Shown here piece by piece: positions 1-64,000 of a stretch of 64,000 nucleotides of DNA (position 1 is its first letter; each line of letters opens with the position of its first letter). The stretch is from Mobula hypostoma (lineage: Eukaryota). Made by a program: the position numbers and the translations under genes. The stretch spans positions 31,870,001 to 31,934,000 of the forward strand of contig NC_086097.1 in the NCBI RefSeq assembly GCF_963921235.1, written 5' to 3'. The notes under the pieces are model-generated. The model did not search any database and had not been told where the DNA came from. It worked only from the letters and a program-made list of their open reading frames with translations.

Positions 1-437
1 TAACTGTAAACAATGGACAACAAACTGCAAGTGCAGATATAAATAAATAGCAATAAATAACAAGCATGAAATAACAAGATAAAAGAGTCCTTAAGTGAGT
101 GTAGTTATCCCCTTTTGTTCAAGAGCCTAATAGTTGAGGGATAGTAACTGTTCTTGAACCTGGTGGTGTGAGTCCTGAGGCACCTGTACCTTCTACCTGA
201 TGGCAGCAGCGAGAAAAGAGCATTACCTGGGTGGTGAGGATCTTTGATGATGGATGCTGCTTCTCTACGGCACCATTTCATGGTTGGGAGGACTTTACCC
301 ATGATGTCCTGGGCCGAATCCACGATCTTTTATAGGATTTTCTGCTCAAAGGCATTGGTGTTCCCAAACCAGGCCATTCTCAGGGAATGGTGTTACAGCT
401 TGAGGTGATGGGGGTTTTAGATAGAATAAGTCTCGGA

Positions 438-736
438 GTTAGCGCGTGGCCAAGTGGTTAAGGCGTCGGTCTGGTGATCTGAAGGTCGCTAGTTCGAGCC
501 TCAGCTGAGGCAGCGTGTTGTGTCCTTGAGCAAGGCACTTAACCACACACTGCTCTGTGATGACACCGGCGCCAAATTGTATCGGCCCTAGTGCCCTTCC
601 CTTGGACAACATCGGAGGCGTGGAGAGGGGAGACTTGCAGCATGGACAACTGCTAGTGTTCCATACAACCTTGCCCTGGAAACCTTCCAAGGCGCAAATC
701 CATGGTCTCACGAGACTAACGGATGCCTATAAAAAA
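438..736 (+). mobile_element. tRNA-derived SINE with CORE-like body and RTE-derived tail
   Basis: A box tggccaagtgg (447), B box gttcgagcc (492), CORE-like tgtccttgagcaaggcacttaacc, short A tail. TSD aagtctcgga at 428-437 and 737-746. Confidence 0.88.
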
Positions 737-1424
737 AAGTCTCGGAATGGGGTTACAGGTTGAGGCTTTTGGTTATAGATAGAACAACAGGTTGCATTCT
801 TGGCTGTGACAGAGGATTGGGTGCTGTTTCTGACTCACTGGCTGGGTTCTAATCAGATAGTTTACGTGCAGAGCTCTGCGGACTCTTTGGCCCAGGTTCC
901 TTGGCTTAGTGCTTGATGTTCTGCCAGCTCCAAGCTGGACGTGGTTTCAGTGGGGAGGGATCATCCTGCCTTTTGGTTAATCATTGTAATGTGAGGCTGT
1001 TGCTTTTGGAAAGGCCACGCTCAATCCATCAACGGTCCTTGGCAGCCAAGCTGCCTCTGTTGATCGGCATCGCCTTTGTCTAGGCTGCGGTCTGTCTACA
1101 CACCGCTCACGAGAGAGCCTTCTGCCAGGACTCGGCATCTGCCTGGCTGCTTACTGAGGTAGGCTGTGGGATGTGGAGGCTTCGGGGCTGAGATTCTCCA
1201 TGGCAGACTGTCTGGCTTGTTTTTTTTCCCTGATAAAACTTATTGTGCAAGTGCTTGTGGTTATAATGGACGAGTTCCAATCATTGAGTTGAGGTAATAC
1301 CGCACCTTTGTTGTAATGAAACTCCCAAGATGCACCATCAGACTGCAGTCCAGCAAGCAGAACATCAGCTGATCATGAAGAGGACAATTAAACAAGGAGG
1401 TTTTAAGGAAGGTTGAAGGTTGAG

Positions 1425-1860
1425 CCCACATGCAAAACGCTGCAGGAACTCAGCAGGTCAGGTGCCATCTATGGAGGGGAATAAACAGTTGATGTTTCGG
1501 GCCAAGACCCTTCCTCAGGACTGGAAAGGAAGGGGGCAGGAGCCAGAATAAGAAGGTAGGGGGCGGGGGGGGGGAGAGTACAAGCAGTCAGGTGGCGTGA
1601 GACTGGGTGAGGGGAATGGTGGGTGGGGTAGTGGGAATGGAGTGAGAAGCTAGGAGGGGATAGGTGGCAGTAGTAATGGACTGAAACAAAAGGAATTTGA
1701 TAGGAGAGGAGAGTGGGCAATGCAAGAAAATAGAGGAGGAGGAGGAGAACTAGAGGGGCATGATGGGCAGGTGAGGAGGAGGGATGGGGGTTAGAGTAAC
1801 TAGAGCCTCTAACCTGATGGCATGAACATCCATTTCTCCAAATTCAAGTAACTTCTCTCT
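1425..1860 (-). mobile_element. Penelope-like 3' tail with decayed hammerhead motif
   Basis: G-rich tract plus cagttgatgtttcgggccaagacccttcctcaggactgg. A homologous copy lies at 20880-21245. Confidence 0.65.
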
Positions 1861-2869
1861 TCTCCTCCCTTCTCTCTTTTTCTGTTCCGTATTCTGGTGA
1901 GAGCAACTATATGTCTTAACAACTTGATTGAGATAATTTGGGGAGGTGACAGTGGTGACTAATGAGGGTAGGGCAATGGATGTTGCCTATGTGGACTTTA
2001 GTAAACCTTCCTGCCAGGTCCCTCATGATAGACTGATCTGAACGATTAACGCACGTGGAATTCAATGGAAACTTGGTAGACGGAATTCAAAATAGGCTTG
2101 ACCCTGGAAGACAGAGTGAAGTGGTGGAGGGATGTTATTCTCACTGGAGGTTTGTGACCAGTAGTGTTCTGCAAAGATCAATGCTGGCAAGGATAAAGGG
2201 TCGGTCCAATGTTCTGTACAGCGCTGTGCTGTACTATGTTCTATGTAAATGTGAGGTGTTTTACATTAGAAAGTCAAATGTAAAGGGGACATACACAGTA
2301 AGTAGCCCTTGGGAGGCTTTTTTGGTAGGTTGGAGTGTAGGGATTGAGCTGGGCATTGCGGGGTACGGGGTAAGGTTTCCTGAATTGGTGCCAAATGGAA
2401 GCAAACATTCCTGGTCAATTTGTTTATTATTGTCACATGTACTGAGGTAGAGTGGAAGATTGTTTTTTGTACCATCCATACAGTTCATTTCATCACATCA
2501 GCCTATTGAGGAGGTACAGGGGAAAGTTACAGCTACAGAGAAAGTGGAGTGCAGGTAGACAATAAGGTGCAAGGTCACGACACGGTAGTTATAACTGTCC
2601 TTGAGTCTGGTGCTATGTTTTCAGATTTCTATATTTTCTGCCAGGTGGAGAGAGGATGGAAGGGAGAATATTCGTGGTGCGTGGGGTCTTTGATTATGCT
2701 GGCTGCTTTACTGACACAGTGAGAAGTGTAAAGAGAATCCATGGAGGAGATTTGGTTTCCATCTCCATGACTGTCTGCTTCTCACGGTCACAAGCAGAGC
2801 AGTTACTGTACCAAGCCATTAGGCCTACAGACTGAATGCTTTCAGTAAAGATTGGTGAGGTCACTGGCG

Positions 2870-3845
2870 AATTTCTTTATTCTTTGATGAAGTTGATGAA
2901 GGCAAGGCAGTGGATGTTGCCTAGATGGACTTTAGAAAGGCACTTGACTAGGTCCCGCATGGGAGATTGGTCAAGGTTTCAGCCACTTGGCATTCAAGAT
3001 GAGGTAGTAAATTGGATTAGACACTGGTTTTGTGGGAAAAGCCAGAGAGTGGTTGTAGATGGCTGCCTCTCTGACTGGAGGCCTGTGACTAGTGGAGTGT
3101 TGCAGGGATCGGTGCTGGGTCTGTTGTTGTTTGTCATCTATGTCAGTGATCTGGATGATGTGTTTAACTGTATCAACAAAATTGCAGATGACACTAAGAT
3201 TAGGGATACAGTGGAGAGCGAGGAAGACTTATAAGAGCTTGCTGGTCCAACTAGAAATATGGGCTGAAAAATGGCAGATGAAATTTAATGCAGACAAGTG
3301 TGAGTGTTGCACTTTGGTAGGACCAACTGGGGTATGTCTTACACAGTGAATGGTAGGGCACTGAGGAATGCGGTGAACAAAGGGAATAGAGGTCCATAAT
3401 TCATTGAAAGGTTGATAGGGTCGTAAAGAAAGCTTTTGGCACATTGGCCATAAATCAGAATATTGAGTACAGAAGATGGGATGTTATGCTGAAATCATAT
3501 AAGACATTGGCGAGGCCTAATTTGAAGTATTGTGTACAGTTTTGGTCACCTGCCTGCAGGAAAGTTGTTGGGTGTGACTACAACTAGAGGTTATAGGTTA
3601 AAAGTGAAAGGTGAAATGTTTAAGGGGAACATGAGGGGAAACTTCTTCATTCAGTACTGCCAGCTCAAGTGATGCATGCAAGCTCGATTTCAACATTTAA
3701 GAGAAGTTTGGATGGGTGCCTTGATGGTAGAGGTATGGAGGGGTATGGTCCTGGTGCAGATCGATGGGAGGAGGCAGTTTAAATGGTTCAGAATGGATTA
3801 GATGGGCCAAAGGGCCTATTTCTGAACTGTACTTTTCCATGACTC
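2870..3845 (+). mobile_element. Degenerate CR1 RT and 3' region
   Basis: QRVVVDGCLSDWRPVTSGVLQGSVLG..KIADDTK, WAEKWQMKFNADKC, CR1 3' UTR. Confidence 0.85.
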
Positions 3846-4464
3846 TATTCTCTGAAGGAACTAGGGGTGTTTTGAGCTTTCTTGGCCGTGGAATCTACAT
3901 GATTAGACCAGGACAGGCTATTGGTGATGTGCACTCTGAGGAACATGAAGCTCTCAGCATTCTTGACCTCAGCACTGTTGATATAAACAGGAGTATCTGC
4001 ATCACCACCAACCCTCCCCTCCCCTCCCCACTTCCTGAAGTCAATGACCAGCTCTTTTGTTTCACTGTCATTGAGGGAAGGTAATTGTCTTGATACCATG
4101 CCACTATCTCCTTCCTGTACTGACTTAGCATTATTTGAAATTTGGCCGACTACGGCGGTGTCACCTGCAAACTTGTATGTGGAGTTAGAACAGCATCTGG
4201 CCACACAGTGGAATAGAGTGATATGGCATGGGAAGAGGCCCTTAGCCCAACTCCTCTCTGCTGATTATGTTGCTTAGGGAATGCGTTCCGTCTGCCCACA
4301 CTTATCCCATAGCCCTCTAAACCTCTCATGTCCATGTACTTGTCCAGATGGATTTTAAATGTTGCTGATCTTACCCATCTCCAACCCCTGTTCCTGACAG
4401 CTCGTTCCAAGTATGCAAACACTTTGTATGAAGGAGCTGCCTCCGATGTTCGGAGGGGCGCCGG

Positions 4465-4740
4465 TTAGCATACGCTTTACAATGCCTGTGATCAGGGGTT
4501 TCAATTCTCACCGCTGGCTGTAAGCAATTTGCATGTTCTCCCCGTGAGTGTGGGGGTTTCCTCTGGGTGCTCTGGTTTCCTCCCACAGTCCAAAGGTGTA
4601 CGGTTAGGGTTAGTGAGTCATAGGCTTGCCATGCCGGTGTTGCAAGTGTGGCAACACTTACAGGCTGCCCCCAGCACAATCTTTGATTTGATGCAAACAA
4701 CACATGTTTTGATGTAATAAATAAAGCTAATCTTTAATCT
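4465..4740 (+). mobile_element. V-domain (HE1/DANA-like) SINE
   Basis: tttgcatgttctccccgtg..gggtttcctctgggtgctctggtttcctcccacagtccaaag. Further copies at about 10645-10930, 24985-25290 and 63880-64000 (+), and 10215-10440 and 16310-16620 (-). Confidence 0.8.
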
Positions 4741-5429
4741 TTTAAATCCCTCGCCTCTGATCTTAAACCTGCGCCCTTTTGTTTTTAGCACCCTGTGGCT
4801 GGCAAAAGACAATTTGTTTTCACCCTGTCTCGATCAGGTTACTCCTCGATCTCCTATGTCCCAGGGAATAAAGTCCTAGTTCATGTAATCTCCCCTTGTA
4901 ACTCAGGCTTCCAACTCTTGCCACATCCTTGTGAATCCTTTCATAACTCGTTCCAGTGTGATAACATCTTTCCTGTAACATGGTGACCAAAACTGTATGC
5001 TATTCTCCTAGTTTAATATTTGACCTTACAAGTTCTCAAATGCACCTTCATGTATCATCTGGAGATCTCCTAACTGCTTACTGGCCATAATAGGAGGCTA
5101 TTACAGCCTTTCCATGAGCTTTTTCTTTTAAACAGTTCATTTCTGCGTCACTCCTCGGTTCTGAGATTTTGTTTTGTTGTGGCATCCCTGATGCTCTGTG
5201 GAGCTGAACAAGGATGTTACGGGAGCTAGATGACTAGGGTTAAGGAGAGACTGGATAGGCCGGAGCTAATTCCCTGGAACGTAGGAGACCGAGGGGTCAT
5301 AAAGTTATACAGCACTGCATTGAAGAAACAGCCCCTTCAGCCCATCTAGTCCATGCTGGACTGTTATTCTGACTGGACTCATCAACCTACACCTGGATCA
5401 TAGCCCTCCATACCCTCCCATCCATAAGG

Positions 5430-8400
5430 TCATAGGACCATAAGATACAGGAGCAGAATTAGGCCTTCTGGGTCATTGAGTTTGTTCTGCCATTTCATCA
5501 TGGCTGATCCATTTTCCTCTCAGCCCCAATCTCCTGCCTTCTTCCTGTATCCCTTCATGCTCTGACTAATCAAGATTCTATCAACTTCTGCCTTAAATAT
5601 ACATTAAAAACTTGGCCTCCACAGCTGCCCGTGGCAACGAATTACGCAGACTCGCCACTCTCTAGCTAAAAAAATTGCCCCTTTTCTCCATTCTAAAAGG
5701 AACCTCCTCTATTCTGAGGCTGTGACCTCTGGCCTTAGACTCTCCCACCCTAGGAAACATCCTCTCCACAGTCACTCTATCAAGGCCTTTCACCATTCGA
5801 TAGATTTCAATTAGGTCACCCATCATTCTTCTGAATTCTAGTGAATACAAGCCCAGAGCCATCAAACGCTCTTCATATGACAAGCCATTCAATCCTGGAA
5901 TCATTTTTGTGAACCTCCTTTGATCCTGCTCCAGTTTCAGCACATCCTTTCTTAGATAAGGGGCCAAAACAGCTCTCAATACTCCAAGTGAGGCCTCACC
6001 AGTGCTTTATAAAGTCTCAACATTACATTCTTGCATTTATATTCTAGTCCTCTTGAAATGAATGCTAACATTGTATTTGCCTCCTTCACCACAGACTCAA
6101 CCTGCAAATTAACCTTCAAAGAATCCTGCACGAGGACTCGCAAGTCTTTCTGTGCTGCAGATTTTTGAATTTTCTCTCAATTTAGAAAATGTATACCCTT
6201 TCATTTCTTCTACCAAAGTGCATGATCATACACTTCCCGACACTGTATCCCATCTGCCACTTCTTTGCCCATTCTCCCAATCTAAGTCCTTCTGTAACGT
6301 TTTCCTTCCTCAAAACCACCTGCCCCTCCACCTATCTCAGTATTGTCTGCAAACTCTGCAACAAAGTCATCAATTCCATCATTCAAATCATTGATGTATA
6401 ACATAAGAAGTATTGGACCCAACATCGTCTCCCATGGAACACCAATAGTTACCGCCAGCCAACTAGAAAAGGCTTCCTGTATTCCCACTCTTTGCCTCCT
6501 GCCAAATAGCCACTGCTTTATCCATCTTAGAATCTTTCCTGTAATACCATGGGCTCGTATCCTGTTAAGTAGTCTCATGTGTGGGACCTTATCAAAGGCC
6601 TTCTGAAAATCCAAGTACACATCATCGACTGACTTTGTCTCCTTTGTCTATCCTGCTTGTTATTTCCTCAAAGAATTCCAACAGATTTCTCAAGCAAGAT
6701 TTTTCCTTGAGGAAACCATACTGACTGTGGTCAAGTTTATCATGTGCCTCCAAGTACATAAAATCACATCATTAATGATTGACTCCAACATCTTCCCAAC
6801 CACTGAGGTCAGACTAACTGGCCTATAATTTCCTTTCTTCTGCCTCCCTCCCTTCTAGAAGAGTGGAGTGACATTTGCAGTTTTCCAATTTTCTAGAACC
6901 ATTCCAGAATCTAGCGATTCTTGAAAGATCATTTCTAATGCCTCTGCAATCTCTTCAGCCACCTCTTTCAGAGCCCTGTGGTGTAGACCATCTGGTCCAA
7001 GTGACCTATCTACTTTCAGACCTTTCAGTTTCCCAAGAACTTTCTCCCTAGTAATGGCAACTTCACACACTTCTGGTCCCTGACACTCTTGAACTTCCAA
7101 CATACTGCTAGTGTCTTCCACAGTGAAGACTGATGCAAAATATCTGTTCTGTTTGCCTGCCTATTTTATTGTCCTCCATTACCACCTCTCCAGCATAGAT
7201 TTCCAGTAGACCAATATCCACATTCACCTCTCTTTTACACTTTATGTATCTGAAGAAATTTTTGGTATCCTCTTTAATATTATTGGCCGACTTACCTTCA
7301 TATTCCTTCTTATTCTTTGTTACTTTTTTAGTTGCCTTCTGTTGGTTTTTAAAAGCTTCCCAATCCTCTAGTTTCCCTCTAATTTTTACTCTATTATATG
7401 CCCTCTCTTGGGCTTTTATGTTGGTTTTGTCTTCTCTTGTTAGCCATGGTTGTGTCACTTTTTCTTTAGAATATTTCTTCCTCTTTGGGATGTATATATC
7501 CTGTGCCTTCTGAATTGCTTCCAGAAATTCCAACCATTGCTGCTCTGCCATCATCCCTGCCAGTGTTCTTTTCCAATCAATTCTGGCCAACTTCTCTCTC
7601 ATGGCTCTGTAATTACCTTTACTCCACTGCAATACTGATACATCTGACTTTAGCTTCTCCTTATCAGATTTCAGGGTGAATTTGATCATATTATGATCAC
7701 TTTCCCCTCAGGGTTCTTTTATCTTAAGCTCTCCAATCAATTCCTGTTCAATGTACAACACCAAATCCAGAATAGCTGATCCTGTAGTGGGCTCAACCAA
7801 AAGCTGCTCTAAAAAGCCATCTCATAGCCAGTTTAGAATTCGCCCTCTTGGAATCCAGCACCAACCTAATTTTCCCAATCCACCTGCATATTGAAATCTC
7901 CCATGACTACTATAACATTGCCCTTTTGGCATGCATTTTCTATTTTGCATTGCAATTTGTAGACCACATCCTTATTACTGTTTGGGTGTCTGTTTACAAC
8001 TCCCATCAGGGTCTTTTTTCACTCTTGCAGTTGCTTAGTTCTATCCACTATGATTCAACACCTTCTGACCCTATGCCATCTCTTTCTCATGATTTGACTT
8101 CATTTTTTACCAAAAGAGCAACGACACGCCCGCTGCCATCCCACCTGCCCTTTTGATACAAGATGTATCCCTGGACATTAATCTCTCAGCCATAATCTTC
8201 TTTCAGCCCTGATTCAGTGATACCTACAACATTATACTTGCCAATCTGTAATTGTGATACAAGTTCATCCACCTTATTCCACATACTGCGCGCTTTCACC
8301 TTCAGTCCTGTATTCACCCTTTTCAATTTTGTCTGCCTTTTACATTGCAGCTCATCCTGTTGACTGCAATTTTACCCGATCATCAGCCTCTCCTTGCTAG

Positions 8401-9450
8401 GAGTCTCACTTCACACTGCCTCTGTTGTAAACCAATGACCTCATCTTCAGCACTGTCACTCCAGTTCCCACCCTCCTGCCAGATTGGTTTAAGTCCACCC
8501 GAACAACTCTAGCCAACCTGGCTGCAAGGATATTGGACTCCCTCAAGTTCAGGTGTAACCTTCCTTTTCTGGGGAAGGTACGACTTGTGCAAGAGCTCCC
8601 AATGATCCATAAATCTGAAGCCCTGCCCCCCTGCACCAACTCTTCAACCATGCATTCCCCTGCCAAATCGTCATATTCTTACCCTCACTGGCAAGTGGCA
8701 CGGGCAGTAATCCAGAGATTACTATCCTGGAGGTCCTGTTTCTCAACTTTCTACCTAGCTCCCTAAAATCTCGCTTCAGGACCTCCTCACTTTGTCTACC
8801 AATGTTGTTGGTGCCAATATTTACCAAGACTTCTGGTAGCTCGCCCTTGCCCTTGAGACCCTATCCGAGACGTCCTTGATCTTGGCACCAGGGAGGCAAC
8901 ATAGCATCCGGGTGACTCTATCATGCCCAGAGACCTCGTCTCTGTTCCTCTGACTATGGAATCTCATATCAACACTGCAGTTCTCTTCACCTCTGTGCTG
9001 TTCTGAGCCACAGCACCAGAGACGTGGTTGCTGTGGCTCTCCCAAGTAGGTCGTCCCGCTCAGTAGTATCTGAAGTTGTATAATTGTTATTGAAGGGAAC
9101 GGCCACAGGTGTACTCTGCCCTGACTGTGCATTTCCCCTCCTCCTCCTCCTCCTCACACTCACTCAGTTACCTGTCTCCTACAATGTAGGGGTGACTACC
9201 TCCCTGTATCTCCTGTCTATCACCTCCTCATTCTCCCGTATGAATTGAAGGTTGAGCTGTGGCTCCAGTTCCTTAATGCATTCCCTCAGGAGCTGCAGCT
9301 CGGTGCACCTGATGCAGATGTGTTTATCTGGGAGTCTGGAGATCTCCCAGACTTCCCACATCCCATGCACAGTACAAAATACTGCCCCTGGAGCCATTCT
9401 CACTAAACTACTATACCCTAACAGATGAGGAATGAATAAATAAGAACAGG
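5430..9450 (-). mobile_element. Near full-length, disabled CR1 LINE (ORF1 zinc-finger/esterase; ORF2 APE-RT; 3' UTR)
   Basis: Collinear minus-strand fragments: ORF1 Cys motif (9403-9179), SGNH-esterase-like NIGTNNIGR..IVISGLLP (8827-8549), endonuclease/linker (7689-7108), GPDGLH..ALKE..WKTANVTPLF (7121-6855), YLDFQKAFDKVPH..GVP..LGP..FADNT (6620-6282), CR1 C-terminus (5979-5662). Many frameshifts. Confidence 0.9.
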
Positions 9451-11849
9451 GAGAGATTAATTTACGAGATACTTTACCTCACCCGAGCCTGATGAGCCAA
9501 AGCCACTCTAAAGACTGGCCCACTCTAAGGAATGGCCGCTCCGCTTGCACTTGAATCCCTCTTACTGATTGGTCACTCCTCAAGTTAGAGAAACTGCCCT
9601 GAAACTAAAAACTTTAAAATCTCAATCACCGTCCTGATTAACAGGTAGCTCTTTTTGCTGATGTTGATTGTCCAACTCAGAGAAAATCCAAGCTTCTCTT
9701 AAATGTTGAAATCGAACCCACATTCACCACTTCAGCTGGCAACTTGACTCAGGAGCAGCTTCTCCCCCTCTGCCATTAAGTTTCCTAATAGTTCATGAAC
9801 CCATGAAAACTACCTCACTCTTCACATTGCACTACTTTTAAAATTCTTACTGTTATTTATAGTGTCTTTTATGCATTGCACAGCAAGCTTCATGAAACAC
9901 ACACAAAATGCAGGAGGAACTCAGCAGGCCAGGCAGCATCTATGGAAAAGAGTACAGTTGCCATTTCGGGCAGAGACCCTTCATCAGAATTAACAAACTT
10001 CATGATATATGTTAGTGATTAAGAAGCCTGATTCTGAAGACGAGCGTGTCAAATGCCTTCTTCACTACACTCTCCCATTTGGCAGAAGAGGTAAAAGCTT
10101 AAAAGTATGTACTACCAAGCTCAAGGTCAGCTTCTATCTCATCGTTATCAGACTAAGATGGATTCTTGACCTCACAAAAGGTTTAAAGATCTTAACCTTA
10201 CATCTTTTTGAAGGTTGGCTTTATTTGTCACATGTACACGAAAACATGCAGTGAAATGCATCATTTTGCATCAAGTTAAATCAGCAAGGGTAGTGTTTGG
10301 CAGCCCACAAGTTTCACTATGTTTCCAACGCCTCATTGCATGCCCTCTACTCATTAATCCTAATCTGTATGTCTTTCAATATTTGGAGGAAACCCACATG
10401 GTCACAGGGAGAACGTACAAACTCCTTACAGGCAGAGGCACTATAATAGAGTTATACTGGCACTCCGCTACTGTCTATGCATCGTCATGACCTTATTGTC
10501 TACCTGCTCTGCACTTTCTCTGTAACACTTCATTCTACATTCTCTTATTGTTTTTCCTTGTACTACCTCAATGCGAGGTTTAGTGCTGTACCAACCCATT
10601 TATGTCAGGAATCAGCCCAGAGACTCATACGCTGGTGGTCAGAGTAACAGTAGCGTCACACTTTAAAGTGCCAGAGTTCAATACCCAGAGCTGTCTGTAA
10701 GGGAGTTATACTTTCTCCCCACGACCGTGTGGATTTCCTCCGGGTGCTCCAGTTCCTCCCACATTCCAAAGACATATGGGTTAGTAAGTTGTGGCCATGC
10801 TGTGTTGGTGCGGGAAACATGATGACTCTTGTGAAGTGCCTCCAGCACATCCTGGGACTGTGTAGGTTGTTGACATAAATGATGCATTTCACCTATGTTT
10901 CAATGTACATGTGATACATAAAGCTAATCCTTGAATTTTTTTTTTACCTTCTAGTTTGCATTAATGGCTGAAATCTAATTTGCCTTTCTAAATGCTTGAT
11001 ATTTACTGTACATGTTGGTTTCATATTGTTTGCCTGAAGATTCTGATCTGTCAATGACGACCCTCAACAGTTGGTCTCTATTGAGATAACTTCAACATAG
11101 AACAGTACAACACTGGGCAGGCCATTTGGCCCACAATGTTGTGCGGATCCCAATTCCAATTTATACTATATGTCCTCTTCCTGTCTATTATCCATATCTT
11201 TCTACCCACTTCGTATTCATGCCTCAAATCTCAACCAAACCATCTGCTTCCACTACTGCCCCTGGAAACCCATTCTCCGTGTTTAAAAAAAATGCCCTTC
11301 ATGTCATCTTTAAGTTCCTCTCTAACTTAAAAAGCATGTCCTCTGGTGTTTGACATTTCTACCCGAGGAAAAAGAATCTCTTTCTATGCCTCTCATAATT
11401 TAATTTAATTCCCCTCAGCCTCGGATGTTCCAAGTTTGTCCAGCCTTATAGCTCGTACCCTCAAATCCTGGCAAACCTTTTCTGCACTGTCTCCAGGGCC
11501 TCCACATCCTTCCCGTAACAGAGTGACCAGAACTCCATACAGTACTTTAAATGTGGCGTGACTAAAGTTTTATACCAATGCAGTGTGACTTCCTTACCCT
11601 TAAGCTCAATACTGTGACCAGTGAAGGCAAGGCTGCTTTCCCATCTTATCCATTCATTTCGAGAGGACTAGAATGTAAAAGCAAGAATATAATGCTAAGG
11701 CTTGATGAGGCATTGGTCAGACTGCACTTGGAGTATTGTGAGCCATTTTGGACCCCTTATCTGAGAAAAGATGTGCTGGCATTGGAGAGGGTCCAGAGAA
11801 GGTTCGCATACATTAACCCTTTCATTCCTGGGATAATTTATAGTCAAGA

Positions 11850-12210
11850 TATTTGGAGGGTATGGCCCAGATCCGGGTCAGGATCCGTTCAGCAGTCTTA
11901 TCACAGTTGGAAAGAAGCTGTTCCCAAATCTGGCTGTACGAGTCTTCAAGCTCCTGAGCCTTCTCCCAGAGGGAAGGGGGACGAAAAGTGTGTTGGCTGG
12001 GTGGGTCGTGTCCTTGATTATCCTGGCAGCACTGCTCCGACAGCGTGCGGTGTAAAGTGAATCCATGGACGGAAGATTGGTTTGTGTGATGCGCTGCGCT
12101 GTGTTCACGATCTTCTGCAGCTTCTTCCGATCTTGGACAGGACAACTTCCATACCAGGTTGCGATGCACCCTAGAAGAATGCTTTCTATGGTGCATCTAT
12201 AAAAATAAGT
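11850..12210 (-). mobile_element. Rex1/L2-type LINE 3' fragment
   Basis: FYRCTIESILLGCIATWYG..HPANTLFVPLPSGRRLRSLKTRTARFGNSFFPTVIRLLN. Related fragments at 105-323, 13809-14084, 38430-38810, 39348-39610, 39735-40390, 43790-45160 and 49910-50590. Confidence 0.8.
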
Positions 12211-15200
12211 GATGGCGAACACTAAGATGGCGCCGGTAACTGGCAACTCTGTGCGTGCTCTCCTGAGCAAACTGCCCTCCACACTATCCTATACCCGAGA
12301 AACCCTTCTAAACCTCTAATCTGCTACATCTAGCAAGATCAACAACATCCTGGTGAAGCTACTGACCCAGCTGGAGACCACAGTGCCAGAACTGCTTCTT
12401 AAACTCCAGGGTCAAAGATGCCGTGTTGGGAAACCAAGGAAGAAGTCAAAAGAGCAGGATCACCTCGTGTGAGGTCAGAGTGTGGGGTATCAAGGATTGA
12501 GATCTTGGCAACAGGCCTGTAGAGACCTGAGACAAACAACTATTGGTGGAAGACTGGCTCTTTAAACACTGCTGGGTAATGGGAAACGTGACTTATCTTT
12601 CTGACCTGCTGAGTTCCTCCAGCACTTTAAAGAGCTACGAGGTAATGTTGCAGCTTTATAAAACCTTGGTTAGACTACACTCAGAGTATGGTTGTCAGTT
12701 CTGGTCAACTTGTTATTGAAAGGATGTGGAAGCTTTCAAGAGGATGCAGAGGAGATTTGCCAGGATGCTGCCTGGATCAGTGAGCATATTTTATGAGGAT
12801 AGGTTGAACGAGCTAGGGCTTTTCTCTTTGGAGCAAAGGATGAGAGATGACTTAATAAAGAAGGTCAGGGGCATAGATAGAGTGGACAGTCAGAGATGTT
12901 TTCCAAGGGCAGAAATGGCTATTACAAGTGAAGGAGTGTATAGGGGGGTTGTCAGAGGTAAGTTCTTTACACAGAACTGGTGGGTGGGTGGAACGTCTTG
13001 CCAGGGCTGGTGGTAGAGGTAGATACATTGTTGGAATTTAAGAATCTCTTAGATAGATGATAGAAAATGGAGGCAGTGTAGTTGGGAAGAGTTAGATTGA
13101 TCTTAGAGTAAGTTTCAAAAGTTGGAACAATACTGTGGGCTGAAAGGCCAGTACTCTATGGTAATGTTCTTTGTGTGCGTTCCTCAATATTCCCAGCATC
13201 TGCGCAATCGCTTGCATTTACGATGTATCCCATGCTCTGATCTCTTGTGTCATCTTCTGCTGTGACTGTGTTGTCCATGATTGGTGGAACTGCATGCCAG
13301 GTGTGGGTGATAGTTGTGACGAAGAGGAGGAGGTCACAGTCAGCATCATGTTTGTTATAGAACCATAGAACCATAGAAACTACAGCACAGAAACAGGCCT
13401 TTTGGCCGGTCTTAGCTGTGCCGAACCATTTTCTGCCTAGTCCCACTGACCTGCACACGGACCATATCCCTCCATACACCTCCCATCTCTGACACTTTGT
13501 GAAAACTGTTGTTTTGCAGCACAGGTATAGTGCAATACGTTAAAAAATGATTATAATCTGCAATGAAATGTATTAAAAAAAGTAGTGCGAAAAGAGAGGA
13601 AAATAGGGAACAGGAGAAAATCTGTGGATGCTGGAAATCCAAGCAACAGACACAAAATGCTGGAGGAACTCAGCAGGCCAGGCAGCATCTATGGGAAAAA
13701 AGTACAGTTGACGTTTCAGGCTGAGACCATTCAGCAGGACTGGAGAAAAAAATGCTGAGTAGATTTAAAAGGCAGTGGGGGGTCGGGTAAGAGATGGTGT
13801 TCGTGGGTTCATGGTTCATTCAGTAATCTGAAGATGGAGGGCGAAAAGCTGTTCCTAAAACATTGAGTGTGCATCTCCAGACTCCCTGATGGTGGAAGTG
13901 AGAAGAGAGTATATCCTGGATGGAGACAATCCTTCATGATGCCACCTTTGGTGTCCTGGTTGGTGGTGAGGGTTGTGGCCAAGATGGAGCTGGCAGAGTA
14001 AACGACCCTCCCCAGCCTTTTCTGATTCTGTGCGTTGGAGCCTCCATACCAGACGATTCTGCAACCAGGCAGAATGCTCTCCACAAGGGTGAGACAGAGA
14101 GCAAGGTCATGCCAGAAGATGCCTCACCGCATTGAGTGTGTAACTGAGAATCACAACTGGCAGACCACGCCAAATCCCCGCTAAACACCGTCTGAGTCAT
14201 GCTGACTCCTGGCTCTCTGGCTGTTCAGTTGCCGTGGGCTGGGAGGGGACTTTCGATTAGGGTCAGGAATGATGCTGTTGGTAAGGGATGGATCAGGAGC
14301 CTGGGTCATCACCTCACCCAAGGTCCCTTGTTTCTAAGTGGTGAGATGTCCCAGAGCCCAGCAGAAAGCAGTCCATTACTTCACATATCATCTCAATCAA
14401 CCGTCCCCTACACTAGTCACCCACGGTTGGGTAACAGCAGGACCAAAACCCCTGGTTCCCCTGGATCAGATCTCGGCTTGTAACCCATAACCTCCGAACC
14501 CCTGGATTAGATCCCAGCCCTTAAACTACTCCCGAGGACCTGTTATTCTGTATATAAACAATTCCAAATCCTTGGATTAGATGTCAGCCTGTAACCCACT
14601 CCCAGCATTTGTACATAAAGCCTTGATTCCTTTGGGACTGTTCTGTGAAGAAAGGAAACAGGGTATGTTTAGAATGATGAAGGGTTTGGCAGGATGGGTG
14701 CTGAGAGAATGCATCCTCTTTAGAGAAGGACATAACCTGGGGCCATCTATACAAGGAATAACAAGATGCCTAGTGTGGAGTTATCAGACAAAACTACTTA
14801 TCCCAAGGACCAGAAGGAGTGTGGAACTTTCTCCAGCAGGGAGTGGCTGGAGTCAATGAGGAGCATTAAAGTGGGGTTTGGGCAAACCCGGGGGTAAAAG
14901 AGGAGAGAGGGTCCAGCTGACAGATTGAGAAGGGGGTCAGAGTTTTTATGGAGTGCTGCCACAAGGAAATAGCATCTATCATCAAGTACTCCCACCAGTC
15001 CAAGCCACACATTCTTCTCACTGCTGTCATCGGGAAGGAGATACAGGGACGCCCCTCGTCCCCGTCTCCACACTGGCCTGTCTGTCCTTGGCCTTCTCTA
15101 CTGCCACGGTGAGGCCAAACGTGAATCAGAGGAACAGCCCCTCATCCTCCACCTGGATAGTCGACACCCCATCGGCTTGGAGCCATTGAGCGCTACAGCC

Positions 15201-15736
15201 CAGAAACAGGCCCTTTGGCCCATGTAGTCCGTGCCAAATTGCTAATCTGTCTAGTCCCATCATCCCCTCCATACTCCTTCCATCCATCTACCTACCCATT
15301 CTCTTAAATTTTAAAATTGAACACGCATCCAGCACTTATGATGGCAGCCGTTCCCCACCCTCACTACCCTCTGAGTGAAGAAGCTCCCCATCATGTTCCC
15401 CTTAAACATTTCACCTTTCAGCCTTAACCCATGACCTCTAATTTCTAGTCTCATCCAACCTCAGTAGAAAAAGCCTGCTTGCATTTACCCTATCTATACC
15501 CCTCATAATTTTGTATACCTCTATCAAATCTCCCCTCAATCTTCTATGTTCCAGGGAATAAAGTCCGACCTAACCTATTCAATCTTTCCCTACAATTCAT
15601 GTCCTGAAGTCCCAGCAACATCTTGTGAAATCCCCTTCGTTGTCTCTGTATAACACGGAGACCAGAAATGTTCAGGGTGTTCCATGACCAATGACTGCCA
15701 CGTCTGAAATTCCTCCCGAGCTGTGATCTCTGTAAC

Positions 15737-15974
15737 ACACACAAAAAATGCTGGTGAACACAGCAGGCCAGGCAGCATCTATAGGAAGAGGTACAGTCGA
15801 CGTTTCGGGCCAAGAGACCCTTCGTCAGGACTAACTGAAAGAAGAGATAGTAAGGGTCTTGGCCCGAAACGTCGACTGTACCTCTTCCTATAGATGCTGC
15901 CTGGCCTTCTGCGTTCACCAGCATTTTTTGTGTGTGTGGCTTGAAATTCCAGCATCTGCAGATTTCCTCGTGTT
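15737..15974. mobile_element. Non-autonomous palindromic Penelope-like terminal element with 15-bp TSD
   Basis: Inverted arms (acacacaaaaaatgctggtgaac...gtcgacgtttcgggcc / ggcccgaaacgtcgac...gttcaccagcattttttgtgtgt). Direct repeat tgtgatctctgtaac at 15722-15736 and 15975-15989. Confidence 0.85.
15794..15833 (-). ncRNA. Minimal type-I hammerhead ribozyme motif (Penelope-associated), core intact
   Basis: Minus strand reads UAGUC-CUGACGA-A-GGGUC UCUU GGCCC-GAAAC-GUC|GACUG: stem I UAGUC/GACUG, stem II GGGUC/GGCCC, both core boxes, GUC triplet, and palindromic ACGU in place of stem III. Confidence 0.75.
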
Positions 15975-18889
15975 TGTGATCTCTGTAACTAGCTTGGAAT
16001 GAGGCAGATTGTCTGCTCTGCACGGGACGCAGTAGCAGCAGAGGATGCAGACCCTGTACCAACTTACCAATGCCTCTACTTCCTCAGGAGGCTAAGGAAA
16101 TGTCCCCCATTGACCCTTAACAATTTTTATCAACGCATCATAGAAACCATCCTCTCCAGATGGCCAGCGGCTTAGTACGGCAACTGCTCTGCCCGTGACG
16201 GCCAGAAACTGCAGAGAGTTGTGGACACAGCTCAGCACATCACAGGAACCAGCCATGGACTTTGGCTGCACTCCTCACTGCCTCAGTGAGGCAGCCAAGA
16301 TAATCAAGATTCAATTAGCTTTGTTGGTCACATGTACGTTAAAACATACAGTGAAATGCTTCATTTGTGTCAAATCAAATTAGTGCGGTTTGTCATGCCG
16401 TGGTGCGGTCATGTTCTGTTGGTGCCAGTAGCATGGCGACACTTGTGAGCTGCCCCCTACTAACCCTAGCCCGTACATCATTGGACCCGGAGCCCTCAGA
16501 GGAAACCCATGCAGTCATGGGGAGAACATACAAGCTCCTCACAGGCAGAGATGGGAAATAAGTTCTGATCGGTTATCGCTGGACCTATAAAGTGATTGTG
16601 CAAACCCCTAAGCTGCTGTACCGTGTATCAAACACCCCACCCAGCACCAGACATTCTCTCTTCTCCACCCTTCCATCGGGCAGTAGCCTGTACTACTAGG
16701 CTCAAGGACACCGAGCCCATTGTTATCAGACTATAAAATAATTCCCAGGCACAATCATCCTCTTATGAACTCACACCTTATTGTTTATCTGCACTGCACT
16801 TTTGTTGTAACTGTAGCACTCTATCTTATTCTTCCTCAATGCACTATGTAATGATTTAATCTGAATGAACAGTATGCAAGACAGGCTTTTCTCTGTACCT
16901 TGGTACAGGTGACAACAATAAACCAATACTAATAATCTACTTTAGCTTCTTGGGTTGGTTACTGGGCGACCACAGATGCAGATTCGATTGCAAAGGATGC
17001 TGCATTATATCTTTTAATTCACACTTATTGAAAGCATTTTATTGACTGAGCTGTAATAATCTAACCCATTAAGCAGCTGATGATCTCTAACAATGAGGAC
17101 TCTGTCAAAAGGAAGAGAGTTGACCGACTGGATGTTGGCCACAGGGCAGGGTGCTGATGGTTTACTGGTCTGGCTGTGGTTGTCCTTATCGCATTAGTAT
17201 CTTCCACACTGATTTCAGGTTCATTTATTTATCACATTGGACAGACCGCACTTGCACTATTGTGAGCAGTTTCCGATCCCTTATCTAAGAAAGGATGTGC
17301 TGGGATTGGGAAGGGTGCAGAGGAGGTTTGCAAGAATGATCCCAGGAATGAAAGGGTTAACATGAGGAGCGTTTGACGACTTGGGGCCTGTACTCACTGG
17401 AGTTCAGAAGAATGGAGGGGGGTCATCATTGAAACCTATCATATATTGAAAGGCCTAGATAGAGTGGACATGGAGAGGATATTTCCTATAGTGGGAGAGT
17501 CTCGGACCAGAGGGCACAGCTCAATAGTAGGACATCCCTTTAGAATAGAAATGAGGACTGGCATGGATGAGATGGGCTAATGGGCCTGTTTTTTCAAAAA
17601 CTGTGGAAATCTGACTTTTCTGATTAGTTTTGAAAGAACCAGGTTTAGCTTTATTTGTCACATGTACATTGATGGCAGCCTCTCCTGGGGTTGGTTGCCT
17701 GTCTGTGTGGGGTTGGGAGGAATGGGAAAGCGATTTGTTTTGTAGTTGTTGTGGTTGCTTGTGTTGTTCTGTTGAACATTGTTATGTTGCTTCTGGAATG
17801 TGTGGTGACTTGTGGGCTGCCCCAGGCACACCCTTGGACTGTGGTGGTTGTTTTTCACTGTATGCTTTGATGTACATGTGACAAATAAACTGAATCTGAG
17901 CCTATGCTCGTCTCCAGTTTCAGCGCTGGAGATTTTGGGACCTTTTCCTCTCTCCCACCCAACACATCTCGCTGTACCTCCTCCTAGCCCAACACCGATC
18001 ACAGATCTCTGCCCTCATCCTGTTCAACAGAGAATAGCACAGAAACTGGTCTTCTGGCCCACAATGTCTGTACTGAGCATGATACAGAATTATGCTGAAT
18101 TCCATCTGCCTGCACGTGATTCTGATGAAGGGTCTTGGCCTGAACCGTTGACTGTTTATTCACCTCCTGCTTGACCTGCTGTGTTCCTCCAGCATCTTGT
18201 TGCTTTAGATTTCCAGCATCTGCAGAATCTCGTGTTCTTGATTCATATCCCTCCATTGCCGGGCTGTCTGTGGTCTGTCTAACTGGGTGTTAAGCACGTC
18301 TGTCACATCTGCTTCCAGCCTTGGCCGTCCGTTCCAGACACCCCCCACTCTGAGTAAGAGTACTCATCCCACACATCTCCTTTAAACTTTCCCTTTCTCA
18401 TCTCAAACCTGTGCCCTCGAGTATTTGTCAATTGAGAGAAAAATTCTGACAATCTATCCAATCTATGCCTCCTATAATTTTATAAATTTCTATCTGATCT
18501 CCCCTCAGTCTCCGAAGCTCCAGAGAAAAGAACCCAGGTTTGTCCAGCCTCTCCTTGTAGCTCACGCTCTCTAATCCAGGCAGCATCCTGGTGAACCTCT
18601 TCTCCAAACCCTCCATGTGCTTCCTGTCATGGGCCAACCAGAACTGCACACAATGCTCCCAATGCAGATTAACGGAAGCTGAAACACGACTTCCTGGCTC
18701 AGTGCCCTGACCGATGAAGACAATTGGCTTTTTTCACCTCCCTGGTCTCTTCGTACATCCTAGAAATCCATCAGTTTACCACTGAGAGCCATGCTTCTAG
18801 CTGCCCGGACCCTAATTGCTGGGATTCCCAAGCCTCCGTCTTTCCTCCTTGGCACCACACCACTACAACAACACAAGTTCAATCCTCAC

Positions 18890-20150
18890 AAAGGTTGGAG
18901 GTGCTGTGGATAGCCTGGAGGGCTGTCAGAGGTTACAGTGGGACATTGATAAGATGCAAAACTGGGCTGAGAAGTGGCAGATGGAGTTCAACCCAGATAA
19001 GAGTGAAATGGTTCATTTTGGTAGGTCAAATATGATAGCAGAATATAGCATTAATGGTAAGACTCTCGGCAGTGTGGAGGATCAGAGGGATCTTGGGGTC
19101 CGAGTCCATAGGACGCTCAAAGCAGCTGCGCAGGTTGACTCTGTGGTTAAGAATGCATATTGTGTATTGGCCTTCATCAATCATGGAATTGAATTTAGGA
19201 GCTGAGAGATAATGTTGCAGCTATATAGGACCCTGGTCAGACCCCACTTGGAGTACTGTGCTCAGTTCTGGTTGCCTCACTACAGTCATAGTCATAGTCA
19301 ACTTTATTGATCCCAGGGGAAATTGATTTTCGTTACAGTTGCACCATAAATAATAAACAGTAATAAAACCATAAATAGTTAAATCGTAATATGTAAATTA
19401 TGCCAGTAAATTATGCCAGTAAATTATGAAATAAGTCCAGGATCAGCCTATTGGCTCAGGGTGTCTGACCCTCCAAGGGAGGAGTTGTAAAGTTTGATGG
19501 CCACAGGCAGGAATGACTTCCTATGACGCTCTGTGTTGCATCTCGGTGGAATGAGTCTCTGGCTGAATGTACTCCTGTGCCCAACCAGTACATTATGTAG
19601 TGGATGGGAGACATTGTCCAAGATGGCATGCAACTTGGACAGCATCCTGGACAGGAAGGATGTGGAAACCATAGAAAGGGTGCAGAGGAGATTTACAAGG
19701 ATGTTGCCTGGATTAGGGAGCATGCCTTATGAAAACAGGTAGAGTGAACTCGGTCTTTTTTCCTTGGAGCGACGGAGGATGAGAGGTGACCTGATAGAGG
19801 TGTATAAGATGATGAGAGGCATTGATTGTGTGGATAGTCAGAGGCTTTTTTCCAGGGATGAAATGGTTGCCACAAGAGGACACGGGTTTAAGGTGCTGGG
19901 GAGAAGGTACAGAGGAGATGTCAGGGGTAGGTTTTTTACTCAGAGAGTGGTGAGTGCGTGGAATGGGCTGCTGGCAATGGTGGTGGAGGCGGATACGATA
20001 GGGTCTTTTAAGAGACCTTTAGATAGGTAGATGGAGCTTAGAAAAATAGAGGGCTATGGGTAAGCCTAGTCATTTCTGAGGTAGGGACATGTTCGGCACA
20101 ACTTTGTGGGCCGAAGGGCCTGTATTGTGCTGTAAGTTTTATATGTTTCT
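18890..20150 (+). mobile_element. CR1 LINE 3' part, interrupted by the Rex1 fragment
   Basis: WAEKWQMEFNPDK, QRRFTRMLPGL, ERRRMRGDLIEVYKMM, FFTQRVV, and 3' UTR gggccgaagggcctgt. Confidence 0.9.
19284..19648 (-). mobile_element. 3' fragment of the same Rex1/Babar family, inserted antisense into a CR1
   Basis: Peptide KLHAILDNVSHPLHNVLVGHRSTFSQRLIPPRCNT.RHRKSFLPVAIKLYNSSLGGSDTLSQ is nearly identical to the end of 52298-53311. Same (atgact)n tail. The CR1 resumes on both sides with acag duplicated. Confidence 0.9.
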
Positions 20151-20879
20151 CACTGTGGATGCTGTCTGATGACTTTTCTCTGGAGCAATGGAGGCTGAGG
20201 GATAGCTTGATAGAAGTTAATAAAAGTGATAAACTTGATAAAATGCTGTCACGAGGGGATATAATTTCCAGGTGACTGGAGGAATGTACTGGGGAAATGT
20301 CAGAGGTAGGTTTTTTGACACAGAGGGTGTGGGTGTGTGGAACATACCACCAGGGTTGGGGGAAGAGACAGATACATTAGTGACATTTAACAAACTCTTA
20401 AGTGGAAGGAAAATGAAGGCCTTTGTGTGAGGGAAGGATTAGATTGATCTTGGGGTAGGTTAAAAGTCAGCACAGCATCGTGAGCCAATGGGCCTGTTCT
20501 GTGCTGTAGCGTTCTATGTTCTAAGCAGCGTCCAGACCAGGGACACTGATCTATCTCCCTCTGTCTCTCGATATGCCCCACCCCGCCCCTCCTGCTGGGA
20601 CCTGCTCGAGCCAGGGCATCCCAGAAGTGGAATCTGCCTCCTCCCTTGTGATCACCTGTCATTCCTGGCCTTGTGGTTGTGCCATGGCTCCCCTGTGCCT
20701 TGATTCCTCTCTGAAGGTGGCCGGTGAATGGACAGCCCAAGCAGAGTGCTCGGGGATGTGAGAAGTGCTGGGTCTCACTGCTGCGTGTCGGCAAAGTGAG
20801 TTCGGAAGCCCTGTGATCTCCTCCAGGCTGCAGCTCTGTGCTGGGAGCTGGAGGCCCAGTCACTCACTTTGACTTCAGT

Positions 20880-21245
20880 AACGCACATGAACTGCTGGAG
20901 GAACTCAGCAGGTCGGGCAGTATCTATGGAGAGGAATGAACAGTCAACATTTCAAGCCAAGATCCTTCTTAAGGACTGGAAAGGAAGGGGGCAGAAGCCA
21001 GAATAAGAAGGTGGGGGAGGAAGGGGAAGGAGTACAAGTTGGCAGGTGATAGGTGAGACCAGGTGAGGGAGAAGGTGGGCTTATGAAAAAAAGCTGGTGG
21101 GTGATAGGTGAGAGAAAGAGGAATCTGACAGGAAAGGACAGTGGACCATGGGAGAAAGGGGAACCAGAGAGAGGTGATGGGCAGATGAGGAGTAGAGAAA
21201 GGGTGAGAGGGGAACCAGAAAGCGGAATGGAAAAAGAGAAGGGCT
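20880..21245 (-). mobile_element. Penelope-like 3' tail (degenerate)
   Basis: Homologous to 1425-1860 (gaaggggg cagaagccagaataagaaggt...). Confidence 0.6.
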
Positions 21246-21714
21246 ACTGAAGGCCAACACACCATTTGCCTTCTTCACAGATGAAAGAAAAATTGAAGGC
21301 TATGTGAGAGGCAAAGGCTAGACTGATCTTAGAATAGGTTAAAGGGAGGATGGGAGGTGATTTAACAAAGGTGTATAATATTGTGAGAGGCAACCAGTGC
21401 CTTTTTCACCAAGCAGCAATGGCTAATACTTGTGGAATCCATTAAAGGAGATCAGAGACATGTATGAGGGAAATGTCAGAGGTGCATTTTTCCGCTCAGA
21501 GTGATGTGTGTCTGAAACACTCTGCTGGGAGTGGTGCTAGAGGCAAATACATTAGGCATGTTTAAAAGACTCTAGATAGGCACGTGGATGAATGAAAAAT
21601 GGAGAGCTGTGTAGGAAGGAAAGGTTAGATTGATCATGGAGCAGGTTTATATGGTTCAGCACAACACTGTGGGCCGAAGGGCCTGTACTCATTTATGTTC
21701 TATATCTGGGACGA

Positions 21715-22170
21715 TCAAATTGTGATATATATACACACAAGGTTGTAACGCCTGTCTGACTATCTGAAGGAGCTGCTCTTCTATTTCTGGCTGCCTTCAG
21801 CCCCGTACTCCTGACTTCAAGTCGCCCAGTACTGAGGGGAGAGGGTTGCCGGGGGTGGGGGAGGTGGATCTCCTGGGCCTGGCCAAGCTGGCCATTCACG
21901 GCCTCAGGCAGTGGGCAATTGAGGGCTGTGCCTGCCCCTCTTCTGGGGTTATGTCTGTGCCCAGGTGTCCATGGAGAGGGACCATGCAATCTCTATGGGC
22001 ACAGTGGAGGATTTCTGTGAATGTTGAGCCCCCTCTCCCCCTCCCCCTACAAAGAGTTTTGTGGATTATATTAATGGTTTTTTAACTTGAGTTTGTTAAT
22101 AGTTCTGTGAATCCTTGGTTATTATCTGTATTTCGTAAGTGAACAAACGTTTGTAATTTTGTAAAAAGAA
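21715..22170 (+). mobile_element. Tx1/L1-clade ORF2 C-terminal remnant
   Basis: LLGLAKLAIH..RQ.AIEG followed (frameshifted) by PLFWGYV.AQVSMERDHA.SMGTVEDF, recalled as a Tx1-like C-terminus. Confidence 0.55.
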
Positions 22171-22716
22171 TTGGTGTAACACAGCAACGGGTTCTGAATG
22201 CTCCTCCAGATCATTTTCACTGACGTTTGGCAGTGGAACAATCGAAGTGATATCCAGAAGAAGGTTTAAAGACGGGTGTGGGAGGTGGGGGGGGGGGGGG
22301 GAATAGCAGGGAGATTACGGGAAGGCATTCCAGACCTCAGGATTCAGGGAACTGAAACAGTCGGCAGTGTTGCAGCTGTTTGGGAGGTGGAGAATGGAGG
22401 GGCGCTAGGATCTGGGAAGGTTACAGGGCCACAGGAGGCAACGGAGATAAGGAGGTGGGCAGGACTGGTGAAGGATCTGACCTCGAGGAATGACGTTTTA
22501 AGGTGTGAGCAGTCTGCAAGGTAGTGACAGGCAGTGAACAGATCAGAACATCATCGATACCAGCCTCCCGTCCACAGAGTCTGTCTACATTTCTCACTGC
22601 CTTGGTAAAGCAGGCAGTGTACTCAAAGACCCCACCCATCCTAGGCAGGTTGAGCTTTTCTCTCTGGAGCCAGTGACGATGTGAGGACTTGGTAGAATTG
22701 ATTAGAGGCATAAATC

Positions 22717-22924
22717 AAAGTTGCTGGTGAACGCAGCAGGCCAAGCAGCATCTATAGGAAGAGGCGCAGTCGACGTTTCAGGCCGAGACCCTTCGTCAGG
22801 ACGAAGGGTCTCGGCCTGAAACGTCGACTGTACCTCTTCCTAGAGATGCTGCCTGGCCTGCTGCGTTCACCAGCAACTTTGATGTGTGTTGCTTGAATTT
22901 CCAGCATCTGCAGAATTCCTGTTG
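22717..22924. mobile_element. Palindromic Penelope-like terminal element with 13-bp TSD, inserted in a CR1 3' end
   Basis: Near-perfect inverted repeat 22714-22883. Direct repeat agaggcataaatc at 22704-22716 and 22925-22937. Confidence 0.85.
22767..22802 (-). ncRNA. Second minimal hammerhead motif (core boxes intact, stem I cut to 3 bp)
   Basis: Minus strand reads GUC-CUGACGA-AGGGUCUCGGCCU-GAAAC-GUC|GACUG. Confidence 0.55.
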
Positions 22925-23771
22925 AGAGGCATAAATCGATGGGATAGCCAGAGGCTTTTACTCGGGGGGGGGGGGGGTATAATTTTAAGGCGATTGGAGG
23001 CAAGTTTAGGGGAGATGTCAGAGGTAGATTTTTTACACAGAGAGTGGTGGGTGCATGGATAACCCTGCCGGGGGTGGTGGTAGAGGCAGATACAATCGGA
23101 ACATTTAAGACACTCTTAGATAGGCACATGGGTGACAGAGAAATGGAGGGCAAGGTAGGAGGGAAGGGTTAGATTGAACTTGGAGTTGGATAATGGGTTA
23201 GCAGAACATCATGGGCTGAAGGGCCTGTACTATGCTTTATTACCTGGAGCATAGGAGAACAAGGACATATAAAACTATAGCCTTGCTTTAGATTCTGGAA
23301 AGGTTTCTGAAAAGCTGCTTAACTCCTTGTGTTGTATGTTTGGTCTTAAATCTCTCTGTCTCTCTCATACATACACTCTTTCAGCATCATTTAAGTCACT
23401 GTGGTGTGAGTCAGTCCATTGCAGTGCATCCACTTCAGCTCTTCCACAGCTATATCTGCTTTTCAGGAACTTACTTAGCTTCAAACACACAGACGCTTCT
23501 TTCACAAACAGCAGGCTGAATCCCCCACTGCTTCTTGGTCCCAGCTGAGTGTCACAAAAAGGGTACCTCAGCCTCCCCAGGTTGAATAAGGTCATGCACA
23601 GCCTTTCTCCATTAAGTAAATAACTCCTCAGGAGAACATCATACTTGTCTTGAGTGATCGCAGTTCTACTATTACTGTGAACAGGACCTCAGAACTAGGT
23701 GCTTAATGGAACGATGTCAGAGATTGTAGGGAAAACAGGTCAGTGAAGAAGGTTGCCTGAGGTTACAACAG

Positions 23772-24046
23772 TTAAGTTAGTTAAAGTCTGTCCCGAGCCT
23801 TGTGGCCCTTCAGGCTGGTGCCGGTTTCTGTGACAGAGTACAAGACCCCCCCCCCCACCCCCCGCATAGGATGCCGGTCTATCGCGAGGTTAACCCCCAG
23901 CATTTGCCGGTACCCACTTTCAGCTGGGTGGACTGGAGCAGTGCGCGGTTAAGTGCCTCGCTCAAAGACACAAGGCGTTGCCTTGGCCGAGACTCGAACC
24001 CACAACCTTCAGATCGTGAGCCCAACGCCCTAACCACGTGCCACAC
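23772..24046 (-). mobile_element. tRNA-derived CORE-like SINE with a different tail
   Basis: Minus strand: gtggcacgtggttagggcg..ggttcgagtc..tgtctttgagcgaggcacttaacc, with a (taac)-like tail. TSD gaggttacaacag at 23759-23771 and 24047-24059. Confidence 0.85.
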
Positions 24047-25924
24047 GAGGTTACAACAGGATCAGGATTAACTGGGAAAGTGGCCAAGGAAATGGATGAT
24101 GGGATTTAACTTGGACAAGTGTGAAGTGGCAGGGACCCTCTGGTGTTGTGTTGAGCAGAGACTTCGTGCTACATAGAACAGTACAGCCAAGTACAGGTCC
24201 TTTGGCCCATGATGTGCCAACTTTCAACCTTCACTCCCACACGGCCCTCCATTTTTCTTTCATCCATGTGCCTATCTAAGAGTTTCTTAAATGTCCCTAA
24301 CGTATCTGCCTCTACCACCACCCCCAGCAGCACGTTCCAGGGAAAAAAAAACTCCCTGTGAGATCCACCCCGCCCCCCACATACTTTCCTCCAATCATCT
24401 TAAGGTTGTGCTCCCTCATGTTAGCTGTTTCCACTTTGGGAAAACGTCTCTGGCTATCCACTTGATCTATGCCTCTTTAACATCTTGTACACCTCTATCG
24501 TTCTCCTCCCCACTTAGAGAAGCCCTAGATCACTCAACCTTTCCTCATAAGACATGCTCTCTAATCCAGGCAGCTTCCTGGTAAATCTCCTCTGCACCCT
24601 CTTTAAAGATTCCTCGCCCTTCCTGCAGTGAAGTGACCGGAACTGAACACAATGTTGATCAGAGAAAGCCATGACTAACATTAGGGAAACTGGGTCAAAC
24701 GTGGGCACATGAGACTGGATTATATGGGCATCTTGGTCAGCATGGCCCTGTTTCTGTACTGTGTGGCTCTCCATGACATGAGCTCTGCTATTCGAAGGAA
24801 CGAATGTATGTATTTATGTTGGATTTTTGAATTTAGTAATGATATGGGAATTTGTTTGTATGTGAGGAGTGGCTGTGAGTCAGTCAAGTTTACATCACTG
24901 ACATATGCGGCAAAATTAGTTTAGTGACAGCAGGGCAGTGCGATACATGAAATTACTATCTGTTGTAATACTGACTACTGGGGAGGCGTGTTAGTGTAAC
25001 ATTATTATAACAGCAGCCATAAGGTCAGGGTTTAATTCCTGCCACTGCCTGTAAGGACTTTGTACATCCTTCCCATAACCATGTGAATTTCCTCTTGGTG
25101 CTCCAGTTTCCTCCCAGATTCCAAAGCTTAATAAATTGTGGACATGGTATGTTGATGCTGGAAGCACGGTGACTCTTGTGGGCTGCCCCCAGCACATCCT
25201 CGGATGGCGTTGGTCGTTGACACAAATGACGCATTTCACTGTTTCGAGGTTTCAATGTAGATGTGACAAATAAAGCTAATCTTTAATGAAAGAGTGTAAA
25301 AGAGGAACAGTGAGGCAGTGTTCATTGTCCATTCAGAAATCTGATGGCAGAGGGGAAGAAGCTGTTCCTGAAATATTGAATGTGAGCCTTCAGGCTCCTG
25401 TACCTCCTCTCTGATGGCGTTCACTGGGAGAACGTACCAACTTATTGCAGGCAGTGGCAGGAAGTTATGAGAGGCGTGGATAGTGCAGAGAGTCACAGCC
25501 ATTTTCCAAGGTGTAAATGTACTAGAGGGCAAAGCTTTAAGGTGAGAGAGAGAGCAAAGTTTGTAAGAGATTTACGAGGCAAGTGTTTTTTTTTCAGAAA
25601 ACAGGTAGTGGTAGGTGCGTTGAACAGGCTGCCAGGGGAAGTAGATACAATCGCAACTTTTAAGACGTATTTGGACAGACACAGGAACAGGCAGGGAACG
25701 GGGAGATATGGACTGTGTGCAGACAAATGGATTAGTTAGATTGATGTGAGGGTTGGTACAGACATGGGCTGGCCTGTTCCTGAGCTGTATTGTTCTATAT
25801 TTAAAGACTTCCACAGGTCAGGAATGTGATGGGACACTTTCCTGGGTTAGTTAACCTCCAAAAACACTCAGTAAACTCAACACCATCCAGGACAAAGTAG
25901 CCCACTTGATCAGTATCCTGTCCA

Positions 25925-26582
25925 TCCCCCTAAAATCTCCCTCTGTCCTCCCTAAATACTCCCTCCCTTCTCCTTCCCAATCCCCTAAACTCTCCCTCCC
26001 TCCACCCTAAACTCCCTTCCCCCACCCTAAAATCTCACTCTCACCACCTTAAACACCCCTCATCACCTTAAACACCCCTCCCACAACATTAAACACTCCT
26101 CTATCCCTAAACTCCCCTTCCCACCACCTTAAACACCCCTCTATCCCTGAACTCCCCCTCCCATCACCTTAAACACCCCCTGTCCCTAAACTCCCCCTCC
26201 CACCACATGAAACACCCCTCTATCCCCAAATTCCCCCCCATCACCTTAAACACCTCCCGTCCCCAAACTCCCCCTCCCATCACCTTAAACACCTCCCGTC
26301 CCCAAACTCCCCCTCCCATTACCTTAAACACCCCTCTATCCCCAAACTCCCCCTCTCATCACCTTAAACGCCCCTCTATCCCTGAACTTCCCCTCCCATC
26401 ACCTTAAACACCTCCCATCCCCAAATTCCCCCTCCCACCACCTTAAACACCCCCTGTTCCAAACTCCCCCTCCCACCACCTTAAACACCCCCTCTGTCCC
26501 TAAACACACCCTCCCATCACCTTTAAACACCCCTCCCACCACCTTAAATGCCCCCTCTGTCCCTAAACACCCACTCCCTAAC
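25925..26582. repeat. C-rich degenerate tandem repeat (~40-42 bp; cccatcaccttaaacacccctctatccccaaactcccct)
   Basis: Directly visible, with almost no G on the plus strand. Confidence 0.92.
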
Positions 26583-28181
26583 CAAGCAGTGGCTGCAGTG
26601 TCTGGTTCTCAGTTACTCCCCCCAGTGGTGACTCTGGGCAGTGCGGCTACTCTGCGTGTACACTGGGAGTACAGTATGTCTCTATTCCAGGGTAACTAAT
26701 GGTGAATCATTTACCCAGACCTTCATGGAAATGGCCGCTGGTTTCAATTTGATAACTGCTTGACTGCGTGCCCACAGATAACTTGTTCTTTCTGAACCCC
26801 TGATCAATCAATTGCCTGTTCCAAGAGCCTCCATTCTGAGGATGTACTGGCTATCTTGTTCTACCCGCCCTGATGTTGGAAGGATGTGCTTAAACTGGAG
26901 AGAGTGCAGAGAAGATCCTCCTGAGTTGTACGGGAAGGTCGAAATGGTTCGGACTTTATTCTGTAGAACGTAGAAGACTGAGGGGAGATTTGATAGAGCT
27001 ATACAAAATTATGAGGGGTCTAGTTAGATAGATACTTTATTGATCCCAAAGGAAGTTACAGTGTCATAGTAGCATCACAAATGCACAGATATACAACTGT
27101 TAGAAGAGAAATTAGAAAGAATAAAAAAATGTTACCTGAAACGGTCTAACAGGAGTGGCGTCATCACTTCCCCGACTATAGGTGGACTCATTATAGGGTT
27201 AAATGGGGTAAATACAAGCAGGCTTTTCCACTGAGGTTGGGTGAGAGTACAACTAAAGCTCACAGAGGTCATAGATTATGAGTGGAAGGTGAAGTAGTTA
27301 AGGGGTACATGAAGAATTTCTTCATTCAGAGGATGGTGCAAGTGTGGAACGAGCAGCCAGCGGAAGTGGTAGATGTGGGTTTCAGTGCACCATTGAAGAG
27401 AAGTTTGGATAGGTACACGAATGGGAGGGATACGGAGGGCTGTGGTCCAGGTGCAGGTCGATGGGACTAGGCAGAATAACAGTTTGGCATGGACTAGATG
27501 GGCCGAAGGGCCTGTTTCTGTGCTATATAACTCTGAGGATGTTGTCAGGTCTGAGTTATAGGGAGAAGTTGTCCAGGTTAGATCTTTATTCCTTGGTACA
27601 TTGGAGAATAAGGGGCAAATTTATATAATTATGAGAGGCCTAGAAAGGGGGACAGTCGCAGTCTTTACTCCAGGCTAGACCAATGTCCAATTTATGGCAT
27701 AGGTTTAGAGTGAGAGGGGAAAGAATTAAAAGGAACATCTTTTCCACTCAGTATATGGAATGAGCTGCCAGAGGAAATGGTTGAGGCAGGTACAATAGTT
27801 TCATTTAAAAAGCACTTGGACAGGTACATGGAAGGTTGGGGCGAGATGGAATATGGGCCATATGCAGGGAATTAGAACCAGCTGTGTAGGCACGGTGGCT
27901 TGCATAGACTCATTGGGCTGAAGGGCCTGTGTCCTTGCTGTATTGCTCTAGGTCTCTACCAGGCCCACTCCCCCTGTTGGGAAGGCGAGGGGAGTGAGGG
28001 TGGGCTGCTGGTGATGTGAGAATTCTTCCAGATGTGGGTGAAGCATAAAACTCTGGAGGAACTTGACAGGTTAGTCAGCATCAGTGGAGGGCGGTGGACT
28101 GCTGACATTCTGGGCCAAGATCCTTTAAGTGTACGGGAAGATTAGAGGGGAAATGGTTGGTGGAAAGAGGGTTGAGAGACT

Positions 28182-28726
28182 AACTCAGTGGCAACTTTAT
28201 TAAGTACACTTATGCAAATATCTAATCAGCCAATCATGTGGCAGCAACTGAATGCATAAAAGCATGCAGATGTCAGTGTTCAACTGTTATTCATACCAAA
28301 CATCAGAATGGCAAGAAATGTGACTTTGACTGTGGAATGATTGTTGGTGCCAGGCAAAGTGGTTTGAGTACCTCAGAAAATGTTGATCATCTGGGATTTT
28401 CATACATAACAATCCCTAGAGTTTACAGAGGATGGTGCAAAAAACAAAACAAAAACATCCAGTGAGCGACAGTTCTGTGGACAAAAAGGGCCTTGGTAAT
28501 GAGAGAGGCCGGAGGAAAATGGCCAGACTGGTTCAAGCTAACAGGAAGGTGACAACAATTCAAATAACCATGGGTTACAATAACGTTGTGCAGAAGAGCA
28601 CCTCTGAATACACAAAACGCTAAACTGTGAAGTGAACGGGCTGCAGGAGCAGGGGACCATGAACGTACACCGAGTGGCCACTTCATGAGGTAGAGGTGGT
28701 ACCTAACGAAGTGGTTAGTGAGTGTA
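28182..28726 (+). mobile_element. Internally deleted Tc1/mariner DNA transposon
   Basis: Imperfect TIRs actcagtggcaactttattaagtac / gtacctaacgaagtggttagtgagtgta. Tc1 N-terminal HTH remnant DFDCGMIVGARQSGLSTSENVDHLGFSYITIPRVYRGW and ERGRRKMARLVQANRKVT. Confidence 0.85.
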
Positions 28727-30369
28727 TGATGAAATAAAAGGGAGATAGCTGATACAGGGAACAAAGGGGAGAGGAGGTGGTGCAGGAACTGGCGAGTGAT
28801 GGGTGGAGCCAGGTGAGGGGTTGGGGGTACGCAGATGCGGAGGAGAGAGTTGGACATAGCAACTGAGTCCAGATGATAAAGAGCTGAAGATGGTGGGATC
28901 TGATAGCAGGTAGGGGGGAGGGGGGTATGGAGAGGGCTAGCTTTGTAGACTGAGATACTGTGTGGAGTCCATGGCTTGTATAGTGGGCTTTCAACAGTGG
29001 TGCATGCTGGGAAACCTGGCCTCCATTAGCCCCTGACTAACTCCCTGCATACTTCAAGCCTCTCTCTTGCACCCTTGTCTTAGCGATTGGACTAGTGGAT
29101 GGTGCACCTGCGTTGTGGACCCCAGGGGCATATGTCTCATGAACTCCCATCCTCCAGTTCCCTCTCCTGTGGGAATGCTGTATGCTTGGTGATTGGAGGG
29201 GTTGCCACCCACAATTCCCGCTCAATCCCCCCTTTTCTATGGGTAGACGTGAATGATTTTCGTTAACTGAGGGATTAAGTTCAAGAGCAATGAGATAACG
29301 TTGTCAGCTCTATAAAATTCTAGTTAGACCACACTTGTGTTCATTTATGATGCTTCATTAGAGGAAGGATGTGAAAGCTTTAGAAAGGGTGCAGAGAAGA
29401 TTCACCAGGATGTTGCCTGGATTATAGAGCATGTCTTGTAAGGATAGTTTGAACGAATGAGGAGTTTTCTGTTTGGAACAAAGGAGGATGCAAGGAAATT
29501 TGAATATGAAAGAGACATCAATCAAGTGGACAGAGCGGAAATGAGGAGCATAATTCTAAGGTGATGAGAGGAAAGTCCAGATGGTATGTAAGAGATAGTA
29601 TTCTTTTCACACAGAGGTGTGTGGAACTTGCTGCCAGGGAAGGAGATACACTAGGGACACTTAAGAAACTCTTATATAGGCAGATGGATGATGGAAAAAT
29701 GGAGGGCTACATGGGAGGAAAGGGTTAGATTGATCTTGGAGTGGGTTAAAAGGTCAGCACAACATCCTGGGCCAAAGGGTCTGTTCTGTGATGTAATGTT
29801 GTATGCTCCAAGTCTTTCCCACACAGAGAGTGGTGGGAGCCTGGTAGGTGTTGCCAGGGCTGGAGGTGGCTGATACAATAGACGGGTGTCAGACAGACAC
29901 ATGGATGTGCAGAGAACGGAGTGACATTGAAATTGTTTTATTAGTAAGCATTGTACATGTCTAATTAGTTTGGCACAACATTATGGGCTGAAGACCCTGC
30001 TCCTGTGCTGTGCTGTACTGTTCTCTGTAGTACATGGTACTAGCCCAGATAGACACCTTGGGCCGAAAGGCCTGTTCCTGTGCTATGTGACTCTAGCGCT
30101 GCATTACCCTCCCCACATCATCTGTGTTCAGTGCTGTACTTCCTAATTCTGTGTTTGATGTTCTATCCCACGACTATCCTTCACACCCACTATGCCCCAC
30201 AAGGAAAGTTTCTGTACACCCCAGTGAAGGGTTTGTGGGGGGGGGGGGGTTGGATCTGCTGTGTGCAAAGGCTCACCTTTAGAGTCAGTGCAGAGGCTAT
30301 GGACAAGGTGCTGACGATCTGCCTGGCTGTCTGCCCACTCCCTCTCCGCTCCCCCTCTCCCCATACACT

Positions 30370-30840
30370 CGGGCTGTGATTTATCGCTGTCCTGTCGGCT
30401 GAACTTCGCCCCGAACATATTGGAAGTCGACTGCTGTGTCTGAAGTTCAATGCCGTTCGGGGCTCTTAGCCGACGCTCTAGGAAAGACTCGCAGAGCAGG
30501 TACACCTGCGGCTCCTGGCTACAAATGTTTCCTGTGGGTGGCGGAGTTGGGGGTGGTGGTAGAAGGGTGTGTTGGCGAGACGGGCTTCCCCCAGTGCCTT
30601 CACCCCGCGCCCTGGGGGCTCCTGGGCCGAAAGGCCTGGCTAGCGGAGCCCAGAGGCTGAGTTTGCGGGAGCTACCAGGGCACTGTGTGTCTGAATCTGA
30701 CTCCGCCTGACCCAGTTGGGGATCTTTCTGTGTGAACCACGGCTGCGGATGTGTGCACCTCCTGTAAGGACACCGGTGCGCACTGCACCACACACTTTCA
30801 TTTATAAATCACTGAGCCCAGAGCTCTTCGGGGTGTAAAG
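30370..30840 (+). promoter_or_regulatory. CpG-enriched, apparently unique segment; candidate esr2 promoter or non-coding first exon
   Basis: GC-rich with many undecayed CpGs against a CpG-poor background; no recognised repeat. Candidate donor CAG|gtacac at 30499/30500; TATA-like tttataaa at 30801-30808. The coding exon at 46654 has an acceptor, so an upstream exon is implied. Confidence 0.35.
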
Positions 30841-31004
30841 TAATTACACCAAAACATCGGCAGGTTGGGAATGGAAGCGACTGCATCACGTGCAGGCAGA
30901 CAGTTGTAGTTTAATTCGGCATCATGTTTGGCGCTTTCATCGTGGGCTGCTATATATTCTTCTTCCACGGGCAGGGTCGAGGGGGATTCAATTGGTGTTT
31001 TAGT

Positions 31005-31480
31005 GTGTGATGGGGCGGTGTAGAAGGCGCTTCACTCTGTGTCTAACCCCGGGATTACAGTATGTGACGGGATGGTGTGGAGGGAACTTCACTCTGTGTC
31101 TAAACCCGGGATTACAGTATGTGACGGGATGGTGTGGAGGGAACTTCACCCTGTGTCTAAACCCGGGATTACAGTATGTGACGGGATGGTGTGGAGGGAA
31201 CTTCACTCTGTGTCTAAACCCGGGATTACAGTATCTGACGGGATGGTGTGGAGGGAACTTCACTCTGTGTCTAAACCCAGGATTACATTATGTGACGGGA
31301 TGATGTGGAGGAGGGAACATCACTCTGTGTCTAAACCCGGGATTACGGTATGTGACGGGATGGTGTGGAGGAGGGAACATCACTCTGTGTCTGACCCTGA
31401 GAGTGTGCGATGGGAGCTTCACTCTGTGTCTGACCCTGTCAGTGTATGGTGGGTCTGTGTTGAGGGAGCTTCACTCCTGT
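31005..31480. repeat. 57-bp tandem repeat, about 8 copies
   Basis: The ttcac motif recurs at 31031, 31088, 31145, 31202 and 31259. Confidence 0.95.
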
Positions 31481-31496
31481 GAGCTGTTTTGAGCCC

Positions 31497-32022
31497 CTTA
31501 TCCAAGAAAGGATGTGCTGAATTTGGAGAGGGTTCGGAGAAGGTTCACGAGAATGGTTCCAGGAATGAATGGGTTACCATATAAGGACCAATTGTTGGCT
31601 CTGGAATTCAGAAAAATGAAGTGGGGGGGGGGTGAAATCTCATTGAAATCTATCGAATGGTGAAAGGCCTCAATAGAATGGATGTGGGGAGGATGTTTCC
31701 TGTGGTGGGGGAGTCTAGGACCAAATGACAGCCTCAGGACAGAGGGATGTCCATCTAGGATGGAAATGAGGAATTTCTTTAGCCAGAGAGCAGTGAATCT
31801 GTGGAATTCATTGCCACAGGCGGCTGTGGAGGTCAAGTCATTGGATATATTTAAGGCAGAGGTTGATAGATTCTTGACTGGTCAGGACATGAAGGGCTTT
31901 AGGAAGAAGGCAGGAAATTGGGGCTGAGAGGGAAACAGATCAGCCATGACGAAATGGTGGAACAGACTCGAAGGGCCAAATGGCCCCTAATTCTGCTCTG
32001 GTATCTTAGGGTCTCATGGTCT
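31497..32022 (+). mobile_element. CR1 3' fragment
   Basis: EMRNFFSQRAVNLWNSLPQAAVE plus 3' UTR. Confidence 0.85.
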
Positions 32023-33134
32023 TGTGTTTGACCTGTGCTATCTCTGTCCTGCTTGTAGGAGACAGTGAATCATAGAGGGGGTTTCCAAGTGCATCTAACC
32101 TGTATTTTGTTTAAACAATAAGGCAATTTTTATTTACCACATAAATGTTGTTCTTGCATGTAATCAGAGCTGGATATCATCCAGCTAATCACTGCTCGCT
32201 GCCTCCAGGTCCCATCTCATAGAGTCACAGAGCACTATAGCACACAAACAGGCCCTTCAGCCCATCTAATCCATGCAGATCTATAATTATGCCTAGTCCC
32301 ATTGGTCCACACTTACTCCACAGCCCTCCATATCCCTTCCATCCATGTTTTTATACAAACTTCCCTGAAATATCCAAATTGAACCTAAATCTTCTGCTTC
32401 CGCCGGCAGCTTGTTCCACACTTGCACCAACTTCTGAGTGAAGAAGTTCACCTTAAATATTTCAACTTTCTTCCTTAACCCATGACCTCAAGTTCTAGTT
32501 GCACCCAACCTCAATGGGAAAAAACCTCCTTGCATTTACCCTATCTATACCCCTCATAATTTTCTTTTTGTCTTTATCAAATTTATCATTCTTTTACTCT
32601 TCAGGGAAAGAAGTCCTGACTTGTTCAATCTTCCCCTATAGCTCAGGTCCTCAAGACCCCACAACATCCTTGCAAATTGTCTTTGTGCTTTTTCAATTTT
32701 ATTGATACCTTTCCCGAACAGAACTGCACATAATACTCCAAATTAGGTCTTATACAATTTCAACATTGCATCCCAACTCTGATATTCAATACCTTGAAAG
32801 CCAAAGTGCAAAAGCTATCTTTACAACCCTTTCATTTATTTACAAAGGTACATCAGCAGGGACACCAGGTAATGAGGAATGGAAGTGGAGCGTTTCACTT
32901 GGTCTGAAGTCATGAACACGAGGAACAAGTTGCTGGAGCTGTGGGTCAACCTCCCTGAGGCTTCACCCCTGGGTCTTAAAGGGAGTGGCTCGTAAGATAG
33001 TGGATGTATTGATTTTAATTTGCCCAATTTGCTCGATTCAGGGAAACAGTTTTAATTTTGGTTTATTACTGTCATGTACTGAGATACAGTGGAAAAACTT
33101 GCCTTGCATCTTGTTCAGACAGATCAATTCATAG

Positions 33135-34555
33135 TGGTGGTGCCATCCGTTAGTCTGGCGAGACCATGGATCTGCGCCTGGAAAGTCTTGCTTCAGTCTG
33201 TGCTAGAGCAGCGTCTGTTGTGGCTGTAGAGTCCCACACGGGAGTGACAGTCTCGGCTGCAGCGACTGCACTTGAAGGCGCTGTCCTCCAGTGTTGTCTT
33301 GGTGCTGTTTTCCAGGCAAGTGCGCTTTTCTTCAGCAGCAAACCTCAGCTTCTCTTCTCCTCTTTTTAGACCTCTGTGTAGTTCCAGCCTCCAGTGAGAG
33401 AGATCGCTTGCGATGTCCTCCCACCTCTCGACGTTCATGTTCAGTGACTTCACGTCTCTTTTGCAGACATCTTTGAAACGAAGATGGGGCCACCCTTGTG
33501 CTCTCTTGCCGGAGGCCAGTTCCCGATACAGCAAGTCTTTCGGGGTCCTCCCGTCTGACATGCGGTGTACGTGGCCCAGCCAGCGGAGACGGCGTTGTTG
33601 GAGCAGGGTGAAGAGGCTGGGTATCTGGGCGCAGGCCAGGACCTCATTGTTGGTGACTTGGTCAGTCCACGTGATGTCCAGGATGCGTCTCAGGCTGCGA
33701 AGGTGGAAGGCGCTGAGACGCCGCTCTTGTCTGTAGTAGAGGCTCCAGGTCTCGCTGCCGTAAAGCAGTGTGCTGAGGATGCAGGCCCTGTAGAGTGCAA
33801 CCTTGGTGTGCATCGTCAGCTCTCTGTTCTCCCAGACTCTCTTTGTTAGCCTGGCGAATGTTGAGGCTGCTCGTCCGATCCGTCTGTTGATCTCGGGGTC
33901 TGGGGAGAGACTGTCCGTGATGGTGGAGCCAAGGTATGTAAACTCATGAACTATCTCCAGCTCGTAGTTGTTGATGGTAATGGCAGGGGGGTGCTCAACG
34001 CCTTGGCCCAACACGTTGGTTTTCTTCAGGCTGATGGTCAAGCTGAAGTCCTGGCAGGCTCTTGAGAAGCTGTCCATGAGGCGTTGCAGTTGCTCTTCAG
34101 AGTGTGTTGCCAGTGCTGCGTCGTCTGCAAACATCATGTCCCTGATGAGTACTTCACGAACCTTGGTTTTCACCCTCAGCCGGGACAGACTGAACAGCCT
34201 CCCGTCCGATCTGGTGTGGGGGAAGACACCATCAGTTGATGTTCCAAAGGCGTGCTTCAGCATGACTGCGAAGAAGATGCCAAACAGGGTGGGGGCAAGC
34301 ACACAGCCCTGCCTCACACCGCTGCGGATGTTGAAGGTCTCCGAAGAAGAGCCGTCGAACTGAACGACACCCTTCATGTCTGTGTGGAATGACTGAACTA
34401 TCCTGAGGAACCTCGGGGGACAACCAATCCTGGTGAGGATTTTGAACAGGCTGTCTGTGCTCACAGGGTTGAAGGTCTTCGTGAGGTCAATGAAAGCGAC
34501 GTAGAGTGGTTGTCTTTGCTCTCTGCATTTCTCCTGTTGTAGCTGTCGGAGGGAG
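33135..34555 (-). mobile_element. 5'-truncated RTE-clade LINE; uninterrupted 423-aa RT and C-terminal ORF (34464-33193)
   Basis: GVRQGCVLAPTLFGIFF, FADDAAL, FTYLGS, LLYGSETW, RRLRWLGHVHRM, and a terminal C2HC-like motif CSRCSRDCHSRVGLYSHNRRC, all typical of RTE-clade elements. Confidence 0.92.
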
Positions 34556-34559
34556 ATTA

Positions 34560-35220
34560 TGGAAGAAGGGGAAAGGGGAGGAACACCAGGAGGAGGTGAT
34601 AGGCAGGTAAGGAGATAGGGTGAGAGAGGGAAACAGGAATGGGAATAGTGAAGAAAAGGTGGGAGGGGGGAAATTACAGGAAGTTCCAGAAATCGATGTT
34701 CATGCCATCAGGTTGGAGGCTGCCCAGACAGAATAAAAGATGTTGCCCTGAGTGTGGCCTCATCACAGCAGTAGAGGAGGCTATGGACAGACGTGTTGGA
34801 ATGGGAGGTGGAATTGAAAGGGGTGGCTACTGGGAGATCCCACTTTTTCTGGGTGCTTGGTGAAGTGGTCTGCCAGTCTGCATCTCACTGATACACAAGA
34901 GGCCACACCAGGAGCACCGGACACAGTATATGACCCCACCCTGAAATGTTGCCTCACCTGGAAGGCCTGTTTGGGGCCCTGAGTGGTAGTGAATGGAGGT
35001 GTAGGGGCAGGTGTAGCACTTGTTTTTGCTTGCAAGGATAAGAGACAGGAGGGAGATCAGTGGGGAGGGATGAGTGGATAAGGGAGTTGCGTAGGAAGTG
35101 ATCCCTGTGGAAAGCAGAGCGGGGGGGGGTGAAGGGAAAGATGTGCTTGGTGGTGGGATCCTATTTGAGATGGCAGAAGGTATGGAGAATTACGTGCTGG
35201 ATGTGGAGGCTAATGGGTGG
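34560..35220 (-). mobile_element. Penelope-like element fragment, GIY-YIG endonuclease region (frameshifted)
   Basis: Minus-strand peptide TTTQGPKQAFQVRQHF...RCRLADHF resembles the PLE motif GPKQSFQVRQHFTC..IYCIRC..LYIGET.RRLGDRF.EH. It is followed by the pyrimidine-rich tail typical of this family. Confidence 0.7.
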
Positions 35221-38200
35221 TCGGTGGTTTCTCGTGTTTGTGTCTTCCCTCCTGACCTGGATCCACCTATCACCTCCCAGTCTCTGTCACTCTCCCCTCC
35301 GGACCTGGATCTAGCCCCCATCTCCCAGCCTCTGTCACTATTCCCACCCTTCCTTCCTCCATTTGCCAGTCACCTCCCTCACCTGGATCCACCCATCAAA
35401 TGCCAGCCTTTGCTCCACCATCTTCTGTTCACCTTTGCATGCTAGTGATCACTCCTCTGTGCACCCAGTTATGGTGAGAGGGGGAAAGTTTAAATATTGA
35501 TGAGCAAGATTTTTACCCAGAGTGTGGTGTAGGTGGTGAAGATAAATCGAACAGAGGTGTTTTAGAGGTTCTTAAACAGGCCCATGGACGTGCAGAGAAT
35601 GGAGAGATATAGACATTGTGTAGGCAGATGTGATTAGTTAAGTCAGGGATTTAATTACCTTCTTAATTAGTTTGGCACATGGCACAACATTGTGGGCTAA
35701 AGGCAAGCTGGTCTGATATTGTCACGTGTACCAAGGTACAGTGACAAACTTGTCTTGCATGTTATCCATGCAGATCAATTAATTACAACGGTGCATTGAG
35801 GTAGTTCAAGGAAAAGCAATAACGTAGTGCAGAATAAAGTGTTACAGCTTCAAACAAAGTGCAGCATAAGTAGGCAAAAAGGTGCAAGGCCATGAATGGG
35901 AAGGACATGGGTATGGAAAGGGTCCAGATGTACGTTGATGGGACTAGGCAGATTAACAGTTCAGCACGGACTAGATGGGCCAAACAGCCTCTTTATATGC
36001 TGTAGTGCTCTATGACAATCTTAATAAAGTAGATTGTGAGGCCATTGGTCCACCTTATTATACAGATTCAAGTTTAATTATCATTCAACTGTGCATAAAT
36101 ACAGCTGATCGAAACAGCATTCCTTCGGGGCCATGGTGTAAAACATAAACAGCACGTTTAAAATACCGAGCAAATAAAAGAGCAAAGTCATGCAAAAAAA
36201 GATTTTTTTTATATATATATAGCCTAAGTCCTTGAGCGAGATGTTCTGCAATTTGGTAGTGCAGTTCCTGGCAGTGAGCAAACAAACAAACGCATGCAAT
36301 CTAACCTGTCATTCCACTGATCGAGCACTAGAGGGCAGCAGTAATAGCGGCCAGCCCCCAACTGAGCGTGGACGCCATGCTACGCCGCCTCCGGCGTCTC
36401 CTTTCCTGGATTGCAGCAGCAGGCAAGCCTGCAGCTCGAGGCCTAGTCCTCACTACAGCCGAGGCCACACAGCTCTTCCACCAAATGAGGAAAGCAGGCC
36501 TGCGAAATTTTACATTATCAATATCCAACAGGGCCTTGTGATTGCCAGAGAAACATCCAAGACAGTCGCCCATAGTTGCACTGCATGCTGTCTTCAGACA
36601 CCAACTTCGATGCCTTCCTGCAGCAGGCAGCAACATGGACTGCACCCAGTCCAGCTACGCCGATCAACGGGATAGGATAGACCTGCAGTACCTGAAATTC
36701 CCAGAGTCTGGCATTGTCTTGTGATCATAAAAAAAAGACATTTAACAAAGTAAAAAAACACTTCTGGTAACCCCCAAGAGGCTGCTGTGTCCCAACACGC
36801 TGTCATCTTACCGGAAGGAGGCTTAACAACAAAATCTGTCCTTGAACGTAGTGGTGTGTGCTTTCAGGCTTTTGTATCTTCTGCCCAATGGGAGGGGTAG
36901 AGGAGAGAATGTCCATTATGGGTGGTCTGTTTGATTATGCTGGCTGCTTTACCAAGCCAGCACAAAGTGTAGACAGAGGCCATGGAAGGGAGACTGGTTG
37001 CTCTGATTGCTGACCTGTGTCTACACGACTCTCTGCAATTTCTTGCTGTCCTGGGCAGAGCAGTTGCCAGGCCAAACCGATGGTGGTCTGTTGGTTCGGA
37101 AGTTAAAGATCCACTTGCAAAAGGAGACAAAGACGAAGATTAGCTTTAGTTGCCGCATTTGCATAGACATGAACAGTGAGATGTATCGTTTATGTCAAAG
37201 ACCAATGCAGTCTGAGGATGTCCTTTATTCCAAAGGGAGACAGAAGGTGAGTGGTTATAGCCCTTGGCCTGGCAGGGTGGCTCCCAGAGCTAGAATTGAC
37301 TCAAGGAATGAATGCCCTTCTCTGACCTTCCATGGTAAATTATGTTGCTCATGGGCAACGTGGAGGAACATTTGCCCTACTGAACTTTGCCTGGATTCTT
37401 GCATTATGTAGAATTCTTTGTGTTCAATTTCAGACTGCTTCAGGATTTTAAAAAATGTTGGATCAATCCAAAGTGAAAACGTAACGTTTCCTGCCCTAGG
37501 AAACGCTCAGCCTGTGGCCAAATGTGGACGGAGCAGAGAAGGCTGCAGAGATGTTGAAATATTATGCTTAGTAAAACATTTCCGTTGATTACCTTCACTT
37601 GTTACTCTTCACTTTCACTACATTGTTGTGGGAGTATAGACTGACAGTCTTAGCAGCCAGTCACCTGCTTGCCTTGTGAGAGGTCAGGCGGGGTTACCCA
37701 GTGACGGATGTGCTGGCCATTCAATGGTAGGGGCATCGATGTGAGGTCACGTATCAAGGCCAACAGGATCACCTCCAATCAAAGTTGGCAAGGTTTAGGC
37801 AGAGCAGGGAGTTGTTGGAAGATGGATTTAGTTGAAGAAGGTTTAAACATTACAAGCCTTTGTCTGAAAACATGGTTCATGGCAAGTGATGTGGTGTGCA
37901 GGGAGAAAGTGGCAGATTGTTGGAACTGAGACTCGAGGGAGTAATTTTGAAAGATACTGGCTTCATCGCACTATTAACTTCCAGCAATGCTGAGGTTCCG
38001 GTATCTCCTCAAATCCCAAGGCCATTTTTCCAGAGTGACACAATGGAGCCTTCTGCCCAGGTGGTTCCAGAGGAGTGTTTGCTGCACTGGCTAAGGACAA
38101 CGTCCGAACTAAGTTTGATATCGCCAACTCACGTGAAATTCACTGTTTTATGGCAGCAAAGGCAGAAAAATCTCAAAAATGAATGAATGGTGCAAAAAAA

Positions 38201-41200
38201 GTGGAAGTGAAATAGTGTTCACAAGTTCACCGGCTGTTTGGAAATCTGATTGCTGAACCTGAATTGTCGAGTGTGGGTCTTCGGGCTCCTGTACCTGGTG
38301 ATAGTAATGAGAAGAGGGCATATCCTGGGTGACAGGTGTCCTTAGTGATGAATGCTGTCTTCTTAGTGATGAAGCATTGCCTGTTGAAGATAGCCCCAAT
38401 GGTGGGGAGGCTCGTGCCCATGATGGAGCTGGCTGAGTTACAATTGCAACAACGTACCAAGTACACTCAAAAACTTTTACAGATGTACTGTGGAGAGCAT
38501 TCTGACTGGCTGCATCACCGCCTCTTGTGGGGTTGGGGGCTACTGCACAGGATCGAAGTAGGTTGCAGAAAGTTGTAAAATTGGACAGCGCCAACACGGG
38601 TACTAGCCTCCGTGATATCCAAGAAGTGGTATCTTCAATGAGCGGCGCCTCAGAAAGTGGGCGTCCATTATTAAGGACCCCCACCACCCAGGGCACGCCT
38701 TCTTCTCATTGTTACCGTCAGGTAGGAGGTACAGAAGCCTGAAGGCACACACTCAGCGATTCAGGAACAGCTTCTTCCCCTCAGCCACCTAATTCCTAAA
38801 TAGACATTGAACCCGTGAACAATATCTCACCACGTTATTATTTATTTATGTTTTTGCACTACTTATTTTAACTGAGCTATTTAATATATAGTACATATAT
38901 GCTTACTGTAACTCAGATTCTGTCTATATTTATCATGTATTAAACTGTACTGCTGCCACAAAGTTAACAAATTTCAAGACATATACCGATGATATTAAAC
39001 CTGATTCTGATTCTGAAATAAACGGAGGTTACAAGAACAGGTTAGAGTCTGGCAATGCTGTGGTAAGTCTCTCAGTTGCAGGCACCCTCTCCACGTTCAG
39101 CTTGTCAGGAGCGTGATGGGACACTCTCCACTTCTAATTATGTTAGTTAATTTTATTCAGAGATAACAGCATAGTAACAGGCCCCTCAGAATCAGGTTTG
39201 GTATCATTGGCCTATGCCATGGAATTTGTTGTTTTGTAGCATCTGTACATTACAATACATTATAATAAAAATATTACAAATGACAATAAGAAATATATAT
39301 GTAAAGTAGTGCAAAAAGAGAGCAAAAATAGGGGAGTGTACATGGGTTCAGAAATCCGTTGGCGGAGGGGAAGAAGCTGTTCCTAAAACATTGAATGTGT
39401 GTCTTTGGGCTCCTGCCCCCCTCCATAATGGTAACAATGAGAAGAGGGCATATCCTGGGTGGAGGGGCTCCTTAATGATGGACACTGTCTGTTTGAAGTA
39501 TTGCCTTTTGATGCTGGGTGGAGCTGGCTGAGCTTCCAACTTTCTGCAGCTTTCTCTGATCCTGTGCACTGGCCCCTCCATACCAGACGGTGATGCAACC
39601 AGTTAGAATGCTCTCCTCAATCTCCTAATGAGATAATAGTCACTGTCGTGGATTCTTTGTAATTGCATCAACGTGTTGAGCCCAGGACTGATCTTCAGAG
39701 ACGTTGACACCCAGGGACTTGAACCTGAATTGAATTGAATTGACTTTATTTCTTACATCCTTCACATACATGAGGAGTAAGAGTCTTTACATCTCCGTCT
39801 AAATGTGCAATGTGCAATCATAGTAATTTACAATGATTTATAATAAATAGAACAGTCAATGTAACATAGAAATGCATTCAAATCAGCGTGAGTTAATCAG
39901 TCTGTTGGCCTTGTGGAAGAAACTGACCCAGGGCCTGTTGGTTCTGGCTTTTATGCTGCGGTACTGTTTCCCGGATGGTTAGCAACTGGAACAGTTTGTG
40001 GTTAGGGTGACAGAGGTCTCAATGATCCTTCGGGCCCTTTTTTCACACCTGTCTTTGTAAATGTCCTGAGTCATGGGAAGTTCACAACTACAGATGCGCT
40101 GGGCTGTCCGCACCACTCTCAGCACAGTCCTGCAATTGAGAGAGGTACAGTTCCCATACCAGGCAGTGATGCAGCCAGTCAGGATGCTCTCAGTTGTGCC
40201 CCTGTAGAAAGTTCTTAGGATTTGGGTGCCCATACCAAACTTCCTCAACCGTCTGAGGTAAAAGAGGTGTGTTGTGCCTTCTTCACCACACAGCTGGTGT
40301 GTACAGACCACGTGAGGTCCTCGGGGATGTGGATGTTGAGGAGCTTAAAGCTGTCCACCCTTTCAACCCCAGATCTGTTGATGTCAACCTGTTCACCCTT
40401 ACCACTTCTGAACCCACAATGAGAACAGATGTGTGTTCCCATGACTTCCCACTCCTGAGTCCACAATCAATGATTCGGTCTTACTGACGTTGAATAAAAG
40501 GTTGATGTTGATGACACCACTCAAGCAGCTGATCTATCTCACACTTCTGTGCCTTCTCGTCACCATCTTTTTTCCTTCAGTCCCGCTGAAGGGTCTCAGC
40601 CCAAAATGTCGACTATACTCTTTACCATAGATGCTACCTGGCCTGCTGAATTCCTCGAGCATTTTGTGTGGGTTGCCTGCATTTTCAGCATCTGCAGGTG
40701 CTCTTGTTTGTGATTGACTTGCTGCCCTGCAAAGTCTCTTCCTGGGATGCCTACCCTGAAGAAGTTTAAATCCTCCCTTCGATGGGAGTTCAGTGAAACC
40801 CTCTCTCACTCTCGCCCTCTGTGATCTCTGTTGCCCTCTGACTCTTCGACCAAGTGCTCACACAGACCTCCTGGGAACAGGTCTTTGCCACCAGATTGTA
40901 CCACATGGCTTCCGGATCTGTATTCAGCCTTCTTGGTTCTGACCCTGTGAGGACCCCAGGTACTCACTATCAATTGACTTCTTCTCCCACTGCATTCTAC
41001 ACACCTTGATCTTTTTCTCTCCAGTCCTGATGAAGGGTCTCGGCCTAAACACGTCGACTATATTCTCTCCCATAGATGCTGCCTGGACCTGCTGAGTTCC
41101 TCCAGCATTCTGTGTGTGTTGACGAGGATCCTTGCCTGAATGACAGTTGGTCTAGGAATACTCGATGCTCAGAACCAGCCAGAACAAAGCAACCTGCTTA

Positions 41201-41689
41201 TATCCACTACAAAAAGTAGTAGATACAGCCCAGTCCATCAAGGGTAAACTGCAGGCCCCCCCCCCCCACCACCACTGAGCACAACTGCACAGAGCGCTGT
41301 CGCAGGAAAGCTATCTGTCAAGGACCCACATCATCTAAACCATGCTCTCTTCTTGCTGCCGCTCGGTCAGAAGGCACGGGAGCCTAAGGACCCACACCAC
41401 CAGGTTCAGGAACAGCCATCAGGCTCCTGAACCAAAGGGGATAACTTCACCCAACTTTGCCCATCACTAAACTGTTCCCACAACCTATGGACTCACTTTC
41501 AAGGACGCTTCATCTCATGTTCTTGACATTTGTTGCTTTTTCTTTTCTCTTACTTTTTGTATTTGTACAGCTTGTTCTTCTTTCGCACATTGGTTGTTGT
41601 CTGCCCTGTTGTTCCCCTCCATCACTAGTGTTGTGTGTCCTGGCCTGCGCTCCCTGAGGCACACTGCAGCACCTTCGTCAAAGGACTAT

Positions 41690-42570
41690 CACAGTGTAAC
41701 CCTCCCTCCACACTGCCCCTGCCACGGTGTAACCCTCCCTCCACACCGCCCCTGCCACGGTGTAACCTTCCCTCCACACCGCCCCTGAGTGTGACCCTCC
41801 CTCAACACCGCCCCTGAGTGTGACCCTCCCTCCACACCGCCCCTGAGTGTGACCTTCCCTCCACACCGCCCCTGCCACAGTGTGACCCTCCCTCCACACC
41901 GCCCCTGCCACGGTGTAACCTTCCCTCCACACCGCCCCTGCCACGGTGTGACCCTCCCTCCACACCGCCCCTGAGTGTGACCCTCCCTCCACACCGCCCC
42001 TGCCACGGTGTGACCCTCCCTCCACACCGCCCCTGCCACGGTGTGACCCTCCCTCCACACTGCCTCTGCCACGGTGTGACCTTCCCTCCACACCGCCCCT
42101 GAGTGTGACCCTCCCTCCACACCGCCCCTGCCACGGTGTAATCCTCCCTCCACACCGCCTCTGCCACGGTGTGACCCTCCCTCCACACCGCCCCTACCAC
42201 AGTGTAACCCTCCCTCAACACCGCCCCTGAGTGTGACCCTCCCTCCACACCGCCCCTGAGTGTGACCTTCCCTCCACACCGCCCCTGCCACAGTGTGACC
42301 CTCCCTCCACACCGCCCCTGCCACAGTGTGACCCTCCCTCCACACCGCCCCTGCCATGGTGTGACCCTCCCTCCACACCGCCCCTGACACAGTGTGACCC
42401 TCCCTCCACACCGCCCCTGCCACGGTGTGACCCTCCCTCCACACCGCCCCTGCCACAGTGTGACCCTCCCTCCACACCGCCCCTGCCATGGTGTGACCCT
42501 CCCTCCACACCGCCCCTGACACAGTGTGACCTTCCCTCAGTACTGCCCCTCCCACAGTGTGATGCTCCCT
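41690..42570. repeat. Minisatellite of mixed 33-bp (gccacggtgtgaccctccctccacaccgcccct) and 29-bp units
   Basis: Directly visible; explains the repetitive ORFs at 41678-42631. Confidence 0.97.
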
Positions 42571-43256
42571 GTATTTTGTGGCCTTTATCTGTGGAAAGAG
42601 CCTGTCTCTCTTGCCCTTTCTGTGGTGACAAAGATCAGATTCCAGCTCATCCTTGAACGTCTCCTGACATCTATTGGCCAGAAGCCAAAATATTTGTTAA
42701 TGCCCGAGCTCTGAGCCGACCTGTCAGGGAGCCAGCCGGAGTGTAACTGTTTTGCCATGTTTGCACAGAATTTGATTTGTGTTAAGATCTTTCCTTGAGG
42801 TATTTTGGCATGTGGCATTTTCAGTGAGAACAATATTTGCTAAAGCTTTCAATACCAGAGAGTATTCAGTCTAAAAGTGTAATGGAGTAACCATCTGCCT
42901 GTTATTTGCTCGTGTGTTCCAGAGTGAGGGAAGACTGAGCCTCTCAGAATCCGAATCAGGTTCAACGTCACTGGCATAAGTTGTAAAACTTGTTGTTTTG
43001 TGGTAGCAGTACAATGCAATACATAGTAATAAAAACTAAATTGCAATAAGTATATATTAAAAAAATGACGAGGAGTGCAAAAAGAGAAGGAAAAATACTG
43101 AGGCAGTGTTCATGCATTCATTGTCCATTCAGAAATCTGATGGGGAAGAGGAGGAAACTGCTCCAGAAACATTTGAGTGTTTATCTTCAGGCCCCTGTAC
43201 CACCTCTTTGATGGTAGCAATGACAAAAGTTCATGTCCTGGATGAAGGTGATCCTT

Positions 43257-43329
43257 TTTTTTTGGCGTCTGTGCGTGTGTGCGCGTCCGTGATGATGTCT
43301 TTTTCATGGCTTTTTCCAAGGCGCGGGGC

Positions 43330-43369
<40 letters not shown>

Positions 43370-43521
43370 GACTGAGACCGTGTGGCGTGCCACTCCTCAC
43401 ACAGACAGTTTCGCGGTATTTGACGAGCACGGATGGAAAGCGTACTCGGGAGCGGCCCTGACTGGTTTCGAACCCGGGAACCTCCGCTCCCAGGTCTGGC
43501 GCCGATGTCATTGCCCCACAT
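43257..43521 (-). mobile_element. tRNA-derived SINE containing a (GA)n(GACA)n microsatellite
   Basis: B box ggttcgaaacc (43464-43474, minus strand), poly-A tail. 16-bp TSD gatgaaggtgatcctt at 43241-43256 and 43522-43537. Confidence 0.85.
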
Positions 43522-43550
43522 GATGAAGGTGATCCTTAATGATAGATGCT

Positions 43551-43782
43551 AAGCAACACACACAAAATGCCGGAGGAACTCAGCAGGTCAGGCAGCACCC
43601 ACGGAAATCAATAGATAGTTGTCGTTTTGGGCTGAGACCCCTCTTGAGTCCTAAAGAAGGATCTCGAGCAGAAATGTCGACTATCTACTCATTTCCATAG
43701 ATGTTACCTTGCTTGCTGAGTTCCTCCAGCATTTTCTGTGTCTTTCTTTGGATTTCCAACATCTGTGGAACCTCTTCTGTTT
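43551..43782. mobile_element. Older degenerate palindromic Penelope-like terminal element
   Basis: Same arm sequences, diverged. Flanking repeats atgatagatgct (43539-43550) and atgatggatgct (43783-43794). Confidence 0.7.
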
Positions 43783-46665
43783 ATGATGGATGCTGCCTTT
43801 GAGGTTTCACCTTTTGAAGGTGTCCTGGATGCTAGGAAGGCTAGTGGCTATGATGGAGCTGGCTGAGTTTACAACATTCTGCAGATTTTTTTCAATCCTG
43901 TGCAGTAGTTGCTCCATAAGAGGCAGCAATGTAACCATTTTGAATCCTCTCTATGGTACATCTGTAGAAATTTGTGACTGTCTTTGGTGATGTACCAGTT
44001 CTCCTCAAAATCCTTGTGCCTTCTTTGCATCAATATGTTGGGCCCAGGAAAGATCCTCAGACTTGGTGGCACCCAGGAATTTCAAACTGCTCACCCTTTC
44101 CATTTCTGATCCCCCAATGAGGACTTGTGTGTGTTCCCTTGACTTCATATAACTGAAGCCTATAATCAATTCCTTGGTCTTACTGACATTGAGTGAAGAT
44201 TATTCCTGCAACTCACTCAACCAGCTGATCTATCTCGCTCCTGTACGCCTTCCCAGAACCATCTGAAATTCTGCCAACAATAATTATGTCATCAGCAAAT
44301 TTATAGATGGTGTTTAAGCTGTGCCTAACCACAGACTTGTGGGTGTTGATTGAGTGGGCTAAGCACGCATCCCCAAGGTGTGCCAGTGTTGATTATCCAC
44401 GAGGATGAGTTGTTATTTATGATCTGTACAGACTATGGTCTCCTGGTGAGGAAGTCAAGGATCCAATAGCAGAAGTCTTGGAGCTTGTTGATTAGAACTG
44501 AAGGTATGATTGTGTTGCACGGTGAGTGTAGTCAATAAACAGCAGCCTGATGTAGGTATTACTATTGTCCAGGTGATCCAAGGCCGAGTAGAAGGCCATT
44601 GAGATGGCATCATCTACTGTGGCGATAGGCAAACTGCAGCAGGCCCAGGTCCTTACTTAGGCAGGAGTTGACTCTAGCCATGATCAACCTCTCAAAGCCC
44701 TTCATCACCGTGGATGTGAGTACAACTGGGTGAGAGTCGTATGAAGTCGCCCTTTTGAAGCAGGTGGAAACCTCTGACTGCAGCAATGAGAGATTGAAGA
44801 TGTCCTTGACAACTCCCACGAGGTACACCGACAGGGCCTCATGCCTTGGGAGGGTTCACCCTCCTGAGAGATGATCTGACATCAGGTTCTGAGACAGAGG
44901 TCATGGGGTCACCGGATACTGCAGCGATTTGCGTAGATGTAGTTTCATTCTCTCTCTCAAAGCGTGCATAAAAGACCTTGAGCTGATCAGGGAGTGAAGC
45001 ATCAGAGCCTCTCATGATGTTGGGTTTCACCTTGTAGGAAGTGATAGCCTGCAAACCCTGCCAGAGGCTGACATGCATCCAGCTCCATCTCTAACGTCAA
45101 TGGGAAGTGTTTTCCTGCTCTGAAGATAGCCTTCCGTAAGTTGTACCTGCATTTCTTGTATAGAGTTGCACAAGGTAATAAGAGACATAGGTAGTGGATA
45201 GCCACCACCTTTTTCCCAGGTTCGAAATGGCTAATACAAAGGAGCATAATTTTAAGGTGAATGGAAGGAAGTATAGGGGGGATGCCAGAGGTTAGTTCTT
45301 TACACAGAGAGCGGTGGGTGTGTGGAACACCCTGCCAGAGATTGTGATAGAGGCAGAATTATTAGGAGCATTTAAGAGACTCTCAGATAGGCACATGGAT
45401 GATAGAAAAATGGATGGCTCTGTGGAAGGGAAGAGTTAGATCGATCTTAGAGTGTGTTAAAATGTTGGCATGACTTCATGGGCCGAAGGGCCTGTACTGT
45501 TCTATAATCTGTAGTTTGTGTTCTAAATATACCCAATGACTTGGCTCCACAGCTGTCTATGGCAAATCCACCATCCTCTGGCTAAAGCGTTTTATTCCTT
45601 GTAATCTAACCTTGCCCTTTTGTTACAGTCTGGACAGCCTCCTTTCCATTCTAATTGGAGAAGTTGTGGCCAGGACCCTACTCTGGGCTACCAGGTCTAG
45701 AGAGCCAATGAGCTCCCACAGATCTCCACACCTCATCTTCCTAAAGCTTGTCATTCAAACACTCTAACAAGCTTCAAAAGACCATGATGCAACCAGTCAC
45801 AAAGTTTCATCGAAGTATCCTGGCTGGTTGGATCATAGTCTGGTGAGGCCTCTGTTGATCGGGGTCAACCATAGATGTTGCATCCCAGCTGAATACGATC
45901 AGTCAGTACATATGCCAGAGCAGTACGTTATGGAGAAAAAGCTGTTGTCCATGCAGGAGACCCCCCCCCCCCACCTCCAGATAATGAACCCAAAGGAATG
46001 GCAGGAACCGATACAGTTTGGCACCAGCTGACTCACAGGAACTGCCTTAGGGTCTCCAGCTCTGGATTTTTCCTGGGGTTTACTCCTAAAGCCTTCCTCA
46101 TGAGAGGGTAGAGCTACACGACAGTGGAGGTTTGAGATCAGAGATTTCCTTCTTCTGGACGAGCCACCAATCATGGCTGATGAGCATCTGCCCGAAGTGA
46201 CTGGTTTTAAGCCGGCAGTCTGGTACAGCAATTCAGTCGGCACTGCCTCAGAAAGAGAACATCTATCATCAAAGATTCCCAGGGAAATATAGAAGCCGCA
46301 CACACCAGGTTCAGGAACAGCTACCTCCCATTAGCCATCTGGTTCCTGAACCAACCAACACAGTCTTAATCCCTACAGTTGGGCAGTACAATGAGTATTT
46401 TGCATTTTATTTTGTTCTATTTGTGTTCCTTCTTGCAAAAATTGTGTATAATTGTGCCTCATTTGTGTTTTTCTTGTCAACGTTGCATACCTGATGTTGT
46501 GTGCCTGCAATGCTGCTGTAAGTAAGTTTTTCATAGCATCTGTGTATATGTGGACTTGTGCACGTGACAATAAACTCAACTCAGGTCCTCGGGAGGGGTG
46601 GGAAAGGCAGTGAATGTGATTCCCATTTTAATTTTCTGCTCTCCACTTCCCAGCGAGAAGACACA

Positions 46666-46677
46666 ATGGTTCTTTGA
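46666..46677 (+). promoter_or_regulatory. Short uORF (ATG GTT CTT TGA) in the esr2 5' UTR part of the exon
   Basis: ATG at 46666 and stop at 46675-46677, downstream of the acceptor (46654) and upstream of the predicted start (46727). Confidence 0.6.
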
Positions 46678-46726
46678 GCGGCCGTCTCCCGGCAAGCTCC
46701 TGCTACACGGGGGCTGTGGGGCAGGG

Positions 46727-47148
46727 ATGGCTTTGTCCCCGAGGAAGGAGGGTCCACAGCTGCCCGAGCTGCCGGAATTCAGAGCTGAGGTGGCGGATAA
46801 CCACATGAAGAACTCGCCCCCAGTTTCCACGGCCCAGCCACAATACAGCGGCGTGCTGTCCGGTCTGAGCGAAAGTGGGACTGTGTGCATCCCAGCGCCT
46901 TACGTGGAGAACAGGCACGAATTCCCCACGCTGGCTTTCTACAGCCCATCCATCATGGGCTACAGCGTGCCCGGTGATGCCAGGACCGAGAGCACCTTCA
47001 CCAGGCAGGCTCTGAGCCCCTCGGTGTATTGGCCCTCGTCTGGGCACGTGTCTCCGATCACTCTCCACTGCCAGCAACCCGTCATGTACGCCGATCCCCC
47101 TCGGAGTCCTTGGAGCGAGCTGCGAACAGAACAACCACCACCCAACAG
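46727..47148 (+). CDS. esr2: Estrogen receptor beta, first coding exon (A/B domain). Exon spans 46654-47148; likely start ATG 46727, second in-frame Met at 46805
   Basis: Translation MKNSPP...TVCIPAPYVENRHEFPTLAFYSPSIMGYSVP...RQALSPSVYWPSSGHVSPITLHCQQPVMYADPPRSPWSELR..PPNR aligns by eye with the vertebrate ERbeta N-terminus (human [70 protein letters not shown]..VNR). Acceptor is polypyrimidine + cag at 46651-46653; donor AG|gtaaga at 47148/47149 (phase 2). Confidence 0.95.
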
Positions 47149-48809
47149 GTAAGAGGCAAGTCTACACCCAGAGCCATGTTACACCTGTGACAAGGAAGTT
47201 GCTGGGACTGGAGGGAATGAATTACAGGGAGAGGTTGGGCAGACCAGGACTTTATTCCTTGGAGCATAGGAGAGAGGGGTGATCTTATAGAGACATCTAT
47301 ATCATGAGGGACAGAGACAGGAGGAATGTGAATAGTCTTTTCCTAGGGTTGGGAGACCAAAGCCAGGAGGGCACTCTGGTTCTCCTCCTTCTCTTTCTAC
47401 CATGGTCCGCTCTCCTCTCCTGGTTTCCTCTAGCTGTTGGTAATTTCTACCCCTTCCCACTTCTCTCTTTTTCCATTCCCTCCTCTGGCTTCCCTGTTAG
47501 CCTCTCTCTTCGCCTCACCTGCCCATCACCTTCCCTTTCTCCCATGGTCCACTGTTCCCAAGTTTCTGACTGTGCCTTCCCCTGGGCTGAACTGGATCAA
47601 GAGTAGAGTCTCTGCTACCTGACTGGGCTCCGGGTGAGTTTGTCCATGAATCTCTTTGTACTGCTCCAGAGCTCAGGGATACCCGTGAACCACCACATCA
47701 CCTGCCGACTGTACCCTGCTCGAATGGGTGAAGAGGGAATGTGGCCGACTCCACAGTCCACTCCCTCTCTTCACCCACCCCTGTCTTCTGACTGCATTGT
47801 CTTAGAGTCATAGAAACAGGCCTTTTGGCTCATCCAGTCCATGCCAAACTATGATTCTACTTAATCCCATTGACCCACACATGCACCGTATTCATCCAAA
47901 GTTCCATCGATGAACCTACCCAAGTTTCTCTATATGTTGCAATCAATGTACAGGACTGAACAGGCTATTCGGCCCACCAGGTTGTGCCTATCTCGATGCC
48001 TGTCAATACTAGGGAAGTAAAATTCACTTACCATTGCAATCTTATTTCTATTCCAATTGACAATTTGTTCCTCTAATTCTTAGTGAATATTGGAGAGTCA
48101 ATATTATAACTGCATAAAAGTGATTGCCCTTTTCTTATTTTTGAACTTTGTTTATAGAGTAATGGAACATTACAGCCCAGAAACAAGCTCTTTGACCCAT
48201 CCAGTCTGTGCTGAACTATTATTCTATCTAGTCCCATCAACCTGCAGCCAGCCCGTAACCCTCCGTACCCCTCCTATCCATGTACTTATCCAAAATCCCC
48301 TTACTTGATACAAATGAATCTCGCCAAAGTTTTCAACATCCCAACTCCTTAACTCAGTACTCTGATTTATGAAAGCCAATGTGCCAAAAGGTCTCTTTGT
48401 GATCCTATCTACCTGTGACACCTCTTTCAAGGAATTATGGATTTGTATTCCCAGATCCCTCTGTCCTACCACAATCCACAGTGCCCTACCACTTGCCGTG
48501 TAAGTCCTCCCCTGGTTTGTCCTCGCAGATTTAAACATCTCACACCTGTCTGGCTGCAGTGTTTGGTGTGGGGACACTAAGTGAATGGTGCAATTGATGC
48601 CTGTTTGCAAGCTATGACCAGGGCTACTCATATACATGTTGGATCCACGAGTGAACCCTCGAGATGGTTGGAATCATTTGAAAGATGTTGCTGTGTGATG
48701 CTGGCAGAGATTTGGAGAACTCATTAACACTCAGACAAAGATCCACGTTACAGGAGTATAGGTGACTGGACTGAGGCTTAAATGTTTATAGATATTTCTT
48801 AGACCATAG

Positions 48810-49750
48810 CACACAGGAGCAGAAAGAGCTATTGGGTCCCTCAAGTCTGCTCTGGCATTCCATGATGGCCGATTTGTTATCCTTCCCAACCCCATTCTCC
48901 TGCCCCCTCCCTATAACCTTTGACACCCTTACTACTCCAGAACATCTACTTTAAATACACCTAGTGACTTGACCTGCACAGTCATTGTGACAATGAATTC
49001 CACAGATTCACCGCCCTCTGCCTAAAACAGCTCCTTATCATCTCTGTTCTGAAGGGACGTCCTTCTATTCTGAGGCTGTGCCCTCTGGTCCTAGACTCCG
49101 CCACTATCGGAAACATCCTCTCCATGTCCCCTCTATCTAGCCCTTTCAATATTTGGTAGGTTTCAGTGAGATCCCCCTTCGTTCTCCTAAACTCCTGTGA
49201 GTATAGCCCCAGGGCCATCAAGCGCTCCTCGTGTTAACCCTTTCATTCCCGTGATCATTCTTGTAAACCTCCTCTGGAACCTTTCTAGTGTCAGTACGTA
49301 CTTTCTTAAGACCTGCAGCCCAAAACTGCTCACAGTATTCCATGTGTGGCCTGACCAGTGCCTTAGCCAGGGCATCAAAGGGTACGGAGTGAAAGCAGGG
49401 GAGTGGGGATGACTGGAAGAATTGGATCAGCCTATAATTGAATGGTAGAATAGACTCAATAGGCCAAATGGCCCACTCTGCTCCTATATCTTACAGTCTT
49501 ATTAAGCCTCAGCAATACATCCCTGCTTTTGTACTACAGTCCTGTTGAAATGAATGCTAACATTGCATTTGCCCTTCCTACCACTGACTCGATCTGCAAG
49601 TTAACCTTTAGAGAACTCTACACAAGGACTCCCAAGTTTATTTGCACCTCTTGATTTCTGAATTTGCTCCCCTTTCAGAAAATAGTCTACACCTTTATTC
49701 CTTCCACCAAAATGGATGACCATACACTTCCCTACACTGTGTTCCATCAG
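48810..49750 (-). mobile_element. CR1 3' fragment
   Basis: ALGLYSQEFRRTKGDLTETYQILKGLDR..RGHSLRIEGRPFRTEM. Confidence 0.85.
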
Positions 49751-50829
49751 CCTTTTTTTTGTTGGAACTTATGCTCAGTAATTCAGGTTTTCCTGGAATA
49801 TTTTAATTCAGGAATGCCTGGTGAGGCCAGCGCATCCTGCCCATCCCGTATTGTCCTTGAGAAGGTGAGGAGGATCACACAGTGGTCAGGATAGTACTGA
49901 GGAAGCATTCAGAAAGCTGATGGTGGAAGCGAAGAAACTGTTTTTAAAATGTTGAGTGTGTCTTCAGGTTCCTGGACCTCCTCCCTGAATGGCAGTAGTG
50001 AGAAGGGCGCATGTCCTAGATGGTGGGAGTCCTTAATGTTGGATGTCTCCTCCTTGAGGCATCACCTGTTGAGCGTGTACTCGATGGTGGGGAGAGTTGT
50101 GCCTGTGATGGAGCTGGCTTGGTGTCCAACCCTTATGATCCTGTGCATTGGAGCATCTGTACCAGGAGTCAGAAAGCTCTCCACAGTTCATCTGTAGAAA
50201 TCCGTCAGAGTCTTTGGTGACATACCACATCTCCTCAAACTCCTAAAGAATTTGAGCCGCTAGTGTGTCTTCTTCTTGATTGAATCAATGTGTTGTGCCC
50301 AGGAGAGATCCTCTGAGATGTTGGCGCCCAGGATCTTGAAGCAATTCAAGCTTTCCACTGCTGACCACTCAATGATAATGGTTTGTCTTCTTCCTAATTC
50401 CCCTTCCTGAAGTCTGCTACCAATTCTTTGGCCTTGCCGATGTTGAGTGTTAGGTCAATGTTGCCGCACCACTCAACCAGCTGATCAGTCTCACCTCCGT
50501 ACACATCGTCGCCAACTAGGATCCTACCATCAATGGTTGTATTATCTGTGAATTTATAGATGGCATTTGATCTGTGCCTAGCCACACGGTTCTGAGCGTA
50601 GAGTAGAGCAGTAGCATTAGCACATACCCTTGAGGTGTTGATTGACAGCTAGGAGGTGGTCCTAGTCCAACTCTCAACCAACAACACGTCAACAGAACAT
50701 GGTTTCAAGTCCAAGTTCCAGGTCATTGTCATTTAACTATACACGTGTACACAGCTAAACAAAACATCATTCCTTTGAGGCCAAGTGCAAAACACAGTAC
50801 GTACAGTCACAGATAGAACATGTAGTTAC

Positions 50830-52025
50830 GATAAGACCATAAGATATTGGGACAGAATTAGGCTATTTGGCTCATTGAGTCTATTCCACAATTTCATCAT
50901 GGCTGATCCATTTTCCTGTCAGCCCCACTCTTTTGCCTTCTCCCCGTATCCCTTCATCCCCCGACTGTTCAAGGATCTATTAACCTTTATCATAAATATA
51001 CCCAAAGACCTGGCCTCCACAGCTGCCTGTGGCAACGAATTCTACAAATTCACTCCTCTCTGGCTAAAGAAATTCCTTCTCAATGGATTCCTGTTCTAAA
51101 TGGATGTCCCTCTATTCTGAGGCTGTGCCCTCTGGTCCTAGACGCCCTCACCTCCACCCCAGAAAGAAACTCTCCACATCCACACTATTTAGGCCTTTCA
51201 ACATCCGATGGGTTTCAATGAGATTCCCCCCGCCCCCATTCTTTTGGATTCCAATGAGTACAGGCCCAGAGCCATCAAATGCTCCTCATATGATAAGCCT
51301 TTCAATCTCGGAATCATTTCCATGGACTTCTTTTGAATCCTCTCCAAAGTCAGCACATCCTTTCCTAGATAAGAAGCCCAAAACTGCTCACAATACTCCA
51401 AGTGCCTTATAAAGCCTCAACATTACATCCTTGCTCTTATATTCCTAGTCCTCTCAAAATTAATGCTAACATTGTATTTGCCTTCCTCACTACTGACTCC
51501 ACCTGCAAATTAACCTTTAGGGAATCCTGCACAAGCATTCCCAAGTCCCTTTGCACCTCAGATTTTTGAATTTTCTATCCATTTAGAAAATAGTCTACCC
51601 TTTTACATCTACCAAAATGCATGACCATACACTTCCCGACGCTGTATTCCATCTGCCACTCCTTTGCCCATTTTCCTAATCTGCCCTAGTCCTTTTCAGC
51701 CTCTCTGCATCCTTAACGCTACATACCCTTCCACCTATCTTTGTATAATCCGCAAACTTTTCCATCATTCCATCATTCAAATCATTGGTATATAATGCAA
51801 AAAGAAGCGGTCCCAACATAGACCCCTGTGGAACACCACTAGTTAATAGCAGTAAACCAGAAAAGGCTCCCTTTATCCCTACTCTTTGCCTCCTGCCAAT
51901 CAGCCACTGCTCTGTCCATGCTAGTATCTTTCCTGTAGAAACCTGGGTTTGTGGCTTGTTAAGCAGCCTCATGTGGGCACCTTGTCAAAGGCCTTCTGAA
52001 AATCCAAGTACACAACATCCACCGA
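50830..52025 (-). mobile_element. Degenerate CR1 RT and 3' region
   Basis: QRVGIKGAFS..TSGVPQGSMLGPLLF..KFADYTK and EYCEQFWASYL.KDVLTLERIQ. Confidence 0.85.
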
Positions 52026-52074
52026 TTCTCCAGAGTCGTGATCCAGTGACACATAGCACTTATAGTTATGAGAT

Positions 52075-53454
52075 GTCCTGCCTCGTCCCTGTGCTGAAGA
52101 TGCCACGCCCAAGTGGCCTCAATGACTACAGTCCGGTGGCATTGACCTCCCACATCATGAAGACCCTGGAGAGACTTGTTCTGGAGCTGCTCCGGCCTAC
52201 GGTCAGGCCACACTGAGATCCCCTCCAGTTCACCTACCAGCCCCGACTAAGAGTTGAGGATGCCATCGTCTACCTGCTGAACCGTATCTACGCCCACTTG
52301 GACAAGCCAGCAAGCACTGTGAGGGTCATGTTTTTTGACTTCTCCAGTGCGTTCAACACCATCCGCCCTGCTCTGCTGGGGGAGAAGCTGACAGCGATGC
52401 AGGTGGATACATCCCTGGTGTCATGGATTCTTGATTACCTGACTGGCAGACCACAGTACGTGTGCTTGCAACACTGTGTGTCCGACAGAGTGATCAGCAG
52501 CACTGGGGCTCCACAGTGGACTGTCTTGTCTCCCTTTCTCTTCACCATTTACACCTCGGACTTCAACTACTGCACAGAGTCTTGTCATCTTCAGAAGTTT
52601 TTTGATGACTCTGCCATAGTTGGATGCATCAGCAAGGGAGATGAGGCTGAGTACAAGGCTACGGTAGGAAACTTTGTCACATGGTGTGAGCAGAATTATC
52701 TGCAGCTTAATGTGAAAAATACTAAGGAGCTGGTGGTAGACCTGAGGAGAGCTAAGGTACCGGTGACCCCTGTTTCCATCCAGGGGGTCAGTGTGGACAT
52801 GGTGAAGGATTACAAATACCTGGGGATACGAATTGACAATAAACTGGACTGGTCAAAGAACACTGAGGCTGTCTATAAGAAGGGTCAGAGCCGTCTCTAT
52901 TTCCTGAGGGGACTGAGGTTCTTTAACATCTGCTGGACGATGCTGAGGATGTTCTATGAGTCTGTGGTGGCCAGTGTGATCATGTTTGCTGTTGTGTGCT
53001 GGGGCAGCAGGCTGAGGGTAGCAGACACCAACATAATCAACAAACTTATTCGTAAGGCCAGTGATGTTGTGGGGATGGAACTGGACTCTCTGACGGTGGT
53101 GTCTGAAAAGAGGATGCTGTTCAAGTTGCATGCCATCTTGGACAATGTCTCTCATCCACTACATAATGTACTGGTTGGGCACAGGAGTACATTCAGCCAG
53201 AGACTCATTCCACCGAGATGCAACACAAAGCGTCATAGGAAGTCATTCCTGCCTGTGGCCATCAAACTTTACAACTCCTCCCTTGGAGGGTCAGACACCC
53301 TGAGCCAATAAGCTGGTCCTGGACTTATTTCCTGGCATAATTTACATACTACTATTTAATTATTTATGATTTTATTATTATTTAATTATTTATGGTGCAA
53401 CTGTAACGAAAACCAATTTCCCCCGGGATCAATAAAGTATGACTATGACTATGA
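52075..53454 (+). mobile_element. 5'-truncated Rex1/Babar-type LINE (ORF 52298-53311) with (ATGACT)n tail, in an esr2 intron
   Basis: LNDYSPVALTSHIMKTLERLV, VRVMFFDFSSAFNTIRP, GAPQ.TVLSPFLFTIYT, KFFDDSAIVG, YKYLG. Tail aataaagtatgactatgactatga. Confidence 0.88.
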
Positions 53455-53635
53455 TCCAAAATTAGCACAAGTCACTGATTGACATGGCCTGAAGATTGAT
53501 GGTGCATGGGATGTTGTCCCAGAGCCATGTTTCTGCAAGAAGAAGAACATAGCAGTTCCTCATCTTGGCTTCAGGACCGTGGGTCAGTTGCACCGAGTGA
53601 AAGTGCAATGAGTTTGTTGTTTCTTTTTCCTGCAG

Positions 53636-53799
53636 GGAGGGTTTGAAGAAGAAGTTATTGGCTCCGGGCCCAAGTATCGGGGTCTGCAACAGGCGGGATG
53701 CCCACTTCTGTGCCGTCTGCAATGACTTTGCCTCTGGATATCACTATGGCGTCTGGTCCTGTGAGGGTTGCAAGGCTTTCTTCAAACGGAGCATACAAG
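53636..53799 (+). CDS. esr2: Estrogen receptor beta, DNA-binding domain first zinc-finger exon
   Basis: Acceptor ttctttttcctgcag|G completes AG+G=Arg from the previous exon. Encodes EGLKKK...[36 protein letters not shown], with ER P-box CEGCKA and ERbeta-type RDAHF. Donor G|gtgggt at 53799/53800 (phase 1), the conserved ER intron position. Confidence 0.97.
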
Positions 53800-53809
53800 G
53801 TGGGTTCAC

Positions 53810-54400
53810 AGTGCAGAGGGAGGGGCAGTATTGAAAGGTGTGGTCATGCTGCGGGAGGGTTGGTACTGAGAGAGTCGTGCTGTGTGTGGGACAGTACTGA
53901 GGGAGGGTCATGCTGTGGGGGGTGTTGGCACTGCAGGGAGGGTCATGTTACGGGAATGATACTACTGAAGGAGTCATGCTGTAGGGGGGACAGTTCTAAG
54001 GGAGGGGTGATACTGAGGGAGGGTCATGCTGTAGGAGGGACAGTACTGAGGGAGGGGTGGTCCTGAGGGAGAGTCATGCTGTGGGAGGGGTGATGCTGAG
54101 GGAGGGTCATGCTGAGAGAGGGTTGTTACTGAGGGAGAGTCGTGCTGTGGGAGGGACAATTCTGAGGGAGGGGTTTTACTGAGGAAGGGTCATGCTGCGG
54201 GGAGGGACAGTCCTGAAAGAGGGGTGGCACTATGGGAGGGTCATGCTGTGGGAGAGTCGTACTGACGGAGGGTCATGCTGTGGAAGAGCGGTATAGAGGG
54301 AAGGTCACATTGAAGGAGGGTTGGTAATGAGGGAAGGGTGGTACCGAGGGAGAGGGTCACACTGTGGGAGTGGTGGTACTGAGGGAGAGGGTCACACTGT
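53810..54400. repeat. Degenerate G-rich minisatellite (gtactgagggagggtcatgctgtgggaggg), starting just after the DBD exon
   Basis: Recurring units of about 30-35 bp, related to the reverse complement of the 41690 array. Confidence 0.85.
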
Positions 54401-55028
54401 ATTGATCTGTATTAATAGTATGCAAGATGTGCTTTTCATTTTATCTCAGTATATGTGACAAAAATAAATCAATACCTGTGTATCTCATTCCAACAGTGTA
54501 TGGAGGTAGTTGAAGGTAAATCAATAACAGAATATGGAATAAGGTGTTATGGAGAAAGTGTAGTGCAGACAGACAATAAGGTGTAAGGAGTTTGATTGTG
54601 AGGCCAGCAGTCCAGTTTAGCATACGAGGGGACTGTTCTGCTGCCTTATAACAGTGGGATAGAAGATGTTCTTAAACCTGGTGGTTCCTGCTTTCAGGCT
54701 TTTGTATTTTCTGTCCTGTGGGAGGTGGGAAAAGCGAGTATGTCTGGGGCGGGTGGGGTCTTTGATTACACTGAGGCAGCAAGAAGTAATGTGTTGAGCT
54801 GTGTCTACAACTCTGCAGTTTTCCTCCTGAGAGCATTGAATCTGGAATTCATTCCTCCGGAGTGCAGTTTGGGATATATTCCAAAAGGCTGGTGGATATT
54901 GAACTACAAGAGAGTCCAGGGCTGGAGTCCAGTCCAGGAAAGGTGATGTTGAGACCAAGCTGGGATCTGAGGCATTCTCTTTTATGGTGGAGCAAACTTC
55001 AATGGCCAAGGAGGCTCATCTCGTTATA

Positions 55029-55212
55029 TTCAGAGATCTGTACAGTCAGACTTAGTAGAATTCAGAGATCTGTACAGTCAGACTTCGTATAATTCAGAGA
55101 TCTGTGCAGTCAGACTTTGTAGAATTCAGAGATCTGTACAGTCAGACTTTGTAGAATTCAGAGATCTGTACAGTCTGACTTAGAATTCAGAGATCTGTAC
55201 AGTCAGACTTTG
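55029..55212. repeat. 32-bp tandem repeat x6 (ttcagagatctgtacagtcagactttgtagaa)
   Basis: Units start at 55029, 55061, 55093, 55125, 55157 and 55186. Confidence 0.95.
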
Positions 55213-55705
55213 GGAAATCACACCATTGTAAGAACGTGTCCATTTATTGATTAACAGCAGAAAATTTTACAGTACGTAATACATTCTGTTGTGTTACCTA
55301 CTACTGAGACCAAAGTTAAACTATTTGGTCTGATAGAAAACTCAGAACAAATAATAAATACTAATCAGTTGACACATTTTGATCACACCTCCACCCTCAA
55401 CTAATGTACTAACTTTACAAAAACATGTCTTCTCAAAAATTTTAACTGGCACACTTACATGGTTAAGGCAATGATGGATAGGTGTCCACTGATAGAGTTT
55501 TATTTTGCAGTATCCATGGCAACAAAGATGTCTTGTTGAATGGTCTAAGTGCTCATGGTGATCTAACCCTAACTGGTCTTTGAAGAAGCAGCCTTTCAAA
55601 GTGACTTAATTGTGGGTAGCTTGCACTTTGCCTCTAAGCATTTAATCTTCAACCAGTTCGTCAAGGATGGCTCAGTCTTCGAGTAACTATCAAGAACTAA
55701 ATACT

Positions 55706-58700
55706 TATTTCAGAGTCACTGTGCAACTGTACAGAGTCACTGTTTATTCAGGGTGAGGGTCACTGTGTAACTGTACAGAGTCACTGTTTATTCAGGGTGA
55801 GGGTCACTGTGCAACTGTACAGAGTCGCTGTTTATTCAGGGTGAGGGTCACTGTGCAACTGTACAGAGTCACTGTTTATTCAGGGTGAGGGTCACTGTGC
55901 AACTGTACAGAGTCGCTGTTTATTCAGGGTGAGGGTCACTGTGCAACTGTACAGAGTCACTGTTTATTCAGGGTGAGGGTCACTGTGCAACTGTACAGAG
56001 TCGCTGTTTATTCAGGGTGAGGGTCACTGTGCAACTGTACAGAGTCACTGTTTATTCAGGGTGAGGGTCACTGTGCAACTGTACAGAGTCGCTGTTTATT
56101 CAGGGTGAGGGTCACTGTGCAACTGTACAGAGTCACTGTTTATTCAGGGTGAGGGTCACTGCAACTGTACAGAATCGCTGTTTATTCAGGGTGAGGGTCA
56201 CTGAGCAACTGTACAGAGTCGCTGTTTATTCAGGGTGAGGGTCACTGTGTAACTGTACAGAGTCGCTGTTTATTCAGGGTGAGGGTCACTGTGCAACTGT
56301 ACAGAGTCGCTGTTTATTCAGGGTGAGGGTCACTGTGCAGCTGTACAGAGTCGCTGTCTATTCAGGGTGAGGGTCACTGTGCAGCTGTACAGAGTCGCTG
56401 TCTATTCAGGGTGAGGGTCACTGTGCAGCTGTACAGAGTCGCTGTCTATTCAGGGTGAGGGTCACTGTGCAGCTGTACAGAGTCGCTGTCTATTCAGGGT
56501 GAGGGTCACTGTGCAGCTGTACAGAGTCGCTGTCTATTCAGGGTGAGGGTCACTGTGCAGCTGTACAGAGTCGCTGTCTATTCAGGGTGAGGGTCACTGT
56601 GCAGCTGTACAGAGTCGCTGTCTATTCAGGGTGAGGGTCACTGTGCAGCTGTACAGAGCCGCTGTCTATTCAGGGTGAGGGTCACTGTGCAACTGTACAG
56701 AGTCGCTGTCTATTCAGGGTGAGGGTCAGTCACTGTGCAGCTGTACAGAGCCGCTGTCTATTCCGGGTGAGGGTCACTGTGCAGCTGTACAGAGTCGCTG
56801 TCTATTCAGGGTGAGGGTCAGTCACTGTGCAGCTGTACAGAGTCGCTGTCTATTCCGGGTGAGGGTCACTGTGCAGCTGTACAGAGTCGCTGTCTATTCA
56901 GGGTGAGGGTCAGTCACTGTGCAGCTGTACAGAGTCGCTGTCTATTCCGGGTGAGGGTCACTGTGCAGCTGTACAGAGTCGCTGTCTATTCAGGGTGAGG
57001 GTCAGTCACTGTGCAGCTGTACAGAGTCGCTGTCTATTCCGGGTGAGGGTCACTGTGCAGCTGTACAGAGTCGCTGTCTATTCCGGGTGAGGGTCACTGT
57101 GCAGCTGTACAGAGTCGCTGTCTATTCAGGGTGAGGGTCACTGTGTAACTGTACAGAGTCACTGTCTATTCAGGGTGAGGGTCACTGTGCAACTGTACAG
57201 AGTCACTGTCTATTCAGGGTGAGGGTCACTGTGCAGCTGTACAGAGTCACTGTCTATTCAGGGTGAGGGTCACTGTGCAGCTGTACAGAGTCGCTGTCTA
57301 TTCAGGGTGAGGGTCACTGTGCAGCTGTACAGAGCCGCTGTCTATTCAGGGTGAGGGTCACTGTGCAACTGTACAGAGTCGCTGTCTATTCAAGGTGAGG
57401 GTCAGTCACTGTGCAGCTGTACAGAGCCGCTGTCTATTCCGGGTGAGGGTCACTGTGCAGCTGTACAGAGTCGCTGTCTATTCAGGGTGAGGGTCAGTCA
57501 CTGTGCAGCTGTACAGAGCCGCTGTCTATTCCGGGTGAGGGTCACTGTGCAGCTGTACAGAGTCGCTGTCTATTCAGGGTGAGGGTCAGTCACTGTGCAG
57601 CTGTACAGAGTCGCTGTCTATTCCGGGTGAGGGTCACTGTGCAGCTGTACAGAGTCGCTGTCTATTCAGGGTGAGGGTCAGTCACTGTGCAGCTGTACAG
57701 AGTCGCTGTCTATTCCGGGTGAGGGTCACTGTGCAGCTGTACAGAGTCGCTGTCTATTCAGGGTGAGGGTCAGTCACTGTGCAGCTGTACAGAGTCGCTG
57801 TCTATTCCGGGTGAGGGTCACTGTGCAGCTGTACAGAGTCGCTGTCTATTCAGGGTGAGGGTCAGTCACTGTGCAGCTGTACAGAGTCGCTGTCTATTCC
57901 GGGTGAGGATCACTGTGCAGCTGTACAGAGTCGCTGTCTATTCAGGGTGAGGGTCAGTCACTGTGCAGCTGTACAGAGTCGCTGTCTATTCCGGGTGAGG
58001 GTCACTGTGCAGCTGTACAGAGTCGCTGTCTATTCAGGGTGAGGGTCAGTCACTGTGCAGCTGTACAGAGTCGCTGTCTATTCCGGGTGAGGGTCACTGT
58101 GCAGCTGTACAGAGTCGCTGTCTATTCAGGGTGAGGGTCAGTCACTGTGCAGCTGTACAGAGTCGCTGTCTATTCCGGGTGAGGGTCACTGTGCAGCTGT
58201 ACAGAGTCGCTGTCTATTCAGGGTGAGGGTCAGTCACTGTGCAGCTGTACAGAGTCGCTGTCTATTCCGGGTGAGGGTCACTGTGCAGCTGTACAGAGTC
58301 GCTGTCTATTCAGGGTGAGGGTCAGTCACTGTGCAGCTGTACAGAGTCGCTGTCTATTCCGGGTGAGGATCACTGTGCAGCTGTACAGAGTCGCTGTCTA
58401 TTCAGGGTGAGGGTCAGTCACTGTGCAGCTGTACAGAGTCGCTGTCTATTCCGGGTGAGGGTCACTGTGCAGCTGTACAGAGTCGCTGTCTATTCAGGGT
58501 GAGGGTCACTGTGCAGCTGTACAGAGTCACTGTCTATTCAGGGTGAGGGTAACTGTGCAGCTGTACAGAGTCACTGTCTATTCAGGGTGAGGGTCACTGT
58601 GCAACTGTACAGAGTCACTGTCTATTCAGGGTGAGTGTCACTGAGCAGCTGTACAGAGTCACTGTCTATTCAGGGTGAGGGTCACTGAGCAGCTGTACAG

Positions 58701-61700
58701 AGTCGCTGTCTATTCAGGGTGAGGGTCAGTCACTGTGCAGCTGTACAGAGTCGCTGTCTATTCTGGGTGAGGGTCACTGTGCAGCTGTACAGAATCGCTG
58801 TCTATTCAGGGTGAGGGTCAGTCACTGTGCAGCTGTACAGAGTCGCTGTCTATTCCGGGTGAGGGTCACTGTGCAGCTGTACAGAGTCGCTGTCTATTCA
58901 GGGTGAGGGTCAGTCACTGTGCAGCTGTACAGAGTCGCTGTCTATTCCGGGTGAGGGTCACTGTGCAGCTGTACAGAGTCGCTGTCTATTCAGGGTGAGG
59001 ATCAGTCACTGTGCAGCTGTACAGAGTCGCTGTCTATTCCGGGTGAGGGTCACTGTGCAGCTGTACAGAGTCACTGTCTATTCAGGGTGAGGATCAGTCA
59101 CTGTGCAGCTGTACAGAGTCGCTGTCTATTCCGGGTGAGGGTCACTGTGCAGCTGTACAGAGTCACTGTCTATTCAGGGTGAGGGTCACTGTGCAGCTGT
59201 ACAGAGTCACTGTCTATTCAGGGTGAGGGTCACTGAGCAGCTGTACAGAGTCACTGTCTATTCAGGGTGAGGGTCACTGAGCAACTGTACAGAGTCACTG
59301 TCTATTCAGGGTGAGGGTCACTGTGCAGCTGTACAGAGTCACTGTCTATTCAGGGTGAGGGTCACTGTGCAACTGTACAGAGTCACTGTCTATTCAGGGT
59401 GAGGGTCACTGTGCAACTGTACAGAGTCACTGTCTATTCAGGGTGAGGGTCACTGTGCAACTGTACAGAGTCGCTGTCTATTCAGGGTGAGGGTCACTGA
59501 GCAACTGTACAGAGTCGCTGTCTATTCAGGGTGAGGGTCACTGTGTAACTGTACTGAGTCACTGTTTATTCAGGGTGAGGGTCAGCCACTGTGTAAATGT
59601 ACAGAGTCTGTTTATTCAGGGTGAGGGTCACTGTGCAGCTGTACAGAGTCGCTGTCTATTCAGGGTGAGGGTCAGTCACTGTGCAGCTGTACAGAGCCGC
59701 TGTCTATTCCGGGTGAGGGTCACTGTGCAGCTGTACAGAGTCGCTGTCTATTCAGGGTGAGGGTCAGTCACTGTGCAGCTGTACAGAGTCGCTGTCTATT
59801 CCGGGTGAGGGTCACTGTGCAGCTGTACAGAGTCGCTGTCTATTCAGGGTGAGGGTCAGTCACTGTGCAGCTGTACAGAGTCGCTGTCTATTCCGGGTGA
59901 GGGTCACTGTGCAGCTGTACAGAGTCGCTGTCTATTCAGGGTGAGGGTCAGTCACTGTGCAGCTGTACAGAGTCGCTGTCTATTCCGGGTGAGGGTCACT
60001 GTGCAGCTGTACAGAGTCGCTGTCTATTCAGGGTGAGGGTCAGTCACTGTGCAGCTGTACAGAGTCGCTGTCTATTCCGGGTGAGGATCACTGTGCAGCT
60101 GTACAGAGTCGCTGTCTATTCAGGGTGAGGGTCAGTCACTGTGCAGCTGTACAGAGTCGCTGTCTATTCCGGGTGAGGGTCACTGTGCAGCTGTACAGAG
60201 TCGCTGTCTATTCAGGGTGAGGGTCACTGTGCAGCTGTACAGAGTCACTGTCTATTCAGGGTGAGGGTAACTGTGCAGCTGTACAGAGTCACTGTCTATT
60301 CAGGGTGAGGGTCACTGTGCAACTGTACAGAGTCACTGTCTATTCAGGGTGAGGGTCACTGAGCAGCTGTACAGAGTCACTGTCTATTCAGGGTGAGGGT
60401 CACTGAGCAGCTGTACAGAGTCGCTGTCTATTCAGGGTGAGGGTCAGTCACTGTGCAGCTGTACAGAGTCGCTGTCTATTCTGGGTGAGGGTCACTGTGC
60501 AGCTGTACAGAATCGCTGTCTATTCAGGGTGAGGGTCAGTCACTGTGCAGCTGTACAGAGTCGCTGTCTATTCCGGGTGAGGGTCACTGTGCAGCTGTAC
60601 AGAGTCGCTGTCTTTTCAGGGTGAGGGTCAGTCACTGTGCAGCTGTACAGAGTCGCTGTCTATTCCGGGTGAGGGTCACTGTGCAGCTGTACAGAGTCGC
60701 TGTCTATTCAGGGTGAGGATCAGTCACTGTGCAGCTGTACAGAGTCGCTGTCTATTCCGGGTGAGGGTCACTGTGCAGCTGTACAGAGTCACTGTCTATT
60801 CAGGGTGAGGATCAGTCACTGTGCAGCTGTACAGAGTCGCTGTCTATTCCGGGTGAGGGTCACTGTGCAGCTGTACAGAGTCGCTGTCTATTCAGGGTGA
60901 GGGTCAGTCACTGTGCAGCTGTACAGAGCCGCTGTCTATTCCGGGTGAGGGTCACTGTGCAGCTGTACAGAGTCGCTGTCTATTCAGGGTGAGGGTCAGT
61001 CACTGTGCAGCTGTACAGAGTCGCTGTCTATTCCGGGTGAGGGTCACTGTGCAGCTGTACAGAGTCGCTGTCTATTCAGGGTGAGGGTCAGTCACTGTGC
61101 AGCTGTACAGAGTCGCTGTCTATTCCGGGTGAGGGTCACTGTGCAGCTGTACAGAGTCGCTGTCTATTCAGGGTGAGGGTCAGTCACTGTGCAGCTGTAC
61201 AGAGTCGCTGTCTATTCCGGGTGAGGGTCACTGTGCAGCTGTACAGAGTCGCTGTCTATTCAGGGTGAGGGTCAGTCACTGTGCAGCTGTACAGAGTCGC
61301 TGTCTATTCCGGGTGAGGGTCACTGTGCAGCTGTACAGAGTCGCTGTCTATTCAGGGTGAGGGTCAGTCACTGTGCAGCTGTACAGAGTCGCTGTCTATT
61401 CCGGGTGAGGGTCACTGTGCAGCTGTACAGAGTCGCTGTCTATTCAGGGTGAGGGTCACTGTGCAGCTGTACAGAGTCGCTGTCTATTCAGGGTGAGGGT
61501 CACTGTGCAACTGTACAGAGTCACTGTCTATTCAGGGTGAGGGTCACTGAGCAGCTGTACAGAGTCGCTGTCTATTCAGGGTGAGGGTCAGTCACTGTGC
61601 AGCTGTACAGAGTCGCTGTCTATTCCGGGTGAGGGTCACTGTGCAGCTGTACAGAGTCGCTGTCTATTCAGGGTGAGGGTCAGTCACTGTGCAGCTGTAC

Positions 61701-63190
61701 AGAGTCGCTGTCTATTCCGGGTGAGGGTCACTGTGCAGCTGTACAGAGTCGCTGTCTATTCAGGGTGAGGGTCAGTCATTGTGCAGCTGTACAGAGTCGC
61801 TGTCTATTCCGGGTGAGGGTCACTGTGCAGCTGTACAGAGTCGCTGTCTATTCAGGGTGAGGGTCAGTCACTGTGCAGCTGTACAGAGTCGCTGTCTATT
61901 CCGGGTGAGGGTCACTGTGCAGCTGTACAGAGTCACTGTCTATTCAGGGTGAGGGTCACTGTGCAGCTGTACAGAGTCACTGTCTATTCAGGGTGAGGGT
62001 CACTGTGCAGCTGTACAGAGTCACTGTCTATTCAGGGTGAGGGTCACTGTGCAGCTGTACAGAGTCACTGTCTATTCAGGGTGAGGGTCACTGTGCAACT
62101 GTACAGAGTCACTGTCTATTCAGGGTGAGGGTCACTGAGCAGCTGTACAGAGTCACTGTCTATTCAGGGTGAGGGTCAGTCACTGTGTAACTGTACAGAG
62201 TCACTGTCTATTCAGGGTGAGGGTCACTGAGCAGCTGTACAGAGTCACTGTCTATTCAGGGTGAGGGTCACTGAGCAGCTGTACAGAGTCACTGTTTATT
62301 CAGGGTGAGGGTCACTGTGTAACTGTACAGAGTCGCTGTCTATTCAGGGTGAGGGTCACTGAGCAACTGTACAGAGTCACTGTCTATTCAGGGTGAGGGT
62401 CACTGTGTAACTGTACAGAGTCACTGTCTATTCAGGGTGAGGGTCACTGAGCAGCTGTACAGAGTCACTGTCTATTCAGGGTGAGGGTCACTGAGCAGCT
62501 GTACAGAGTCACTGTCTATTCAGGGTGAGGGTCACTGAGCAACTGTACAGAGTCACTGTCTATTCAGGGTGAGGGTCACTGTGTAACTGTACAGAGTCAC
62601 TGTCTATTCAGGGTGAGGGTCACTGTGTAACTGTACAGAGTCACTGTCTATTCAGGGTGAGGGTCACTGTGCAACTGTACAGAGTCACTGTCTATTCAGG
62701 GTGAGGGTCACTGTGCAACTGTACAGAGTCGCTGTCTATTCAGGGTGAGGGTCACTGTGTAACTGTACTGAGTCACTGTTTATTCAGGGTGAGGGTCAGC
62801 CACTGTGTAACTGTACAGAGTCTGTTTATTCAGGGTGAGGGTCACTGTGCAACTGTACAGAGTCACTGTTTATTCAGGGTGAGGGTCACTGTGTAACTGT
62901 ACAGAGTCACTGTCTATTCAGGGTGAGGGTCACTGTGTAACTGTACAGAGTCACTGTATATTCAGGGTGAGGGTCACTGTGCAACTGTACAGAGTCACTG
63001 TTTATTCAGGGTGAGGGTCACTGTGCAGCTGTACAGAGTCACTGTCTATTCAGGGTGAGGGTCACTGTGTAACTGTACAGAGTCACTGTTTATTCAGGGT
63101 GAGGGTCACTGAGTAACTGTACAGAGTCACTGTTTATTCAGGGGGAGGGTCACTCACTGTGTAACTGTACAGAATCAGTGTTTATTCAGA
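55706..63190. repeat. ~7.5 kb satellite, 44-bp monomer (cagggtgagggtcactgtgcagctgtacagagtcgctgtctatt) with a 48-bp variant; roughly 165 copies
   Basis: Directly visible tandem array in the esr2 intron after the first zinc-finger exon. Confidence 0.99.
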
Positions 63191-64000
63191 ATAGCCCGTA
63201 AGTGTTGTCGTGTTTGCTGTGCTAACCTAGCCTGCCCACATTCTCTGATTTCGGAATACTGGGTGAAACTGGAGCGGTTGGAGCGGAATAAGGAAACCCA
63301 TGCTGGGTCACTGGTGCGGTGTAGCATTATACTAACTGCTATACTACCGTGCCACCCTATCCCCTTGTGTCAGCATTTTCGGCGGGGGTGGGGGGCACTG
63401 TAACCTTGCAAATCAGGGTCTCTCTGCACATCCTTTTGTAGGTCTCTGCAACTTACTCAATGTTTCCTGAATTAGACTCCTGGAGTACATTACCTCAAAT
63501 CTGTCTGGATTAAATCCCACCTGCCACTGCTCCGTCCAACTTTCCAGATGTTCTGTGTCCTGCTGTGTCTTTAGACAAATTTTTTTGTTATCTACAGCTC
63601 TGCAAACTTTTATGTTGTCAGCAAACTTACTAATCAGATGCCTTATATGCTCATTTATATATGTATTACAAACAGGAAAGGTCTCAGTGCCAACCCTTGC
63701 AAACAACACTTTTATAGAGAGAAGTCGTTCCATCACTATCTTCTGGATTTATCACTTCAGCAAATTAGGGTGAAATGAATGTGCCCTGGTTCCTTTGTGT
63801 CTTAACCTTTTGGCTCAACCTCCTGTGTGGAATGTGGGCATAGGACAGTACAGTCCTTCAGCTGTCATTTCTGCATGGCATCATAGCATTGTGGTTAACG
63901 TAATGTTTTACAGGGCCAGCAATTGGAAATTCAGGGTTCAATTCCTGCTCCAGTCTATAAGGATTTGTACATTCTCCCCAGGCCCACTTAGGTCTCCTCC

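What the first reader, a model, noticed from the sequence alone, without database searches (positions are those of the whole stretch)
15737..15974. Short TSD-flanked mobile element carrying a minimal hammerhead ribozyme
Seen: the minus strand of 15794-15833 folds by eye into a type-I hammerhead (stem I UAGUC/GACUG, CUGACGA, stem II GGGUC/GGCCC, GAAAC, GUC cleavage triplet). Stem III is reduced to the palindrome ACGU. It sits in a ~240-bp non-coding element with a perfect 15-bp TSD. Known: Penelope-like elements carry such minimal hammerheads, which cleave as dimers through the palindromic stem III. Inference: this is a recently mobile, non-autonomous ribozyme-bearing family (retrozyme-like or PLE-terminus-derived) in a chondrichthyan.
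Basis: partly seen in the sequence, partly recalled or inferred. Interest (0 to 1): 0.8.

Follow-up and report, generated by a model that had tools for sequence, protein, structure and literature searches.

The report
Truncated head-to-head Penelope retroelement scar
This short hairpin-shaped repeat with a tiny hammerhead ribozyme motif is an ordinary cut-down, head-to-head insertion scar of a very abundant Penelope-like jumping gene in a ray genome, and it is likely dead on arrival rather than a new mobile ribozyme family.

Summary
Window 15737-15974 is a 238-bp insert between perfect 15-bp direct repeats. The minus strand of 15794-15833 carries every sequence feature of the minimal hammerhead of metazoan Penelope-like elements (PLEs).

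The insert is not a self-propagating ribozyme family or a retrozyme. It is two 5'-truncated copies of the 3' end of one PLE, joined head to head, and only one arm carries the 37-nt PLE "tail". Longer genomic copies continue upstream for about 1.75 kb into a reverse transcriptase and GIY-YIG-like ORF. That ORF region has 240,925 first-look candidates in the 3.48-Gb genome.

This architecture is already described for PLEs: 5' truncation, an adjoining inverted copy, a one-sided tail and a target duplication. Contigs from two other organisms join the flanks exactly, with one repeat copy. The insertion is therefore real and lineage-specific.

The hammerhead boxes are far better conserved across PLE families than the sequence upstream. 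Stem covariation is not significant, and no cleavage was tested. In a whole-element transcript the motif is predicted to be buried in a long hairpin.

This scan has noted the same kind of element several times before, also in this genome. It is ordinary and of low interest.

The parts
15722..15736 (.). Left copy of the 15-bp target-site duplication TGTGATCTCTGTAAC.
   Evidence: 100% identical to 15975-89. The empty-site contigs of runs X19 and X20 hold only one copy.
15737..15856 (-). Tail-less, 5'-truncated copy of the PLE 3' end, sense on the minus strand. Its 5' end lies 23 nt upstream of hammerhead stem I. Its 3' end (15737) is the tail-less PLE end. Bases 15852-56 (AAGGG) are microhomology shared with the other arm.
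   Evidence: The same upstream sequence continues into long PLE copies. BLAST against a 1.74-kb PLE copy gives 92.7% identity.
15794..15833 (-). Complete minimal type-I hammerhead motif: stem I of 5 bp, CUGACGA, unpaired A, stem II of 5 bp with loop UCUU, GAAA, palindromic ACGU in place of stem III, and C17. The predicted cut lies between 15799 and 15798.
   Evidence: The isolated 45-nt RNA is predicted to form stems I and II. The features match Cervera and De la Pena 2014.
15823..15851 (.). The 29-nt loop of the hairpin. It is the part of the minus-strand unit (CUGACGA box, stem I 5' strand and upstream bases) that has no partner on the other arm.
15852..15937 (+). Second copy of the PLE 3' end, sense on the plus strand, 5'-truncated inside hammerhead stem II. 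The CUGANGA box and the stem I 5' strand are missing.
   Evidence: 89.6% identity to the PLE copy.
15938..15974 (+). The 37-nt PLE 'tail', an optional 3' extension present on this arm only.
   Evidence: In unselected single copies the same stretch ends 13 copies and is absent from 16. The tail is described in Craig 2021 and Frangieh 2024.
15975..15989 (.). Right copy of the target-site duplication.

Best explanation
This 238-bp element is two 5'-truncated copies of the 3' end of an abundant Penelope-like retrotransposon joined head to head between 15-bp target duplications, and it was likely made in one insertion event and is likely unable to move again.

Shown:
- Each arm is the last roughly 100-120 nt of the element, that is the hammerhead plus the conserved 3' box.
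- One arm stops at the tail-less 3' end and the other carries the 37-nt tail.
- The parent element continues upstream into a reverse transcriptase and GIY-YIG-like ORF and is 5'-truncated at many different points.
- The site is empty in two other organisms.

Inferred mechanism of insertion. The PLE protein nicks both target strands about 15 bp apart. Reverse transcription starts inside the element's RNA, at one of two neighbouring start sites. The two arms then arise in one of two ways. Either both nicked strands prime cDNA that is joined at the AAGGG microhomology (my odds about 55%), or a single cDNA folds back on its own CCCTT and copies itself, and the endonuclease resolves the tail on one side (about 35%).

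Inferred role of the hammerhead. It is a passenger inherited from the parent. In the parent it is likely kept by selection, for RNA processing or as part of the RNA that the protein recognises. In this copy a whole-element transcript would fold into a long duplex that buries it.
For: Family and parent:
- The 238-nt query has 2861 first-look candidates in the genome, of which 40 were scored. Full-length copies are 82-92% identical.
- In 29 loci found with the hammerhead plus its upstream 23 nt, the sequence upstream of the motif is shared for up to more than 1.6 kb. The 5' ends differ between copies. The 3' ends fall either at the tail-less site or after a tail of about 38 nt.
- Copies of about 1.75 kb carry their own 9-13 bp target duplications.

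ORF:
- It holds RT motifs (RVT_1, E 6e-5) and a C-terminal CX4CxxC ... LYIGET ... EH region.
- That region aligns at 41% identity, E 2e-34, to residues 637-800 of the 806-aa relative P0005. Residues 708-751 of P0005 score 25.0 bits on Pfam GIY-YIG, above the cut-off of 22.6.
- The endonuclease region has 240,925 first-look candidates, of which 150 were scored.

Architecture:
- In an unselected sample (the window plus the flanks of other loci), 6 of 38 insertions are head-to-head pairs.
- Of 15 judged pairs not chosen with a tail-bearing query, 13 have the tail on one arm, 2 on neither and 0 on both. Three of the 16 pairs listed (one not judged) lie in one tandem array.
- Craig et al. 2021 describe exactly this: 5' truncation, an adjoining inverted 5'-truncated copy, and a 30-40-bp tail often at only one end.
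- Frangieh et al. 2024 show that a PLE protein cuts and extends both strands and starts reverse transcription at two internal sites that bracket the tail.

Made anew rather than copied as a hairpin:
- Palindrome centres differ among 30 copies.
- Only 7 genomic sites share this copy's junction at up to 1 mismatch. Five have the tail on the right arm, one on the left and one has none. They fall into two parental subfamilies, with both arms carrying the same subfamily marker.
- The two arms agree at the best subfamily marker in 24 of 26 copies, against 13 disagreements expected if the arms were independent.

Insertion: empty-site contigs in runs X19 and X20.

Hammerhead:
- Over 27 unselected units from several PLE families, the majority-letter fractions are CUGA.GA 0.91, GAAA 0.92, unpaired A 0.93 and the free position N7 0.48. 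The 45 nt upstream score 0.46 and the 12 nt downstream 0.68.
- The whole-element RNA folds at -169.8 kcal/mol (z -21) as one hairpin.
Against: - No full-length parent with the N-terminal part of the ORF was recovered. This genome's own endonuclease fragments give no Pfam GIY-YIG hit even at E<=10, and RVT_1 stays below the curated cut-off (23.3 against 29.6). The RT plus GIY-YIG call therefore leans on alignment to relatives.
- Stem covariation of the hammerhead is not significant: 81.5% of cells are paired against 79.8% in shuffles, and 45 of 500 shuffles do as well.
- Only 5 of 29 unselected units that reach the motif keep all boxes, both stems and the palindrome.
- Nearest-neighbour energies favour inactive folds. 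The monomer minimum-energy fold pairs GACG of the core with CGUC at the cleavage site (-16.9 against -12.9 kcal/mol for the competent fold). The double-hammerhead dimer comes to -24.7 against -33.8 for two monomers.
- Three loci (L001, L002, L004) share one junction, which on its own could mean copying of a hairpin.
- One copy (L003) has arms of two different subfamilies. This fits two RNAs but not fold-back, while the strong agreement between arms elsewhere fits fold-back at least as well. The sub-mechanism is therefore open.
- The empty-site evidence is one low-depth contig per run, and the kind of run (DNA or RNA) is not on record.
Confidence: 0.82

Rival explanations
1. The hairpin is a non-autonomous, SINE-like or retrozyme-like family of its own. 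It would be transcribed as a unit, use its hammerhead (as a dimer) to process its RNA, and be mobilised in trans by PLE proteins.
For: - There are thousands of similar short copies (2861 first-look candidates).
- L001, L002 and L004 share the same junction at different sites.
- The hairpin keeps the 3' box and tail that the PLE enzyme is thought to recognise.
- A 2026 preprint argues that animal retrozymes are PLE derivatives.
Against: - There is no tandem arrangement.
- The centre of the palindrome differs in most of 30 copies.
- The 7 same-junction copies differ in tail side and come from two parental subfamilies, with both arms switched together.
- Simple, non-hairpin truncated copies of the same parent are about five times as common (32 of 38 insertions).
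- A unit-length transcript is predicted to be one long duplex with the ribozyme buried.
- The left end always coincides with a parental reverse-transcription start site, not with a transcript start.
Confidence: 0.1
2. A fold-back DNA transposon or MITE with long terminal inverted repeats. It would be moved by a transposase, and the hammerhead-like motif would be there by chance.
For: 81-nt inverted repeats at 98% complementarity, and a flanking direct repeat.
Against: - The inverted repeat reaches only one end. The other end carries a 37-nt unpaired tail.
- Target duplications vary from about 9 to 16 bp between copies, as in target-primed reverse transcription.
- Each arm is colinear with the 3' end of a reverse-transcriptase-encoding element.
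Confidence: 0.01
3. A host-adopted hairpin RNA gene (a microRNA or siRNA precursor, or a double-stranded RNA editing substrate) kept for its fold, upstream of the estrogen receptor beta gene.
For: - A very stable hairpin, z -21.
- A sub-threshold Rfam hit to the microRNA hairpin model mir-5681, E 7e-11 but 52 bits against a gathering score of 88.
Against: - The site is empty in two other organisms, so the element is young and not conserved.
- The hit falls below the Rfam threshold and reflects hairpin shape only.
- Thousands of like hairpins decay at the neutral CpG pattern.
Confidence: 0.04

Closest known systems
Insertion unit of endonuclease-bearing Penelope-like elements (Penelope/Poseidon, Neptune, Nematis), as described by Evgen'ev and Arkhipova 2005 (cited only) and Craig, Yushenova, Rodriguez and Arkhipova 2021 (PMC8557442, passages read)
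   Same: Strong 5' truncation, an inverted 5'-truncated copy joined to a direct one, a 30-40-bp tail at only one end, a target duplication, and a hammerhead near the 3' end. The parent ORF has RT followed by a CX4CxxC linker and a GIY-YIG-like domain.
   Different: This is a miniature case. Both arms are cut down to about 85-120 nt, so nothing but the 3' module is left. The clade (Neptune-like, judged by the linker motif) was not tested with a tree. The family itself belongs to a ray and is, as far as my searches show, not described by name.
Minimal hammerhead ribozymes of metazoan PLEs (Cervera and De la Pena 2014, PMC4209133; Lunse, Weinberg and Breaker 2016/17, seen only as a reference-list entry)
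   Same: Type I topology, a 5-bp stem I, an unpaired base between A9 and G10.1, a G10.1-C11.1 pair, no real stem III but a palindromic ACGU, and a location in the PLE terminal region.
   Different: Stem II is 4-5 bp rather than the 6-8 bp reported for several PLE families. No cleavage data exist for this motif. In this copy it lies inside a perfect hairpin.
Poseidon element of Anolis carolinensis (PAc) in vitro system (Frangieh et al. 2024, PMC11167929, main text read)
   Same: Two neighbouring internal reverse-transcription start sites that bracket the tail, cutting and extension of both target strands, and a hammerhead upstream of the start sites. Together these would explain the one-tailed head-to-head products.
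   Different: In PAc the ORF starts inside the hammerhead. Here the ORF stop lies about 290 nt upstream of the hammerhead, and no ORF start overlaps it. Nothing was assayed here.
Non-LTR retrozymes of animals (Cervera and De la Pena 2020, PMC7229834, search listing only; Li, Clavereau and Pollet 2026 preprint, abstract and part of Results read)
   Same: Type I hammerheads with a weak stem III, and an evolutionary link to PLE terminal regions.
   Different: Retrozymes are direct tandem repeats that give circular RNAs. This element is a single inverted pair without tandem copies.
L1 twin-priming inversions (Ostertag and Kazazian 2001; recalled, not read here)
   Same: Priming from both target strands gives an inverted 5' part joined to a direct 3' part, often at microhomology.
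   Different: In twin priming the two parts come from different, adjoining stretches of one RNA. Here both arms copy the same 3'-terminal stretch.

Membership tests
Metazoan PLE minimal hammerhead (min-HHR) | Catalytic boxes CUGANGA and GAAA, with U16.1 and H17 (not G) at the cleavage site | tested here: met
   Minus strand 15828-22, 15806-03 and 15800-15799.
Metazoan PLE minimal hammerhead (min-HHR) | Type I topology with a short stem I (4-5 bp) | tested here: met
   UAGUC/GACUG, 5 pairs including one G-U. Predicted in the minimum-energy fold of the 45-nt RNA.
Metazoan PLE minimal hammerhead (min-HHR) | One unpaired nucleotide between A9 and G10.1, and a G10.1-C11.1 pair | tested here: met
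   A at 15821; G15820 pairs with C15807. The unpaired A is kept in 0.93 of 27 units.
Metazoan PLE minimal hammerhead (min-HHR) | Stem III absent or 1 bp, with palindromic 15.2-16.2 | tested here: met
   ACGU at 15803-15800.
Metazoan PLE minimal hammerhead (min-HHR) | Long stem II (6-8 bp in the families first described) | tested here: not met
   5 bp in this copy and 4 bp with a tetraloop in most copies. The paper reports this as a frequent trait, not as part of its descriptor.
Metazoan PLE minimal hammerhead (min-HHR) | Lies in the terminal repeat or 3' region of an element encoding RT and GIY-YIG | tested here: met
Metazoan PLE minimal hammerhead (min-HHR) | Compensatory changes in stems across copies | tested here: inconclusive
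   81.5% of cells paired against 79.8% in shuffles, with 45 of 500 shuffles as high. Four pairs show a change on both sides.
Metazoan PLE minimal hammerhead (min-HHR) | Self-cleavage as a dimer or with protein help | not testable with these tools
   Energy predictions only. No RNA run with raw reads was available.
Rfam hammerhead families | Score at or above the gathering threshold of a hammerhead covariance model | tested here: not met
   No hammerhead hit at gathering score or at E<=10. This is as expected for a motif without stem III.
EN+ Penelope-like element (parent) | A single ORF with a reverse transcriptase followed by a C-terminal GIY-YIG endonuclease | tested here: inconclusive
   In this genome's own copies RVT_1 gives E 6e-5, below the cut-off, and there is no direct GIY-YIG hit. 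The C-terminus aligns at E 2e-34 to a relative whose GIY-YIG hit passes the cut-off. 135 relatives carry the RVT_1 (+/- GIY-YIG) architecture. The N-terminal part of the ORF was not recovered.
EN+ Penelope-like element (insertion unit) | Variable 5' truncation, an adjoining inverted 5'-truncated copy, a 30-40-bp tail on one side, and a target duplication | tested here: met
Neptune/Nematis-type PLE | [quoted passage not shown] | tested here: met
   CKWNKCYTC read in the ORF translations of L061 and L062. Clade placement by tree was not done.
Non-LTR retrozyme | Direct tandem repeats, each with a hammerhead, giving circular RNA | tested here: not met
   Tandem Repeats Finder gives 0 rows for 15000-16700. 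The only second copy is inverted and truncated. Circular RNA could not be tested.
Self-propagating SINE-like hairpin family | Copies share one internal structure and arm-specific substitutions inherited from a master | tested here: not met
   Centres vary. Same-junction copies differ in tail side and in subfamily. Subfamily markers switch on both arms together.
MITE / fold-back DNA transposon | Terminal inverted repeats at both ends and a fixed-length target duplication | tested here: not met
   One end is a 37-nt unpaired tail. Target duplications range from about 9 to 16 bp.

The most novel reading that the evidence does not exclude
The mini-hairpins are natural fossils of a two-ended integration reaction. 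A dimeric PLE particle nicks both target strands and primes on both. One protomer starts at the tail site and the other at the tail-less site, which gives the near-absolute rule of a tail on exactly one arm. The two cDNAs are then joined at microhomology near the hammerhead. A genome-wide census of junctions, tails and arm chimeras in this ray would then give an in-vivo read-out of the PLE transposition mechanism and of what the hammerhead edge does to the template.
Probability: 0.3. Interest if true: 0.45.

Novelty: new member of a known kind. Interest (0 to 1): 0.2.

Why it matters
On its own it matters little. It is one of very many decayed insertion products of a known class of retroelement, and this scan has met the same thing repeatedly.

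It has some use in three respects:
- It shows that a PLE family (Neptune-like by its linker motif) with a standard minimal hammerhead has been hugely successful in a ray genome and was active after the split from at least two related organisms.
- The very abundant short hairpins, with their one-sided tails and their arms copied from the same template, are a large natural data set. The two models of PLE integration, priming on both strands versus fold-back, could be told apart with it.
- Annotators should mask these hairpins before calling microRNA-like or ribozyme genes.

Tried and rejected
- Rfam hammerhead models found nothing. This is not evidence against a stem-III-less motif.
- Pfam GIY-YIG on this genome's own endonuclease fragments found nothing, even at E<=10.
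- RNA evidence: no RNA holder is listed. All 24 runs are kept as contigs, and their kind is guessed or unknown. Contigs show no molecule ends (table 6: none), so nothing can be said about expression or cleavage.
- Empty-site test of the second hairpin (window 22450-23150): the tool could not be reached in five tries. Not done.
- Full-length parent: three 9.5-kb stretches upstream of long copies gave only copies of about 1.75 kb, each with its own target duplication. No N-terminal ORF part and no 5' terminal repeat with a second direct hammerhead were found.
- The Lunse et al. paper is not held. It was seen only as a reference and through a review's summary.
- My first 'bystander' count of intact hammerheads wrongly included the 3' ends of targeted copies. 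It was replaced.
- An automatic tail call for two pairs was unreliable and was re-read by eye. My earlier reading that L030 and L056 had tails on both arms was wrong.
- The search of earlier findings by place found nothing near the finding.

Full report
**1. The observation**

On the minus strand of 15794-15833 the order is:
- stem I 5' strand UAGUC
- CUGACGA
- GGGUC, loop UCUU, GGCCC
- GAAA
- C, G, U, C
- stem I 3' strand GACUG

The four bases ACGU stand where stem III should be. The predicted cut falls between 15799 and 15798.

The 35-nt core occurs once in the window at up to three mismatches, and none of 100 shuffles gave a match. The 15-bp direct repeat TGTGATCTCTGTAAC at 15722-36 and 15975-89 is perfect.

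The arms are 81 nt and 98% complementary. Complementarity resumes at CCCTT/AAGGG around a 29-nt loop, and a 37-nt stretch at the right end (15938-74) has no partner.

Rfam gives no hammerhead hit at gathering score or at E<=10. That is expected for a motif without stem III. The only notable match is a sub-threshold hairpin hit to a microRNA model.

**2. It is the tail end of a long retroelement, twice**

The 238-nt insert has 2861 first-look candidates in the window's own 3.48-Gb genome. Forty were scored, and full-length copies are 82-92% identical.

An alignment of 30 loci shows a palindrome of two units placed head to head. In most copies both strands carry a whole hammerhead. In the window's copy the plus-strand unit is cut off inside stem II, and only the minus-strand unit is whole. 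The centre of the palindrome differs from copy to copy.

A search with the hammerhead plus the 23 nt upstream of it (623 candidates, 40 scored) brought 29 further loci. In these:
- The upstream sequence continues, shared between loci, for up to more than 1.6 kb.
- The 5' ends lie at many different points.
- The 3' ends lie either at the point where the window's left arm ends, or about 38 nt further on, after the same tail that the window's right arm carries.

Ten-kilobase stretches around three long copies showed about 1.7 kb of direct sequence, preceded by an inverted piece of the 3' end.

The direct sequence encodes RT motifs (Pfam RVT_1, E 6e-5, below the curated cut-off). After a CX4CxxC motif it encodes a region reading ...LYIGET...EH... 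that ends about 290 nt before the hammerhead.

Pfam does not call GIY-YIG on these decayed fragments. The region does align at 41% identity (E 2e-34) to the C-terminus of an 806-aa relative. That relative's residues 708-751 pass the GIY-YIG cut-off. The 135 relatives found share the RVT_1 architecture, with or without GIY-YIG.

The endonuclease region alone has 240,925 first-look candidates in the genome. The parent is therefore an endonuclease-bearing Penelope-like element (PLE) of very high copy number. No copy with the N-terminal part of the ORF was recovered.

**3. The architecture is the known PLE insertion unit**

Craig et al. 2021 (passages) describe PLE insertions as follows:
- strongly 5'-truncated
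[quoted passage not shown] Frangieh et al. 2024 (main text) report for a lizard PLE that:
- the protein cuts and extends both target strands
- reverse transcription starts at two adjacent internal sites of the RNA
- the tail is the stretch between those two sites

The window's element is a miniature of this unit, with one tail-less arm, one tailed arm and a 15-bp target duplication.

In an unselected sample (the window plus the flanks of loci fetched for other reasons) I counted 38 insertions of the 3' module from several PLE families. Six of them are head-to-head pairs. Three of the six lie in this window.

Of 15 judged pairs that were not chosen with a tail-bearing query, 13 have the tail on one arm, 2 on neither and none on both. 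Three of the 16 pairs listed (one of them not judged) lie in one tandem array. Among single copies, 13 have the tail and 16 lack it.

**4. A real, lineage-specific insertion**

Contigs of two runs from other, coded organisms (X19 record 15 and X20 record 22) align to 15588/15572-15721 and go straight on at 15975, with no letters between. They skip the element and one repeat copy. Their flanks differ from the window by about 4-6%. Run X1 bridges both borders of the filled site, the right one with no differences.

Each case rests on one low-depth contig, and the kind of run is not on record. The exact match to the predicted empty site is still hard to explain otherwise.

The two arms differ at 2 of 81 positions. 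Among 28 hairpins, arm-to-arm identity within a copy averages 0.895, against 0.863-0.875 between copies.

**5. Is the hairpin a family of its own?**

Probably not.
- Only seven genomic sites share this copy's junction at up to one mismatch.
- Among these seven, the tail is on the right arm in five, on the left in one and absent in one.
- They fall into two groups that differ at two linked parental markers, and in each copy both arms carry the same state.
- Across 28 hairpins the arms agree at the best subfamily marker in 24 of 26 cases, where 13 disagreements are expected if arms were drawn independently. At CpG sites disagreement is close to that expectation, as for decay after insertion.

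This fits arms made afresh at each event from one kind of parental RNA, or from one another, with a junction that recurs at the AAGGG microhomology. It does not fit a hairpin master whose arms are inherited separately.

One copy (L003) has arms of two subfamilies. That fits two RNA templates.

I cannot decide between priming on both strands and fold-back of one cDNA. My odds are about 55 to 35.

**6. The hammerhead**

Across 27 unselected units from several PLE families, whose upstream sequences are unrelated, the majority-letter fractions are:

| Region | Fraction |
|---|---|
| CUGA.GA box | 0.91 |
| GAAA | 0.92 |
| Unpaired A | 0.93 |
| Free position N7 | 0.48 |
| 45 nt upstream | 0.46 |
| 12 nt after stem I | 0.68 |
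| 3' box | 0.83 |

Against this, covariation in the stems is not significant. Only 5 of 29 unselected units that reach the motif keep all its features.

Predicted energies favour inactive folds. In the monomer, part of the core pairs with the cleavage site. The double-hammerhead dimer is about 9 kcal/mol less stable than two monomers. A transcript of the whole element is one long hairpin of -169.8 kcal/mol.

This agrees with published reports of very low in-vitro activity and of protein-assisted cleavage. No cleavage was tested here, and no usable RNA data were available.

**7. Context**

The element sits among other decayed repeats, about 31 kb upstream of an exon encoding the N-terminal domain of estrogen receptor beta (Pfam ERbeta_N, E 3e-35). 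The best matches of that exon are rays and then sharks, so the host is a cartilaginous fish.

**8. Earlier notes of this scan**

A word search showed that the scan has reported the same kind of object at least six times. Two reports concern other pieces of this genome, and all reached the same verdict. I reached my reading before seeing them.

One note claims that many short copies begin at the 5' edge of the hammerhead. In my small sample, 6 of 23 unselected single units begin, by my reading, within a few bases of that edge. That agrees only in part.

**9. Verdict**

This is a new member of a known kind and of low interest.

**Papers and what I read of each**
- PMC4209133: parts 1-2 of 4.
- PMC11167929: outline and the whole main text.
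- Preprint 10.64898/2026.07.22.740005: abstract and part 1 of the Results.
- PMC8557442 and PMC6765202: passages found by term search.
- PMC7229834: search listing only.
- Lunse et al.: reference entry only.
- Ostertag and Kazazian 2001, Evgen'ev and Arkhipova 2005, and De la Pena and Flores 2001: recalled, or seen only as citations.

Noticed in passing
window 22716-22924: A second head-to-head PLE hairpin of the same family, with a 13-bp target duplication AGAGGCATAAATC and the tail on the right arm only. The palindrome runs almost to its centre, and neither strand keeps a full stem I.
   Followed up: partly
window 43552-43790: A third head-to-head hairpin, from a different and more decayed PLE family. 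Again the tail is on one arm only.
   Followed up: partly
window 1428-1522, 9894-9991, 13609-13741, 18121-18236, 20878-20977, 28044-28127, 40579-40716, 41023-41121: Single truncated 3' modules of at least three PLE families. They share the hammerhead and the 3' box, but their upstream sequences are unrelated.
   Followed up: partly
window 46574-47152 (+): An open frame with the estrogen receptor beta N-terminal domain (Pfam ERbeta_N, E 3e-35). It is 95% identical to Mobula birostris estrogen receptor 2a. The finding lies about 31 kb upstream of it.
   Followed up: partly
window 33193-34707 (-) and 52217-53311 (+): Long open frames with strong RVT_1 hits (75.8 and 54.2 bits). The second also carries an ALKBH8_N match. 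These are other retroelements, not PLE by this evidence.
   Followed up: no
L061, L062, L076, L077, L078 (G000 loci): Several independent PLE copies of about 1.75 kb, each with its own target duplication, have 5' truncation points within about 100 nt of one another inside the RT region. This suggests a preferred stop or a shortened master.
   Followed up: partly
L080 about 885-1543: Three copies of a hairpin element in tandem, spaced about 254 nt apart. This looks like a local tandem duplication of a whole hairpin.
   Followed up: no
unselected single units in the window and locus flanks: By my reading, 6 of 23 single units start within a few bases of the 5' edge of hammerhead stem I, with unrelated sequence directly upstream. 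Many hairpin centres also lie 0-12 nt upstream of that edge. This hints at a discrete template or cDNA end there.
   Followed up: partly
window 15794-15833 (-): In the variant with N7 = C, GACG of the catalytic box is complementary to CGUC at the cleavage site. The predicted monomer fold is therefore an inactive rod.
   Followed up: partly
window 15400-15620 and 16050-16270: The flanks of the element are themselves high-copy repeats, with contig word depth in the thousands to millions. The right flank holds a decayed open frame (its repeat class is recalled, not tested). The PLE landed in old repeat debris.
   Followed up: no
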